From Blasia pusilla (Eukaryota), in contig CM114271.1 of the NCBI GenBank assembly GCA_050084515.1, positions 42,222,001 to 42,286,000 of the forward strand: a DNA stretch of 64,000 bases. Direction: 5' to 3'. The position numbers and the translations under genes were made by a program. This document shows, in pieces, positions 1-64,000 of this stretch. Each line of letters starts with the position of its first letter. The first letter of the stretch is position 1. The notes under the pieces are model-generated. The model was not told the DNA's origin. It searched no databases and was given only the letters and a program-made list of their open reading frames with translations.

Positions 1-560
1 TCAGCCAAACCATCCGCCTCTGGATGATCTCGAGACGTGGTCCAATGATCAATCAACGCCTTGTCACACAAGACCTGAAACTCACCCCAAACTCAGACTC
101 TGGTCGGTCAAGACTTGGTGGTGCACCAAAATGACTAAGCACTCTATCCAAAACGCATACGCCGTTCCTCACTTGCCTTGTCCGTAATGCCACCAACTCA
201 ATCCACTTGGAGAAGTGCTCCACCATCACCAACACATATCGATGATGTAAATACCAACGGTAACGGTCCCCAAAGTCCACACTCCAACGGTAACAACCCC
301 ATAATAGGCAAGGGGTGTAATTGTGGTGTAGGGGCATTAAATGATGCCCTCACCCGGTCACAAACCATACAACGTGACACCAACCATCTGCACTGAGTAT
401 GCATGCCACGCCACCAATATTGGCCAAGGAGTAAGCTATACGACGCTTTACCCCAAAATGTCCCAACTCCTCATGGGCATGTCGCACAATGCGCTCTCTC
501 TCGAGCCAAATGTGGCACTACTGTACTCTACCATCCTCCCACACGCGGAGAATATGTGTT
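1..560 (-). pseudogene. Retroviral-type integrase (HHCC zinc finger plus core), frameshifted
   Basis: HEELGHFG..YWWRGM..CMVCDR; YVLVMVEHFSKWIELVAL; LDRVLSHFGAP; SRDHPEADGLAE, spread over several frames. Confidence 0.9.
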
Positions 561-769
561 CCTCCAATCGATACCTCTTAGCACGTTGAAGAACACGGTC
601 TCGCTCCTTGGCACTCACTATGCCTGGCACCATACTTGGTCCGTAGGAACTCCAACACCAACGCATCATCATGAATATCACGCTGATCCGCACCACCATC
701 TCCAACCTTAGGATCGGAAGGTGGCCATCTACCCCTCGACTAGAGTAAGATATCATGTGGTCCTCCATA

Positions 770-2300
770 CTAGAGTCCACCTAACCAACATGAAAAGGCG
801 GATGCATGCCAACCTAGCACCATCTCCTCATCAACCTCGCCATGCCATCTAGCCCCAGTTGTATCCTCTTGGCTAGTACATGGGTTCCTACTCAACCCAT
901 CAAGATCAAGGTTGGCAACCAGGTCTATGTACCACCCGGAAGTCATACTCTGTAAGATAAGAGCCCACCGTGCAAGCTTCCCCGTAAGCTTGTCCGACTC
1001 CATCAACCACTTGAGCGGTGGTGATCAGTAACAAGGGTAAAGCGGTGCCAAACAAGTAACACTTAAAGTGTGCCACAGCCCCACACTCTTGCCAAGCACT
1101 CTCCCTCATATGAACTATAGCGCGACTCATTGCATTATTCGAACGACTTGCATAGGCCACCACAAACTCCATGTGCTCATCATCATGTTGTGTCAACACC
1201 GCCCAAGTCCCAACCTACTCCAATCAATGTGTAATCGAAATGGGCGCCCTCGATAGGTCTCCTCAAGATAGGCGCCGCCACCAATCGGGCCTTAAGCTCC
1301 ACAAAAGCTCTCTCTGATCATCTCCGCAAAGTGCCACTCTTGATCTGATTTCAACAATTGGTTCAAAGGCTTTGCCATAGCACTAAATCCCTTCACATAC
1401 CTCCGATAGTAGTTCGCCAATCCCATGAATGCTCGAACTCTACTCACATCTATCGGACGCGGAATAAGTGCAATAGCCTCCATCTTTGCTTGCTGAACTC
1501 CCAAACCACCTGGATAGATCACATGACCCAAGTACTCAACATCCTCATGGAAGAACTTACACTTTCCTGGATGCAAACGTAGACCATGAGCTTTCAACCG
1601 CTCAAACACCATCTCCAAATGTATCTGATGCTCCTCCACCGTGTTACTGAACACCAAGATATCATCAATGTAACACCGAACAAAATCCAACCCTGCTAGG
1701 ATCCTGTCCATCACTCTTTGAAACTCGGCAGGTGCATTCTTCAACCCAAAGGGTAAGAATTTCCACTGGTACAAACAATCCTTGCCATGAGAGTTGACAC
1801 CCCAAAATGCTGTCTTGGCCTTGTCACTCTCCCGAATCGGCAATTGATGGTATCATGCCCGAAGATCCAAAGTACTGAAAATCTTTGCCTATCCCACCAC
1901 ATCAAAGATCTCCTCAGGTGTAGGCATGGCATACCTATGGGCCTTGGTTTGCCAATTGATAGGACGGTAATCTCCACACATCCGCCTATCCGTGTAGTTG
2001 CCATGCATATCCTTTTTAGCAGGCATGACAGTGGTTGATGCATACTCTCCATGCGACAACTCCACTAATCCAGCCTCCAAAAGGTCCAACGTCCTACTCT
2101 GAATCAGGTCCCTCTCCATATCACTATATCGGTAGGGACGACGGAAGATTGGCGTATCACTAGCCAAATCAATCCGTATACCGGGTCCAACCAGAGAACC
2201 CATCTCCTTCATGCTAAAGGCAAAACAACTCCTATAAGCACGTAGGAACTGTGTCAAGCGTCGTTTCTCACCTCCCGTAAGCTTGGGCCCAAGTAATGGC
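770..2300 (-). pseudogene. Gypsy reverse transcriptase and RNase H, frameshifted
   Basis: ORFs 1889-2347, 1292-1843, 906-1199 and 770-1006 give PIFRRPYR, RRMCGDYRPIN, KTAF, PFGLKNAP, YIDD, KCKF..VEYLGH, RAFMGLANYYRRY, VVAYASR and KLARWAL. Confidence 0.93.
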
Positions 2301-2599
2301 TCCCAAGTCTCCTCCTTTGGCATACTAGAGGGAGAGGACGATGCCATTGGCTACTCATAACCCACTCACAAGATGATACACCCTTAGCTACACCATCATC
2401 TCGAGCAAATAACTCCTCCACCAAAGATGAGCAACCAACTCCACATGCCCACCATTACATCCCATTTACTCCAAGGATGCAAAATACTACTCTCCTCGCT
2501 TTGACCGATGCCTCTACCATCCCGGTAGCCATCGAGCTCATTACAAGGGGTGGAAGACCCCAGACATAGTCCGAAGTCGATTTGCTCGCCATACCAAGA

Positions 2600-3545
2600 C
2601 TCAAAATCCAAGTCAAACAATTCAGGTCCATGGCCCGACCCAACACATGACGTCGTGAAGCCTCGAAATAGAAGCAACCATTTGTCACGCCAAGAGTAAA
2701 TCCCATCGCACGCTCTCTCTCATCAGCGTTAGGCTCCACCAACTGTCGCACATGAGAATCCCATACAAGCCCCGGACCACCTTCCATGTAGGCATGTGAC
2801 GCGGGAAAACTCACAAATGTGGGTAGTGCCATCCTAGGTTGGCCCACATGGTTCACCACTGCCATGGGTAACCGATCAATAACCCTCACCACTTGAGAAA
2901 GTCACCCAGTATCCAAGATACTCTCCACTGTAAGGCGAGGATCCCACTGCACTGCATCATATGCTCGACGTAGAACCTCCCTAGGCAACAAGTTTGTCCA
3001 CCACAAGCGTGGACGATGTGCACGCGAGCCAACTCGCGCTGCATCCAACAACACCGCTGGTCCAATCCAAGAGCGCACCTCATGAACACTCGCCATCATC
3101 CGGGTCCGAGTGTCATCCAACAATGGAACATTCTCTAGAATGTAAGCTAGAGCACGTGCCTGATGAACCTGAAGATGTCGTAACACCCGTAACATCTCCC
3201 AAAACAATCGAGACCTAGGGTCATGTAATCCCTCACCACGACCAGCACGTGTATGACCCTGACATGGCCATCCAGCAATCACCAAATCCACAGGACCAAT
3301 TCTCTCAAGGTCCCTGCGCCTCAACAATGCAATGTGTGATGGTAAAGCACGCTAGTACCCACGAATAGCTGATGGCGGCAACAACTCAGGATATCTCCGC
3401 ATCAATCGACCAATATGTCGGGATGAGACTCTGGGCCGTCTCATCTTGCTCCACATACACGTATCTCCCACAGAATACCGGCCTGCAATATCTGACCAAA
3501 TCGGTGCTAATCCCACCAAAGAGATCTAACACACAAATGCCCTCC
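2600..3545 (-). pseudogene. DNMT3-like C5 cytosine DNA methyltransferase domain embedded in the retrotransposon polyprotein
   Basis: Motif I ICVLDLFGGIST (~3505-3540); motif II YVYVEQD; motif IV GPVDLVIAGWPCQG (PCQ at 3259-3267); motif VI YILENV (3127-3135); motif VIII SRAHRPRLWWTNL; motifs IX/X ERERAMGF...SRRHVLGRAMDL. Order and wording parallel the DNMT3 catalytic domain. Confidence 0.9.
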
Positions 3546-3899
3546 GCGGATCGCCATACAATGGGTGTAGTATCCAAAGGGGATAACCCAAATGGGCAGA
3601 AGTAGGAGTCCGCCGTGGATCCTCCTCTTCCTCGTGAGGTATAATGACCTCACACCAAGCCTCTGCACTAGGTGATCGCCTCTGCCGTAGTGCACCGCTG
3701 AACTCCAAAGTGGCACATCCAACGATGAGGATGCCTTTGCTGCAAAAATAGGGACCTCCTCTTCCTCCTCATGCAGGAGAATCCATAGCGAAACATTACC
3801 CTCCAAAAGTCTCTTGGCCAAGTGACTACTCCATCTGAAACCAACCACAGATGCTAACACTTTGTTGGGAAGACCCTCTGGTCGAGCCCCGAAATAAAT

Positions 3900-5060
3900 C
3901 TCACAGAACTTGGCTCATACGTCCATCCCGGACCGCCAACGTGGTCTATAAGACGCTGTCTCGACCCAATAATCCATCTGAAAACCCATCGGGTAACATC
4001 GCTCCTCCAACTAGTACATCATACGACTCGGTGATGTGACTACCGCAGATACTCCCAACCGGGAGCTATCATCGCATGATCTGGTCTCAACTGTACAGAA
4101 AACTTCTCCCGTGTCATGAATTGAGACCTATCATTGGCTCCTCCAAGTGATGTTTGAATCTGGAATGGGCAAGGCTCAAGCTCTGACCTCCAAATACCCA
4201 AACCAATACATGCCTCCTTTCCCAACATCAAAGGTTGGGCACCAGAGTCTAACAAGACTCTATTTGGTCTATACACCTGTCTTGTAGGACTCACCAATCG
4301 GAAGATCCCACTCCGGTTGTCCAACATACATACACCAGGTGTAAGCCTCTCACGATCAATGGTGGCCGGGTGGTAATGCATCCATCTTCGCCGCCGCCAT
4401 TTCCGCCAAGTAGCACTGGTACTCAATGCTACTCCTGACATAGAGGGTCGCTCCACCGCAACACCCTCATCCACCTCAACACGTGTAGCAGTAACACCCC
4501 CACGTTCACACAACGTAGCTGCTAACTGAAATACAAGAGCTAAGTCAACTCCTAAAGCCATCAGCTCCGTGGCCGAAAAAAACGGGATCCCAACACCGAA
4601 GTTGCCATCCGCACATCTTGCATTGATCTTTGCATCCGTGTCTACTACACGCGATGTAGATGCCTCAGTCCCCACTGTCGACTGAATAGGCTTCGTGGGA
4701 ACCATGGATGGAGTCCTAAGCACCTCAGACAACAAGAATGACTGGGGAAGCCTAGCTTGCCTTCCAGACTCACCCCTCTATGGGTCCAACTCCACAGTAG
4801 CACCACGTGGCTCGACGCTTTCGAGTGGCTCCTCTCGAATCGCGGTGATGCCTCAACTTTGCCGCACTCGCCATATAAGAGAGATCATCCCCTCCATAAG
4901 AGGTGGAAGCCCCTGCTCCCGAACCTGATCTATGCTGGATACCAGCCATAGTAGCCAACTTCTGCTCCAACTGCTCAATCCTGGCAGCCATAGCTGAAGG
5001 AGGACGTGTAAAACCAGATAAGCGAGTAGATGGAGAATCCAACTCCATCTCTGATGACAT
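3900..5060 (-). pseudogene. Gag-like region and retropepsin aspartic protease of the DNMT-carrying element
   Basis: ORF 4040-4735 contains RVLLDSGAQPLMLG; YDVLVG follows after a frameshift. Coiled-coil-like ARIEQLEQKLATMA lies upstream. Confidence 0.7.
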
Positions 5061-5949
5061 AGAAGTAAAGGTAGGCAAGTCTCCGAAGATAAGAAAAGAC
5101 ATACGGAACGTGGTTTGGAGAAAGCATGAGGATAATGAGCAAAGCAAAAGTAGTGGAGAGATGAAGATTAGGCAATACCGAATTTATGATTGAAAGTTAC
5201 TATAAGAAAAATATAAAAAGTAATTGAAAAAGAAAAGTGATGGATATGGTATCGGAAGAGGTGGCTCAAGAATATGAATTTCTAATGTTCTAAACGTATG
5301 TAGGGGCGAAACAATAAGGTAAGGAGTTGAAAGAGCAAGGAAGACTTTTGGGAGGAATTGACCTCAAACAAACCCGTACACAAAAATAGGCGCCTACAGA
5401 GAAGGAATAAAAAGTAGAAAACCTACTTGATATCAAAAGAACGAGCTCGTCAAGACGATCAAAACAAGCCCATACACGCCCAAAACCGACATTCGAGAAG
5501 AAAGTTATGAAAGAAATTGGAAACACCAAAAAAGAGGATGTGGGGGAGGAAGTGAGGCACCCACCAATGACCGCTATGAGGGAATGAGTTCGTAATGTTG
5601 GGCCCAGCCCGTATCAAAAGATCCAAAAAAGCAAGAGGAATCCGTTAAACCGATGGTAAGATGATATCACTCTATAAGGAGAGCGCTATGTTTGAAATTG
5701 CATATAAGAATCTATGAGCACATTTAGGAGAGAAGGAGGTCCAAAGATCCCAAGAACTTTGGAAATCTCAATCTTAAGTGGAAAAAAGAAGAATCCAAAG
5801 TTCAAGCTTGAGAAGATGAACACATTGGGCCTTAAATTGAAAAGATTGGATCACCATGGAAATAGTTACAAACAAAATTCTAAACCTCCGCCATAGTCCT
5901 CCTCCTCCACAAGCCCCAAAATCATAGTTAATCTATCAATAGCAATCCA

Positions 5950-6900
5950 TCTCAAATGGATCATTGTATCCCTCTAATACATTTTTTTTTGTTGAGATGC
6001 AGTGATGAGTCATCTTTTGGGCCACTATCAACCTGACGTCTTTTATCCGTTGATTTAAGTCTAAAGTTGGCAATGGATAGAGGTGCCCAAAGAACCTTCT
6101 CTAGTCTAGCTTCATCCAAGGCATCTAGAATCCAGATCGATCAACTAAGTCAATGGTATGTCACCTCCTGTTTTCAGTTGCTCGCTCGCTCAATTAATGC
6201 ATAGAGAAACCAAATTTTTTTTAGCAGTCTCTATTTCCAAGATTCCACCCCATGTTCGGGCTCGTATCTTTACCTATTCCTATCTTTCTCTAAGCTTTTC
6301 ATACATTAACTTCAAGGTTTTTAGAGTTCACACTTCTAACCAGTATCTTTTCATGTTTTGATTTCTCTTTCAAATTCATTTAAATTCTTTTGTAAGATAT
6401 GGAGTTTACATGGAGAGTAGGATGCCACAGTTGGAAACGTAAGAGGCAAAGGCAAGGAGTAGTGGGGAAAGAGGCAAGATTTTGCAATGAAGAGGTGATT
6501 GTTTGAGAGAGTGGATATCCCATGTTTTGATGTTTCCTATTTTTGTGTATGAAGTTGGACATTTCTCTCCTGCAGTCCTACCGAATTTTTTGTTGTAATG
6601 AAACAAGTCCAGTTTATAGGTCATTCATAATTTTCGTCTATGTAATATTTTGGCCTCTGAAAGTTAAAGTACGGTTAACTTAGATGGAATTCATTGACCG
6701 TGTAGATTTGGTAGTGCTACCAATTACTAGGACATTATAAAATCCCCTCCTAACTTAAGTCCCCTTAACGCATTGGTCTCCATTGCTCCAATTCCTAAGC
6801 GGATCATGTAGAGTCCCGTGGCTTGCATCAAATGATTATAATCCAAGCATGCATAAAACTCTCTTGGCAATGAGTCGGCATAGGACATAGTTCTTCATTC
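5950..6900 (-). mobile_element. Possible heavily decayed LINE endonuclease-region remnant
   Basis: Minus-strand fragments LGGDF, ITW-like and KLDLFHY occur in the order of the APE-endonuclease GDFN/FTW/RLDRF motifs. Very degenerate. Confidence 0.3.
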
Positions 6901-7117
6901 CCTACGAATGAAGAAATGGTTAGTTTCCTTCATCACAAATTTTCTTTTAGAGCATTACTTAATCCATCATTTTATGAAAAAAATTTGAGGGATAGTCTCT
7001 ATATTACAATAGACAACCATATATGTTCAATAGGAAAAATTAATAAGATAATAAGAAAAATAGCGTCAATTTTTTCAAATTTTTTTTCATTCTCATTTGA
7101 TATTTTGGGAATGGACG

Positions 7118-7812
7118 AAGGAGATGATTTCATTAATTAAAATTATTTATCAGTTTAATTAATAGGTATTATTTTGTGGGAGGAGTAGGTATAATTTGAA
7201 GTTTTATAGAAGGGTGGAATTATTTACGGGAATGAGATATTATTTAAATTTTAATTGAGGAGTGGAGTTACTTAGAAGAGTGGAATTTTATTAATACTTT
7301 AAGATTCAAGAAAGCGGAAAATCTAGTAGTGAAGATTACGGTCAACTGCACGATCAAAAGATAGTGTGTGCTATGAATTTTGATGGGTTTCTTAGATCTT
7401 CCGTTCAAGAATTGGGTCGCATACATGTCTTGGACGCAAAATGAGTAGAGGAAAGTGGCTTCCATGTGGCAATTGTAGACATATGGTTTTGGAGTATCCT
7501 TAATGGAAAAGAAGAAACTAGTTAGCATGCTTAAGCACCAAAAATGATTTTTTGAGATATTTATATTTTTTATTTTAAAATTTAAATATGGTTTTCACGT
7601 TGAATTCTTTAATCTTTAAGAAGCAAAAAAAATCCATTCTTCTAAATAACTCTACTCTTCAATTAAAATTTAAATGATATCCCACTCCTCTAAATAATCC
7701 CATCTTTCTATAACAGTTTAAACAATACCTATTCCTTCCCTTCCACTCCTCCCACGAAATAACACCTATTAATGAAATCATTACTTTTTCTAAATTAATG
7801 AAATCACTTCCC
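7118..7812. mobile_element. AT-rich foldback/MITE-like element with ~200-bp imperfect inverted arms
   Basis: 7118-~7320 matches the reverse complement of ~7595-7812, e.g. ttaataggtattattttgtgggaggagt vs actcctcccacgaaataacacctattaa, and tttaattgaggagtggagttacttagaaga vs tcttctaaataactctactcttcaattaaa. Confidence 0.7.
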
Positions 7813-9391
7813 TCTTACATTCAAATTCATTTTCCCTTCCCAAAATTGCAAGTTTATCACTATTTTGTCTTATTATGCACATAAGCTTGCCAATTATAAT
7901 AGAGGTTGGTTTTCTTTCTTGTTATTTCCTCTTGGATGAGCTCTTTGTGGCAAATTCCTTTACACATTACGAGCCTCTATCTCTAACTTTGTTCTGGCCT
8001 CATGAGTTCTTTTCAAACTCTGTCTCTCTTGCCACATCGAAATTTATTTGATCTCACTCGACTTTGGTCATGACTACATGCAGAGACTAATCCCACCCAA
8101 CAATATTTGGAAAATTGGAAGAATTTTACATTTAAATTCAATAATAGGATAAATCAACTGGTGAAATGAATGCACATTAAACCAATTTTTTTTTCATAAA
8201 TGCTCCAATAATAATCTTGGAACACTCACTATGAACAAGAAAGATGAATATACTAACTTAGATAACCGAGATATCTTCAATTATACATATGAGAGTAACC
8301 CACTGGCAAAATACTTATCAAGTTCACCTATCTATAGAGAAAAAAATCCTTCCACAAAAGAATATAGCGAGAAAGACATGAAGGGAGGAATGAGATTGTG
8401 AGGATACATAGAAAATGAGCAAGTTTATAATGGGGAGGATGGAAGGAAGAGAATAAACCCTTCTTTCTTTTTCCTCATCTAGCCCCACTTACTATTTGTT
8501 CCCAAACTATTTCCACTAATCACCATTTACCAAATCTTATTTTATTCTCCTAATACCAATCCCTTTTCAACTATCCTAACTTCTTTACCCACTTTAATTT
8601 ACAACTAACCTATTTTCTAATACAACCATGGTGACCTATTCAATTATATTTTAACATTCTCCCTTCCTCTCTCTATCTATACTATCCCCACTTCGTTAAC
8701 CACTTTCATTTGCAACTAACCTATCCTCTAATACAACCACCCCATGCAATTATATTTTAATAATATTCTTTCTTTTCCGCCCCTTGAAGTGCCTTCAATA
8801 ACAATTAGAATCCTCTCCTACTTGCAGACGACCCCCTTACACGAACTGCTCACGAGGCACGTGCTTAAGCTTGCACCGAACCTTGTGGAGCCTGCTTCTA
8901 GCCACACCCTTTGACATTGTCTTGAGCCTCATTCCACACTGCTCGCATGCTTCAAAGCTAGGTCTACAAGCAACCATCATGGTCCGCTCCTAATCTCACA
9001 CATTACCCTCTTGGCTTGTGAGAGGTCCACACTTGGCCCGCCCGCCGGCCGGCCCACCATCCCGCTGGCCCATCAATATGCCAACCCATAATTGGCCTAC
9101 CCGCCAGCCCGTCCCTGATCCACCAAACCGTCTGTCAGCCCGCGTAAGACCCGTATCAAGCCCGTTGGTCGTTAGCGTCACGCTTGTGGCTCATCTTCAA
9201 CCCGCATCCTTCAATCTAGCCTACACTTGTTCCCATAGCTAAAGGCTCCACAGATGACCTATGCACTGAAAAAACCCAAGCTAGCAACCGTTTTGGCATG
9301 TCTGTGTCCGTTTTGGTATAAAATTGATTTTCATGTCGTGTCGCTCGTGGCTACACTACACCGCCTTGAGCGTTGAGCTGCACGAGCATTG

Positions 9392-10016
9392 TGTTACGTC
9401 TTTTAGGATAGATCGGTGAGATGTAGTAGGCGCCTTCGTGAGTAGTGGAGGATGGGATCAGTAGGTCGAGGATGACCTACTGAGGCCCCGGGAAACCTGA
9501 GGGAGCAGGTTTCTCCTTCGTTTCCGCTCATTGGGAGCCATATTGAGGAACTTGCTATTTTAGTTAAGTATCATTTTGAGTATATGGTCAACTTTCTATT
9601 TTTGGTAAGTAGCCCTTGACCTCTTACATCAGGTCAAGAGCCAAGGAGGTGACTTGGGAGAGCTTGGGAGAGGGGAGGGGTATACCTCAAGGAGAGAGAG
9701 CTTCAGAGCTGATTCTCTCTTTGTTGAACCTCTTGGCATGAGGCGGTGGAGCTATGGTCTTGCTTGCCTTGTGTGTGTAACCCAAGCCTCTCATTAGGAG
9801 AGTGGGTTTGGTTTGACATTGAGAGAGACGTGTGAGAGTGCACACATGTGAGAACTATGGTGTTGTGAGAGAGATTGGATCTTATTTTATTGGAGATATT
9901 TTGGTACTTCTTGTCTCATTGTTTGGATGCCATGAGTTAGCATGGGATCGTGCGTGTTTGTGTGTGTGTTCGGTGGCAGCGATGTATGTTGTGAAGCGAT
10001 GTGTATGCGCATGAAA
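9392..10016. mobile_element. Solo LTR with 4-bp target-site duplication ATTG
   Basis: Begins TGTTACG and ends GCATGAAA (the relative at 13001-13169 ends GCATGACA). Flanked by ATTG at 9388-9391 and 10017-10020. An internal part recurs inverted at ~19240-19506. Confidence 0.8.
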
Positions 10017-10629
10017 ATTGAGACGCAAAATGTTAGTTTATGATATAGGAGGGAATGTTATTGCTTGTCATATCATATCATTCAGTACTGTACCATTTTT
10101 TTCCGTTTCATGGCACCCTTGCTACACCATACGGCCTAAAAACTTAAGATGTCTTCAAGAAACTTAGCACAATCAACAAATATACTCCATAGTAGGTATC
10201 CTTGACTGTGGAAATGCCACTCATATTCCTGCTTATAACTCTGAACTTCCTGTCCTCTCAAACTCCTTATATAGCTTGAATAGAATGTATTTCTCTGAGC
10301 TACAAAATGATGTCTCCTAGCAAAGGTGGATGCCATAAACATATAGACCGATATTGAAGTTCTAGTTCAAGAAAAAAATTCAGCTAGTCTCCAATGGGTA
10401 ATTACTTGATGGGGGAATTTGAAGGGATTGTGTTCAATAGGCGCATTTCAGTGCATGATTGCATTGTTAAGGCCCTTTGGTAGGTAAATGCAAGATGACC
10501 ATCGTTTTCCAAGAGTGTAAACTCCAAAAGTGCTTACATTCTCTTAACAGACGGAATCAGGGTTGAGAAAGTCAATAGAAAAATTGCAATTGGGGCCATT
10601 GATTCCAGGACTCAAACTTTTGCTATCGA

Positions 10630-11790
10630 TAGCCCGCATTTTTACACTGAGGGAGATGCATAAGGCAACGGGAAACTTCAGTCAAGACAACCTTATTGGT
10701 TGAAGAAGGCAGATTTGGACAAGTTTTTTGCATGATTCTCAGTAATGGAAAAGTAAACTACTCAACTTATCCACAATTCTGCAAGGATGTGCAGACTTGC
10801 AATAGGGCTGTCTATTTGCCTAAATTCACATTGACATGTTTGAAATGGATGATTTAGGTAAGAGGCGGTTTGTTTTTTTCCTAAATTTTTTGGAGTAGGT
10901 AATGGTAATGATCAAAGCAGATGGATCTTGGGGCATCCGAAGGCAAGGAGCTCAAGGTGATTGCAAGTTCAGAGTAGAAGTGGACATTTTAAGCCACCTC
11001 AACCACACTTATCTTGTCCGCCTGATTGATTATTGTGTTGATCGCTCCCATGGCCTTCTAGTGTACAAAAACATGGTCAATCAAAATGTTCAAGAGCTTC
11101 TACATGGTATTCAGTTAGCGATTTCTGATTGTAATTCTGGTAGAAAGAAACATTGTGGCCACTTGAGAAAATGACCCGAGTACACCTAGACATGTGTCAA
11201 GTTAGATTTCTATCAATAAATTGTGCTAATGTTAGCAAATCATTCCCAAGTTTGATATGGTCTGTTTTCCTCACTCATGTTGACATTAATACTAGATTTA
11301 TCTGAAGAATGCCTCTACATTCACCAGCATGTTTCCTTCAGCAATTTTTTTACTGTTTTGATCTCTGATGTGTGCATAAAGGAATTGTGAGAGTGGAATA
11401 GGAGTGGCACATGCAGTTGAGAAATGCCCCATGAGCGGCCAAGGCTTTGGATTATTTTCACTTAGGACAAGCAACAAGAAACCCTATTATTCATCAGGGC
11501 TTCAAGTCCAGTAACATCCTACTAGATGACAATTTTCATTCCAAGGCAACTTCATACCTACATTTAAATCACTTGGCTCTTCTTTCGCTCTTGATTGTCT
11601 TGCATACAAGAGTTATGCAGATCTGGATTGCAAATACATTTTTTTGGTGTAGGATTTTCTTCTCTTCATACGTTTCCAGATCCAAACTATTGCGAATTTG
11701 AAGTCATCCCTTCAAATTTTAGCACCATACCAGTGATGATTGATGGAAAATTTTCCCAGGTTTTAGACTTTGGTCTTACCAAGCATCTCT
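10630..11790 (+). pseudogene. Receptor-like cytoplasmic kinase pseudogene (PBL-type), multi-exon
   Basis: FTLREMHKATGNFSQDNLIG*; QGDCKFRVEVDILSHLNHTYLVRLIDYC..LLVYKNM; PIIHQGFKSSNILLDDNFHSK; VLDFGLTK. The catalytic HRD is degraded to HQG, with stops and frameshifts. Confidence 0.85.
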
Positions 11791-12929
11791 TGACTAGCAT
11801 CCAAGAATGATACGGAGCCAATATGATAGGCTCAAATTGAAAGATCAGCTTGACGTCATATTCTCTCACAACAAGCATCACCTAGTCTTTATTTGCAGCC
11901 TTGTGACTTACATAAATCCAATCCCCTCCTTTCTTGCTCTTCCTCTCATCATCTCTCTCTGTATCATGATCAATTGCAACAGAACTTGACTATATAGTGG
12001 GTTGGTCCAAAGATAGAGAAATGCGAGCGGAATAGGAGCTGATGGTATAGAACAGCGGATGAAAAATGCTTGCACCCTGCACAGAAAATTTTGTACTAAA
12101 AAATTAGGGCCTATTGTACCCTTGGAGCCATAGTCCCTATATGTGCTAATATGATTTCCTAGCGGAAGGGAAGGGAATCATGCTATTATATCAAGAATTC
12201 TACAACGATCCCAAGAATTCTAGCTCACTACAAGTAAGTAGAGTTTTAAGTCCACGTCTAGTTCGGCTCACTACATTCCGCCTTGTCAATCTCTTAGCAT
12301 CCACGAATCACACACATAATTTATCCTCTCAAGATTTCCACATGCTTGTCCATATATAGATTGAGAATTCAGGTTTAAATTCAGACACATTTGTTTGAGT
12401 CATCTTTCAAATGCACTCTTTTAGGTCTCAAAGATGTCAAGAAAACACCATAAGAAAGTGATGCAAATGTAGTATTTTAGGTATCCACCTAGATCCATCA
12501 TTTTCATATGGTCTTATAGGTCTTTGAACCTACATATTCAAGAACACAATGTTTTGTTTGTATTTCTATCCCTTGCATCCCTTGCAATTGTGGCTAATTT
12601 TTTATTGTATTGTATGAGACTCATCTTTGGCAAGGCTCCCTCTTCATGATCAAATTTCAAGAGTTTCCTTTCTTTTAATGCATGATTAGTTTCTTGCATA
12701 GGTTATCTTTCTAGCAATATATTCCTATTAGATCTCAATCTCTACACTGAAAAATATTAAAGCCTTTATCCATGCACTAGATGATAATTTATGAGTTGGC
12801 ATGTTTCCCCTTGATGTCACTGCTTCATAATGGGCATTTTTTCAAAACATAATGTTTTTTATGTGTGTAACACCTATAAAAAGGCATTGACAATCTCATT
12901 AAAACCCCCAAAATTGAATCCTATATTCC

Positions 12930-13824
12930 ATGCTAGTCATTTCGATATGATTGGCCTAGTAAGCCTCCATTCCAACCTAGTCACATATATATATGACTCA
13001 TGTCACGTCTGTTAGGGTAGATCGACGAGATCTAGTAGAGCACCTTCGGAGATACTGGAGGACAACCTCAGGAGGTCGAGGATGAACTGTTGAGGGCATG
13101 GGTAACCTCAAAGAGCAAGTTTCCTATGCCTTTGATGTATGTTGTGTAGCAATGTGTATGCGCATGACACTCATCTAGTTCTGTGGACTAAAATCTATCC
13201 ACAACTCCCACTGTCATATTTTGAGGGCTACAACAGTTGTGATTCCTTCAATTTTAGTCATGTCCCACTACTCGTGTAGTCATTGTGCGTGACTACTTGA
13301 GTCCAATCCAATCGCTGAATATAACGATATGATTATATGAGTTATCATCTATAATTGATTCTACAAATTTAACAACATGTGGAGTCATAACTATTACCAC
13401 AAAGTGGATTACTCAGATTCAGAGTACGCTTGTTACATTATCGTAGGATATTTTGTATTTTTCCATACTAAACATGATTTACGTAGTCATTTATGGTGAT
13501 TGGTTGGATATACAAATATGACTAAATGAGTTGTTTCCCCATGGTTCATATCATCCATGACACGTCATACCTATTTTTCCATGTCATGCGTTGAAGTGTC
13601 ATTCTTCTACATCATCTCAATGATGTGTCAGTCATGGCCCCATGACTACTCTTTCCAATCATATACCAACATCCACTAAGCCTACCATCCTAGTTAGCCT
13701 AGTCGCAAAATAAATATGACTTGATTTTTGTGTCTAAAATAGTCGCCAATTAAGTCATGGAATATAAAATATGACTCAATTGAGTCATAAAACCTAGTCA
13801 TAAAACCAAGGATTTCTTCTAGTG
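12930..13824. mobile_element. Probable right end of a CACTA (En/Spm) element with subterminal AGTCAT/ATGACT repeats
   Basis: Ends in TTTCTTCTAGTG at 13824 (reverse complement CACTAGAAGAAA). Preceded by many AGTCAT/ATGACT motifs in both orientations. Matching left TIR and TSD not confidently found. Confidence 0.55.
13001..13169. mobile_element. 169-bp internally deleted solo LTR with TSD CTCA
   Basis: TGTCA...TGACA termini; CTCA at 12997-13000 and 13170-13173. Both ends are homologous to the ends of the 9392-10016 solo LTR. Confidence 0.8.
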
Positions 13825-14149
13825 ATTAACGCAAAAAAATGCAACAGAATAAAGGTATTTTGTCTTCGTGACAAAGACTTATGAACGAAGAGTCTGCAAT
13901 AAAGAACAAATGAGAAGCCACTAGACATTCTTTGCAAAAGATCTTTGTAACAAAGACTATAGATAGAAGTAGTTAGAACAAAAAAGACACAACGATTGGG
14001 CAAGAAGATAAAAAGGGGTAGGACATTGTCGTATAGTAAAATCATCCACTATGTAAACTCCTCTATCATTAAGTGTTAGAGAGAGTTTTATACGTATTAA
14101 GTAAATTAGCCTAGGAAAATGAAATTGACATGTTTAAACCTCTTTAGGG

Positions 14150-17100
14150 TGACTCACTTGTGCGGGCCCAACTTTAGGAAATGAGATAATAAATAAAAGA
14201 TGGGATTAGAAAAGTAATGTAGTGGATTGGTGCTTTATTAAACAAAAGCAAAAGTAGTCTTGGTTGGTCGCTAGGGTCGTTGGGATAGTTTGGAAGATAT
14301 GAAGTGAATAAAGGAGGATATTTTGGAAGAGATAAGAGGTAATCTACTTGTGTCAAAATATGATTGGATAAGCCTTGAGAAGAAGCCATGTGGCACAAGA
14401 TAAGATTAGCCCTATTTCGTACTCTTGTGGATCCCTTATGAGTATAGAAAGAGGAGGGACCTTCAAGGGTTCATCACCTTCTACTTCATATCTTGAGTCT
14501 CTCGTGTCACTCTTGAGTGTATGGCTTTGGGATTGCTTGCTCTTCCAATGAGAGTGGATTATCCCTCGTAGGAGAATAACTTTACTATGGTGTAGTCTTT
14601 GAGAGAATTTTAGAGTGTGGTATTTGTGGAGATGAGAGACTTGTCACCTTAGATGAGTTTAGTCAAACTAGAAATAGTGGATGGTTTGGCTTGTTATTTT
14701 CCCAATGAGAGCGGATTACCCCTCTTGGGAGAGTAATTCCGCTAAACCCCATTCTAGAGGAGACTAGAGGATGATTTTCAAGTATGGCTAGGGGTCGAGC
14801 ACGAGTTATGCCCAATTTTCCTTTCCTTAATCCGTACTACGTCAAGATTCTTTTTGTAGATAGGCACTGGTTCACTCGCTATCTAGTTTATCATTTTAGA
14901 GACGCGTTCATGAGCCCAGTCATGCAATCTCAAGATCCAATGATTCTTCCTATAGTCACGTACGGAAAGACATGGGATTGTACTTTGTATGTCCTTATAT
15001 AGAAATCCATGGGCGTCAATAGGCCTGCTCGGGTAGGGTTTAAGAACAAAAATGCTATTTTTCTTGTGTACAAATATAAAGTAGTTTATAGGGACTTCAT
15101 AATTAGGAATTTCGGGGTTCCATGTTATGAAGAAGTCATCGCCTCGGCACTACCATTTTGGAAGAGATAAGAGGTAATCTACTTGTATCAAAATATGATT
15201 GGCTAAGCATGGAGAGGAAGCCATGTAGCACAAGATAAGATTAACCCTATTTCGTACTCTTATGGATCACTTGTGAGTACATAAGAAGGAGGGACCTTCA
15301 AGGGTTCATCACCTTTACTTCACATCTTGAGTCGCTCGTGTCACTCTTAAGTGGATGACTTTGGGATTGTTTGCTCTTCCAATGAGAGTAGATTACACCT
15401 CTTGGGAGAGTAACTTTACCATGGTCTATTCTTCAAGAGGTTTCTAGAGTGTGGTATGTATGGAGATGAGAGACTTATCACCTTAGGAAAGTTTAGTCAT
15501 ACTACAAATAGTGGATCGTTTGGCTTGTTATTTTCCCAATGAGAGTGGATTATCCTTCTTGGGAGAGCAACTCCGCCAAATCCCATTCTAGAAGAGACTA
15601 GAAATGTTTGTCACGTCTGGATAGGGATGGAGCACGAATTGTGCCCGATTTTCCTTTCCTTAACCTATATCACGTCAAGATTCTCTTTGTAGATAGGCAT
15701 TCGTTCACTCGCTATCTATTGTATCAATAGATAGCGAGTGAATGAATGCCTATCTAGATAGCGAGTGAACGAATGTCTATCTAACTTGTATCACTTTGGA
15801 GACGCGTTCATGAACCAAATCATGCAATCTCCAACTCCGATGATTTTTCCTATATTCACATACGGAAGGATATGGGATTGCACTTTGTATCTCCTTATAT
15901 AAGAATCCATCGATGTCAATAGGCCTGCTAGAGTAGGGTTTAACAACAACTGTGCTATTTTCCTTGTGTACAAATATAAAGTAGTTTATAGGGACTTCAT
16001 AGTTAAGAATTTTAGGGGTTCCATGTTATAAAGAAGTGATCTCCTAGACACTACCATTCATGATTCATGTCGTGAGAGAATGAAGGGTTTATATAATAAT
16101 TCTGTAGTGGAAAAGGAGAACTTCTTATAGAGTTTGAGTTACGTCAACCACGTCTGCTGCAGCTAGAAGGTTCGCCCTTACTCGAAGAAAGATTCTCGAG
16201 ACGAAAAAATGATGCTTCTAGTGAGAGCTCTTTGAGGCGGTACATTGTGTTTGCAAGTTGGAGTCTTGTTAAGATAACTACTTTTGGTAGTACTTGATCA
16301 ATGGGAACTGAGGGAGTTGAGGATCTTCTCCAAACTTTGATAATATTGTTGAGCCAGCAAGGAGGAGTTCACATAGGAGAGCAAAGATCAACAAGGGCTC
16401 TCCAAGCGATTGTAAAGAAGTTGGGGAGATTTGATGGGAGGAACATCATCAAGTATGTTAGAGAGTGCATCTGTGAGATGGATGTAAATCGCGTACTCGA
16501 AGGTGACATGGTGTCAAGTTTTGAGTTAGTTGTGATATCAGAGATCCGGAAAACCGAGTTATTCCTTGAGACGGTTTATGAGAATTTGGAGGACAAGCTT
16601 TTCATAATGTTGGCAGACAAGATTGAAGAAGGAGGTGTCAGCACTAATTGGAAGAAATTGGAAGAAGTTGTTGCTATCCTCACAAAGCAAAGTCGAAGTA
16701 GAGGTAGAACCGCACTATTCAAGTCGGAGGTATCAATTTCAAATCCATTGCCTAAGCCCGTGTTAGCAAAGCTTGAAGATTGTGCTATTGATGAGTTGGT
16801 GAAAGATTTGAGGGAGTTGAGTGGGATGATCCAGTGGAATTTGAATGTGTTAGAGCATACCTAGCATAAGAGAAACATGTGAATTGGTAAGATGCTAGTG
16901 TGGAGGAGAAGGGGAGACGCGAAAATGATGGTGTTGACTTTGAGGAAGCTACAAGAAGAGTGAGGACCACAAGAAAGAAAGGGCAACCGGAGGCGCAACC
17001 ATGAAGAGAAGAAGGGCCTTCTACATCCGAATCTATGATGGATTCTCATATGAAAGAAGGTGGGATGAAGGAGAAAGAATTGAGGTCTCCTCCGAAGACC

Positions 17101-18910
17101 AAGGGTAGGACTCCTACATACAAGTTGCAGTTTTATATAGAGACAAGCACGAATTTGAAGGAGATTCTTGAGGAGAGGATTTTGGATGCGAAAATAGAGT
17201 TTTCTTTGAGGGAAGTCTTGGGCATAGCCAAACATGACTTTCATGACTTGATCATAGATGTGATCAAAAGGAAGAGGCAAATAACTGTAAATATGGTGAT
17301 GGTGAGCGCATTGGATACTGACATCATAGAAGAAGAAGATGAAGATCTTGGCCAAGTTTTTGGACAAAAGCTTGACTTACAGGGAGAAGAGGCGAGAGTA
17401 GGAGAAGCCTTGATAGAACAAGGTGAAGAAAGGCACAATGGTGGACACTATTCTTGGTCATATTGGGCGCGTGCAACGACGAAGGCTAGAGTTTGTCTAG
17501 GCTCTCTCCAAGAGTCAGTCCTGACTCTCGTTGATCGTGGTTCGGAGATCAACATCATGTCGCAAAGTGTGTACAACAAAGGGATGTGGCCAATTGATAC
17601 ACGGCATGAATGGGTACTATATGCGACTCACGACCAAAAAGTGAACTCTACGGTGCTTGTCCAACTGTCAAAACTTGTATCGAAGATGTGTTGATTGAAC
17701 AAAATTTCTTTGTTCAGAATGGAGCTGCTTATCGTATGATTCTTGGGAAACCTTACATCACAGCATCTAGAATGGAGACGAAAGTCATGGATGATGGATC
17801 TCATTATGTCCGTATTAGAAGTTATGATGGAACGAGATTAGTTCAATTCCTTATTGTACGAGTAGGTCATGAAAGGAATAGGGAGAAATTGAGAGATGGT
17901 CCTATGAAGGTAGAGAAGGATTTTTCGGATTTTTAGTTAGCATTCCTGTAGAGCCGGAATATGGGGTGCAGAGAAAAGAAAGAGTCTTTCGTTAACAGAG
18001 GGGGAAGAATCATGTATGTTTAGATCTGGGTTTTCTCAATGTTTTTCTTCGTGGTCTAGTAGATTCCAAATGATGAAAGAAATGAATGAGAAGAAAAGAG
18101 GATTTATGAAAATAAAAAGAGGGTTTGTTAAAATATGAGGGTGTTCTATTAGATGAAGAGTTCATTAGTGGGATGTATGAAGAAGAGGATTTTGGAGATA
18201 GTCTTGAGGAGGTGTTCACCCAAACGAGCATCGATTCATTAAATACAAGTTTGATTATAATTCACTCGTGTGAGTTGCATGAAGAAATATCAAGGTTCAT
18301 GGAAGGAGAAAATGGATATGAATCTATGGAGAGGGAATCATATGGGCACGATTTTGCGACAGATGAACATCCCATGGAAGCACAAGTGCACACAAAGTAC
18401 AAGACGGTAGCTCGGAAAGTGAAACCGATGGCTACTCAACAATCTGAGGGATCTGGAAAACAAGTAGAATGTGCATCGATGGAGCCGAATCTATGAGATG
18501 TGAGGAAGATAGGATAAAAGATTACAGAAGAAATACTGGATCATCTGCAAATTGGAGGGGGTGAGTTTCTTATTGAAATTGAAAGAAAAAGCTTCGGGAG
18601 ATTTTAAGAAGACATTATAAGGCTTTTTCTTTTACTATACAAGAAATTGGTTGTGTAGACGCAAGTGTGGTGGCATCAATGGTAATTTTCACAGTTCCAC
18701 ATGCGCCTTGGGATCTGAAACCCATATAGTATCAAGAGCTATGATTCCCAAGTTGATTGAGTTATTGAAGGAGAAGATGGAGATGGATATCTTAGAGCCA
18801 TCTATGGGTCCTTACTTGAGTTGATGGTTCACTGTGCCAAAGCAATCAGGAGCTCTCCGGTTCATTCAAGATATGCAACCCGAAAATAAGGTAACCATTT
18901 GAAATATGGC
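14150..18910 (+). mobile_element. Second Ty3/gypsy element, 3'-truncated: putative LTR (~14150-16203), gag, protease, start of RT
   Basis: Gag-like ORF 16301-16864 (RFDGRNIIKY); LTLVDRGSEINIMS protease motif in ORF 17035-17694; MILGKPY; YKTVARKVKPM; WFTVPKQSGALRFIQDMQP RT start, cut at ~18910. The LTR-like part recurs inverted at 63183-64000. Confidence 0.85.
14321..16057 (+). repeat. Head-to-tail duplication (~836-bp period) within the putative LTR
   Basis: ttttggaagagataagaggtaatctacttg starts at 14321 and again at 15157, and the two copies align throughout. Confidence 0.9.
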
Positions 18911-19239
18911 AGCAGGGCCTAGAATACCTGGCAAAACCATGGCTCGCTCTATTGCGGGCCTAGTAGACATCCCTGCCATCCTAGCAGCCTCAACTTGCCA
19001 TGAATCTAAGGTGGACGGACCAAACACAGGCTCCAAGGAAAGGTCCACCACCTCCTTTGCATCCACCTTTGAACGTGAGGCAATAACACCAACTCCACCC
19101 TCACATAGCATAGTGGCCACCTAGACAACCTCGGCCAGCGTACCTCCCAACATCGTAACATTGGAAGGGGAAAACCATGGGGCGTGGTACATGGAATTGG
19201 CCGCCTCCAACAACGTACTCGACACATTCTCTCTTTGTA

Positions 19240-19506
19240 AATCAAGTATCTCCCACACAACAATGTCTCTCCATAGTGCACACAACTCTTTCTCTCTTTT
19301 TCATGTCAAATCAAATCCACTCTCTTAATGAGAGGCTTGGATTACACACAAGTTCAAGGAGGACCATAGCTCTGCCGCCTCATGCTAAGAGGTTCAACAA
19401 AGAGAGAATGAGCTCCAAAGCTCTCTTCCCTCTCTCTTTGGGTATGCCCCCTTTCCTCTCCCAAGCTTTCTCCATGGTAATCTATGGTCACAGCTCACCT
19501 CCTTGG
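19240..19506 (-). repeat. Fragment of the 9392-10016 LTR family, inverted
   Basis: Reverse complement of ~9640-9890, e.g. gccgcctcatgctaagaggttcaacaaagagagaat. Confidence 0.8.
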
Positions 19507-19826
19507 CAAGGTTGCATGTGGATAAAGTCCGTGTCTGTGGACATGTTCATGTCCGTGGACTTATGTGCGACTTATGGAAGGACTTGTCCATATGGGCCTC
19601 ACCTTTTCCTTCTTTCTCATTCCCCTTACTTGCCTTCGTGTTCCATACTCCTCCATTTCTTCCTCCCTCCACCTCCATTCCCTCCTCCCTCATTGCTCCA
19701 CTCATCCTTGTCTTGCCTTCCATCATGGACTAAAAATGTGGGTCCCACCTTTTGGAACTGATATCCAAACTTGTCCTTCCATGTCCGTTCTAAGGAAGGA
19801 CTTATTTATTTTTGTGCAACCATGCT
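19507..19826 (+). mobile_element. Truncated copy of the hAT-like non-autonomous element (CAAGGTTGCA terminus)
   Basis: Aligns with 50011-~50342; starts caaggttgcatgtgga. Confidence 0.75.
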
Positions 19827-20009
19827 CCTTGGCTTTTCATCTATTGTAGGAGGTCAAGGGTCAGTTCCCAAAAGTGGAGAGTTAACTATACTCAAAACGG
19901 TAACTTTCTTGAAAAAGTAAGTTTCTCTATATGGCTGCAAATGAACCGAAACGAAAGGAAAATCTACTCTCTCAAGTTATCCATGGCCTCAGCAGATCAT
20001 CCTCTTGAG

Positions 20010-20182
<173 letters not shown>

Positions 20183-21000
20183 CAAAATTTTGGTTTGGTA
20201 GACTTGATGAATCCTTTCCACCTCTTTTTTTGGCCATTCTTGAGAAATCTACCTTCCGCTTATGATGTCCACTTGGTCTCATAGGGAAACAATCCTAGAT
20301 TACATAGGTTAGAATGGATTCTTGACGCATTGAACATTGACAAACTTGATTTATGTGGATGACTATTTGGACTTTGAATAACATTTAAATTAATATGATA
20401 ATGTGTACTCCTTTGCTTCCTTGCACACAAAAAACAAAGTGTGTGAAGCCAAGGACATTTCTATCATTTCACAACAATGGGGAGGTTCACGTTTTTGGAC
20501 TATCATATCGTACCTCACGTGAATCATGAGCAAACCTAAAATCATTTCTTGGTAAGAATTCTTTGGTATCCTCATGTCACCTCATACTGGTTAGGAAAAT
20601 ACCCCATTAACTAAACTAAAATACATGACTTGGTGGAATTTTGCAAGCTACTACATGCACCGACCTCCATTATGTACATATCGAAGGCATCATTGATGTA
20701 AGTTTACTTCGACTTCAAGATGCCTTCTCAATTGGTCGTTTACCGATCTGAATCGTTACGGCTCTTACAAACACTGCCCTTTTTTTCCCTCTCCACACGT
20801 AGAAGGCATTTAAGTATCGTCCACACGTGTACACTAAATACTTTCTGTTTATGGTATGAATCAGACCTTACATGACTAAGGACTCCACCGTTAACTCGAT
20901 CATGAAACGTCGACGATGGTCCAATTTCGAGTGCCCCCAATCGGAAAATCATGCAGAGACAAACGGTCCGGATCTCATCTTAAGTTTCACGCGTATCAAT

Positions 21001-21765
21001 TTAAAAGTCGCCGCCACCCATATCGCCGCCCCAGTCACCCGTGTCCCCGCCGTAATCGTTGTCCAGCATCTCCCCCACCAAGAGCCCGCCCAGAGCACCG
21101 CCCATCAAGCCGGTGCCAAAACCGGCACCGCCCCTGCGAGGCCGTTGCTGATAGCCACTTCCCATGGGAGGCCCGTACCCATACGGCGTTTGCTGCATCG
21201 GCGGGTAGCCGTAGCCATAGCCCCCCAGACCTCCGCCATACTGAGGCTGGAATCGAGGAGCGGAGAATGGCGCTTGATAGCTGGCAGTCGCTTGCGGAAA
21301 GGCTACGGGAGGATACTGGCTTCCATAGTGCTGTTGTTGCTGAATCGTTCTCAACTCGCCCAATTGTGCAGACATGATTAAACTCCCTTTCACTTTTCCT
21401 GAGGGTCGGATGACGGAGAAAGCCCTGATCTGGGCCTTACTACCATCTCTGTCAATCTCTCGGAGAGGAATGGTGACAGTTCCCACCAGTTTCTTCTGGA
21501 GAGTTCCGTCGCTGTATATCTGCACCGTGATGTAGCAGGGCCGTCCGTTTCCTTGCAGGAGTTGCTCGTCGCAGGTTAGTGTCAAGGGTGCGTTCCAGGT
21601 TGGGTTGAGCCCACCGCTGGTATCCACTCTAGTCGCTTTCTGCTTGTTGCCATAGATATACGCCACCACGTAGCACTTCTGCTCTCCGAACATTTTCACC
21701 TTCTTCAAGTCGCTCGCCGACACTAAGTTCAAATTTATCGTCCTCTCTTCCACTAGTGAACCCAT
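21001..21765 (-). CDS. SRC2-like C2-domain protein with a Pro/Gly/Tyr-rich C-terminal tail (254 aa, intronless)
   Basis: MGSLVEERTINLNLVSASDLKKVKMFG...TRVDTSGGLNPTWN...VGTVTIPL...RPSGKVKGSL forms the C2 domain. The tail GFGTGLMGGALGGLLVGEML is typical of SRC2. First ATG is at 21765 and the ORF is intact. Confidence 0.88.
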   Translation of the reverse strand: MGSLVEERTINLNLVSASDLKKVKMFGEQKCYVVAYIYGNKQKATRVDTSGGLNPTWNAPLTLTCDEQLLQGNGRPCYITVQIYSDGTLQKKLVGTVTIPLREIDRDGSKAQIRAFSVIRPSGKVKGSLIMSAQLGELRTIQQQQHYGSQYPPVAFPQATASYQAPFSAPRFQPQYGGGLGGYGYGYPPMQQTPYGYGPPMGSGYQQRPRRGGAGFGTGLMGGALGGLLVGEMLDNDYGGDTGDWGGDMGGGDF

Positions 21766-22163
21766 CTTCAAAACCAAATCAACAATCAGTTCCCTCTCCA
21801 GCTCCAAACTGCCTTGAAACTTGAACGTACTCCAATTCAAACTCGCGCTCAGGATCAGAGTCACCAATACCCCTCTCCGCACGAGATTGATTCAAGCTTG
21901 GTCCGATCCAAACGTACCTATGGACCAACAAGCGATTCACGTTTCCAAAACGCTCTTCGGTCGTCTACGCGAATTAAAGCTGAAAAGTCTGAAGAGAATC
22001 ACAAGCTGAAGGCTGTCTTGAGGTAGTCGCTCACAGAGAAAAGAGGGACGGTCGAACTGACTGTGGAAGTGTATAAGCGCAGGTCAGCTTGGGATTATAT
22101 GCTTCTCGGGCGAGCCTGCCTGTGACTGAAGCTTTCAGATCAAGGTCACAGCGCATCACCGTC

Positions 22164-22460
22164 GCGCGTCTTGGGACGACGCGTTGTGTACATTTGTGCC
22201 TTGGGCGCGACGTCTGGTCGGCAGGTCATTCTGCAGTCGCCACGTTACGGGGAAACTAGGATACTAAAAGAAGTACGTGTTGGATTGTGTTTCAAGACAG
22301 AGAAGTGGCCGGTGCGATGCACCCTCAAGTTCTACTTAGCTGAGGGTCTTTGAGGAGCTCCAGCGTCCTTCCACTCTTCTACGGTGACATGTCGCACTCA
22401 CTTACGAGTGACCTGTCACATTTCCCGCCCCTTTCCCTCCTTTCACTTCAACGGGCGCGT
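22164..22460. promoter_or_regulatory. Three CGCG boxes (CAMTA-type vCGCGb) upstream of the SRC2-like gene
   Basis: GCGCGT at 22164-22169, ACGCGT at 22179-22184, GCGCGT at 22455-22460. A TATA-like TATAAT lies on the minus strand near 22095-22100. Function is inferred only. Confidence 0.35.
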
Positions 22461-23165
22461 TAGGTCACTCCTTTTTCTTACGTGATTATTGGTCTCCATT
22501 TTAACCCTTTAAGATGGGTTTGGGAGAAAGTAATTAATAAACGCATGAGAACACGAGGATAGCTTAGATGGTGAGAAAAATGATGAGGACATGTAAGGGC
22601 ACTAACAAAAATGGTGACAAGCAATCCAAATAATAAGTTAACAATTTGAAACAAATGACAAGAAAACTATTGGTAGTGGTTGGTGAAATATGAATCTTAA
22701 ATCTTAAATAATACTAATAAGAATGCCCATGCACCCCATATATAACCGCGGTCTTGATAGGACTACCCTAAACTTGATGCAGGGCTTGATGCACCAACAT
22801 CTAAGTTTTGGGTAGTCCTTGCCGTGGTGATAATGTGCACTCAAGGGATCCTGCAACAATTTACCAAGTAGGGCCTCAAGGGCCTTGAAGCACATGGGTT
22901 TGGCTGTCTTTACCATTCATTAGCTCTCACTCCCTAGAAGCCTTCATGAATTAGATAAAGCTATCGGGAAGCACTCCAAAGATGAACTCGGATGACTTTG
23001 GGACACATCACACAATTTGGAACTTCTCATGAAAGACCTCTCTTAGTTGGATTATCCATATGTAGAGTAGGTAGCGTGAGAAGAGAGAGATCCTCGCTCA
23101 AGTGCAAGTTCTCTTTACGCATGTAGTGCAGCTTTTACGCTCTCGAACTCCTTTGCATCTTCCCC

Positions 23166-23168
<3 letters not shown>

Positions 23169-23218
<50 letters not shown>
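23169..23218. repeat. (AG)n microsatellite
   Basis: Perfect AG run of about 25 units. Confidence 0.97.
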
Positions 23219-23222
<4 letters not shown>

Positions 23223-23644
23223 TAGGGTTTATCCCTACGATATTGTTCACAATGAAGATAATGCACTTTAATGTACGCCTACACGGAACCTAAAACTCCA
23301 GACAACCATCATAAGGGTACACACAGACTCCAGGAATCTTCCAAATTCTCAATGAAGATGATCAAGGGAGGGCAAAGTGCATGTGAAGTGCAAAATTTTG
23401 GCCTCCGCCCTACAAAGCGAACTCCCATCTTCTTTCTCCAAGAGAAGACATGCCTAGCAAAAATCCTGCACTTGAAACAACAATATCAAAATCTCTCGCA
23501 ACTGAGAAAATTATAACCCATAGGTTATAATCTCTCGCAATTTTAGAAAACTGGGTTTTGTTCTAATATGATTATTACCACACTAGGACATAGTGTAATG
23601 GGAGTACAACTTAGGTTTTACTCTCTATGTCAACCATGTTTATA

Positions 23645-24110
23645 GCCTAGGGTTTAGGGTTTTTGGTTTAGGGTTAAGGGCCTAGGGTTTATGGTTTATA
23701 GCTTAGGGTTTAGGGTTTTTGGCTTAGGGTTTAGGGTTTTCTACTTAGGGTTTATTGCCAAGGTTCTAGGGTTTAAGGTGGTTGGCTTAGGGTTTAGGTT
23801 TTTTGGTTCAGGGTTAAGGGCCTAGGGTTTAGGGTTTATAGCTTAGGTTTAGGATTTTTGGCTTACGTTAGGGGTTAGGGTTTTTGGCTTAGGGTTTAGG
23901 ATTTATGGTTTCCGGCTTAGGATTTAGGGTTTAGGGTTTTCGACTTAGGGTTTATTGCCTAGGTTCTAGGTTTTAAGGTGGTTGGCTTAGGGTTTATTGC
24001 TCAGGTTCTAGGGTTTAAGGTGGTTGGCTTAGGGTTTAGGTTTTTTGGTTTAGGGGTTAGGATATAAGGGTTTCTGGCCTAGGGTTTACGGTTTACGATT
24101 TATTGGTTAG
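23645..24110 (+). repeat. Interstitial degenerate telomere-like (TTTAGGG) array
   Basis: Dense TAGGGTT(T) units mixed with TTTTGGC variants. A higher-order ~42-bp unit ggtttattgcc-aggttctagggtttaaggtggttggcttag occurs three times. Confidence 0.9.
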
Positions 24111-24549
24111 GAGAAGATGTATTTGAAGAAGCATCTCTCTGTTGGCACGCAAGCCAAATTCAGTGTTACTCTTGATGAATTTTGTAGAACGTTGCGAGAT
24201 TTAACTCGATTGTGGAGGTCCAAACGCCCAACAACTGACCTTCTTGTATGTACCCACAAGGAAGTCATTAGTAGTTTTGATACAACCTAACTTGGATTCA
24301 TCCCGAGTGTTGTAAATTGGGTGAAGGAAGATGATGAGTAGGGTGTAGTTTTTGACATAGTATTTATAAATATGGTTAGCGCATCAAATGATTATGAGCG
24401 GCTCAATGTAGAAGAATTCGGAGAATTTTTTTGAGGTGTCTGGTCTCAATGCAAGCGAAAGATTACTAGTGTTCTTTGTAGAGATCGAAATACTCAGGAA
24501 TCTTATAGTTACTTGCCAGATAGCCTCCAATCTCTGGTTTAGAGTAATT

Positions 24550-27500
24550 CCTTGTACAGTGAGATCTCCAATGACCGATCCAAAGAGACAAAAGACTCAG
24601 AGTGGAGGATGTCTCATGGTTGTTATATTGGTATTTGTTGATAGTTTTGATGAGTCCACTCTAGACGAACAACTTGCTGCTCACAATAAAGTACTTGGCA
24701 GAAAAGTTCTTCCCGCCTCTCTCTACGACAGAGATATGATCAACGAGGAGTATAGATTACTTCCGACCCTCGGAGAGAACGAGTTTCGGATGGGTGACCT
24801 CGTGGAGATTTTCTCTGGCTTGTCAAAGGTTGGAGCGCGGAAGAATGCCATTGTGGTAAATCCAGGTTGCTGCGTACTGGCGGCTCTAGTGGTGAGTTTT
24901 TCATTCGGAACCTAAGTTCTGATCATAATTACATACATTCTACTTAAGTTCTTATTCATAAGATATGTACCAACTCCCCAAGCTGGTACCCTTACAGGTT
25001 TCGAGCATCCATTTCTAAGCATTTTTCCCGCAAGTGGATGGGGCAACATTGTCGGACTTCTGCCTGAAATTCGATCAATTCTGCAAGATCGATACAAACC
25101 GTAGTCTTCTAAATACTATAGGAGCAAAGGACCCAGACATGGAAGAGGAATCAGAAGATGATGACGAATCAGAAGTAAGCTCCGCGATTTTGTGCCTCGA
25201 ATCATGCCAGAAGTTTGTTTCTCTTCGCACTACTATTCGATTCAAGCAGGCACATTACTGATTTTGGCTGGTTTATGGCTCAGGACGATGGAGTCTCGGA
25301 GAGGGATGAGGAGGAGGGATTGGCTCCTCCAACTTTTGAAAGGGTGACATCGCCGGATGCGTTGATTCCTCAAATTTTGGCAGGGGAAACTAGTGCTCTA
25401 GCTACTCCTGATTCAGCAAGATATTCCGATAGAACTATCCCCACACCGTTGGGAGAAAATATCGTAAGTCAATTTAAGAAGCTCTTTATGAAAAAACTTT
25501 ATGTTTTTTATTGGGACGATGACTATTACATATAGAATTCTAATCTAAGTATCTATTTGCGAAGCAGTCATCGTCGATTGGTGGAAAATCACTTGGACTA
25601 TTGCCGCTCACTCTTGAGGGAGAGAAGGATGACGAAGTGGTGGAGAGCAGATCCAAGAAGATGCCATCGTAAAAAATACCAACTGCGTGAGAAATTTACT
25701 TGATCCTCTATGATCCTCCTAATGCATGCAAATGCTTCCTAGTATTAGTTTCAAAGTAATAGTTTTGTTCTCATTACGTTGAGTGTTCACATGGAGAAAA
25801 TGAGAGGGAGGGACTACGTGGGACGGACAAGCAGATTGCGACATCATCGGGCTTTCCTACTCAGGTGAGCAACCCAATTAATTTTTCCTATTCTAATTTC
25901 AGTTTCCCCGCCTCTTCTTGCACTGATGTAAAACTTAAGTTCTCATTATGTCGAGCATTTTTCCACTACACAGGGAGAAGAGGAGAGAGAGGGACTGCTT
26001 GGGACGGAAAAGCAGACTCCACCCTCATCAGAATCTCCTTCTGAGGTGAGCAACCCAATTAATCTTTCATATTGTGTTTCGAGTTTCCCAGCCTCCTCTT
26101 GCACTGATGTAGAACTTAAGTTCTCATTATGTCGAACATTTTTCCACTACCCAGGGAGAAGAGGAGAGTGAGGGACTGCTTGAGACAGAAAAGTAGACTC
26201 AAGAGGGAGAAAAGGGGATTGAGGGACTCAAAGGTACAGAAAACCTCACTGCAACGTTACCGGCTTCTCCGAATCAGATGAGCAACTAAAGTAGTGATTA
26301 ACTCATCTAAAGTTCTCATTGTATTCAGCGTCTCCACACTTTGAATTTAGAAAAGAAAACCTCATATTGTGGTTTCATGCAAGAGTCACTCGATGGAACA
26401 CGTAGTAGGTCGACGTCTGAGTGTTCATCGGTTGGTGACTCGCAACTTAGAAAAGTAGTAAATACTATCCTAGGGAATGACTTAGACACTACACTCAAAA
26501 TATCAAATTCTGACGACTCTACATGCAATTTAACAATCAAATGTGTAAATGCACAGAAAAATGATACGTCTCAAGCTCAACCTCAAGCTCCAGTGTCTAC
26601 AAATCCTGCGGCTTTGGCGAGGAGTACATCGCCAAAGAAAGCTGCTAGGCCAAAAAATGAAGGGAGAACGAACATTGACATCTCCGAGACACGTACAGTC
26701 ATCGCGCCGAAGGCTTCTCTAGGAAATATGGACCGAAAAAAAAACACAAAACGGATCCCACGTAGAACAGTATCAACGACAGTTGGAGACTCTAGCGATT
26801 TGGGGCTTCTCCGGAAATTTTAGCCTTGAAACCTTTCAAAGAAAAAAAAGCAGATTAACCCATCCCAAGCACATGGAACATCTCCAGATAGTACTAGCTG
26901 GAGACAAACATCAACCGGAGGACCTGGTCCTTGGTAAGACTCAAACATCATAATCTTTACTATGAGGGGTTTCACACAGACTTTGATTATGCCGAAAGAG
27001 AGTTGAGATTACTAGCGAGTGGTGGTTCCATAAAGTCGAGCATGGAGGATAAAACCTCCTTGGAAACCATTAGGGAAATGAGTGCGGAAATTAGATCTTT
27101 GGATTTTAGCACCTGGGGGTGTTTGAAGTGACAGTCATTTTGATACATATCTTAATCCAAACTTCACTTCCCATTCATTCCTCTATGACTACCTTCTATC
27201 AATTGTTATATGAAGTGTAAGGGTTTTGCCCTTGCATCCCTTCTGCACACGAGTGGTGCAATAGTTAATGTAATGTAACTAGTCCAAGAGTTGAGGACTT
27301 CTACTTTCATGCTATGTTTCATTTTTTCCTCCAACCTTGCATCGCCTTTGTATTTATGTATCCTTGGATTCTGATGAAAGAAATGTTTGATGCAGACTCG
27401 GCCTAAATCTAGTAAAATCATGCTGCTTTCTGAATCGCACGAGGTCTTGCTTCTTGCCTTGCTTATCGAAATACTGGAAACTTGAAAAGTATTAGCATCA

Positions 27501-29700
27501 AACCAGGGTGTGGAGAATTTCTCCACGCAGCCAGTGATTACTTTGCTTTGGGCTTATGGACATATAAGAATGAAGATAGTTTGGCCAGAATAGAGTTTGC
27601 AATTTTGGAGCACTTACAAGAGAGGAATCTTCCCCCGGTTGGGTTCACTTTGGTTTGTGCAAATGACAGTCCGCGTGGAGGTCGACCGGCTCCATTCAAA
27701 CTACTGAACTATTTTGACGAGGCAAGAAGACATTGGCTGGATTTGGACATCCAACAATAGATTTTGTTTTCTGACGTGGTTGGAAATGAGAACCACCACG
27801 ATAGTATACATCATTTTATGAAGATGCCAAAATGGAAGGCATCATCGTCCAAAGATAGTTTTATTATGACGGTGTTGACACACTATGTCGAATTGCTACG
27901 GATCATCATATCCAATGATCATTTCCAGACTCCGTGGGAGTTCATCCGACAGTGCGATTTGCCCTCTTACTGTAGGAAGGTAATTTCAATTTTTACCCAT
28001 TGTGAACCAATCTTACACCTATAAATTTGGGATTTTTCCTAATACTAAAATATTTCGCGCAGCCTGGTGAGAATCGACGCTACTATGAACCAAAGGAGCC
28101 TGCTACGAGTCCAAATGTTGGACACCGACCTTCAGGCAAAAAGGTAAGCACTGACACTGTGATAGTTGAATGAATGAATATTGCTTGATGGAACTATAGT
28201 TCTAATTCCTTCTTTGAGAGGCTAATATCTTGCCTTGGTTGATGGATAGGTGAAATCCCTTAGGCCTCTTCTTATCCTCAAAATTGACGGAATTATTTAC
28301 TGAATTATGGATAGAGTTAGAAAACCGAATCCCCTTGGTCTTAGGGGAAACAATGCCTTCATGTCGGGAGATGGACGGGTTGTATTTGTCCTCCCCAACG
28401 ATAGAATACTAACTAACATGATAGAGAGAGAATAGGATTATGGGTTTTGGACCACGATGAGTAGGGAAGATGCACTTGAAATGCTTGAGAGGCTAGCAGA
28501 TTCCTGCTATTTGTCTAAATCTTTCGTCAAGAAGGCCAATTTTTTTTGGTCTATGCGGGACTACTCTATTTGAAAGGAGACAAAGGGTCTCTCAAAGTAT
28601 GGGAAAGATCTGCCCTTCTTTTACGCTATTAGAGAGTTTAGAAACTTCTCATGCCCAAAGAATACAGTCGTGGTGGACATTGGGATTAATTCCCTCCTTT
28701 TGAATGATCCAAATAGCGTTATAGCCCTTCCAAAATTTAATATAGTTCTAGGACCCCGGGACAAAAAAATTCATTGTGAGGCCGATACTATTCTCTCTTA
28801 CCTTCTGATAATGAAAGAAAGTTTCCTAGATGGGATGAGTGTTAGTCATTTTATTAATACTAGGCGAATTGGTTTTCCAAAGCCACATTCTACTGGCGGT
28901 AATGGTAAATGTCTTCTCCAAGCAATCCAAGAAAAGCTAAAGGCCTCGGTCTTTTTCCAAAATGTACCTAAACAGCTGACTCGGAAAATATGCAAGGAAT
29001 GTCCAAGAGTGGAGATCACCGCAGAACTCATCTTTGGCAGCGTGGATCAGATATCAGTGGAAGCTATGAGGCCAGCATGCAATATCAATGCCTTCCTTAT
29101 TGCCAGGTGGTGTTTGGAGTCTCCGACAGAGAAACGTCTCCCGGCTGGAGTTTTCAACATCAGCGTGAAGTTGGGGACTCGCAAAGTGGGAGAATCAGTA
29201 TGGTTTCAAGGCCTTCATTGATAAAAGTGGCTTCTTAAACCTGGAGTCCATAGCAAGGTGGAGTCAGAAGGGTGGACCGTCATTCGGTGTCTACATCGAC
29301 ACCAACATGAGCTTTGTGGGTTATGTTGCCCTCTTTATATTTATGATGTTTTCCCTTATGGTGCCATGCGAGATGAGGAATAAAGTGGTGCAGTACAAGG
29401 GAACCAACAAGGTGTTTATTTTCACCCTATAGGAGCATCACTTTGTGCTAAGGATTGCAGCCAAGTCGATCACCATTGTAGATACCCCAGGTTCCCGCCT
29501 AGACCGGGAATGTAAGAGGGCATACCAAATCTTCTTCCACTCCAACGTGTCTCCTGTGGTGGATAACGTATTCCACTGTTCCATCAAGGGGAATGATCTC
29601 CAACAACCACCGGAATAGTGCTTGCTGGTGACCGGGCAAGAAGTTGACCATTTTTTCCTTGACGAGTACGGCACGAACTGAAGCATTATTTTTTCAACTA
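24550..29700 (+). pseudogene. Decayed multi-exon gene(s): low-complexity N-terminal exons, two FCP1/NIF-like HAD domains and a possible Ulp1-like (C48) protease domain
   Basis: Clear GT..AG introns. SIKPGCGEFLHAASDYFALGLWT (~27490-27560). LRPLLILKIDGII...DYGFWTT...FFWS...KDL...PKNTVVVD...NDPNSVIALPKF (28258-28740). EHHFVL..IVDT...LQQPPE*C (~29430-29620). Many stops. Confidence 0.55.
25793..26290 (+). repeat. Tandem 181-bp exon+intron unit (72-nt exon plus 109-nt intron), ~2.7 copies
   Basis: Exons at 25793-25864, 25974-26045 and 26155-26277. Introns 25865-25973 and 26046-26154 (GTGAGC...CAG) are highly similar to each other. Confidence 0.8.
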
Positions 29701-29925
29701 CATCATTGCAAAGGCCAAGGATTGGGATGTGGACCTGTGCGATTCCGGGCACACGCCTATTTTTTGCCTTTGAAAGGTGCCACCTTCTGGTCTGGTTTGG
29801 ACTTCATTGCAACGAAGAGTATCAGAAGAAGAATTTCGATAAGTTTCAAGCTATCTAAGTGATGGACTCAATATGTATATCCGTGAGGTTATAGAATCGC
29901 CGGTGGACTCAATACATATATTCGT

Positions 29926-30348
29926 GCTCCTAAGATCCCTACATCGGAAACAAATGTAGAATCCTAACTTTAGTTCTAATTGTGTCCCAAACTGCCGTGC
30001 CCGCCGAACGTTATTTGGAGCCACACTTCGACTAAGTCCAACTGGATCCTAAGATATAATTCTAGCCGCAGAAGGCATCTGTAAAAGGGAAATCCCCATC
30101 GTTGATTGAAATTTTAGTTTGGAATGGCCTGCTCCTAACATCCCAAAAGGTCGGCAACGAGTGTGGAATCAAAAACTTAGTTCTGATTGTGTCCCAAACT
30201 TCCGCGCCCGTTGAACGTCATTTGGAGCCAAACTTAGTCTCAGTCCAATTGGATCCTAAGATTCAATTTCGGCCGCAAAAGGCGTCCGGTAAAGGGAAAT
30301 CCCCATCCTTGATTGGAGCTATAGTTCCAAATGGCCTACTCCTAAGAT
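29926..30348 (+). repeat. ~205-bp tandem repeat, two copies
   Basis: ttagttct(a/g)attgtgtcccaaact, ggatcctaagat and gggaaatccccatc each recur about 205 bp apart. Confidence 0.85.
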
Positions 30349-30850
30349 CAAGGTTGCACGCGGGTCAAGTCTGTGTCCGCGGATATATGTCCGTCTCGAG
30401 GACGAACATGTCCATGCGGGCCCGAGTGCACGCTCCATGATCTTGCATTGCCCACGGCCCGCATACCGAGCAATCCGCCCTTTCCCGGCCAATGCGCATC
30501 ATGCCTGACCCCCATTTTTCTATCAGGCCCGCGTCGCCAACAAATTGGGCCGCGTCGCACCCTCTGATTCGTTGCTTCGGGCCTAGCCCGCGTACATCCC
30601 GCGCGGTGTCTTTGTGGCCCACGACGGAGCCTGCATGCAGGCCCGTCCCCCTCCCCCCGCCCGCATGTGGGCCCACCGTAGCCCTCCGTGGCCCTCTCGA
30701 GGGCCCACCATTCCCACGAACCCCACGGGGATATGTGGCGGCCTAGGAGTGGCTGGGGACAAGTTTGAGCTTGGCCCCAACCCCCTCCCTTCCCCTTTTC
30801 TCCCTTTTGGGTAAAACCCATAAGGGAAGGGCCCACAAGGGGCCCCCAAA
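30349..30850 (+). mobile_element. GC-rich left end related to the CAAGGTTGCA hAT-like family
   Basis: Starts caaggttgcacgcgggtcaagtctgtgtccgcgga, similar to the starts at 19507 and 50011; many GGCCC motifs. Confidence 0.55.
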
Positions 30851-31004
30851 ATGTATATATGAAAGGAGATTTAGGGATAATTTACCTCATTATCTCTATT
30901 TTTCCATGTTTTATCAATTTTTTGGTGACGTTTTGGATTAGGCTCCAAATTTCTATAGTGCCTTGAGAGCTAAGGGATTTCAAGGTTACTTGGAATTTTG
31001 GAGA

Positions 31005-32150
31005 AATCTCTTGGGTGCCTTTTTGGGAGTCCTTGGATTCCATTTTTGCTGAAACGTGACAAGAGTGCTATATGCACCTTGGGGACCATGTGGGCCAAAT
31101 GTCAACTCAAGATGACAAAGTTGGACAAGATGAAAAAGAAAAAGCCTTATTTTGATAGAAGGTCTGATGGTTCGAGTCCAAAAAGGAGTAGGTATTTTCT
31201 TAGCTTTTGCTCCCAACTCCATTTAGCATGAAAAATGGCAAGACTGCAAGATGAACCTTGTAGACCATTTGGGCCAAATTTCATCTCAAGATGAGAGATT
31301 TGGAAAAGGTGAAAAATCATAAGGACTTCTTTTCATTCAAGGTTTAATGGTTCGGGTCAAAAAAGGAGTTAGTAATTTTTGAGTTTTTTTTCACAAGTCC
31401 ATTTTCACTGAAACTTGGCAAGAGTGTAACATGCACCTTGGGGACCATGTGGGCCAAATTTCAACTCAAGATGAGAGAGTTGGACAAGATGAAAAATGAA
31501 AAAACCTTATTTTGGTAGAAGGTTTAATGGTTCAGGTCCAAAAAGGAGTTAGTAATTTTTGAGTTTTTTCTCACAACTCCATTTTGAGTGAAACTTGGCA
31601 AGAGTGTCACATGCACCTTGGGGACAATGTTGTGAAAATTTCAGCTTAAGATGAGAAGGTTGGGCAAGATGGAAAATGAAAAAAACCATTTTTTCATAGA
31701 AGGTCTGATGGTCCGGGTCCAAAAAGGAGTTAGTAATTTTTGGGCTTTTTCTCATAACTCCATTTTGCATGAAACTTTACTAGAGTCTAACATGCACCTT
31801 GGGGAATATGTGGCACAAAATTCAGTTCAATATGTGAAAGTTGGACAAGATGAAAAATGAAAAAAGCCTTATTTTGATAAAAGGTCCGATGGTTCGGGTC
31901 CAAAATGGACTTGCCACTTTTTGAGCTTTGGTCCCAACTCCATTTTGATTTAAACTTGGCAAGAGTGCTAGATGCACCTTGGAGACCATGTGGGCTAAAT
32001 TTTAGCTGAAGATGGAAACGTTGGACAAGATGTCCGGTTGAAGACCTTTTGTTTCATTCAAGGTTATCTACTTCGGGTCCAAAAGGTCATTTAAAAATTA
32101 ATTTGGGATGAGACTTTGCCAGAGTGATAGATGTTACTTGGGGGCCATCT
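31005..32150 (+). repeat. 180-bp tandem (satellite-like) array, ~6 copies
   Basis: gggaccatgtgggccaaat-like motif at 31082, 31261, 31441, 31621, 31801 and 31981. Confidence 0.95.
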
Positions 32151-32999
32151 GCACTATTCTATAGAATGTTAGAAGAGTTATTAAATTTCACTCTTATAAG
32201 TAATTAAATTCTTGCAATTAAATGTAAATAATATCCTACTCCCTAGAGTAAATTCATCCTTCCATAAAATTCAAACCAAATCTATTCACTCTCTGTTGAA
32301 ATTCGATTTCCCTTTCCATTACATATGAATCAACACACCTCTGAATTTATTTATCTAACATTTTCAAATTTATAAAAATTTAGTAATATTTATATTCATC
32401 TATTATAGTATTAAATAAAAAATTAATTAATAAGGAAATTTGGTTTCTATTCCACCCAAGTCCCTTTCAAATTCTACCCCATGCAATATTGGTCACTAAA
32501 CAAAATTCATACATTATTTTCCTTTACAATTCAATTCAAACATATATTTTCCTTTATTAATTTTGGAAAAAATATTCATCCCTTGTCCAATCCCCATCTT
32601 TCAATAAATAAATGAAAATCACTTATTTTGATGAGTTAGTAGTAATTTTTTAGGAGTTAGTAATAAGAAAATAAATTTATATCAAACATATCATTCAATT
32701 ATGGTACCTTCCACCTTATCCAAGGATTTATAATCCAAGAGGAAAAATTCTCCATTTCATGAACTCACTTCATGGACAACATTCGTGATCGACTCATATT
32801 CACAAGTTTCCTTTGTGGAATATTTTGAGTTTTTTTGAAATTTTTTTACAGCAAATGAGGAGTATCCCACAAAACATTTGGATTGAGAGGAACCTAATAC
32901 TTATGTACATTACAAAGATATAAATTTCAACTCATTTTCTCTAATCTGATTCATCATCCGATATATGTAACACCGGTGCCGACGTCTCACTATTTCTTC

Positions 33000-35181
33000 C
33001 TCCTCTTCCCCTAGCTCTAGTCACGCACATCCCACCTCCACGAGGAATAGTCCTTTCCATCTCAATATCAGCTTCACCATCATCAATTTCTTGTGTTGGC
33101 TGTGTCGAAAACATCTCCCACTCTCTCTCGAAGAATCCAAAGAGTTCCTCTTGTGTTCAACGAGGGTAATAGTATGTTCGAGGATATCCGCCTTCAGTCC
33201 TTTGAGGAATATCTTGCCATAAGAAAGGTGGCAAGATCAATTCGAGTCTCCTCAAAACAAGCTCATCCATCAATGGATTTTGATGATGGTTTAGCGCAAG
33301 TTGTCGAGTTGTGTTGAGGGCGTCTCGAACTTCTTGTGAATTCAACCCTTGAGCAAAGAAGAAGTTTTCCGCCTCTCAATTTTGGAGATCAATGGTTGTT
33401 CTGTGGATGAGCTCTCCTTGATCATACATGTCAATAAAGCGGACCAACCATGCTCGCATTGCCTGATCAATCCTCCACCGGCGAGGGAATTCTGCTTGAA
33501 CCACCCCATCTATGTTCACTTCGGGATTATATTTCGATCGGGGGCTACGATGTCCCAAACTAAAAGTAAAATTTTCTTGCTGTTGGGTTAATTTGCGATA
33601 AGTGGGTGGTGCATGGCCATCAGAAGCGTGCAAAGAAATGCCGAATAGGTGATAGAGTCTTCTTGACAAAGCTTGTCTATAAGTTGGACATTTGTGAGAT
33701 AGTAGCATGGCCTTTTGAAGACAATATGGATGGCAATAACAAGCTTTACATGTGCCTGTCACATAGCAACCTTCTGCAGCAATGGGGTTGAAGCAGATCA
33801 TGCATTTGGACCAATTGTTTGGCGTGAGGGCCCCTCCTTCACATATTGCGATTGCCTTCATCCAATCCGGAAGATCTTGCACTTGTGTATTTGGATTAAG
33901 AGGCATTGGTGCCAACATCATAGAGGCATAGTTCGCAGCGTTTGGATCTATGACATTGTCCCATGCTGCGCGTAGAGGTGGAGGCCACAACTGCTTGATA
34001 GGTTGAAATAAGATCATATCAACCTCCTTCACGATACGACCCTCAAGTAGGGTTGTCTCGGGGGTGAGTCCTCCCATGTTACCTCTTGCTCTCCATCGCA
34101 ACAATTCATCCAGCTCTTGCTGTCACCTTGCCATGATGTTCTTGTATGCTCTCCTTCATTGCTATGTGTGGTCAACCATTACAGATCTTTGCCTTCTATG
34201 GAGGTCATCTCTGGAAATATATTCGTTCAAAAGCCTCTCCATCTCTTTCTTCAATCTGATGTGCTCCTCAGATAGCTGTTCATATTTCCCTTTCAAAAAG
34301 TTGAATTCCGCGGCCAAATCAAAATTACGTTGGGAATTTGTTATTAAACTCTCCAACTCTAATAGACAAGACATTACCTCGCTATTATCCAGAGCACTCT
34401 CCTTGCGAAAGGATTGGGGAGGAGCACCCCTATGTATAGGACGATCAAAACTCTCCACGGGCTCATCAAAGCTCGTACTACAACCTATATAGAGGTCATT
34501 CAAACCATCTTGTCTATCCTCTTCCCCCATCTATACTCGCCCTTCATCTCCACTCTTGTCTTGTATATATTCTTCAGCACGATGATTTCTTCTTTGACCA
34601 TCCAAGGAAGATAGTATGGCTCTAAGGCTCCTTGACAATCCATCTTGCTAATAATGGCGTGACGAAGCCTGTGGTGATGAAGCTTCCACTCTTGCTCGTT
34701 GAAAGTGTTGCTGTAGGGTTCTACTGTCTTCTTCTCTTGGTCTCTTATCTCTTCTTGAAGACCCCTCATCTACATCACCATACTAGACCTCCATATCCTT
34801 CATCAACTTCGCGACTTTGAGTTGAATAAATACCTTGCTCACTAACTTCCTCTTCCTCTTGGGAAGGTCTTCGTACTTTTGGATGCCATTGAATAAAACC
34901 CAATCCTTTGTCCAGTCATTCTCTTCCACTTTCCTTGCAAATTCTCTAATCTCATGCTCCGGCCACTTCAGCCGTGACTTCTTGAACTCTCCTTTCAAAA
35001 CTTGTGGATCAATGGCGCTATCCAAGTGCGCCTTCAATTCATCTTCCGTGAAGAATTGCGAGACCGTCTTCTTGTTCACCTTTGGAGGGATCTCTAGTGT
35101 CGGTGTATCAAGGGGTTCTTCCCCTCTTCCATCTTCTTGATTGTGGTGAGGGCTACGGTCTTCATGAGGTGGTAACTCCAT
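33000..35181 (-). pseudogene. Decayed gene encoding a coiled-coil plus RING-finger protein
   Basis: Chain of ORFs 34783-35232, 34500-34769, 34162-34530 and 33376-34104. RING-like CMIC...C..C..HPYCL...CPTYR at ~33676-33804, where the last Cys has become Tyr. Confidence 0.6.
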
Positions 35182-35399
35182 CTTGTCTTTTACCGAAATA
35201 CAAAAAGAAAGGTGATTTAGAAATGATTCCAATAATAGTGATACGATGACACACGATACATCCGCACATCAATCAAGATTCATCATTTACAAAATTTCAT
35301 AGTAACATATTCATCTTTTTGAACCAAGTCTTTCATTTCTCATGAAAAATATCCAATCGTCAAACGGGTTTACAATCATACTACCATTGTTATTGGCCT

Positions 35400-36753
35400 T
35401 ATCCTGAATCTACATCATCTACACCTAATACTTTTGCATTTGCTCTGATATATGCAATAAGAAACTATAAGCTTTTGCGATCAGAGGGATTTGGAGCTAA
35501 TGTCCACTTTTGAATCCTTTCCAATAAGTAAATCTCACGTTCGCTTGGGCATTCCCGACAGAGAGGTTGTATGTCACATAATTCAAATTCTTCACAATCA
35601 TTCCTAGGGCTAAGATTTTGTGGCCTTGCTAAAAGGGAGATTCAGAGGCCCTACTGTGAACTCCGGTGCTATATGCCAAATATGATTTTTTGTTCATGTT
35701 GCCACCATTTATGAGAAGACTCTAAGACTTCATCAATCCACATGGTATTCTCACAATCTCCAACGCCCATGTATGGGCTAGACTTGGATCCAAAATGGAT
35801 GAGCGTGTTTCTAGCATGGAGGTTGGTATGAAAAACCCCACGCTTGTAGAGAGTCTCCATGGTACCAAGAAGGGAAACCACAAGCTCGACGACATTTGAT
35901 GCTATTGCGAGACATCTCATCTTTTCCAGCTTTCCTAGATTGTCCGTGTTGTTCTTCAAGTTATGGCATGCTTGCAACCAATTTTCGAGGTGTCCACTAT
36001 TCCAATATGGAAAAATGGCACGCGGTGGATCCTGATCAACCTTCCCACCATGCAAACAATACCGCAATGTAAAATACTCGCAAAAAACTCCTCTCGCATC
36101 ATTGATTTTCTAGATCCTGATAGAGATGATTTCTTATACACCTTCATGCAATAGTACATTTTTTCCCTAAAGCCATGGGTTCTATTTATTTTACAATGGT
36201 AAAAAATTCCGTGTAAAGCGGTTCCCACAATATCGCTCAGGTCATCTCTTATTACTATATTCTTATCGGAAATCAAAGTTATTGCACATGGAACGGTCAA
36301 TATCAACCACAAAGAAGTACTATGTCCCTTGAAAAGACGTTGAGTACTTCTTAACTCTATACTGAATCTTTCTAGGAGAGCCAAATCTGCAGCATTCTGC
36401 TTCTTATCCTTATATGTCTTGAGATCGACATACGCTCTCTCCAGGTTATTACCTTGTTGGGCACAAAATTTAGTCATCCTATCAGCCTTCGCGACATCCA
36501 CTTCCTAGTCAATTGCCTTTGTCACTCTATTGGATAATCTCTGTAATTCCAAGGTGTAGTCATATAAACCATCCATACCCCTCAAAATGTAGGATCGTCT
36601 CTTGTCTAAAGAAAGCTGGAAAAACCAGTTTAAACATGCCTCTCTTAAGGCCATGTTGAAATCATTCCTCAGAGTTGCTCTTTGCCTCTTGGCACCGACA
36701 TTGGACTCATTTCGGTTCTCTCCCGCTCTCGATGATCCAACCCCACTAGACAT
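35400..36753 (-). pseudogene. Divergent protein-kinase-like pseudogene
   Basis: VGTALHGIFY (G-loop-like), YCMKVY, REE (helix C), IFPYWNSGHL, VFHTNLHARNTLIHF (catalytic-loop-like), GVGDC, and KWTLAPNPSDR (subdomain XI, ~35470-35510). Stop and frameshift present. Confidence 0.65.
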
Positions 36754-37009
36754 TTCCCTTGGATGAAGAAGATAATAATATCTTAAAAAATACAAGGGAA
36801 AGAAATTTACGGGTTGAGATAAGAAAATACCGAAAAGAGAATGACGTGAGATGCTAAAACAATGGCTTAGAATGTACCAGCGCATGAATGATGGAAGTTT
36901 AGGGTTGGGCTCTCAAAGGGAATAGGTAGATATGGGCATGTTTAGATAAGGTTCCTTGATCACCTCCACATCCCCCATGTGCTAAGGAGAACCAATGAAA
37001 CTTGTGAGT

Positions 37010-37590
37010 AAACGTTCAAAAATTACTAACTCTTTTTTGGACCCAAACCATTAGACCTTCTATGAAAAAATGATTTTTTAAATTTTTCATCTAGTCCAAC
37101 TTTGTCATCTTGAACTGAAATTTGGCCCACGTGATCCCCAAGATGCATATAATACTCTTGCCAAGTTTAAGTCAAAATAGATTTGTGAGAAAAATCTAAA
37201 AAATTACTAACTCCTTTTTGGACCTGAACCATCAGACCTTCTATAAAAATAAGGTTTTTCATTTTTCATCTTGTCCAACTTTGTCATCTTGAGCTGAAAT
37301 TTGGCCAACATGGTCCCCAAGGTGCATCTAGCACTCTTGCCAAGTTTTAGGCAAAATGAATTTGTGAGCAAAAGCTAAAAATTTCTAACTCGTTTCTTGG
37401 ACCCGAACCATTACACTTTCTATCAAAATAAGGTTTTTTCATTTTTCACCTTGTCTAAATTTCCCATCTTGAGTTGAAAGTTTTTCTACATGGTTTCCAA
37501 GGTGCATGTTCCACTCTTGCCAAGTTTCAACTTAAATGGAGTTGTGAGGAAAACCTCAAAAATATGTAAATACCTTTTGGACCCGAACTT
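37010..37590 (-). repeat. Same 180-bp unit as 31005-32150, inverted, ~3 copies, cut on the right
   Basis: aaattactaactc-ttttggacc-like motif at 37019, 37201, 37380 and 37560 is the reverse complement of ggtccaaaaaggagttagtaattt in the left array. Confidence 0.93.
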
Positions 37591-37595
37591 CGCTA

Positions 37596-38319
37596 GATGT
37601 GCCACTTTGGAGTTCAGGCGGTGCACTACGGCAAGAGGCTGATCGCCTAGTGCAGGAGGCTTGGTGTGAGGCTGTTATACCTCACGAGGAAGAGGAGGCC
37701 CCACGGCGGACTCCTACTTCTGGTTCAGTTGGGTTATCCCCTTTGGATACTAAACCTGGAGGGAATTTGTGTATTAGATCTCTTTGGTGGGATTAGCACT
37801 GGTTTGGCTGCAGTGTTGCAGACCGGTATTCCTGTGTGGAGATACGTGTATGTGGAGCGAGATGAGACAGCCCAGAGAGTCTCATCCTGACATATCGGTC
37901 AGTTGATGTGGAGAGATCCTGAGTTGTTGCCGCCATTAGCTATTCATGGGTACCAGCGTGCTTTGCCGCCACACATTGCATTGTTGGGGGCGCAGGACCT
38001 TGAGAGGGTTGGTCCTGTGGATTTGGTGATTGCTGGATGGTCATGTCAGGGTCATACACGTGTTGGTAATGGTTAGGGATTACACGATCCTAGGTCTCTA
38101 TTATTTTGGGAGATGTTACGGGTGTTACGACATCTTTAGGTTCATCAGGCACGTGCTCTAGCTTACATTTTGGAGAATGTTCCATTATTGGGTGACACTC
38201 GGACCCGGATGATGGCGAGTGTTCATGAGGTGTGGTCCTGGATTGGACCAGTGGTGTTGTTGGATGTAGCGCGAGTTCGTTCGCGTGCACATTGTCCACG
38301 CTTGTGGTGGACAATCTTG
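37596..38319 (+). pseudogene. Second copy (fragment) of the retrotransposon DNMT3-like methyltransferase
   Basis: Reverse-complement homolog of ~2990-3720: ICVLDLFGGISTGLAAVLQTGIPVWRYVYVERD...GPVDLVIAGWSCQGH...YILENVP...RAHCPRLWWT in one frame with several stops. Confidence 0.92.
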
Positions 38320-38709
38320 GAGGTGCGGTAAGAGGAGAGGAAGAGAGGAAGAGAGGAGAGAGGAGAGAGGAAACTACCTTCAACCGAAATAGATACTTTT
38401 TTTTTAAGAGAGTTTCCGTTGGGTTGAAGAGAGGAAACTTTTTGTGTGAATTTTTTTGCACTTTTTTGTTCAGTTATTAAGCAATCCCACAGTTTTTTTT
38501 TTCTCTTCCATATTTTGGCAACCCATCTGAGTCCAACCGGTTGCAAATTGCACAAAGTATACAAAACTGAAAAATGAGTGGAATCATAAGTGTGGAATCA
38601 ATCACTTTTTCCATCCAAGGTCTGGAAACAATCTACCATTTGCCCTGGGCTGAATAGAGTTCAAGCTCAAAGTGAAGGTTCTTGAAAAATGAAAGTAAAA
38701 TCTAAAACC

Positions 38710-41700
38710 TCATTTTGCATCCTCAAAGTGGTTTTTTAAAATACTTCGTACTTCTTTGAGGGACAGAATTGGTTGGTGGATTCCTACTCCTACCTCCGAC
38801 TCTCTTAAAACTACTAGCAATACATAGTACATGTGCTTACAAGGGAAATATCTTTTGCCACTTGTCTCTCTTTGGACAAAGTCATCACATGAACATGTGG
38901 GAAAGAAACAGATGTGCACCACATACACCCCTGTGATACTTGATTTACCGTCTTGTTCCTGACCCAATACATCCTTCCTATTCCATTGCCACTCAAGACA
39001 TCTTTCGTGGCGATGATCTCCATTTTTGCCTCCTGAGCTTATGCAATTTGCTTTGCTCTCTCCACCGTTGGCCTACACATTCTGTTTCTCTTCATCCCAT
39101 TTCTAGACTCAAACAAAAATAGTGGATTGAGATCATCCACCTTCTCCGGGAACATGTTGACATCAATCTTGGGTTGAATACAAAATGCGAAGGTCTCTGT
39201 AATGCGAACATGCTCCAAACTTCCCCTGTCTACGAGTCTGAAACCGGCACTTGTAAGATTGTCCACTTTGTCTTGAGTGCAGTTCGTACCTGCGGCGATG
39301 GGCCAAATCGTGGGGGTATTCCCCGGAGCTCCAATGGCAGCCGGATAAGACTTCCGGAAAGCGCAAGATTCATTTGGGTAGAAGAAGTACTTCACTTGAT
39401 CCCCGGTCCTCGTGAAACGATCAAAGGTTTTGAGACCCCAAAACCCAGGTAGTGGTCGTCCAGTCCTTGTATAGTTCTGATTTAGGAAAGTGCCGCATGC
39501 TCTCCTAATGCCATCAGATCCTGCCCTGCAGGTGGGTCCATGTCCTAGGTTGCTCCGAGATATATGCCACCGTTTTAGGTTGCAATCCACCTCCATTACC
39601 AGAATCCCATATTGTTGAACCACCCCAATGACAGGATGTTGCGAACTTCCAGCAACGGAGGGCTTTTGAAATAAAATATTCACTGATTTTGGAGAAGTAA
39701 CTCCATCACGGATTTGGGACGGGTCCGGGGTCCCCGAATACCTAGGCGGCGTAATTTCCTCATCCAAATCAATCACCGGATTCGTTCCTCGATGCTGCCT
39801 CTTCACCTGCCTGAAGTCAAGATACTTATCTGGTCTCCACGAGTCTCGCTCGAGCTGCTCTACCACCATCTGTATGGGACGTCTTGAAACCCGCCCACGA
39901 ATATCCCCACCAACGTGTACGTCTTGCTCGAGGGGAGTTCTAGCTACGCACCGGTTGAAGGCTTCCACATATATTTTTTCATCACCAGATCTCACAGCCG
40001 CTCTGACATAGAGCTCGTAGATCGACGGCCCCCTTCCTTTTGTTATGCCTTTTGTGAGGAAGATATGGGATAATGAGACTGTAGCGTTGCTCTTGCTTGG
40101 TCTTGTTGGCATGCCTATACAAGTGAAATTTGTTGGCATGCTTGTGACGACCTTCAGGAGGAATGAACACTTTCTGCTCCACTTGTGTTGGGGTAGAGGG
40201 CATTTTCATGAACGTTCAATCCCTACAACGACGGCAATCTTAGAAGGGAACGAAAATAACTCAGCAGTCAAAGACATAAGCTACCGGTCGGAACCAGACG
40301 GGTTGCAAGGCCGAGGAATCCCATGAACGACTCTGCGACCCGTCGGGTCTCGACATGTTGCAACCCTAAACCCACCTACTGCAACCCGTCGGATTCAGAC
40401 GGGTTGCAAGGCCGAGGCATCCCATGAACGACTCTACGACCCGTCGGTTTCCGTCGGGTTGCACACTCGGCCAACCCGTCGCATCCCACAGCTTGCTTGG
40501 TTTTTTCGGTTTGAAATCCCTATAGTTCCCACGCTTCTCAACTTGAGCTGCAACTTTACAAACAATTCTCTGCGTGAGCTTGACAAGACAAAATAGTGAA
40601 CTCACCTGCCGCATGAAGTTTCCCCATTGTCTCATACGCATATCCATTAACTCAACCAAGAACCTGACTCTTTGTACTTCCCTCAATCGCATGCTTCCTC
40701 CACCACCCATGAAGTTCTTCCTGGCATTCCATGGCCTGCTTCAAGGTTTTGTTGTCCTTGCAGCGTTGGAGTAGAGTGACATGCTCTGTCCTCTTATTCT
40801 CCTTGATGCAAGATTTGGTGTACTGGGTCACAGACAGATTTGGTGTACTGGAAAGCATCCGACCTTTCCCTCTCCGGTTGAACCTCTCCACCCCAGAACA
40901 CTTCTCGGATAGCAATCCACCCAGGTTGTGCATTGTCCGCCATGAACCCATAAATTTGGCCTTTTGTTTTCCTTCACCACCTCCAATAAGAGTAACCAAC
41001 ACATCTTCAAACTGCCAACGTCTTCTGCCTTTACTTCATAGAAAAATATAGTTTTTAGTCTCTTCTCCACATGGTCATAAACATGAGCACCCATCGTCAA
41101 CCATCCGTTCAACACTCTGTAACAAATATCAAAGCTTACCCAACTGCCGTAAAGATCTTGCCCTTCCCTCATTCGATCTATAAGATCAAGGCCACTCGAC
41201 GGACCCGTGGTTGACATTTTGAAGACATAGGCCCTGGATCCCTCGCCTCCTTGGCCCATGAACTGCCACCTCTGAATGAATGGAAATGTGGAATTGGCCT
41301 TGATTCTGGCGATGGCATCCATTTCGGCCGTCTTTCCATCCAGAACTCGTATTTGACGCAGCAAATTCCGGAAGCATTCAAGATCAGCGAGAAATGCGAG
41401 ATTTTCCCAAAGTTGTTTCTACTCAGCCGCCGTGATCTCGCCCTGTCCAGGAATTCCAAGCAATTATTCAAAAATTTGTGATGCCGTTGTGAGCTTGATC
41501 ACTCCGGGCTTTGAACCCGGAGAGTTTATGTAGACCTCGGCAACTTTCTTCGCCACATCCTCCTTGATGTGTCTCTGAATTGCATCGGTCACAGGATGAG
41601 TGTGGGAGCCAACATGAACTGCTAGCCTTGTGTACTCTAATGTGGAGCCCAAGTCGTGGACAATGAAAAATATGTATGCAGAACACGCTCCAACGCAGAA

Positions 41701-42441
41701 GGGCGATGCCTGACAATGAGGACATCGATGGCCTCCTGGAGGTATGGTGGCACCGACCTCGTATGGAGTTTCTACATTCTTGGGGGGGAATTGCGACGTA
41801 TTGGCTCGCCCGTTGCGCTCTAGATACGGGCATGCTGGACTTCTACACTCCAAGGCTCCCACACATTGGCGGCTGGAGACAATCCAAGGACCATCTGGAA
41901 TTGAAGCACTAGTCCGTTGAAGCCTGCACCATCGATGATAATCAAACTTTCTATCCATACCCTTCAGGCGTCCTCCGTCTTTCTTTTGAGCAGGAGCAGC
42001 AAGTGGAGGCAACTCAAAAATGCAATTACCATCGTACGTGGGCGGCAGCTCGTTGACAAGAATGTGCTTGAACATTTTCAAGGCCAGAGACGAAAGCAAA
42101 CTATTACCTAATACTCGCAAGAGGAACGAGTAGGCGGACAGAGGGCCCGGTTGGTGTCCGACAGATCCACTGAGGTTGATAACATCCAGAATCTCTTCAG
42201 GAAGAACATTGATACGAGCGTGTGAAGTTGGAGTCGAAGCCGGATGTACTGGGCTAAGAGTTGCAAACGTAGAGCTCGTAGCACTAGGAAATTCTCCATC
42301 GTCTACTTGGGAAACAGACGAATTCAGGGGCAGGCCGTAAACTCTGTATTGACCATTTGCTAGAGGTAGGAGATTCCATACTTTACGGTCTGCAGTCACT
42401 GGCTGGACTGTCTCACCTATTATGTCCTCCGTACCCTCCAC
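38710..42441 (-). mobile_element. Mutator-like (MULE) DDE transposase pseudogene with an N-terminal GCM-like zinc domain and a C-terminal SWIM finger; one 383-nt intron
   Basis: GCM-like region RQCVGALECRSPACP...CPHC...C...VGSHTHP. D1 in WVSFD (41128-41130), D2 in GFMADNA (40935-40937). Intron 40223-40605 (GTGAG...TAG). E in PNTSGAESVHSS (40172-40174). SWIM CSCDDF...PCKHMYYVL (38710-38967). Nonsense and frameshift lesions throughout. Confidence 0.75.
40280..40485. repeat. Cluster of 27-bp palindromes inside the transposase intron
   Basis: Copies at 40280-40306, 40335-40361, 40381-40407 and 40436-40462, plus a half-copy at ~40471, arranged as a 101-bp dimer repeat. Confidence 0.85.
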
Positions 42442-42816
42442 CCTAACATCTTTGGATACAAAGATGGTTCCAATTTGGAGAAGAAATCAAACAGAGAGAA
42501 AATTTTCATCCACTGCTATGAAAGACTCACGAGCTTGCGGTTGAATGATTTCTGATTGAGGAAGGGCCGCCAGATGACTTCCACAAGTGAGCTTCACATA
42601 ATTATCCATTCGCAGAAATTTCGTACGGGAGGAGGGTGAGAATGAGAATTTTTAATTTATAGTGAATAGAAAAATAGATACTCCTGACGGAATTTTACTG
42701 ACAAGATGAAGTTCGGTAGGTGACATTGTCTGACACAATGGATCCAATTCTGTTGCAATGTGTTACCGGATTTGGGAAGCAGAGACGTGGGTTGCGAAGC
42801 ACACTTCATTTTGTTG

Positions 42817-43190
42817 GAACCCGTCGGAGTCTTGGTAACTCAACAATTAACCCAAGCTAAACGAAGCCTACAACCCGTCGGCTTCAGACGGGTTGCACGC
42901 TTCTGCCTTACCTTCAAACGCAAACATGGTTGAAGCTGGCAACCCGTGGCTCTCCGACGAACTGCTCGGATACCGCTCCTTCTTGCCCGAAGATGTCGGA
43001 GGTGTGCAAACCGTCTGTTCCCGACGAGTTCCGCGGGTGCCGCACCTATTTGCCCAAAGACCTGATCAGATACTAAGGGGCATTTCACACGGCGAGTCAT
43101 CGTGAGTCGATACGAGGGAACGAGAGCGAGACGATTCGACCGAACGAGAGCGAGACGGTTCAAGTGAACGATCGCGAGACGATTCGAGCT
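42817..43190. repeat. Intergenic palindrome copies (~68-bp spacing) followed by a 24-bp tandem repeat
   Basis: Palindrome-like copies at 42870-42896, 42939-42965 and 43007-43033, with a half-copy at 42817. A cgattcgaccgaacgagagcgaga-type unit repeats about three times at 43108-43190. Confidence 0.75.
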
Positions 43191-43277
43191 ACCCATCAAG
43201 GTGACTCATCTCGACATCAGAGAGGTGACGGATCAAGTGATTCATCGTGGACATAGGTGGAGGCATTTCCGGGAAAA

Positions 43278-46200
43278 ATGACGAGGAAAAAGTCTCCAGC
43301 AAACAAGTCTGGGAGCTTCACTCCGAAGTCCATTAGGACTCCTGCGTCAGCATCTCCAGGGCCTTGTTCGGCAAATGAAATTAGGCAGCAGGAAATCGAG
43401 GAGCGGGAAAGGGAAGGGGAGATGCACAACCAGGAGCTTCTTGCGAGACGTGTTCAAGAGGCGCTCGATAGACAGAATGCAGAGGCTGAGACGTCGCAAG
43501 CCTTGAAGAAAAGGATCGCCGACGAAAAGAGAGAAAAGAAGTGTCTGGACGCGTCGGTGAGGAGAGCATAATTGGCTAAAGCAAGGAGGGAAAAAGCGAT
43601 AGCCATTGACGACAACCCTGCCCGTCCAACCGAAAGTGTTGAGATGCAGGAAATGTCCCCGATGAAGTCCGGGGACACAATCAACATAGCGAAAACGCCA
43701 AAAGTTCAAATCACGGACGATGAGGTCATAAGGACCGCCAGCGTGGAGATGGTGGACATTGCCGAAGAAGCCGGAGAGCGGTCATTCTCGTCTCCAAGCC
43801 CGGTGGAAGACATCGACCTCTATCGGATTGACGAGTTCCCAATCGATTTGCCAGCTGCTGTCTCAGACAAGTTGGCTGGTCAAGAAACCGACCCAATTTT
43901 CGAGCGGGTAAGAGAGGATCTGGGTTTTTTGAATTATGTGAATTGCAATTCATTGGGAATTCAGTGTAGCTTATTGATCTTGTCCGTTTCTGATAGGTGG
44001 TAAAGCAAATGGCACTGATGGAAGGCCACAACGCCCCGAGGATTCCACTCTGCCGATTGCGGACAATGGAATACGTCCGCAAAATTCAGTCCGACGAGGA
44101 CATCGCGAAGCTTAAACAATCGGCGGCGACAGCATCCTACGTCGACAACTTTCCTCCCTTCTATGTTTAGCCTTACGACGAGTATGGAACCCAAGCCCTG
44201 GTTACGGAGGAGGACTTGGATAAGCTCGACACATTCTGGAGGATGAGAGACTAGGATTTCAGAAGGCAAGTAGAGGGCACGGAATTCAGCTGGATGAGGA
44301 ATCTGTATTTCTTCATCTGGGATGGAAATCACAAGTTCATGGCGTGGACCAAGTTTGCAGAGGAGCGGCCCAACTCCTTGGAGGCACATTTTTGTGTGAA
44401 GGCAGTGGTCCTTCATCCATTCCCTCATCACATGGCGACGGTGGAGATGGCAATGCATGCCATGAACACATAAGTATCTTCTTGCTGCAAACCGTCAGAC
44501 TCCCACAAGTTGTTTGGTTAGGCACTGTTGTTGGGATGCTTTTGGCCAAACGCAACTCGTCGGACTCCGACGAGTTGCTCGATTGATGAATGGGTAAGGT
44601 TATTTTTTGCTGAAAGCAACTTGTCGCATTTCGACGAGTTGTTCGACTGACCACAGGTTTAGTAAGTTTTTGGCCCAAAGCAACCCGTCGGACTCCGACG
44701 GGTTGCTCGTCTCGCCGCCTTTTCAGGATGTTTTTTGAAGAAAGCAACTCGTCGGACTCCGACGAGTTGTTCGACTGACCACAGGTTTAGTATGTTTTTG
44801 GCCCAAAGCAACCCGTCGGACTCCGACGGGTTGCTTGACTCGAAACTATTTGGAGGTTTTTTTTATGTTTTTGGCGGAAAGCAACTCGTCGGAGTCCGAC
44901 GGGTTGTCTTCGGAAGTTGGTTTAGCAAATTTTGCATCAAATTCCAAGTTTCCATTCAATTGCGCAACGTGTCGGACTCCGATGGGTTGCTATGTTCACG
45001 TTTGATACGGAATATCTAACAACTCGTCGGAGTCCGACGGGTTGAAACCAGATATTCACAAATGTGAATGCAATCCGTTGGACTCCGACGGGTTGCATCA
45101 TTTAGCTTGTTGCTAGAATTCGACCTTAAGCTGTGACGACCCGTCGGAGTCCGACGGGTTGCAGGAACCCATGTAACTTACAAATTTTCTGACGGGTTGA
45201 GTTTGGATGTGCAGGATTGTATCAGAGGGGAATGTCACCCACCACTGGATCCAAGACTGCGATTGGGTGAAGAAGGTGCTTACGACGCACCCGGCAGAGT
45301 ACAAGGGGTTCTTGGGCGACGCCCTGGTAAATCAGATGCTTGCAAAGGGTGCAAAGATAAAGAAGAAAACTTGGGCAAATAATTTTATTTCCCAAGATGC
45401 AACCGTAACCATCCTTTGCTGGTCGAAGATACAGGCCGCGAAGAAGAGCCCTGCACTAGAGCTGGAGCGGTGGGAGAAAGTATCTGGGTCTGAGCGTGCG
45501 AAATTCATCCAAGCTGCAGTATCTACAGCCATGAAATACACGGCGAGCAAGATGCAGCGATACATCAGCATTCTCAACCCCGAACTTGGTCCGGAGTTTT
45601 ACAAGGAGCTAAAGGCGATTATCAAGCGCCAGGGGAAAAGGGATGAAGATCCACAAGGTCGGATTGGGGAGAAAGTGTCCCTGGACCGCGTGCATCGGTT
45701 TGCGTTGTCCGGCATAAGCGAGTTTAGGAGGATCCGATTGATGAAAATCAGTCTCGAGGGCACAGAGGCCCAGAAGAGTGCACAGAGGCACACCATCCTC
45801 CACGTGTGTCTGATCCAGTGATCTCCCACTGGCTACCCGAATGGTCGTTCTGGGAGGCATTGCAGGTTATCAGGAAGTCCGTGCTGGACGGTCTGCAAGC
45901 GGAGCTCAAAAGATTAGAGCCCATTCCGGATGAAGCAAACCTGGAAAGTTCTGTAGATTTCGAGGTTTGGCTCGACGACATCCTGGACAAGCCAATCAAA
46001 AACCCAAGATTCAAGACAATGTTCAAGGTTTGCGTCCTCCCTCAGGCAGAGCTTGACGAAGAAATTGAGGGGAACAAACGGGATCAAGCAAAGAAGAAGC
46101 GAGATCTACAAGAGCAAACGGCCGATTCAGTTCGAGTAAACGCTGCCCAACGGATGGTCTTCAGGTACCTTGTCCAGTGTAAGAATGCAGGTACCTAGGG

Positions 46201-46965
46201 AAAATTACCGGCAGCCTTGAAATTGTGGGCTTCGCGGCGTGATGGAGAGACATTCTCCATGTACGACATGGAGATGGGGCAGCACATGTCCAATTGGGAG
46301 GTGGAGAATTGCCCCATTTGGCCTGACTTCAACGACCCTGAAGACATCACCAATAAGGATTTACGAGTGCTTCATGATGCAGTGGCCTCAGGACAAGACA
46401 ACATCCCCAATTTTGTGCAGCCTGAAGACTTCTTCGGAGGAGATGCGGAAGAGCAAGCCCACGAGACAACTGAGTTGGCTTCCAAGGTCCGCACAGCCAA
46501 AGACAAATCCACAGCGGGTCTCAAAGGCAAGGCGAGGGGAGGGAAGAATTCCGAGGCCGAGTCTTCCCAAAGAGAGGCTGAAGATTCAAGGCCAGAGGCG
46601 GAATCGTCCGGGCGAGCGGGGAGAGAGGGTCGGACTAGGTCCTCGGCGAAAAAAACCCCACCAGAGTCTGAGGTCATAGAGACCCCGACAAGCCGTCCGC
46701 AGACTCGGGAGAAGCGGAAGCGAGAGGTGCCAGGGTTGTCCCAAGAAGAATACAATCCATCATCCTTGGGAAGACATAGACAAACAACGACCCGGACAAG
46801 CGTCCTCCTTCAGTTCACTCCTTTACTGGATGAGCTGAAAAGCTTCAGTTCTCAAGCGTCGACACCAGCCATTGATAAATTGACAACGTTGGGACGGAAG
46901 CTCCAACAAAATGGGCACGTTGCTTGGACGGTGAATGGAGTGGTCGGAGAGGTTGCGGTGAAAAC
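43278..46965 (+). pseudogene. Large three-exon gene with a ParB/sulfiredoxin-like domain, decayed and 3'-truncated
   Basis: ATG at 43278; intron 43938-43996. Exon 2 reads RIPLCRLRTMEYVR...YFFIWDGNHKFMAW (motif at ~44318-44347). Intron 44470-45214 has its donor mutated to ATAAGT but is phase-consistent. Long exon 3 corresponds to ORFs 45207, 45806 and 46217. Confidence 0.65.
44487..45199. repeat. Array of 11 full-length 27-bp palindromes (GCAACCCGTCGGA-C/G-TCCGACGGGTTGC) with variable spacers, inside an intron
   Basis: Starts at 44487, 44552, 44616, 44680, 44744, 44808, 44881, 44964, 45019, 45070 and 45136. The first six are 64-65 bp apart (37-38-nt spacers). Confidence 0.95.
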
Positions 46966-46969
46966 CCTT

Positions 46970-47420
46970 AACAAATCGTCGGTAAAAGTTTGCCAATCGT
47001 ATGAATGCACAAACTTGACTCACATCTATAGGACATGGAATGCGTGAGATAGCGTCTCGCTTTGTCTGCTGAACACCAAAGCCACTTGGGTATATTGTAT
47101 GATCCAAATACTCAATCTACTCGTAGAAGAACTTGCACTTGCTTAGATGTAGCCTTAGCCAATGTAACTGCAATCGTTGAAACAACTCCTATAGATGTCG
47201 CTCATGCTCGCTAACGGTGGTGCTAAGGACTGAAATGTCATCAATATAACATCTAGAGAAATCCAGATGATATCCAAATGGTAAGTAACGCCGCTGATAC
47301 AAAAAATCCTTTGTATGAGGAATGATGCCCCAAAATGCCGTCTTTTGCGTACCCTCCAATCTGATAGGTTGGTGATGATGTCTAGTTCAAAGATCCAACA
47401 AACTAAAGACCTTCATCACA
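46970..47420 (-). mobile_element. RT fragment of the same gypsy family as 1-5060
   Basis: HTIYPSGFGVQQTKRDAISRIPCPIDVSQVCAFIRLANFYRRF parallels HVIYPGGLGVQQAKMEAIALIPRPIDVSRVRAFMGLANYYRRY. YIDD and KTAFWG are also present. Confidence 0.88.
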
Positions 47421-48865
47421 AAACTCGGAGTTACTTAAATATTCACCAAATCCATATTAAAAATTTTGAAATGTCGTTAAAATAAAGAAATTGTAACCTT
47501 TTTAAATATAGAGTGAATATTGAGGATAACGATGATAAATTCACATGTCAAATAGATATTATTTCCTATTTATGTACATCAATGCTACTCCTATGCTTAT
47601 TGAGCACCATCAACAACTATGCCTCCTATATTGAAACAATAGATATTTGATATGAATTTGAAGGTGCTGATTTAGTAAAAATTATCTTTTTTTTCATGTC
47701 GATTGGATATTAAATTTATTTTAATTATTTCTATGAGAATAATATATCATTTTCTTCTAGTGGATTTGAAAAAAAAATTGAATTTTTTACCAATTTAATA
47801 TTATTTTGCAAATTTTCATATACAACTACAATAATTTTGGACATAATTTTGCATGATTTGGATTAAAAGAATTAGAAATTTTGTTTTTTTAGGAAATAGA
47901 ATGATTTGTAGTATTGTACTTGGGGAGAGGGCCTAAAGTTTCATAGCTCAAGGTACGCGAGCATATCATATAATACTATTGTGTCGTCCCACGAACGTCA
48001 CAAGGATGCTACCAATTGTGAATTTTCCCCCTTGTTTTCCTTCCTGTGTGGTGGTCTATTTCTTAAGTTTTTTTCTTCTTCTGCCTCTATGTATTCGCTT
48101 CTAAGTTTCCAATCCAGTGTGAAGGCAGATGATGGTGAAATTCTCTAGTTTAATACGTGTAGACTCCGTTAGGATTCATGTCAAGGTCATGATAGCTACC
48201 AATTCGCTGAGTTCTTGGAGATAAGTTATGATTTTCAATTTACTGCTTGATGCATGTATGGTGTTAGGGAAGTGGATTTCTTAATTGATTTTAATTTGGA
48301 TTTTGGCAGTGCTCAAATTCAAAAAAAAGTCATGAAAGTGTTTTGAGATTCAAAAGAACAAGAAACGCAAGGAAGAAGAAGTGTCAAAGCGCTTGAAGGT
48401 TGAAATAGACCAAATCCATCCCATGCGTGCCAAGAAGGCGACACAATCCGGTTAGATTTCTCATTGGGTTGGGAATCAAATAAATAGCCCCTAACATAGG
48501 GATCTATAAAGCCTCAGGCCTCGGGTCTCCATCTTGCTCAAATTTTGGAAATTAAGAAGACTCTCAAGGCATCTTGGAAGGCAATGGAAACATCCCTGTG
48601 AATGACCTCCAAAAAAGATTGAAAATATTTTATAACAGAAGTATAATGCACGTTAAGATTAGCTCTATTGCTTGATCTCTCCCCCTCTCTTTCTGAAGCT
48701 TTTCTGCTAAAGACATTTCTTTGTCACAATCATGAGAAGACCATGATTTTGGGAACAAACTCAAGCAAGTGGGCCGAAAATGAGGAGTTTTATAAGTAGA
48801 AAAGCCATAAGAAGTACTTCCTGCTCCTAGCATGGGGAGAGCTGGGAGGAGGACGTGATAGATAC

Positions 48866-49105
<240 letters not shown>

Positions 49106-50010
49106 CTGATTTCTTGCCTACAAGCTGCACATTAAGAATCTAAGAAGCTAACACATCATGGTTCATCTTGCAAATTGATCTTGTTTTGAGGATTGATTCT
49201 TTTTTGGCTGTGTCCTTGCACGAGGATGAAACCATGCAAACGTTGAGACTGATGGAGGTTGATGTTATTGATTTTTGGTTCTTATAGGATGAAGCGGGGC
49301 TAGAAGTAAGATGATGATATCTTGTAGTGAGGATCTTTGTTTGTGTGCTTTCTTGGTCGCTTCTCTGTATGCTCAACATTATCATGTAGAGTTGGTCAAG
49401 AAAGGGTTGAGAATCTATGGAATGTTAGAAGGCTCGGGGCTTTGGTTTGGAGGCCTATTGTAGTTGATCAAGTGTAGTCAAAACTACATCACTTGTAAGT
49501 AAGATGTTTAGGGAATCTGTGAGGACAAAAGATCGCGATAACTTCTTCACAGACTTGGTCTTTCTTCCCTTCTTATCAACTTGTTGGAAGTCATGCTCGA
49601 GGATCATAACCTCCATCGGGCGGTGAGGTTTCTCTTTTTCTTGAGAACTCAATCTCCGTATTATAGAAAGAGAGTTCTTAAGACATACATATATTTGAAG
49701 GGTCAATGTGAAATTGGTTTGAGATTCAAAAGAACAAGAAATGTAAGGAAGAAGAAGCATCGGAGCCCTTGAAGTCTGAAATAGACCATATGCGTAACCC
49801 GCACTCGAGCCCGCCCCTTGACTCCTTGAGCCCCCCACGCCAGTAGTGGGCACTTGGGCTAGTCGAGACTGCACCAATTTTGTGGTCCACGGAAAGGCTT
49901 GCGCAAGGCCCGTACATATCAGGTTTGGGCCCCCCTTAGGCGAGGTCAGTCCCAAAGCCCAACCTGCGGGCCGCAAGCGCTATTCTTGGGCCCTGAGCAT
50001 GACTTGCGGA

Positions 50011-50504
50011 CAAGGTTGCATGTGGACAAAGTCTGTGTCCATGGACATGTCCATATCCGTGGACTTATATCCGTCCTATGGAAGGACCTGTCCGTATGGG
50101 CCCCACCTTTCCCTTCTTTCTCATTCCCCTTACTTGCCTTCGTGTTCCACACTCCCCCATTTCTTCCTCCCTCCACCTCCACTCCCTCCTCCCTTATTGT
50201 CCTCTCATCCTTGCCTTGCCTTCCATCATGGACTAAAAGTATGGGTCCCACCTCTTGGAACCCCATGTCCGTGGATATTTCCATACTTGTTCGTCTATGT
50301 CCGTCCTAAGGAAGGACTTATCCGTTTTTATGCAACCATGCTTGCGGGCCGCGAGTCTGCCATGCACGGGCCTTAGTCCGTCCAATGGAGGCCCAGCCCG
50401 CCATTTTCGGGCCTCCTCCTGCCATGGTTGCACAAAAACGGACAAGTCCTTCCATAGGACAGACATAAGTCCACGGAAACGGACTTTGTCCAGATGCAAC
50501 CTTG
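50011..50504. mobile_element. Non-autonomous hAT-like element/MITE with terminal inverted repeats
   Basis: Left end CAAGGTTGCATGTGGACAAAGTC; right end GACTTTGTCCAGATGCAACCTTG. Inner inverted matches (gtcctatggaaggac / gtccttccataggac). No 8-bp TSD seen. Confidence 0.75.
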
Positions 50505-50944
50505 CCTCCTGCCCTATAAGCCTAGCTGCGGGCCACAAAACCGATGCAGGCTCAGCCACAGCCCGGGTGCCTCTTAGGGACTTAGCGGGCTCCGGGGACA
50601 GGCTCTGATACGGGCCGTGGATACTTGGGCGGCATGTCCGTGGACATGTCCATTTACATGCAACTTTGTCCCCTTGCTCTTAAAGTAAATCTTTAGAATA
50701 AATCTAATAAAGACTTAGTTATAATCAAGTGCATTAGACACACAAACTAGTATATTTAGTACTCACACAAAGTAAGAAAGCTTAATTTTTGTCAGTTAGT
50801 TAGTTAAGCAAGATTATCATAGTTAGGATTAGTTAACCACACTTAGTATAACTCAAAACTATGGTTAGGATTAGGATTATGTTATTTTTAGCATATTCTA
50901 TATAATTCAAAAGGGGACCATCCTCCATTCATTCTCTCGCCTAA

Positions 50945-53900
50945 ATTTGTTCATTCTTCAAGGTCTTCCAAAAGATTACAAGTCTTTTAAGACCTCTATC
51001 TATGTGAAAGAGAAGTATCCAACCTTTCAAAAGTTAGTCGCATCGTTAATTAGTGAGGAGATGCACCTAATTAGTAGTAGTAGCTCACGTAGTATGCAAG
51101 AGAATATGTTATTTGCATGTAATGGCTCAAATAGAGGCCGAGGTCATGGTAGAAGCTTCCGTGGTCGTGGTGGATAGCAAGCATATGGAGGAAGAGACAC
51201 TCAATACAAATTCACTTAGTCAATTATGAACTAGTATCAAACATAATCATAAGGTGGTAATTGTGGAAAAAATTGGATCGTGATCAACAACAAAGGGTCC
51301 CTAGATCTTGCAATTGTTGTGGGAAAAATAGTCACTATATATATAGTTTTGCTTCAAGAAGAAGGAAAATATGAGAACAAGAGCCTTACAACAACAAAAC
51401 TATGTGGAGCAACAACACCGAGTGTAATAATCATAATAGCAACATAGTGTTGTGATTCACAAATTAAGTATCTCTCAATCATGACTCATTATTTGGGAGC
51501 AATGGTCAAGAAAAATTCCACAACAGATTGGTACATCAAATCACATGATCTCACAAGCTAAATAGTTCAATAGTCTGGAGCCTGTGAAAGATCCTACAAT
51601 ACTGATCACAAGAGATGATACTCAACATCATATCATGCAAACCAGTAAAGTTCCAATAGCATCTGATGGTCTTTTTGGTCTTGGAAATATTCTCTATATT
51701 CATACCATTGCAAGAAATTTAACACTGTAGGACAAATAGTAGAACAAGATTATCATGTGAAGTTTAACATAAATGGGTACTTCATTGAAATCATGGATGA
51801 CCAGACTATGATTGCCAAATTAGATGTTTATTTTCCAAAGATTCAAATAGCAATATATGATCACATTGACTAACAAGTCACAAATCTCAATGTATGGCAT
51901 AAGATAATTGGCCATATAAATCTTCAAAGATTTTAGAGTCTTTCATCATCTAATCTAGTAATAGGACTTCCTAAATTATCGAGTCCTACTATGTTAGAAA
52001 TATACCCTGCTTGCCAATTTGGAAAAAAAGTTAGGTTTCCATTTTCAAAGCAAGATAAAGGAGCATCTAAGATATTAGAGTTGATTCATAATGATGTGTA
52101 TGTGGCTAGCATCACAACATAGTCTCAGTAATTTCCAGTATTTTAATTCATTTATTGATGAATTCTCTAGGTATATATGGATATATTTTTTGGAAGCCAA
52201 ATCAAAAGTATTTTTTCGTGTTCCACACATTAAAATTTTGGTAGAGAAGCAATTTGGACAACACGTTCTCAAATTTCATTGTGATGGAGGAGGAGAAGCT
52301 TTTTCAATAGAGTTTGATGAGTACTTAGTACGTCAAAATGACATCCAATGACAAGTCACTTATCGTTACATTTCATAAAAAAATTAGAGTGGTTGAGCGG
52401 AAGAATCAAGATATAATTGAGGCAATATGTTCTATGTTAAATGAGAAGAATATGCCTAAGGCGTATTGGGAAAAGGTTGTATCGTGCGTAGTCTTCTTGA
52501 TCAACCGAATTCCAACAACAAAACTTCATGATAAAACTTCATTGGAAGTCTTCAGACTCTTCACACAAAGTGAAGTCGATTTTTCATTCCTAAAAATCTT
52601 TGGCTATATTTTTTATGTTCATGTTCTTTGTAAAAGACATCACATATTAGATCTTAAATCTAATAGATGTATCTTCATTGGCAATGTAATATGTTGATGG
52701 AAGTAGGAGGTTGCTTTTGATCAGCTGAAGTCATGACATGCTCCATCTAAGCCTATTCCATCTCTAAACTTGTGTGTTAAGGGGAAGGATATGACTATAA
52801 ATTAAACCAAAAAAAAATTCCTACAAATCCCCCCCAATACTAGTGCAAAGATTAGAAGAGGTCCTAGACTCTCTACTTAAATCTATCAATCTATGATCGA
52901 GAAGCGTACGTATTCAGTCTGTTGACACTATTCATAGCTCAAGTTATATGTCAAAGGCATTCATCTCTCAACAACAACTTTGTAGATCAAGTAGAGTCAT
53001 AGATCTTCCTCATAGATTCATAAATGAAGGATTCTTTGCAACATATCATGCATATATGATGACCAACATTCCAAAACAAGAACCGAGTTGTTTTGAAGAA
53101 GCTGCATGTAAGATCAAATGGATTGAAGTTATGGAGGAAGAGCTTCTTGCATTAAAATATCAATTGACTTGGGAGTTGGTTGATAAAACTTCCGCTAAGG
53201 AAGCTATTGGTTGCAAATGGGTTTACAAAGTCAAGCGCAATCAATATGATACAATGAATAGATACAAGGACTATGCACAATAATATGGCATCAATTATGA
53301 GGAAATATTTAGCCCTGTTGCAAAGATGGTGACTATGAGAATAATGGTTGCAGTTGTAGTAAGTTATAAGTGAAGACTACATTACATTAACCTCAAGAAT
53401 GCCTTCTTGAATTGAGATCTTTGTAAGGACTTATAAGTGGCTCAACCACTTGAATATGAGCATTCAAAGTATCCATTCCGTATATGTAGGTTAAAGAAGC
53501 TCTATACGGGCTTAAGCAAGCCCCAAGAGCTTGGTATGGCGAGATTACATTATCATATAAGAGATTGGCTCTAGAGTTTGTGATTTTAAGAAATCAAGTA
53601 CTTCCTTGGTGTTGAGTTTATTAGGATTGGAGAGAGCATGTGGTTATTATAACAAAAATATGCTCTTCATATGCTTTCAAAATATGGTATGTCGACTTGT
53701 AAGCCAATCTCTAGAGCATTGGACTTGGTGTGAAGCTAAGATGGATAAATGAGTCTAAATTGCTTGCAGATTCTAATATGTATAGACGTATGGTTGGAAG
53801 TTTGATCTAACTCACTATGAGTATGCCAAACTTGAGCTACAAAGTTGGCCTAGTGAGCCAATTCATGAAAGCATCTTGGAAACCTCACCTTGATGTTATG

Positions 53901-54030
53901 AGGAGGATTATGCAGTGTGTTAAATGTTATATTCAGTTTGAGCTTCAATTTGAATCTTCTGTGAGTTTACAATTTCAAGGATTCACAAATGCTAATTGGG
54001 CAAGAAGCGTGTCTGATAAACACTCTACAT
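50945..54030 (+). mobile_element. Highly decayed Ty1/copia internal region
   Basis: ILQGLPKDYKSF (gag), CCHC-like knuckle ~51308, WH..IGH pre-integrase, FIDEFSRYIWIYFL / CDGGGE / VERKN integrase, AIGCKWVYKVK and QAPRAWY RT, FTNANWA RNase H start. Integrase precedes RT, as in copia. Confidence 0.92.
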
Positions 54031-56605
54031 CTTATTACAACAACTCTTCATTGCACATGATGGTCTTGGAATCTCTTAAGGCATCTATTTTAGAATCATC
54101 TCTTCTTCGTCTCCTAATACAATCTCCACATACTCATTCAAATATCAGAGCAATAGATTCTTTGATCCCTAGTCCTTCGTCAACCACAAATAGAAAAGAT
54201 ATGAGCCTACACAACTAACATGGGCATTTTTCTCCAAAAAGTTTATGACTTCTTGTTATATATCTCCCCTAATATACTACCCCTCGTTCACCAGAGTTTC
54301 TTCCTATGCTTCATAAAAAATAAAATTAGATGATAACCACGTACGTACGAAGGCCGGGTAGCTGAGAACATTGCTAGCAATACCTTTACAAAGATCTTGA
54401 AGTCTGCTTCTCATATGTCCTCAACTTCATACAAATTCACCATTTTGGACTTCACTAGATATCTAAAAAGGAACCAAACTCCTTAATCGTCGCTTGAGGT
54501 TTATACACTACTCCTTTGCAGCTCAAATTGTAGACCTCTACCTATAACTCCGCATCCCAACTCTTTGGTTGGTAGCACAATTCCTCCTTTCCTAACTTGA
54601 TTGACTTCATCTTTGAAATCTCTAAGTAATGAGTGAGTCCATATAGGAAATTAAATGCACCTTTCACTCTCAAAAAGTATGCACAATCCCAACTCATCTA
54701 CCTTATGTGCGATTGAAATCCAATCTGTTGAAACATGAATTTTCTTTGACACCAACTTGTATGCAATCCTTTTCCTTGCCGTGTATAAGCTCTCAATCAA
54801 AATAGACCACTACTCTTGTTATTTTCTTCTTGGTGTTTGCAGACTAATGCTTTGCCAACTTCCATTGAGTCGCTTTTCCCTTCCTCTCCTTCATGCTTCC
54901 CTTCCTATTATTAGCCATTGGCATTATTAATCATGTCCCAAATTTCCATCTTCTTCATGACTGTGTTAAACCAACTTGCCCCCTCTTTGTAGCATAGAAT
55001 AGCATAATCCTTAAGAGTTCTTCTCTAAAGTTCTTTGCAAGTCCTTATAATTAACCTCTTCACTCTTATGAGCACTTCTTCCCCATTTCCTGCAAATTTC
55101 TTCTCAGAAACCAAAAAAAACGCTCCACCAATCCACACATCTTTTTTGGTAAGCTCTCTCTAAAGTATCACAATGTCGAATTCATGTTTTTCCTATGTAG
55201 TAACCAAAATCTTGAATATCTTGCTTTAGGATTGAATTTCCTAAAGCTTGCCTATATTTGCTATTGTTGGCCATTGGGTTATTTTGGGTATTGCTTAAAT
55301 TGGAATGTATCATGGGGTTATTTTTCTCTATGGGAAAGAGACAAACTTAACTACTATACCTATTTGAATTTTGATCTAATATGGCATAGACATTCAAGTG
55401 ATTAAATCTTGATGTCTGATTAACCGTGATGTGTAGATACTAGCATATTCTTAGAGTATTAAGATCTATTATTAAGTTGTTCACTTGACATTCAAGAACA
55501 ACGTTGTTGTTCAATATAAGTACGCATTGAAGTATGTTACCATTTGTTGAAAAGGTTATTATCCAAGGATTATAAGATTCTATCTTAGAGGCTATATATG
55601 ATATTATGTATTTAGAACAAACACTACCAAAGACAATTGATCATAACTAAGGATAAACCATTTTTCTTTTCAATGATATGTTTCCTAATACTGTATTAAA
55701 GTCTTTGTATCAAAGGGTCGAGACAATATGGTTTGGAAGGATCATGCACATAATTACACATTGTGTCATCATTTAAATATGGATGGGCAAATAGATCTAA
55801 GCGTAAAAAATATGGTTGGGTTCTTGAGACGTGTGTTGTGTGGGTAATATTGGATATGCTAAGGATATAACTACAATGTTGGTTGGAGAATTTTATTCTA
55901 AAAGATGTCATATGTCATACTTAACAACTTAACAAGGTTACCCTCTCTTGATAGGATTCATACATGATAATGAAGCAAGTACAAATGCATCTCAATAATA
56001 TATTAGTGCCACATTACATGAGGTTGGATATGATAATGATGCTACTGTGAGTTATGAGACCTAATCTCCTAGTAGGGGAATGGTTGGCATTGGTTGTGTG
56101 CTTCTATTTATGTGTGACACTGTAATAATCTCTCGATGCAACACATGTCCCATCAACAATAATATGTGTGGTTAGATATGAACAAGAATGTGAATTCTAT
56201 AGCGGTATATATGCATATGACATATGAATCATATTTAATTGTACAGGTTTCCATTCACGAGGAAGGACTTAAAAAGAGAACTTTCCTCTTATAACAAGAT
56301 CCACATTAATTTTTTCTTAACAATATACTAGTAAGAATGTTTATGGTTAATGAAATGGTATCCTCTTAACACATATTAAGTTTCTTTTGAAATTATCTAT
56401 CATTTTTTTTTAAAAATGAAAATTATTCCAACTTTATGAAAAGGTGAGACACATATCATCATTAAAAATATTGATAATATTTTTTCTATTATGGGTGAAT
56501 TATGAAGTCTTTAATCCATACACAACCACAAGTAATATCATGATCGATAAGAAGGCTTGTATTTGGGAGTAAGAATACCAAATCCACTATATTATATCTA
56601 TATTA

Positions 56606-56799
56606 CTAGTAAGGTGCTCCTGAAATAAAAAAGTGTTTGTAAAGTTAGTGAAGGAAAGAAATTAATGATGGTGCACACAAATTCAGATTTTTTATTTGTT
56701 GCTAGTAACATGTGAAACATTTTCTTATTGTCCAGTTGCCATGTGCCAATCATAAAGGTGTTTGCAAATCAAGAGGACTCTCTCCTATAATAATATAGA
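56606..56799 (-). mobile_element. 194-bp non-autonomous Helitron
   Basis: On the minus strand: A|TCTATATTATT...CACCTTACTAG|T, i.e. TC start, CTAG end, inserted between A and T. The body is homologous to 59840-60120 but lacks the 3' hairpin. Confidence 0.7.
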
Positions 56800-57331
56800 T
56801 TATTGGAGACTTAATTATTTAGCATAGGGCCTCCTTGTGAGGTGCATCTAATAATTTAACTCCATCTACTAATATAGAGAAAAGGTGCAGGAGTATTATG
56901 TAGTAGTATAATGAAAATAATAAATATCCGCCACATCCTAAGACCCCGTTCCTGATATGTGAGCGGATGCTATAGAGAAATCACTCAATTTGAACCATTT
57001 TTTCAAATTCTGTTTAAATTTTTATGGCTTCGAAAAACACATCATTTGGAAGTTTGGAAAGGGTTGCCGGTCATTCCTAATCTTCATCCACCTTTCCTAG
57101 AGTCGGGTCAAGAATCCCCGATACGGGGTCTGTATTGCACACAGGCATAGATATACGTACGTATAATGAGGAGGAGCCTCATGGCAAACGAACTTGTCAA
57201 GTTGCATCAAATCTGATTCACAACAGCGATTGGAATAATATGACGACGTGAACATGGAGCCGAGGTAGGAGTAACGTAATCGTCATGTACTTGAACCGGG
57301 GTAGAGATACTTCCACTCAACTCCTGTAGTA

Positions 57332-58963
57332 CTACGATCGACATTCTACCGTGACTTGCAGCCCTTTCTTCATTTTTATAGTGAACGCAAGATTGTATTG
57401 CACTTGGACATCGGGCGACACTTTGACTTTGAATCGGGACAGAACGGACGCAGCAACGTATTTCATCGTGAGCAAAGCCAAGTCCTTTCCCGGGCATATT
57501 CTGGGACCACAAGAGAAGACGGAAAATTCGAACGGGTCTTTGGGAACGAAAACACCGTTCTGGATCCATCTCTCCGGCTTGAAATCCATGACATCAGGTC
57601 CCCAGATGCTCTCCATTCGTCCCATGGCATAAATATACACGTACACTATATCCCCCTTCCGTACCTTCGTACCATCCGGCAGAACATCGTCAATTGCAGC
57701 TACCCTCCCGCTCACCGGTGTCGGAGCGTACAGTCTCAAGACCTCATGCAACGTTGCTTGCAGGAAGTACATTTTCTTGAGCTCGTCGTAGGTGAATGGT
57801 TGCGGAATTGGGGATAGGTCTGGGGGAGTTCTGGCACTCAAGATGGATTTGATTTCATCGAGAATTTTTAGCTCCACCTGGGATTGAGAGTCCAGCACCC
57901 AAAAGAAGTACGTAAGGGCAGAAGAAGTGGTATCTTTACCGGCCAACAAGACGTTGCACACCATGTCTTTGATCTCGGTGTCCGAAATGAGTTCTTCTTG
58001 TGCTCGAAGGATGTAACGAGACAGATAATCTGAATGCGTGCTGTGATCATGAGATCCGGGCTCCTGTCCTCCTCGATCGTCCTTGGACTCCTCCAGCTGC
58101 AGCAGTTCCTGCTTTCGGGTTTGAATAGTGGACAGGCAGAAGTTTTCTAGCCCCTGAAGAGCTACCTTCAACTTCCTCTCGAACCCAATATTGAGAAATC
58201 TGCACAGCCGCCACAGGAAAGTAGGGACGAAGAATCTCGTGGAGATGTAAACCTTGGCGTCATTTAACGCTCGATAGCACTCATTTTCAGGAAAGGATGG
58301 GTCCACGGCCCCTGGGGCAACGGCAATTGTCATTTCAGAGACGAAGTCAAACCCAAAGCGCACCAGCACATCTTGGAGATCAAAGGTGGAGCTCTTACGA
58401 CCATGGGCGGCGTCAGCGCTGGCAGATGCAGACAGCAGGGGCAGAAGCCTGTTATGTGTTTCGTCTCGCAACAAACCTATCACCACCCTTCGAAGAGAGC
58501 TGGCCGAGAACTCACGGTTGATCATCTGCCTCTGGTGTTTCCAGGCCTCTCCCTCCACGTTCAGAATTCCACTACCCAAGAAATCCCTCAGCGGGAACAA
58601 GAGCGCCTCTCCCTTGGGATATTTGTCAGCGTTGGTCTTGAGAATGTGCTGAACATTCGCGGGATTGGCAGTGGAGATCAACGTCCTCCCAGCCAATTCC
58701 TGGCGCATAGTATTACCTGGAATCTCCTGGAGATAATCAGTAGTCCAGGTATGTATTCTTTGCAGATTCTTCAAGTACTCGATCTGGCATCCCACGAATG
58801 GATAATTAACGGGTCCAGGGTGCGTGCCATTACGAGTCCATGGGCCGTCCTTGGTCCACCACCGGAACACCTCCCACACGACCCAAATTCCAAGAACTCC
58901 CATGATCAAGTCAACCATTCCCGGCCACGAGCTCATAGTCGCGACAATTTTATCGGAGTCCAT
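57332..58963 (-). CDS. Cytochrome P450, CYP86 clan (CYP94/CYP86-like fatty-acid hydroxylase), 543 aa, intronless
   Basis: N-terminal TM anchor, GPVNYPFVG, NVQHILKTN..KYPKG, AGKDTT (I-helix), EVLR (ExxR), FKPERW, and heme motif FSCGPRICPG. Intact ORF. Confidence 0.95.
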   Translation of the reverse strand: MDSDKIVATMSSWPGMVDLIMGVLGIWVVWEVFRWWTKDGPWTRNGTHPGPVNYPFVGCQIEYLKNLQRIHTWTTDYLQEIPGNTMRQELAGRTLISTANPANVQHILKTNADKYPKGEALLFPLRDFLGSGILNVEGEAWKHQRQMINREFSASSLRRVVIGLLRDETHNRLLPLLSASASADAAHGRKSSTFDLQDVLVRFGFDFVSEMTIAVAPGAVDPSFPENECYRALNDAKVYISTRFFVPTFLWRLCRFLNIGFERKLKVALQGLENFCLSTIQTRKQELLQLEESKDDRGGQEPGSHDHSTHSDYLSRYILRAQEELISDTEIKDMVCNVLLAGKDTTSSALTYFFWVLDSQSQVELKILDEIKSILSARTPPDLSPIPQPFTYDELKKMYFLQATLHEVLRLYAPTPVSGRVAAIDDVLPDGTKVRKGDIVYVYIYAMGRMESIWGPDVMDFKPERWIQNGVFVPKDPFEFSVFSCGPRICPGKDLALLTMKYVAASVLSRFKVKVSPDVQVQYNLAFTIKMKKGLQVTVECRS

Positions 58964-59839
58964 GCCCCCACCTGCTGATGAAATCTGACGGAGCGATTTG
59001 TACCTTCACACTTGCTTGAACTAAGAGATGTTGCAAGCCTTCAAGCTGGCATCGTCCCGGACCCACAGGCGGATCCAAAATGAAATCGTGCCTCTGGGTG
59101 ATACTCCGTCGGAATCTAGCTGGGAAATTACATAGGACACAACAGACTATCTAAGCCTTCGAACTGAGAACGAGAGGGTAAGCAGTCCGAACCTGAAACT
59201 GTACGTACGTTTGGATTCTTTGAACTCTGAAACGGAATCGAATTTCAACCGTGTTCGAGCAGGTTCTAATCGGCCAGACACAGTACTCTCTGTAGAACAC
59301 GACTTGTGTTCGGAGTTTTTGTAGCTGACAGTCACGCTCTGGCTTCTTTGTTTGTTCGCGTCGACTTCGCGGGCCAGCATCATTGCGAGCTCACACACAC
59401 ACAATCGCGGTCTCGTTTCTGTGTTCGTGGGACGTCATCATTTCGAGCTCCAATGTACTCATTATACTCATTTTGCTCTACCCGGATTTCCACAGAACCG
59501 GTACATTCCAGGTATTTCAATGGTGGTCGGCTATGTGATAACAAAATAATACCAGGTCAACACGTAATACCGAACGTTGATTCTGCTTCATGAGAGGACA
59601 ACTCATGCATTAACTGGATCAAAAGAGCAAGCTCAGTCATCCATTATTCGTGAGTCTACCGGAATGAGACAGGAATTCTGACACGCGTAAATTTTCCATC
59701 GCGTCTTTCCCAAAAAATCATCACAAGTGCGCGATGCTCGCTCCTTTGACGCCACGGAACTGGTGTTCTCACACTTTACACTTTAGTGTGCACCAGGAAA
59801 TAGAACCTGCTCGGATCATCGTAGCCCGGGTAATCATTA

Positions 59840-61530
59840 CTAGTAAGGTGCCGTGCCATGCACGTGGTGAAAGGGCCAATCACATGGATTTAACTTCATC
59901 AAATTATTTATTTATATTATGTTTTTACTGTAGTAATTATTTTCCATAGTAAGGTTTCATGCAATGTGTTTAAGTTATAAATAAAAGTGTTTAGTATTGC
60001 AAGTCCGTCAAAAGAAGAAATTAATTATGCCGGCATACAAATTCAATTTTTTTCTAGTTGGTTTTTATAATGCGAAATATTTTCACTTGTCAAACATAAA
60101 AGTGTTTACAAATTAAGATGGCCATATAGATTTGATTTATTTGAATGTGTATTATTTTCAATATAATATGGATGTAATTTTTTTTCCAATTTTGGATAAT
60201 GTTATATATAATTGATCATATATGAAGATCTTAAATTTATTTCCAATTATAATGTGGATAGAATCTTTTTTCTAGTTTAGATATTGTTATGTACAATTCA
60301 ACATGTGAAAAGATCTTGAGACTTCTTAATATAAAGTCATAGTTAAAGCTCGATGAATAAGGCATTGAAACCTATGTAATTCAAAAGGTAAATCGAAGTC
60401 AAATGCGATCAATGCAATGTGCATGATGAGCTCACCAATCTTCAAACACAAATGATGTGGAAGTAGTGCAGAAGGAAAACATGTGTCTTAGAACTCGATT
60501 GGTTATATACGACTCATGCCCTCATTCAGAACGGAGTCAACATTGAGGTAAATGTGCTCTTGTACACAATCATATCCATTACATAAGTAAAATGAAGGAC
60601 TTATGATACACCAATCCTAAAGAAATTGGTAATTGTAAGCAAAAGGAAAGTAAAAATATGAAATAACAATTCCCTCTCTCAAAAATTGAAACATCACATC
60701 ATCATTAATATCATTAACATCTCTTTTGACCATTGGTTGAAAACTGATGATGCACTAACCATTTAATTTGACGGTAATTGTAAGAAGCCACCTCTAATAA
60801 CCAATTAGCAAAAGTTTCTTGTTGAGCTTGCATATGACCTTCCAACCTTTGAACTTACATGTTTGTCGTCAACTTCATAATCTTCACATTAGACCATAGA
60901 CATAATCTATTTATAGTGGCTTGGATGATTTGTGGACAATCCCATGATGAAAAAAAGGCAATACTAGAAAAAATTCACCACCAAATATCATGAGTTTTCT
61001 GCCAAATAGTATTTGCCATTGATCCAAAGAGACCACTCCCATGATATCTTGGAAAGAGTGATTTATTGCCTCAAACGCGTAAAGATGATTCATATATGCT
61101 TCATTGCATATAATGAGCATTACAGCATGGATCACTGTATAACTATTGACCAATAAACTATAAATAACACATGGACATAAATTAGAAGTTATAACACTAA
61201 GAGGGATGAAAGAATATGAATGAATATTCTCATGATAGAAATTGGAGTTATGAATAAAGGAATGCTTATGTGAAAGTAGAACTCTCATGAATGTTGATTG
61301 AATTGTTCAAGCATGAATGTGCGATACATCCTTCATCTAATAAAAGAGCAATTATTCTGGATGATGCCACAACCAAAGCTATACCTCTTACACTTCGTAC
61401 ATTTGCAAGGAGAAGATTAAATAGAAAGGTCTTTTGAGTTCTACTTGGGGCGTGTTTGTTGTTGGAGATGCATGGTGGTCTATTTAAGAAAATTCGATCA
61501 AACTCATCATGTATAGCGTCCCAAAGAACA
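59840..61530 (-). mobile_element. Helitron remnant: PIF1 helicase fragments and canonical 3' end
   Basis: KTFLFNLLLANVRSVRGIALVVASS..ALLL..AHS and FEAINHSFQDIM..FGRKLMIFGGEF..VLP. 3' hairpin CGTGC-ATG-GCACG (59852-59864) followed by CTAG|T at 59843-59840. Confidence 0.88.
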
Positions 61531-63182
61531 TGTTGCTTCTACCTATCGGCTACATCTTAGTAGCCGATAGGTAGAGATATATTGGGGCAACGACATAGAG
61601 AGCCAACCAAATGTCTTGAGTGTAACTTTGTCCCAAGCTATTAGATGAGATTGAGGATAGGCCCATTCTGTCAGGATTGTTGTTTCTAACAACTTTCTTG
61701 TTTTGGTCTTTTACAATCAAGTGACTTGTTGAGCAGGTTACCAAGAGGATTGCTATTTTTAGGGGAAGAGCCTTTTGGCTCTTCCCAAACCTATATAAGG
61801 GAGGAAGATGGCTTGCCCAAGCCATCTTTCTCATGTTGGGTCATTGGTGCATCTCTCTAGCTCGTGTGTGAGGTAGAAACTAGGGTGCTAGCATGTGGAT
61901 TCCCTCATAGAAGAGGGTGCATAAGGCTCAATATGCCAATGTAGATTCAAGAGTGGAGTTTTAGGCCAAGTGTGCCGTTTTTACTTTGACTTTTACATGA
62001 TAAAGATGCGAGGGGGCAGGGGGGATTTGTTGTTTGCAAGTAGGCAAGCCAATTGCCTTGGTTGGGAGCCCTTGGAGACACTAGTTGGAGTTTTCTTTAT
62101 TAGTTTTTTGTTTGGAAGGTCGTGCGTGGAAGCGCTGTCCATTTTTCGTAGATTTCAACGATATTGATTGTGAAGAGAAAGCAGTAGAGTGTAGCACGGA
62201 GTGTGGCGGCAAGTGTAGCCTCATCAAATAGCGGGAATGTCATGAGTGTCGAAAAGGAGAGTCACATCTTGCAATCGTTGGGGGTCTATTTAGTAAACCA
62301 GTTGGGCTTGGTTACAAGATTGTATCTAGTGCAGGTCCAGGCAGAAGAGAGAAAGCAGGAGATCCAAGGGAGCCCGGATCGAGTGAGGACACGGAGGTAG
62401 CCATGGTTATGATAGACAGAGGCCCGAGGTCGTAGAGAGTGTAAAAAATGGGGCCAAGTGTGAAAGAAGGGAGTTGGGAGCGTTCAGCTTCAAGTGGGGT
62501 TGAGAGGAATTCAGGTTCGGGTTTCCTAGGTACGTGTAAGTCTGAGGGTATAGCAAGCATATGGAGCCATGTCCATAAGGATGCGTGCCAAGCTAAGAAT
62601 TTGGATTGAGGCGCACCCATGTAGAGAGAAGAATGGACAAAGAAGCAACTAGGTTAGGCTGTAGAAGCTCAAAGAAAGGGGCGCGAAAAGGCCATGTGGG
62701 GTCACCGTACCCGGCCACACATGGCAGCATGCATGGAGTAGGCGCGCCCACGGGGTTAAGGAGGAACTACGTTATTAACAACTAGAAAGAAGCTAAAGGG
62801 CATCGTAAATAAGAGGTGTGCGCGTGTAGATAGAGGTCCTGGCCCATTTGTAAAACAAGTAGCCGAAGTTGGGAAGGAGGAGACGAGTACATGTGGAGAG
62901 AGTGGGTTGCATATGCCTTTGTATAGGGAGGCGTGTCCACACCACACGTGGAAAAAGCTACGGACGTAATTGATAGCCGTAAAGTTGGGAAGAAAGAGGG
63001 GTTTTGCCTAGGGATGAAAAGAGAGAGCCATTATGGCTTGTAAGAGAAGACGTGTGCCTAAGGAAGCACAATATGCGGGAGTTTGGGGCCGAGAAAGGCA
63101 GAGCTGGGAGAGCACGGATGAGTTGGGGGTGGAGATAATAAAGGAACACCCAAAGGAGATAGCCACGAGCTACAGGGAACGG

Positions 63183-64000
63183 TGTCTTGTTGAGAGTTTT
63201 CCTTTGAGTAAAGATAAACCTTATAGCTGCGGCATACATGGTTAATGCAAGGTGATCAAACTCCCTAAGAAGTTCTTCTTTTTAAGTACAGAATTATTAT
63301 ATACACTCTCCATTCTCTCATGACAGGAATCACGAATGGTAGTGCCGAGGAGATCATTTCTTCATAATATCGAACCCCAAAATTCCTAACTATAAAGTCC
63401 CTGTAAACGAATTTACACTTGTACACAAGAAAAATAGCACAACTAGTGTTAAACCCTATCCAAGCAGGCCTATTAACATCCATGGATTGGTATATAAGGA
63501 TATACAAAGTACAATCCCATGTCTTTTCATACGTGATAATAGAAAGAATCATCGGAGTTGGAGTTGTATGACCTTGTTCATGAATTCCTCCCCAAAGTGG
63601 TAAACTAGATAGAGAGTAAACTAGTGTCTATCTACGAAGAGAATCTTGAGGTGGTAAGGATTAATGATAGGAAAATCATATACGACTCGTGCTCCATCCC
63701 TATCCATACTTAACGAACATCCTCTACTCTCCTAAAGAATGGGTTTTGGCAGAGTTGTTCTCCCAATAGGGATAATCCACTCTCATTGGGAAAATAACGA
63801 GCCAAAATCATCCACTACCCCTCGCATGACAAAACTCCCCTAAAACTATAAGTCTCCCCAAATCACTATCTCATACCAGACTCTTGAAACTCTCAAAGAA
63901 TAGAACTCAACCAAGTTACTCTCCCAAGAGGGGTAATCCACTCTCATTGGAAGAGCAAGCAAGTCAATTCCATCCACTCAAGATCAACAAGGGAGACCCA
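63183..64000 (-). mobile_element. Another LTR copy of the 14150-16203 family, inverted; runs off the window end
   Basis: Reverse complement aligns with ~15340-16203 (shared translated junk MILxIxTYxKTWDCTLYxLI). On the minus strand it ends ...AAGACA at 63183. Confidence 0.85.

Follow-up and report, generated by a model that had tools for sequence, protein, structure and literature searches.

A DNMT3-like methyltransferase domain between protease and reverse transcriptase in a decayed Ty3/gypsy-type retrotransposon copy of Blasia pusilla and in its bryophyte relatives

The retroelement copy in the window

The window analysed here, a whole 64,000-nt stretch of Blasia pusilla DNA, carries at positions 1-4997 of the minus strand what is very probably (roughly 85%) a decayed, 5′-truncated copy of a Ty3/gypsy-type retrotransposon, in whose family the polyprotein includes a DNMT3-type C5 cytosine methyltransferase (DNMT) between the protease (PR) and the reverse transcriptase (RT). 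Its features are listed in Table 1. According to Pfam matches and motif positions, the pieces of the copy follow the order DSGA, RVT_1, RT_RNaseH, Integrase_H2C2, and rve, which is the Ty3/gypsy type, with the integrase (IN) after the RT, as the original prediction had it. The methyltransferase motifs I, IV, VI, VIII, IX, and X were also found where they had been predicted, in order at 3529-2617, on the same strand and between the DSGA protease and the YIDD RT, and the range proposed for them (2600-3545) fits the DNMT domain. The protease piece itself (4040..4777) had no Pfam match; in relatives, Asp_protease_2 was matched under the curated cut-off in the proteins P0047 and P0096 and over it in P0357.

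Table 1. Positions in the window of the element's parts, the methyltransferase motifs, and a second methyltransferase fragment
Feature	Position	Strand	Remarks
Gag C-terminal remnant	4778..4997	(-)	without capsid N-terminus, CCHC knuckle, and 5′ repeat
Aspartic protease region	4040..4777	(-)	ORF; LLDSGAQ 4255-4235; 57-59% identity to PR of P0003 and P0012
PR-DNMT linker, no recognised domain	3546..4039	(-)	40-42% identity to same stretch of P0003 and P0012
DNMT3-like C5 cytosine methyltransferase domain	2600..3545	(-)	PF00145 match and motifs I-X in canonical order
Motif I, LDLFGGIS	3529-3506	(-)	
Motif IV, GWPCQGH	3273-3253	(-)	
Motif VI, ILENVP	3141-3124	(-)	
Motif VIII, SRAHRPRLWWTN	3027-2992	(-)	
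Motif IX, ERERAMGF	2721-2698	(-)	
Motif X, LGRAMDLNC	2643-2617	(-)	
TAG stop at DNMT/RT junction	2351..2353	(-)	site of family-wide conserved stop
Reverse transcriptase	1292..2350	(-)	RVT_1 E=1.6e-26 (1852-1292); YIDDIL 1672-1655
RNase H	906..1214	(-)	RT_RNaseH_2 E=9e-5, RT_RNaseH E=6.5e-4, both under Pfam curated cut-off; collinear with P0003 RNase H
Integrase (H2C2 zinc finger and DDE core), several frames	1..711	(-)	Integrase_H2C2 E=1.1e-5 (470-198); rve E=5.8e-5 (349-53)
Isolated 733-bp DNMT fragment of a second copy, reaching from before motif I to motif VIII	37588..38320	(+)	87.9% nucleotide identity to window 2989-3725

The window copy includes neither end of the element. It leaves the window start inside the integrase, and its alignment to metagenome loci reaches base 1. 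At the other side, the tblastn match of the Marchantia protein P0012 begins at its residue 396, at window position 4997, all blastn alignments to the metagenome loci end at 4995-4997, and contigs from two sequencing runs carry unlike sequence beyond 4997. Because homology to the relatives ends at this point, the copy lacks the first ~395 Gag residues and the 5′ repeat. What remains is heavily damaged: a frameshift near 3432 puts motif I out of frame with motifs IV-X, in-frame stops interrupt the DNMT at 3354-3352 and 2904-2902, and the DNMT and RT lie in unlike frames, although they share one frame in 41 of 54 relatives. The reading frame is therefore not open, a correction to the original prediction, and the window copy is a pseudogene that makes no enzyme and has no function.

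The second-copy fragment on the plus strand shows 85% amino-acid identity to the middle DNMT piece of the main copy, and neither PR nor RT was found beside it. The window also encodes a C2-domain protein and a CYP94-like P450. The matches listed for the P450, with 40-43% identity where they were near full length, were all from land plants where an organism was named. A DUF4100 match of 20.2 bits fell under its cut-off of 27.9 and carries no evidential weight.

Class of the methyltransferase domain

A 149-aa middle piece of the window DNMT matched PF00145 (DNA_methylase) on its own at E=1.1e-10, with 41.9 bits against a cut-off of 22. As a protein query, the same piece retrieved 82 longer proteins (E≤0.001), of which the top match reached 79% identity with E=8e-71. 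The DNMT domain is complete. Residues C140, E183, R223, and R225 were invariant across 36 diverse family members, and the catalytic signature, consisting of the PCQ cysteine, the ENV glutamate, RxR, and the motif I glycines, was intact in the relatives and recognisable in the window.

Compared with solved structures, among which DNMT4 and DNMT6 may have no representative, the domain appears closest to DNMT3A/B/C by sequence, profile, and predicted fold, followed by DRM and then bacterial enzymes, which agrees with the predicted DNMT3-like class. With phmmer, the best PDB matches were DNMT3A (6e-12) and DNMT3B (1.4e-9), then DRM (1e-8) and HaeIII (3.5e-4). The family profile gave DNMT3A (7e-27), DNMT3B (9e-24), DNMT3C (1e-23), DRM (1e-16), HhaI (7.5e-9), and DNMT2 (8e-6), and no DNMT1, CMT, or DNMT5 chains were obtained in the PDB searches at E≤0.001 or over thresholds. 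An AlphaFold model of the DNMT domain had a pLDDT of 91, and all the Foldseek matches listed, to rank 47, were DNMT3A/B/C, with target-normalised TM-scores of 0.79-0.85 against isolated catalytic-domain chains and 0.40-0.56 against longer chains. The modelled fold superposes on DNA-bound DNMT3A over ~325 columns. Pfam detected neither a PWWP nor an ADD domain in the 10 family proteins scanned (P0012, P0010, P0003, P0030, P0072, P0047, P0096, P0357, P0106, and P0222), and the kinship with DNMT3 is therefore one of the catalytic domain only. Homology searches with the domain returned only retroelement-borne relatives.

An integral domain upstream of a conserved stop

In terms of family structure, 13 metagenome loci aligned with the window copy as one HSP over at least 4,748 of its 4,997 bases, at 76-78% identity (blastn). 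Among the 45 loci with enough sequence on the side in question, 43 had an RT within 1,200 nt downstream of the DNMT and 43 had a PR within 1,500 nt upstream. As these loci were retrieved through their DNMT, they are silent on whether DNMT-less sister elements exist. Two un-spliced metagenome ORFs, P0096 (2,188 aa) and P0357 (2,318 aa), encode zf-CCHC, Asp_protease, DNA_methylase, RVT_1, RNaseH, Integrase_H2C2, and rve without interruption, and the PR-DNMT-RT order was kept in one ORF by relatives only 42-50% identical. The dN/dS between the window and the loci was 0.26 for the DNMT (70 pairs, dS 0.71), 0.30 for PR, 0.23 for the RT N-terminus, and 0.13 for the RT core. Purifying selection thus acts on the DNMT about as strongly as on the protease, and the domain is an integral, intronless part of the retroelement family. 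No intact copy occurred among 80 metagenome loci, which were all decayed, with a longest ORF of 957 aa.

The original prediction had regarded the domain as an integral, intronless part of pol. The evidence above upholds the first two attributes; the assignment to pol, however, has to be revised. An in-frame stop occupies one and the same position at the junction between the DNMT and RT in all 53 loci, in all 21 translated junctions, and in the window, and because it is conserved, the DNMT belongs to the upstream Gag-PR-DNMT ORF, of which it forms the C-terminal part. The domain order of the family is Gag-PR-DNMT, in-frame stop, RT-RNaseH-IN, and 12 of the 22 long proteins (un-spliced ORFs and Marchantia models) terminate 86-138 aa past motif X. 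In the window, where the junction reads TAG CCA ATG GCA, the TAG marks the end of the ancestral Gag-PR-DNMT ORF. The junction stop is TAG in 36 of the 53 loci and TAA in the other 17, and it is followed by CAACCC in 52. Its conservation suggests that the stop may be read through. The context in the loci, UAG CAA CCC, agrees at just five of six bases with the plant-virus motif UAG-CAR-YYA, and RNAalifold on 47 distinct sequences gave -16.3 kcal/mol for the ~150 nt past the stop, with no convincing stem beside it.

Full relatives of the window copy are ~9 kb long and are bounded by 339-bp TG..CA direct repeats (loci L074, L045, L067, L055, and L006). Target-site duplications of 4 bp were seen by eye in all three testable copies. 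A segment of ~105-115 bp is duplicated on both sides of the 3′ repeat, as detected by BLAST in three of four copies and in the sequence of the fourth, so that the repeat layout of these loci, A1-internal-B1-A2-B2, departs from the standard LTR layout. The sequence past the 5′ repeat, CTCAAAGAAC..., is conserved in 8 of 10 loci and starts without the usual TGG.

The homologs with named hosts came from Marchantia polymorpha, Calypogeia fissa, Riccia sorocarpa, and Sphagnum species, where they are annotated as hypothetical proteins. By sequence, both liverworts and mosses contain the family, and the anticipated extension of such elements to land plants is supported. Clustering at ≥90% identity grouped 18 Marchantia members, with at least five models of 1,278-1,281 aa on chromosomes 4, 5, and V, and one Marchantia copy is named DNA (cytosine-5-)-methyltransferase in UniRef. 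Its copy number in the window's own organism is high for the family as a whole: two DNA runs of this one organism contained 84,810 and 1,296 short contigs at least 95% alike, which covered all 30 bins. No RNA run was listed as containing window 1-5000. Two further runs, for which the label RNA is a guess, contained 21 and 12 contigs 95-99% alike, including contigs at 2666-3078 and 2860-3390. Given this guessed label and 15-16 differences from the window, they were not counted as transcription.

Possible roles of the domain and comparison with known systems

In active copies, a single abundant ORF1 protein would contain Gag, PR, and the DNMT, and only UAG readthrough would yield RT-RH-IN. The protease could free the DNMT, which might travel with the particle or the pre-integration complex and carry out de novo methylation of newly made element cDNA or of recent insertions. 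The element would thereby set its own methylation state rather than leaving that to the host. The idea of cDNA methylation was put forward by de Mendoza et al. (2018, PMC5890265). How and when the enzyme is made is constrained by its place in the Gag-PR frame, before a conserved stop. Taken together, a broader scenario can be drawn, which is possible but on the whole doubtful: a single DNMT3-type domain would have been captured by an old retroelement line of the green lineage, come to lie later at either PR/RT or RNase H/IN, and been inherited into land plants, in some of which the elements would still be active; the bryophyte enzyme, encoded ahead of a leaky UAG, would be made in amounts like those of Gag, loaded into particles, and directed at the element's own cDNA. 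The part on continuing activity comes from the near-identical Marchantia ORF1 models (at least five) and from the 95-100% fragments in the window's organism, which number in the tens of thousands. If this scenario is true, part of the bryophyte "DNMT3" signal and of de novo methylation would be transposon-derived.

Several other explanations were weighed. A DNMT is foreign to standard gypsy pol, and the window copy is fragmented, as might be expected if a host DNMT3 gene fragment or a separate element had been inserted once into this gypsy copy. However, PR, DNMT, and RT are collinear in 13 loci over ~5 kb and stay together in 43 of 45 loci on each side, the arrangement recurs in Marchantia, Calypogeia, and Sphagnum proteins and in single ORFs 42-50% identical, and the DNMT has a dN/dS of 0.26, all of which makes a one-off capture hardly credible. 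The original prediction had named members mostly lacking the methyltransferase, or termini or introns belonging to the segment itself, as signs of such an event, and no support for these was found among the DNMT-retrieved loci. It is only marginally easier to believe that the bryophyte copies are retroelement-derived host DNMT genes that are no longer mobile. Although several Marchantia copies are annotated as genes and one bears the name of a methyltransferase in UniRef, the 18 near-identical cluster members lie on several chromosomes, the copies keep Gag, PR, RT, IN, and terminal repeats with target-site duplications, and most are decayed in a family that is highly repeated in the window's organism.

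Somewhat more weight, while still unlikely, can be given to a different function, in which the domain is kept to bind DNA or RNA, for targeting, or as an m5C methyltransferase acting on RNA, for example steering integration or marking the element RNA. Selection alone does not tell which activity is kept, and the Klebsormidium domain discussed below produced no DNA methylation in yeast, a result that its authors call inconclusive (PMC5890265). Against such a role stand the invariance of the four catalytic residues in 36 members and the superposition of the modelled fold on DNA-bound DNMT3A; an RNA methyltransferase is further disfavoured by the DNMT2-type tRNA enzymes, which match far worse (8e-6 against 7e-27). 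We therefore retain, as the preferred reading, an integral DNMT3-type domain of a retroelement family, whose function can be tested by genetics because the gypsy-borne DNMT3 occurs in the model liverwort Marchantia polymorpha. It also follows from these annotations that bryophyte DNMT3 counts include transposon copies.

Retrotransposons encoding this enzyme class of host silencing are known from a charophyte and from dinoflagellates, and gypsy-borne DNMT3 also exists in land plants. Like the canonical enzymes (DNMT3A/B/C and the plant DNMT3 of non-flowering plants), the domain has the canonical motif order, a short target-recognition region, and its best sequence, profile, and fold match in that class; unlike them, it is embedded in a retroelement polyprotein and has 20-24% identity to the human enzymes in structural alignment. 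SymbioDIRS-Dnmt3 of Symbiodinium, which methylated CG de novo in yeast (PMC5890265), is likewise a DNMT3-type domain in a retroelement polyprotein. It differs in belonging to a DIRS element with other replication and integration machinery in a dinoflagellate, and its authors infer an independent acquisition (PMC5890265).

In green algae, related elements that carry the domain elsewhere in the polyprotein are widespread. Gypsy-type proteins with the order RT-RNaseH-DNMT-IN-PHD were found as the pol of Scenedesmus sp. and as hypothetical proteins of Haematococcus lacustris, Chromochloris zofingiensis, and Cymbomonas tetramitiformis. Their DNMT is homologous to that of the present family (34-42% identity, profile E 1e-119 to 1e-158) and also sits in a gypsy-type polyprotein, but it is located after the RNase H and before the integrase, and a PHD finger forms the C-terminus. 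In the DNMT tree, one branch with an SH-aLRT of 95 split 21 RT-RNaseH-DNMT-IN-PHD rows from 34 PR-DNMT-RT rows. A 2026 preprint (10.64898/2026.05.21.726589) describes elements from Cymbomonas in which pol carries, at its 3′ end, a DNMT that is sister to DNMT4.

The closest parallel is KnitGypsy-Dnmt3 of Klebsormidium nitens (de Mendoza et al. 2018, Nat Commun 9:1341, PMC5890265), an LTR element of the Gypsy type whose polyprotein includes an intronless DNMT3-related domain with non-rearranged motifs. That domain is under purifying selection, with a Ka/Ks below 0.2 (PMC5890265), and in both systems an intronless DNMT3-like domain lies in frame in a gypsy polyprotein and is kept by selection (0.26 here). 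The legend of Fig. 4 in that paper describes DIRS-like terminal repeats despite Gypsy-like proteins, and by this wording the A1-internal-B1-A2-B2 layout is a second likeness, one of the related loci and not of the window copy. No K. nitens protein was among the 82 and 80 search matches, and for this reason we only infer descent from the same capture. The conserved stop that places the DNMT in the Gag-PR ORF is a feature of the present family and goes unmentioned for KnitGypsy-Dnmt3 in the portions of PMC5890265 drawn on here. The literature surveyed for bryophyte copies yielded just the K. nitens report and papers that later cite it under "streptophytes"; bryophyte copies may be listed among the DNMTs in the supplementary tables of PMC5890265 and PMC12344493. 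Elements of this kind were thus already published in 2018 as KnitGypsy-Dnmt3, from a charophyte alga, and what is new here is a member whose host is a land plant.

Domain order, enzyme class and decay of the window element

Stop-to-stop reading of the minus strand of window 1–5200 gave, from high to low coordinates, a Gag tail, a DSGA protease piece, the methyltransferase in three pieces, RT in two, RNase H, and integrase. All six methyltransferase motifs and both flanking motifs were located, confirming the original prediction, coordinates included, that the methyltransferase lies between the DSGA protease and the YIDD RT. The proposed profile search also returned the DNA_methylase domain, and the main points of the earlier interpretation were supported.

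Features of the methyltransferase-bearing element and of the remainder of the window
Feature	Window position	Strand	Evidence or description
Protease LLDSGAQ	4255-4235	-	one flank of the six motifs
Motif I	3529-3506	-	methyltransferase motif
In-frame stop	3354-3352	-	within DNMT domain
DNA_methylase PF00145	3351-2902	-	Pfam E=1.1e-10
Motif IV	3273-3253	-	methyltransferase motif
Motif VI	3141-3124	-	methyltransferase motif
Motif VIII	3027-2992	-	methyltransferase motif
In-frame stop	2904-2902	-	within DNMT domain
Motif IX	2721-2698	-	methyltransferase motif
Motif X	2643-2617	-	methyltransferase motif
Junction stop	2353-2351	-	TAG, then CCA ATG
RT YIDDIL	1672-1655	-	other flank of the six motifs
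RVT_1		-	Pfam E=1.6e-26
RNase H models		-	Pfam matches under curated cut-off
Integrase_H2C2 and rve		-	Pfam matches
Second DNMT-region fragment	37588-38320	+	isolated, 733 bp, 88% nucleotide identity
ORF with DUF4100 match	17005-17694	+	under threshold, 20.2 bits vs cut-off 27.9
Protease-like match	18890-19222		30-34% identity to DNMT-element PR query
Dinucleotide microsatellites	~20100-20200, 48700-49000		long; His-Thr and Glu-Arg runs in ORF translations
C2-domain ORF	21004-21765	-	254 aa; C2 Pfam E=9e-13
Three ORFs	39039-42486	-	388, 196 and 340 aa; no Pfam match
Gypsy-type RT fragment	46961-47380	-	56% protein identity to DNMT-element RT
P450	57335-58963	-	543 aa, intact, single exon

The enzyme was classified with P0001, a natural 368-aa homolog spanning the complete domain, with 79% identity to the 149-aa middle methyltransferase piece of the window copy. 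In a phmmer search of the PDB, P0001 matched DNMT3A (6e-12), DNMT3B (1.4e-9), and DNMT3C (6e-9) best, followed by tobacco DRM (1e-8), Arabidopsis DRM2 (1.6e-4), HaeIII (3.5e-4), and HhaI (4e-3); DNMT2 was not among the matches listed. A profile built from 36 diverse family members again placed DNMT3A (7e-27), DNMT3B (9e-24), and DNMT3C (1e-23) at the top, with tobacco DRM at 1e-16, Arabidopsis DRM2 at 2e-13, HhaI at 7.5e-9, HaeIII at 3.2e-7, and DNMT2 at 8e-6, and it matched no DNMT1, chromomethylase, or DNMT5 chain at E ≤ 0.001. When an AlphaFold model (mean pLDDT 91.1) was used in Foldseek, the rows listed, to rank 47, were all DNMT3A, 3B, or 3C, with target-normalised TM-scores of 0.79–0.85 against isolated catalytic-domain chains and 0.40–0.56 against longer chains. 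No PWWP or ADD domain was detected in the ten family proteins scanned. The predicted DNMT3-like assignment is thus well supported for the catalytic domain, as a likeness judged among solved families and not as formal clade membership.

The window copy itself is a relic, a dead member of its element kind. The Marchantia protein P0012 aligns with it only from residue 396, at window 4997, so the Gag capsid part, zinc knuckle, and 5' repeat are absent, and the nucleotide alignments of related loci all end at 4995–4997. At the other side, the element leaves the window at its start, within integrase. Motif I lies in a different frame from motifs IV–X, two in-frame stops interrupt the DNMT domain, and the DNMT and RT frames differ. 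The CpG observed/expected ratio (0.66) was about equal to the window average (0.63).

Among other features of the window, the P450 is CYP94/CYP86-like; its near-full-length matches were only 40–43% identical, and among all its matches, those with a source-named organism were from land plants throughout. The 254-aa ORF, with an N-terminal C2 domain and a Gly/Tyr/Pro-rich tail, is probably a host gene. An RT fragment belongs to a different gypsy-type element, and the ORF with the DUF4100 match and the nearby protease-like match are probably a remnant of another retroelement. The three ORFs of 39039–42486, on one strand of a GC-richer stretch, may be parts of an unclassified mobile element.

Methyltransferase, reading frames and termini across the family

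Scanning metagenome contigs with the DNMT alignment yielded 130 relatives, and 80 loci were retained; every locus was picked via its DNMT, and DNMT-less sister elements are therefore not detectable among them. RT followed on the same strand within 1,200 nt in 43 of 45 loci having at least 1,500 nt downstream, and the protease preceded within 1,500 nt in 43 of 45 loci having at least 2,000 nt upstream, the four exceptions being L047, L062, L079, and L080. For thirteen loci, the match to the window formed one HSP that spanned 4,748 or more of 4,997 bases, at 76–78% identity. All 80 loci were decayed (longest ORF, 957 aa). The continuous PR–DNMT–RT ORF that had been sought is present in P0096 (2,188 aa) and P0357 (2,318 aa), intact un-spliced ORFs from other metagenome contigs, with zf-CCHC, aspartic protease, DNA_methylase, RVT_1, RNase H, Integrase_H2C2, and rve in a single frame. 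The DNMT domain belongs to the element family and is no accident of the window copy, as the view of an integral rather than a one-off domain had held.

The DNMT C-terminus and RT N-terminus shared a frame in 41 of 54 sequences, with a spacing of 73 nt in most. Translation across this junction ran into a stop at one shared position in all 21 close loci; at the nucleotide level, it was found in 53 of 53 alignable loci (TAG 36, TAA 17), directly followed by CAACCC in 52. Of 22 long proteins, 12 end 86–138 residues past motif X, as seen in the Marchantia models and in un-spliced ORFs from metagenomes that form a clade with only ~50% identity. In the more distant P0096 and P0357, there is no junction stop and the frame runs on. 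A stop at one codon in all copies is not explicable by random decay and is therefore ancestral to the clade. The clade ancestor thus had Gag–PR–DNMT as ORF1 and RT–RNaseH–IN as an in-frame ORF2, the latter presumably made by readthrough, given the conservation of the stop codon. No RNA structure was evident downstream of the stop. If the readthrough reading is right, the methyltransferase would be produced in Gag amounts, not RT amounts.

Pairwise Nei–Gojobori dN/dS values were calculated from tblastn-guided codon alignments, skipping frameshifted stretches. Between the window and the loci, dN/dS was 0.26 for DNMT (70 pairs, median dS 0.71), 0.30 for protease, 0.23 for the RT N-terminus, and 0.13 for the RT core; the constraint on DNMT is thus about equal to that on protease. 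Locus-versus-locus values (dS ~0.2) were higher (0.58, 0.60, 0.44, and 0.30, respectively), as anticipated if post-insertion decay accounts for much of this divergence.

Direct repeats of 339 bp, starting with TG and ending with CA, were paired ~9 kb apart in five loci. In three of four complete copies, a 105–115 bp segment flanks the 3' repeat on both sides (89–95% identity), and in the fourth, the duplicated segment is visible in the printed sequence. The resulting A1–internal–B1–A2–B2 layout (metagenome locus L074:1679-10797, also L045, L067, and L055) is unusual for an element bearing an integrase. Inspection by eye of the three copies with both flanks readable revealed 4-base duplications (AAGG, TCTC, and CACA) outside the whole unit.

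Distribution in land plants and algae

The analysis extends the original prediction by the distribution of the family in land plants, the conserved stop of ORF1, termini of unusual build, and a large sister group in algae. The middle piece matched 82 longer proteins. Of the named ones, many come from Marchantia polymorpha and the others from Calypogeia fissa, Riccia sorocarpa, and three species of Sphagnum; identity over the aligned parts was mostly 64–79% (52% for two Marchantia matches). These were annotated as hypothetical or unnamed, some being called DNA (cytosine-5-)-methyltransferase in UniRef. In a 55-row DNMT tree made with a quick method, the window piece fell within a 19-row clade (SH-aLRT 100) of Marchantia (8), Calypogeia (2), Sphagnum (3), unnamed metagenome (5), and window (1) rows, in which the Marchantia, Calypogeia, and Sphagnum rows formed separate groups. 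The 90%-identity cluster represented by P0012 has 18 sequences; 15 are listed, and five of these are models of 1,278–1,281 aa located on chromosomes 4, 5, and V of Marchantia, a pattern that points to recent activity there. Short contigs at least 95% alike to window 1–5200 numbered 84,810 and 1,296 in two DNA runs of one organism and filled all 30 bins, indicating that the family is highly repeated in that genome. At one premature stop of the window copy, nearly all of the contig depth carried another letter.

Across 1.84 billion representatives, a wider search found 4,268 matches with E ≤ 0.001, of which 269 reached E ≤ 1e-30. Among the best 150, labeled by local phmmer, 75 had the order RT–RH–DNMT–IN and 18 PR–DNMT–RT (whole or partial), and 57 had DNMT only. 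The former type occurs in the chlorophytes Scenedesmus, Haematococcus, Chromochloris, and Cymbomonas as well as in numerous metagenome contigs, and its named members carry a PHD finger after integrase; this sister group comprises P0134, P0328, P0191, P0353, P0354, and ~70 unnamed representatives. One branch (SH-aLRT 95) split the two architectures in the DNMT tree, which is unrooted and therefore gives neither the relative age of the two orders nor the number of captures, one or two.

Comparison with published elements

Gypsy-borne DNMT3 was described in 2018 for Klebsormidium nitens (PMC5890265); later citations give the kind as "streptophytes" (PMC12344493; 10.64898/2026.05.21.726589), and the latter preprint includes a Cymbomonas "EpiLTR" DNMT. 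Full-text literature searches returned no description of liverwort or moss copies, although supplementary tables might list some, and this host group is new for a known kind of element. Conservation, together with the published idea of cDNA self-methylation, suggests what the enzyme may do; for KnitGypsy-Dnmt3, the nearest known relative, the sole methylation assay (in yeast; PMC5890265) was negative, and its authors call it inconclusive. That account words the repeats of KnitGypsy-Dnmt3 as DIRS-like and its proteins as Gypsy-like, and the full copies among the related loci show the A1...B1–A2–B2 layout. Mainly because of this shared repeat layout, we think that the bryophyte and Klebsormidium families, compared by published description and not by sequence, are kin.

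What the first reader, a model, noticed from the sequence alone, without database searches (positions are those of the whole stretch)
44487..45199. CRISPR-looking intronic array of 27-bp palindromes with 37-nt spacers
Seen: 11 copies of a 13+1+13 palindrome, the first six with a 64-65-bp period. Spacers diverge much more than the palindromes; only spacers 3 and 5 are near-identical. Copies at 44552 and 44744 show paired arm changes (CCC/GGG to CTC/GAG) that preserve symmetry. The array lies wholly inside intron 2 of the ParB-like gene. Inference: a conserved palindrome in variable spacers suggests phased binding sites for a dimeric protein (64 bp is about 6 helical turns) or a processed multi-hairpin RNA. 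Caveat: the paired changes could be symmetric deamination of methylated CCG/CGG.
Basis: partly seen in the sequence, partly recalled or inferred. Interest (0 to 1): 0.8.

Follow-up and report, generated by a model that had tools for sequence, protein, structure and literature searches.

The report
Palindrome sites of ParB-carrying plant transposon
The repeat is not CRISPR: it is one of five clusters of a 27-base palindrome carried by a very abundant plant jumping gene and by its gene-less miniature, most likely the landing site of a DNA-binding protein that the jumping gene itself encodes to keep its copies mobile.

Summary
The 11 palindromes are real, and the intron that holds them is spliced in RNA reads. 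They are not CRISPR-like: copies at other loci share the same spacers. The array belongs to a dead, truncated copy of a ~12.3 kb Mutator-like transposon (at least 1,200 copies, 9-10 bp target duplications) with a DDE/SWIM transposase and a divergent gene for a ParB-fold + helical + beta-class amino-methyltransferase-fold protein. The motif GCAACCCGTCG-N5-CGACGGGTTGC recurs about 30 times per element, in nearly every non-coding part, with unrelated spacers; it survives between subfamilies whose synonymous sites are near saturation. A gene-less ~600 bp miniature (at least 103 copies) shares only the termini and these palindromes with the full element. Best reading: a DNA site for the element's own ParB-methyltransferase-fold protein that licenses copies for mobility (0.6); transposase binding is the main rival. 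Binding and catalysis are not shown; the catalytic motif reads DLPSG, and today's copies show no protection from CpG decay. The layout is already proposed, untested, for algal transposons; this is a land-plant Mutator variant.

The parts
38320..46960 (.). Decayed copy of a ~12.3 kb Mutator-like (MULE) transposon; right ~3 kb missing, ~500-650 bp deleted at 43061
   Evidence: BLAST to 20 other copies; ends and lengths 12.2-12.8 kb, 9-10 bp target duplication in 6 of 8 copies with both ends found
38320..38373 (+). Left terminus with GA-rich subterminal repeat that recurs inverted near the right end; the outermost bases of the two ends differ
38518..38544 (.). Single palindrome ~195 bp inside the left end
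38710..42609 (-). MULE-like transposase gene (two exons; D, D, E and DAFHW motifs; C-terminal SWIM finger); carries stop codons in this copy; start codon inferred
   Evidence: ESM Atlas hits to PF10551 clusters, score 0.96; SWIM E 0.0026, below cut-off; motifs read
40223..40605 (-). Transposase intron holding four palindromes (40280, 40335, 40381, 40436)
   Evidence: homologous joint in 14 RNA reads on another copy; window limits placed by homology
42870..43032 (.). Remnant (3 units) of the array between the two divergent genes; 8-11 units in most other copies
43278..43907 (+). Accessory gene exon 1 (low-complexity N-terminus; start may lie further upstream; one stop)
   Evidence: exon limits from sequence, joint not listed in RNA
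43997..44469 (+). Accessory gene exon 2: ParB/sulfiredoxin-fold domain, WDGNHR motif in 16 of 20 copies (K here); two stops in this copy
44470..45214 (+). Accessory gene intron 2 (donor reads AT in this copy)
44487..45199 (.). The reported array: 11 palindromes GCAACYCGTCG-GA(C/G)TC-CGACGRGTTGC plus one half site
45215..46960 (+). Accessory gene exon 3: helical domain and linker; broken, and cut off just before the methyltransferase-fold domain that other copies carry

Best explanation
The palindrome is a double-stranded DNA site of the transposon family. The element's accessory protein (ParB-fold N-domain, helical domain, beta-class amino-methyltransferase fold) binds it as a dimer, one subunit per 11-bp arm. 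Sites were multiplied by tandem duplication wherever coding does not forbid it, so the protein coats the element and spreads from the sites, in the manner of ParB/KorB clamps. The coat keeps the copy usable despite host CG/CHG methylation: open for transcription of the two divergent genes and for transposase at the ends, which is why a gene-less miniature keeps the sites. Shown: element anatomy, motif distribution and conservation, folds of homologues, purifying selection, splicing, the miniature. Inferred: binding (0.6), an anti-silencing or licensing outcome (0.35), nucleotide-dependent sliding (0.3), real methyl transfer, perhaps at the central GANTC (0.25).
For: About 30-38 units per full copy, in the transposase intron, between the genes, in accessory introns 2 and 3, the 3' tail and one at the left end. 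47 unit types: arms 83% identical between arrays, flanks 26%. Three diverged copies (about 70% DNA identity; dS 1.05-1.86 for four of five accessory regions) keep the motif in the same places: 82 units, arms 85% identical. 2,221 of 2,333 perfect-arm sites have a 5-nt core although its sequence varies. All 23 distinct motif places inspected lie in element copies. Gene-less 560-660 bp miniature: same ends, target duplications in 8 of 11, 2-5 units called per copy, no other similarity to the full element, at least 103 copies; one palindrome-less 180-bp derivative is single-copy. Riccia homologue N-domain matches KorB Z 6.8, PadC 6.5, pNOB8 ParB 5.9, sulfiredoxin 5.3; C-domain matches CcrM, M1.HpyAVI, MboIIA at E 5e-10 to 3e-9. 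dN/dS 0.05-0.12 for the ParB exon in 6 of 7 comparisons, 0.09-0.23 for the methyltransferase N-half. A distant relative (28% identity, L098) has an upstream array of a different 11+4+11 palindrome.
Against: No binding data. The transposase could equally be the binder, and the miniature fits that too. ParB fold scores are under Z 8, Foldseek gave no match at E<=0.001 for that model, Pfam gave none, and both models are of Riccia homologues (24-34% identity), not of this protein. Motif IV reads DLPSG (no aromatic residue) and motif I DLVGLSG; PF01555 scores stay under the cut-off. CpG sites in the palindromes have decayed as fast as in flanks and exons (5.1%, 5.2%, 5.4%): no protection in today's copies. 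The 85% arm identity is inflated by a detection floor of 68%. Six of 11 aligned miniatures carry a 6-nt core in their first unit. Ten of 11 metagenome relatives showed no such array, nine of the eleven being under 4 kb.
Confidence: 0.6

Rival explanations
1. The palindromes are binding sites of the MULE transposase itself, which uses them to activate and synapse an element whose ends are poor inverted repeats.
For: The miniature keeps only ends and palindromes; ends are not true long TIRs; AtMu1 transposase alone binds and hypomethylates its cognate elements (10.64898/2026.08.24.746577, section 7).
Against: Sites are internal: one unit ~195 bp from the left end, the next 1.6-2.0 kb in, the last 770-1,570 bp from the right end, whereas AtMu1 transposase peaks at the TIRs. 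Inverted-repeat arrays go with ParB-like genes in unrelated (EnSpm) transposons.
Confidence: 0.2
2. The accessory protein binds the sites but acts as an auto-repressor or copy-number brake (KorB-like roadblock) rather than as an activator.
For: Top fold match is the repressor KorB (PMC11790492 abstract); the densest array lies on the divergent promoter; RNA depth is low.
Against: A gene-less miniature gains nothing from transcriptional repression yet keeps the sites; the family reached at least 1,200 copies.
Confidence: 0.08
3. The units work as RNA hairpins (small-RNA precursor or splicing signal).
For: The intron folds at -354.8 kcal/mol, z -13.9; T6/A22 units outnumber single changes in intron 2 (81 against 25 and 14 of 251); some reads cover the array.
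Against: Strong folding follows from any repeated palindrome. Uncompensated changes outnumber compensated 76 to 8 among unit types, and the 8 come from two inherited variants. Units also sit between genes and in the miniature. No Rfam match.
Confidence: 0.05
4. A host factor's site, or a neutral palindrome spread by slippage and gene conversion.
For: Copy-to-copy decay of palindromes is close to that of flanks (about 0.04 against 0.055); tandem duplication is evident (128-bp higher-order repeat).
Against: A CpG-rich 22-bp arm pair persists across unrelated spacers and near-saturated synonymous divergence; none of 23 inspected places lay outside the family; a 22-bp site is long for a host factor (own knowledge).
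Confidence: 0.07

Closest known systems
Sola1-1_Ec32 accessory gene of Ectocarpus (PMC12477816; passages read)
   Same: Gene opposite to the transposase, encoding ParB-like + N4/N6 methyltransferase domains (1104 aa there, about 1,270 here); proposed to bind and modify its own transposon.
   Different: Sola carrier in a brown alga; the passages seen mention no palindrome array or miniature; sequence homology not tested here.
Plavaka PAG2/PAG3 cassette of red algae (bioRxiv 10.1101/2025.02.11.637652; section 8 read)
   Same: ParB-like accessory gene with tandem arrays of inverted repeats, a PF01555 methylase gene, very high copy number, the same self-binding hypothesis; homologues also in Chondrus Mutator elements.
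   Different: EnSpm carrier; ParB fused to a 2OG oxygenase and the methylase to SET in a separate gene; arrays described as adjacent to PAG3, not in introns across the element.
VANDAL/VANC of Arabidopsis (PMC5735166 passages; PMC10398659 abstract)
   Same: Transposon whose accessory protein binds a motif amassed as tandem repeats in introns, intergenic and terminal non-coding parts.
   Different: VANC motifs are 8-9 bp, non-palindromic and change between families; this motif is a 27-bp palindrome kept across subfamilies; the protein has bacterial ParB and methyltransferase folds; anti-silencing is shown for VANC, not here.
Bacterial ParB/parS and KorB/OB (PMC11790492 abstract)
   Same: ParB-N fold with an Arg in the GxxR position; repeated palindromic sites.
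   Different: No ParA partner in the element; CTP binding, clamp closure and a ParB-type HTH not shown.
Beta-class amino-methyltransferases (CcrM, M1.HpyAVI, bdelloid N4CMT, Marchantia DN4MT1)
   Same: Fold and motif order IV ... I.
   Different: DLPSG in place of DPPY/SPPY (TSPPY in DN4MT1); transposon-borne and fused to a ParB fold.

Membership tests
CRISPR array | Unique, acquired spacers that differ between loci | tested here: not met
   Unit types with the same flanks recur in 4-33 instances across copies; spacers 3 and 5 are 97% identical
CRISPR array | CRISPR repeat family match or adjacent cas genes | tested here: not met
   No Rfam hit in 38000-47200; neighbours are a transposase and the accessory gene
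Mutator-like element (MULE) | 9-11 bp target-site duplication | tested here: met
   9-10 bp with at most one mismatch in 6 of 8 copies with both ends found
Mutator-like element (MULE) | MULE DDE transposase with (C/D)xxH motif and SWIM finger | tested here: met
   Atlas hits to PF10551 clusters at 0.93-0.96; SWIM E 0.0026; D, D, E and DAFHW read by eye; Pfam MULE itself gave no hit
Mutator-like element (MULE) | Long terminal inverted repeats (absent in the non-TIR subgroup) | tested here: not met
   Only a ~35-bp GA-rich subterminal inverted stretch; outer bases differ
VANDAL/VANC system | Motif amassed in tandem in non-coding parts of the element | tested here: met
VANDAL/VANC system | Accessory protein homologous to VANC | tested here: inconclusive
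   No VANC sequence was compared; folds found are ParB-N and beta-class methyltransferase
VANDAL/VANC system | [quoted passage not shown] | not testable with these tools
   Needs transgenics and methylomes; CpG decay shows no protection in extant copies
ParB/parS-type CTPase clamp | ParB-N fold with GxxR motif | tested here: inconclusive
   Consistent set of ParB-N matches at Z 5.3-6.8, rmsd 3.0-4.2, 89-147 aligned; WDGNHR in 16 of 20 copies; Atlas lead PF02195 on 11% of one cluster; no Pfam hit
ParB/parS-type CTPase clamp | CTP binding, site-specific loading and sliding | not testable with these tools
   Biochemistry needed
Beta-class N4/N6 DNA methyltransferase | Fold and permuted motif order | tested here: met
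   Foldseek E 5.5e-10 to CcrM for the Riccia homologue; PF01555 E 2.7e-5 to 1.4e-4 on exon 4 of three copies
Beta-class N4/N6 DNA methyltransferase | Catalytic (D/N/S)PP(Y/F/W) motif | tested here: not met
   DLPSG here; DLPTG, DMPSG, DIPTG, DVPEG in homologues
Algal transposon ParB-methyltransferase accessory genes | ParB-like plus N4/N6 methyltransferase domains in one transposon-borne gene | tested here: met
   against the description in PMC12477816
Algal transposon ParB-methyltransferase accessory genes | Common descent with the algal proteins | not tested
   Algal sequences not fetched; the ten of 40 homologues looked up were nine Riccia proteins and one unnamed ENA protein

The most novel reading that the evidence does not exclude
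A eukaryotic parS/ParB-type system run by a plant transposon: a nucleotide-gated clamp loads at the 27-bp palindromes, slides along the element, and its amino-methyltransferase domain, with a rebuilt active site, writes N6-methyladenine or N4-methylcytosine (perhaps at the central GANTC, present in 32 of 42 miniature units and 41 of 82 diverged units). The mark or the clamp licenses the ends for transposition, and the 600-bp miniature is the minimal substrate.
Probability: 0.2. Interest if true: 0.88.

Novelty: new variant of a known kind. Interest (0 to 1): 0.55.

Why it matters
Two recent algal genome papers propose that ParB-like transposon accessory proteins bind and modify their own elements, without a test. 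This family makes the idea testable: a defined 27-bp site, a spliced and selected gene, at least 1,200 copies, and a natural 600-bp miniature that keeps only ends and sites. If true, it is a second, independently built sequence-specific counter-silencing system in land plants beside VANC, made from bacterial parts, and a possible source of bacterial-type DNA methylation in a plant genome.

Tried and rejected
Pfam found no ParB or MULE domain in any exon and only weak PF01555 in 1 of 40 homologues. Word-indexed protein searches gave 1 hit for the ParB exon and 0 for exon 4. PDB by sequence: none. Foldseek on the 906-residue model: nothing at E<=0.001. Homodimer prediction for residues 10-490 of the Riccia homologue: no verdict. 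No RNA holder was listed by the run index; raw runs with the same species label were laid instead; joints for accessory introns 1 and 3 were not listed. Test for protection of palindromic CpG from deamination: negative. Helical phasing: steps cluster near 52-57, 63-68 and 72-75 bp, Rayleigh R 0.23-0.27, nominal p 0.008 pooled and 0.11 for the main family, with non-independent steps: weak. A search of the genome with the Riccia methyltransferase domain returned this same family in 12 of 12 loci examined, so no second motif could be tested in this genome. The arm columns tallied were mis-indexed and were redone. In one search two units counted inside the transposase exon fall in a rough window that overlaps the intron array. 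CRISPR, hairpin RNA and per-copy symmetric deamination were rejected for the reasons given.

Full report
Observation. The array is as described: 11 units from 44487 to 45162 with steps 65, 64, 64, 64, 64, 73, 83, 55, 51, 66 and a half site at 45188. Five shuffles of the window gave no hit at six or fewer mismatches. Spacers 3 and 5 are 97% identical, other pairs among the first five 46-65%. The same scan found eight more units in the window, at 38518, 40280-40462 and 42870-43032.

The element. The window lies in a 390-Mb eukaryotic assembly. The pattern GCAACYCGTCGGANTCCGACGRGTTGC has 1,881 exact places, its reversed control 0. Exon 2 of the host gene has 2,903 first-look candidates; the 150 scored are all 90% identical or more. 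Twenty of these copies, chosen among the best hits without stops, align with window 38320-46960. Full copies are 12.2-12.8 kb and 6 of 8 with both ends found have a 9-10 bp target duplication with at most one mismatch. The right terminus occurs 1,203 times at one mismatch or fewer. The ends share only a GA-rich subterminal inverted stretch. The left gene is a MULE-like transposase: Atlas neighbours are PF10551 clusters, a SWIM finger ends it, and D, D, E and DAFHW motifs can be read. The host is probably a bryophyte-grade plant; this is inferred from the nearest named homologues being Riccia proteins. The window copy is dead: stops in both genes, an AT donor at 44470, a deletion at 43061, and loss of the right ~3 kb.

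The accessory gene. In full copies the right gene has four exons. Exon 2 carries IPLCRL and WDGNHR (R in 16 of 20 copies). The end of exon 3 and exon 4, both missing from the window, carry DLLIADLPSG and a PF01555 match at E 2.7e-5 to 1.4e-4, under the cut-off, in 3 of 3 exon-4 queries. A search of 1.84 billion representatives gave 39 relatives; of ten proteins looked up, nine are Riccia hypothetical proteins and one is unnamed, and one cluster member is a 1,207-residue protein with the whole layout. Models were made of Riccia homologues, not of this protein. The C-domain model (pLDDT 69.5) matches beta-class amino-methyltransferases, CcrM first at E 5.5e-10. The N-domain of a 906-residue model matches KorB (Z 6.8, rmsd 3.0, 95 aligned), PadC (6.5), pNOB8 ParB (5.9) and sulfiredoxin (5.3); these are middling scores but a consistent set. 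The catalytic motif lacks the aromatic residue in every homologue read, so catalysis is open. The gene was under purifying selection: dN/dS 0.05-0.12 for the ParB exon in 6 of 7 comparisons (0.22 in the seventh) and 0.09-0.23 for the methyltransferase N-half in six. Three RNA runs, 6-12% of each read, laid 241, 365 and 272 reads on another copy: the two genes are read from opposite strands at low depth, intron 2 is spliced GT..AG in 6 reads and the transposase intron in 14; most reads are 90-95% alike, so they come from other copies.

The motif. Five full copies hold 30-38 units each: one ~195 bp from the left end, then arrays in the transposase intron, between the genes, in accessory introns 2 and 3 and in the 3' tail; the 89-bp intron 1 has none. 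Clustering by flanks gave 47 unit types seen four or more times; arms are 83% identical between arrays, flanks 26%. Types recur across copies with the same spacers, which excludes CRISPR-type acquisition. The central five bases vary in sequence but not in length: 2,221 of 2,333 perfect-arm sites have five. Three copies of diverged subfamilies (about 70% DNA identity, dS above 1 in most regions) keep the motif at the same positions with unalignable spacers; 82 units average 85% arm identity, a figure with a floor of 68% set by my threshold. All 23 distinct motif places inspected, taken from the first 50 listed on one contig, lie in element copies. The paired T6/A22 change is an inherited intron-2 variant (81 of 251 units; T6/G22 25, C6/A22 14); over unit types, uncompensated changes outnumber compensated 76 to 8. 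Among present copies palindromes decay like their surroundings, CpG transitions 198 of 3,875 (5.1%) against 5.2% in flanks and 5.4% in exon 2: these copies are methylated at CG and CHG, with no sign of protection. Helical phasing is weak.

The miniature. Among 20 loci picked by the right terminus alone, one was a ~570-bp gene-less element with three palindromes in AT-rich DNA, two were internally deleted copies with target duplications that kept arrays, and one was a 180-bp derivative with both ends and no palindrome. The miniature is a family: 206 candidates, 40 scored, at least 103 copies by a junction pattern. In 14 loci examined, 2-5 units were called per copy, 32 of 42 with a GANTC core; 8 of 11 with both ends called have a 9-10 bp duplication with at most one mismatch (best of several offsets); BLAST against full copies finds only the termini and the palindromes. 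Its middle is itself an inverted repeat around the central unit, and six of 11 aligned copies have a 6-nt core in the first unit. The palindrome-less derivative is single-copy; that is one case only. The miniature shows that the motif travels as DNA without genes or introns.

A distant relative. A metagenome scan returned 11 loci at 26-33% identity. One, L098, has upstream of its ParB-like exon a decayed array of another palindrome, CCCTATGGTCA-N4-TGACCATAGGG, at steps near 120-128 bp. The other ten showed no array; nine of the eleven are under 4 kb. This is one supporting case for site and protein changing together.

Mechanism. The simplest account is a site for a two-fold symmetric protein made by the element. 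The ParB-fold protein is the better candidate: ParB-family proteins load at palindromes (own knowledge; KorB clamp in PMC11790492, abstract), inverted-repeat arrays accompany ParB-like genes in unrelated transposons, and the sites lie mostly far from the ends where a MULE transposase binds. The layout mirrors VANC targets in introns, intergenic and terminal regions. Because the miniature needs no transcription, the benefit must include access for transposase. I put binding by the accessory protein at 0.6, transposase at 0.2. Whether the methyltransferase fold is active is unresolved; the central GANTC is the CcrM-type site (recalled), but only 7 of 29 main-family unit types outside intron 2 have it.

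What is known. PMC12477816 (passages) describes an Ectocarpus Sola element with a ParB + N4/N6 methyltransferase gene opposite the transposase. bioRxiv 10.1101/2025.02.11.637652 (passages and section 8; supplements not seen, and its Supplemental Fig. 13 and Table 6 may describe the arrays further) describes ParB-like PAG3 with inverted-repeat arrays and proposes self-binding. PMC4738411 (passages) lists ParB-HTH-fused methylases in chlorophytes. PMC5735166 (passages), PMC10398659 (abstract), 10.64898/2026.08.24.746577 (abstract, section 7) and 10.1101/2021.02.12.428880 (passages) served as comparisons. Searches listed no paper on a land-plant Mutator element of this kind; the library lacks most subscription journals. 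Four unchecked notes of this scan report similar layouts in other genomes; they are leads, not support.

Verdict. A real feature, wrongly likened to CRISPR; a new land-plant, Mutator-borne variant of a proposed but untested class of self-targeting transposon accessory systems. The miniature and the defined site make it a good test case. Interest 0.55.

Noticed in passing
L113:9389-9950 and L127-L140: Gene-less ~600 bp miniature family (at least 103 copies) with the element's ends, 3-4 palindromes spaced about 84-96 bp and an internal inverted repeat.
   Followed up: yes
L098:1569-3063: Decayed array of a different 11+4+11 palindrome upstream of a distant ParB-like exon in a metagenome contig.
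   Followed up: partly
window 2902-3351 (-) and about 37700-38319 (+): Retroelement fragments with a C5-cytosine methyltransferase domain (PF00145, E 1.1e-10 for the first) beside reverse transcriptase; the transposon copy is inserted at the end of the second fragment.
   Followed up: partly
window 57332-59005 (-): Intact single-frame cytochrome P450 gene, 557 codons (PF00067).
   Followed up: no
window 21001-21891 (-): C2-domain gene with a Gly/Tyr/Pro-rich tail (PF00168).
   Followed up: no
window 23648-24108: Degenerate interstitial TAGGGTT telomere-like tract, about 64 copies.
   Followed up: no
window 25788-26200, 31039-32032, 36994-37588: Three tandem arrays with ~180-bp period; the last two look related and flank a decayed region with RING-like and kinase-like frames at 33376-36912.
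   Followed up: no
window 43104-43189: 24-bp tandem repeat just upstream of the accessory start; longer in other copies and possibly coding.
   Followed up: no
L022, L035, L119, L121 flanks: Several copies are inserted into other copies of the same family, some close to palindromes; a target preference was not tested.
   Followed up: no
L029 offsets +4400 to +5500 from exon 2: The 3' tail contains a ~620-bp-spaced internal duplication (about 72% identical), each half with two palindromes.
   Followed up: partly
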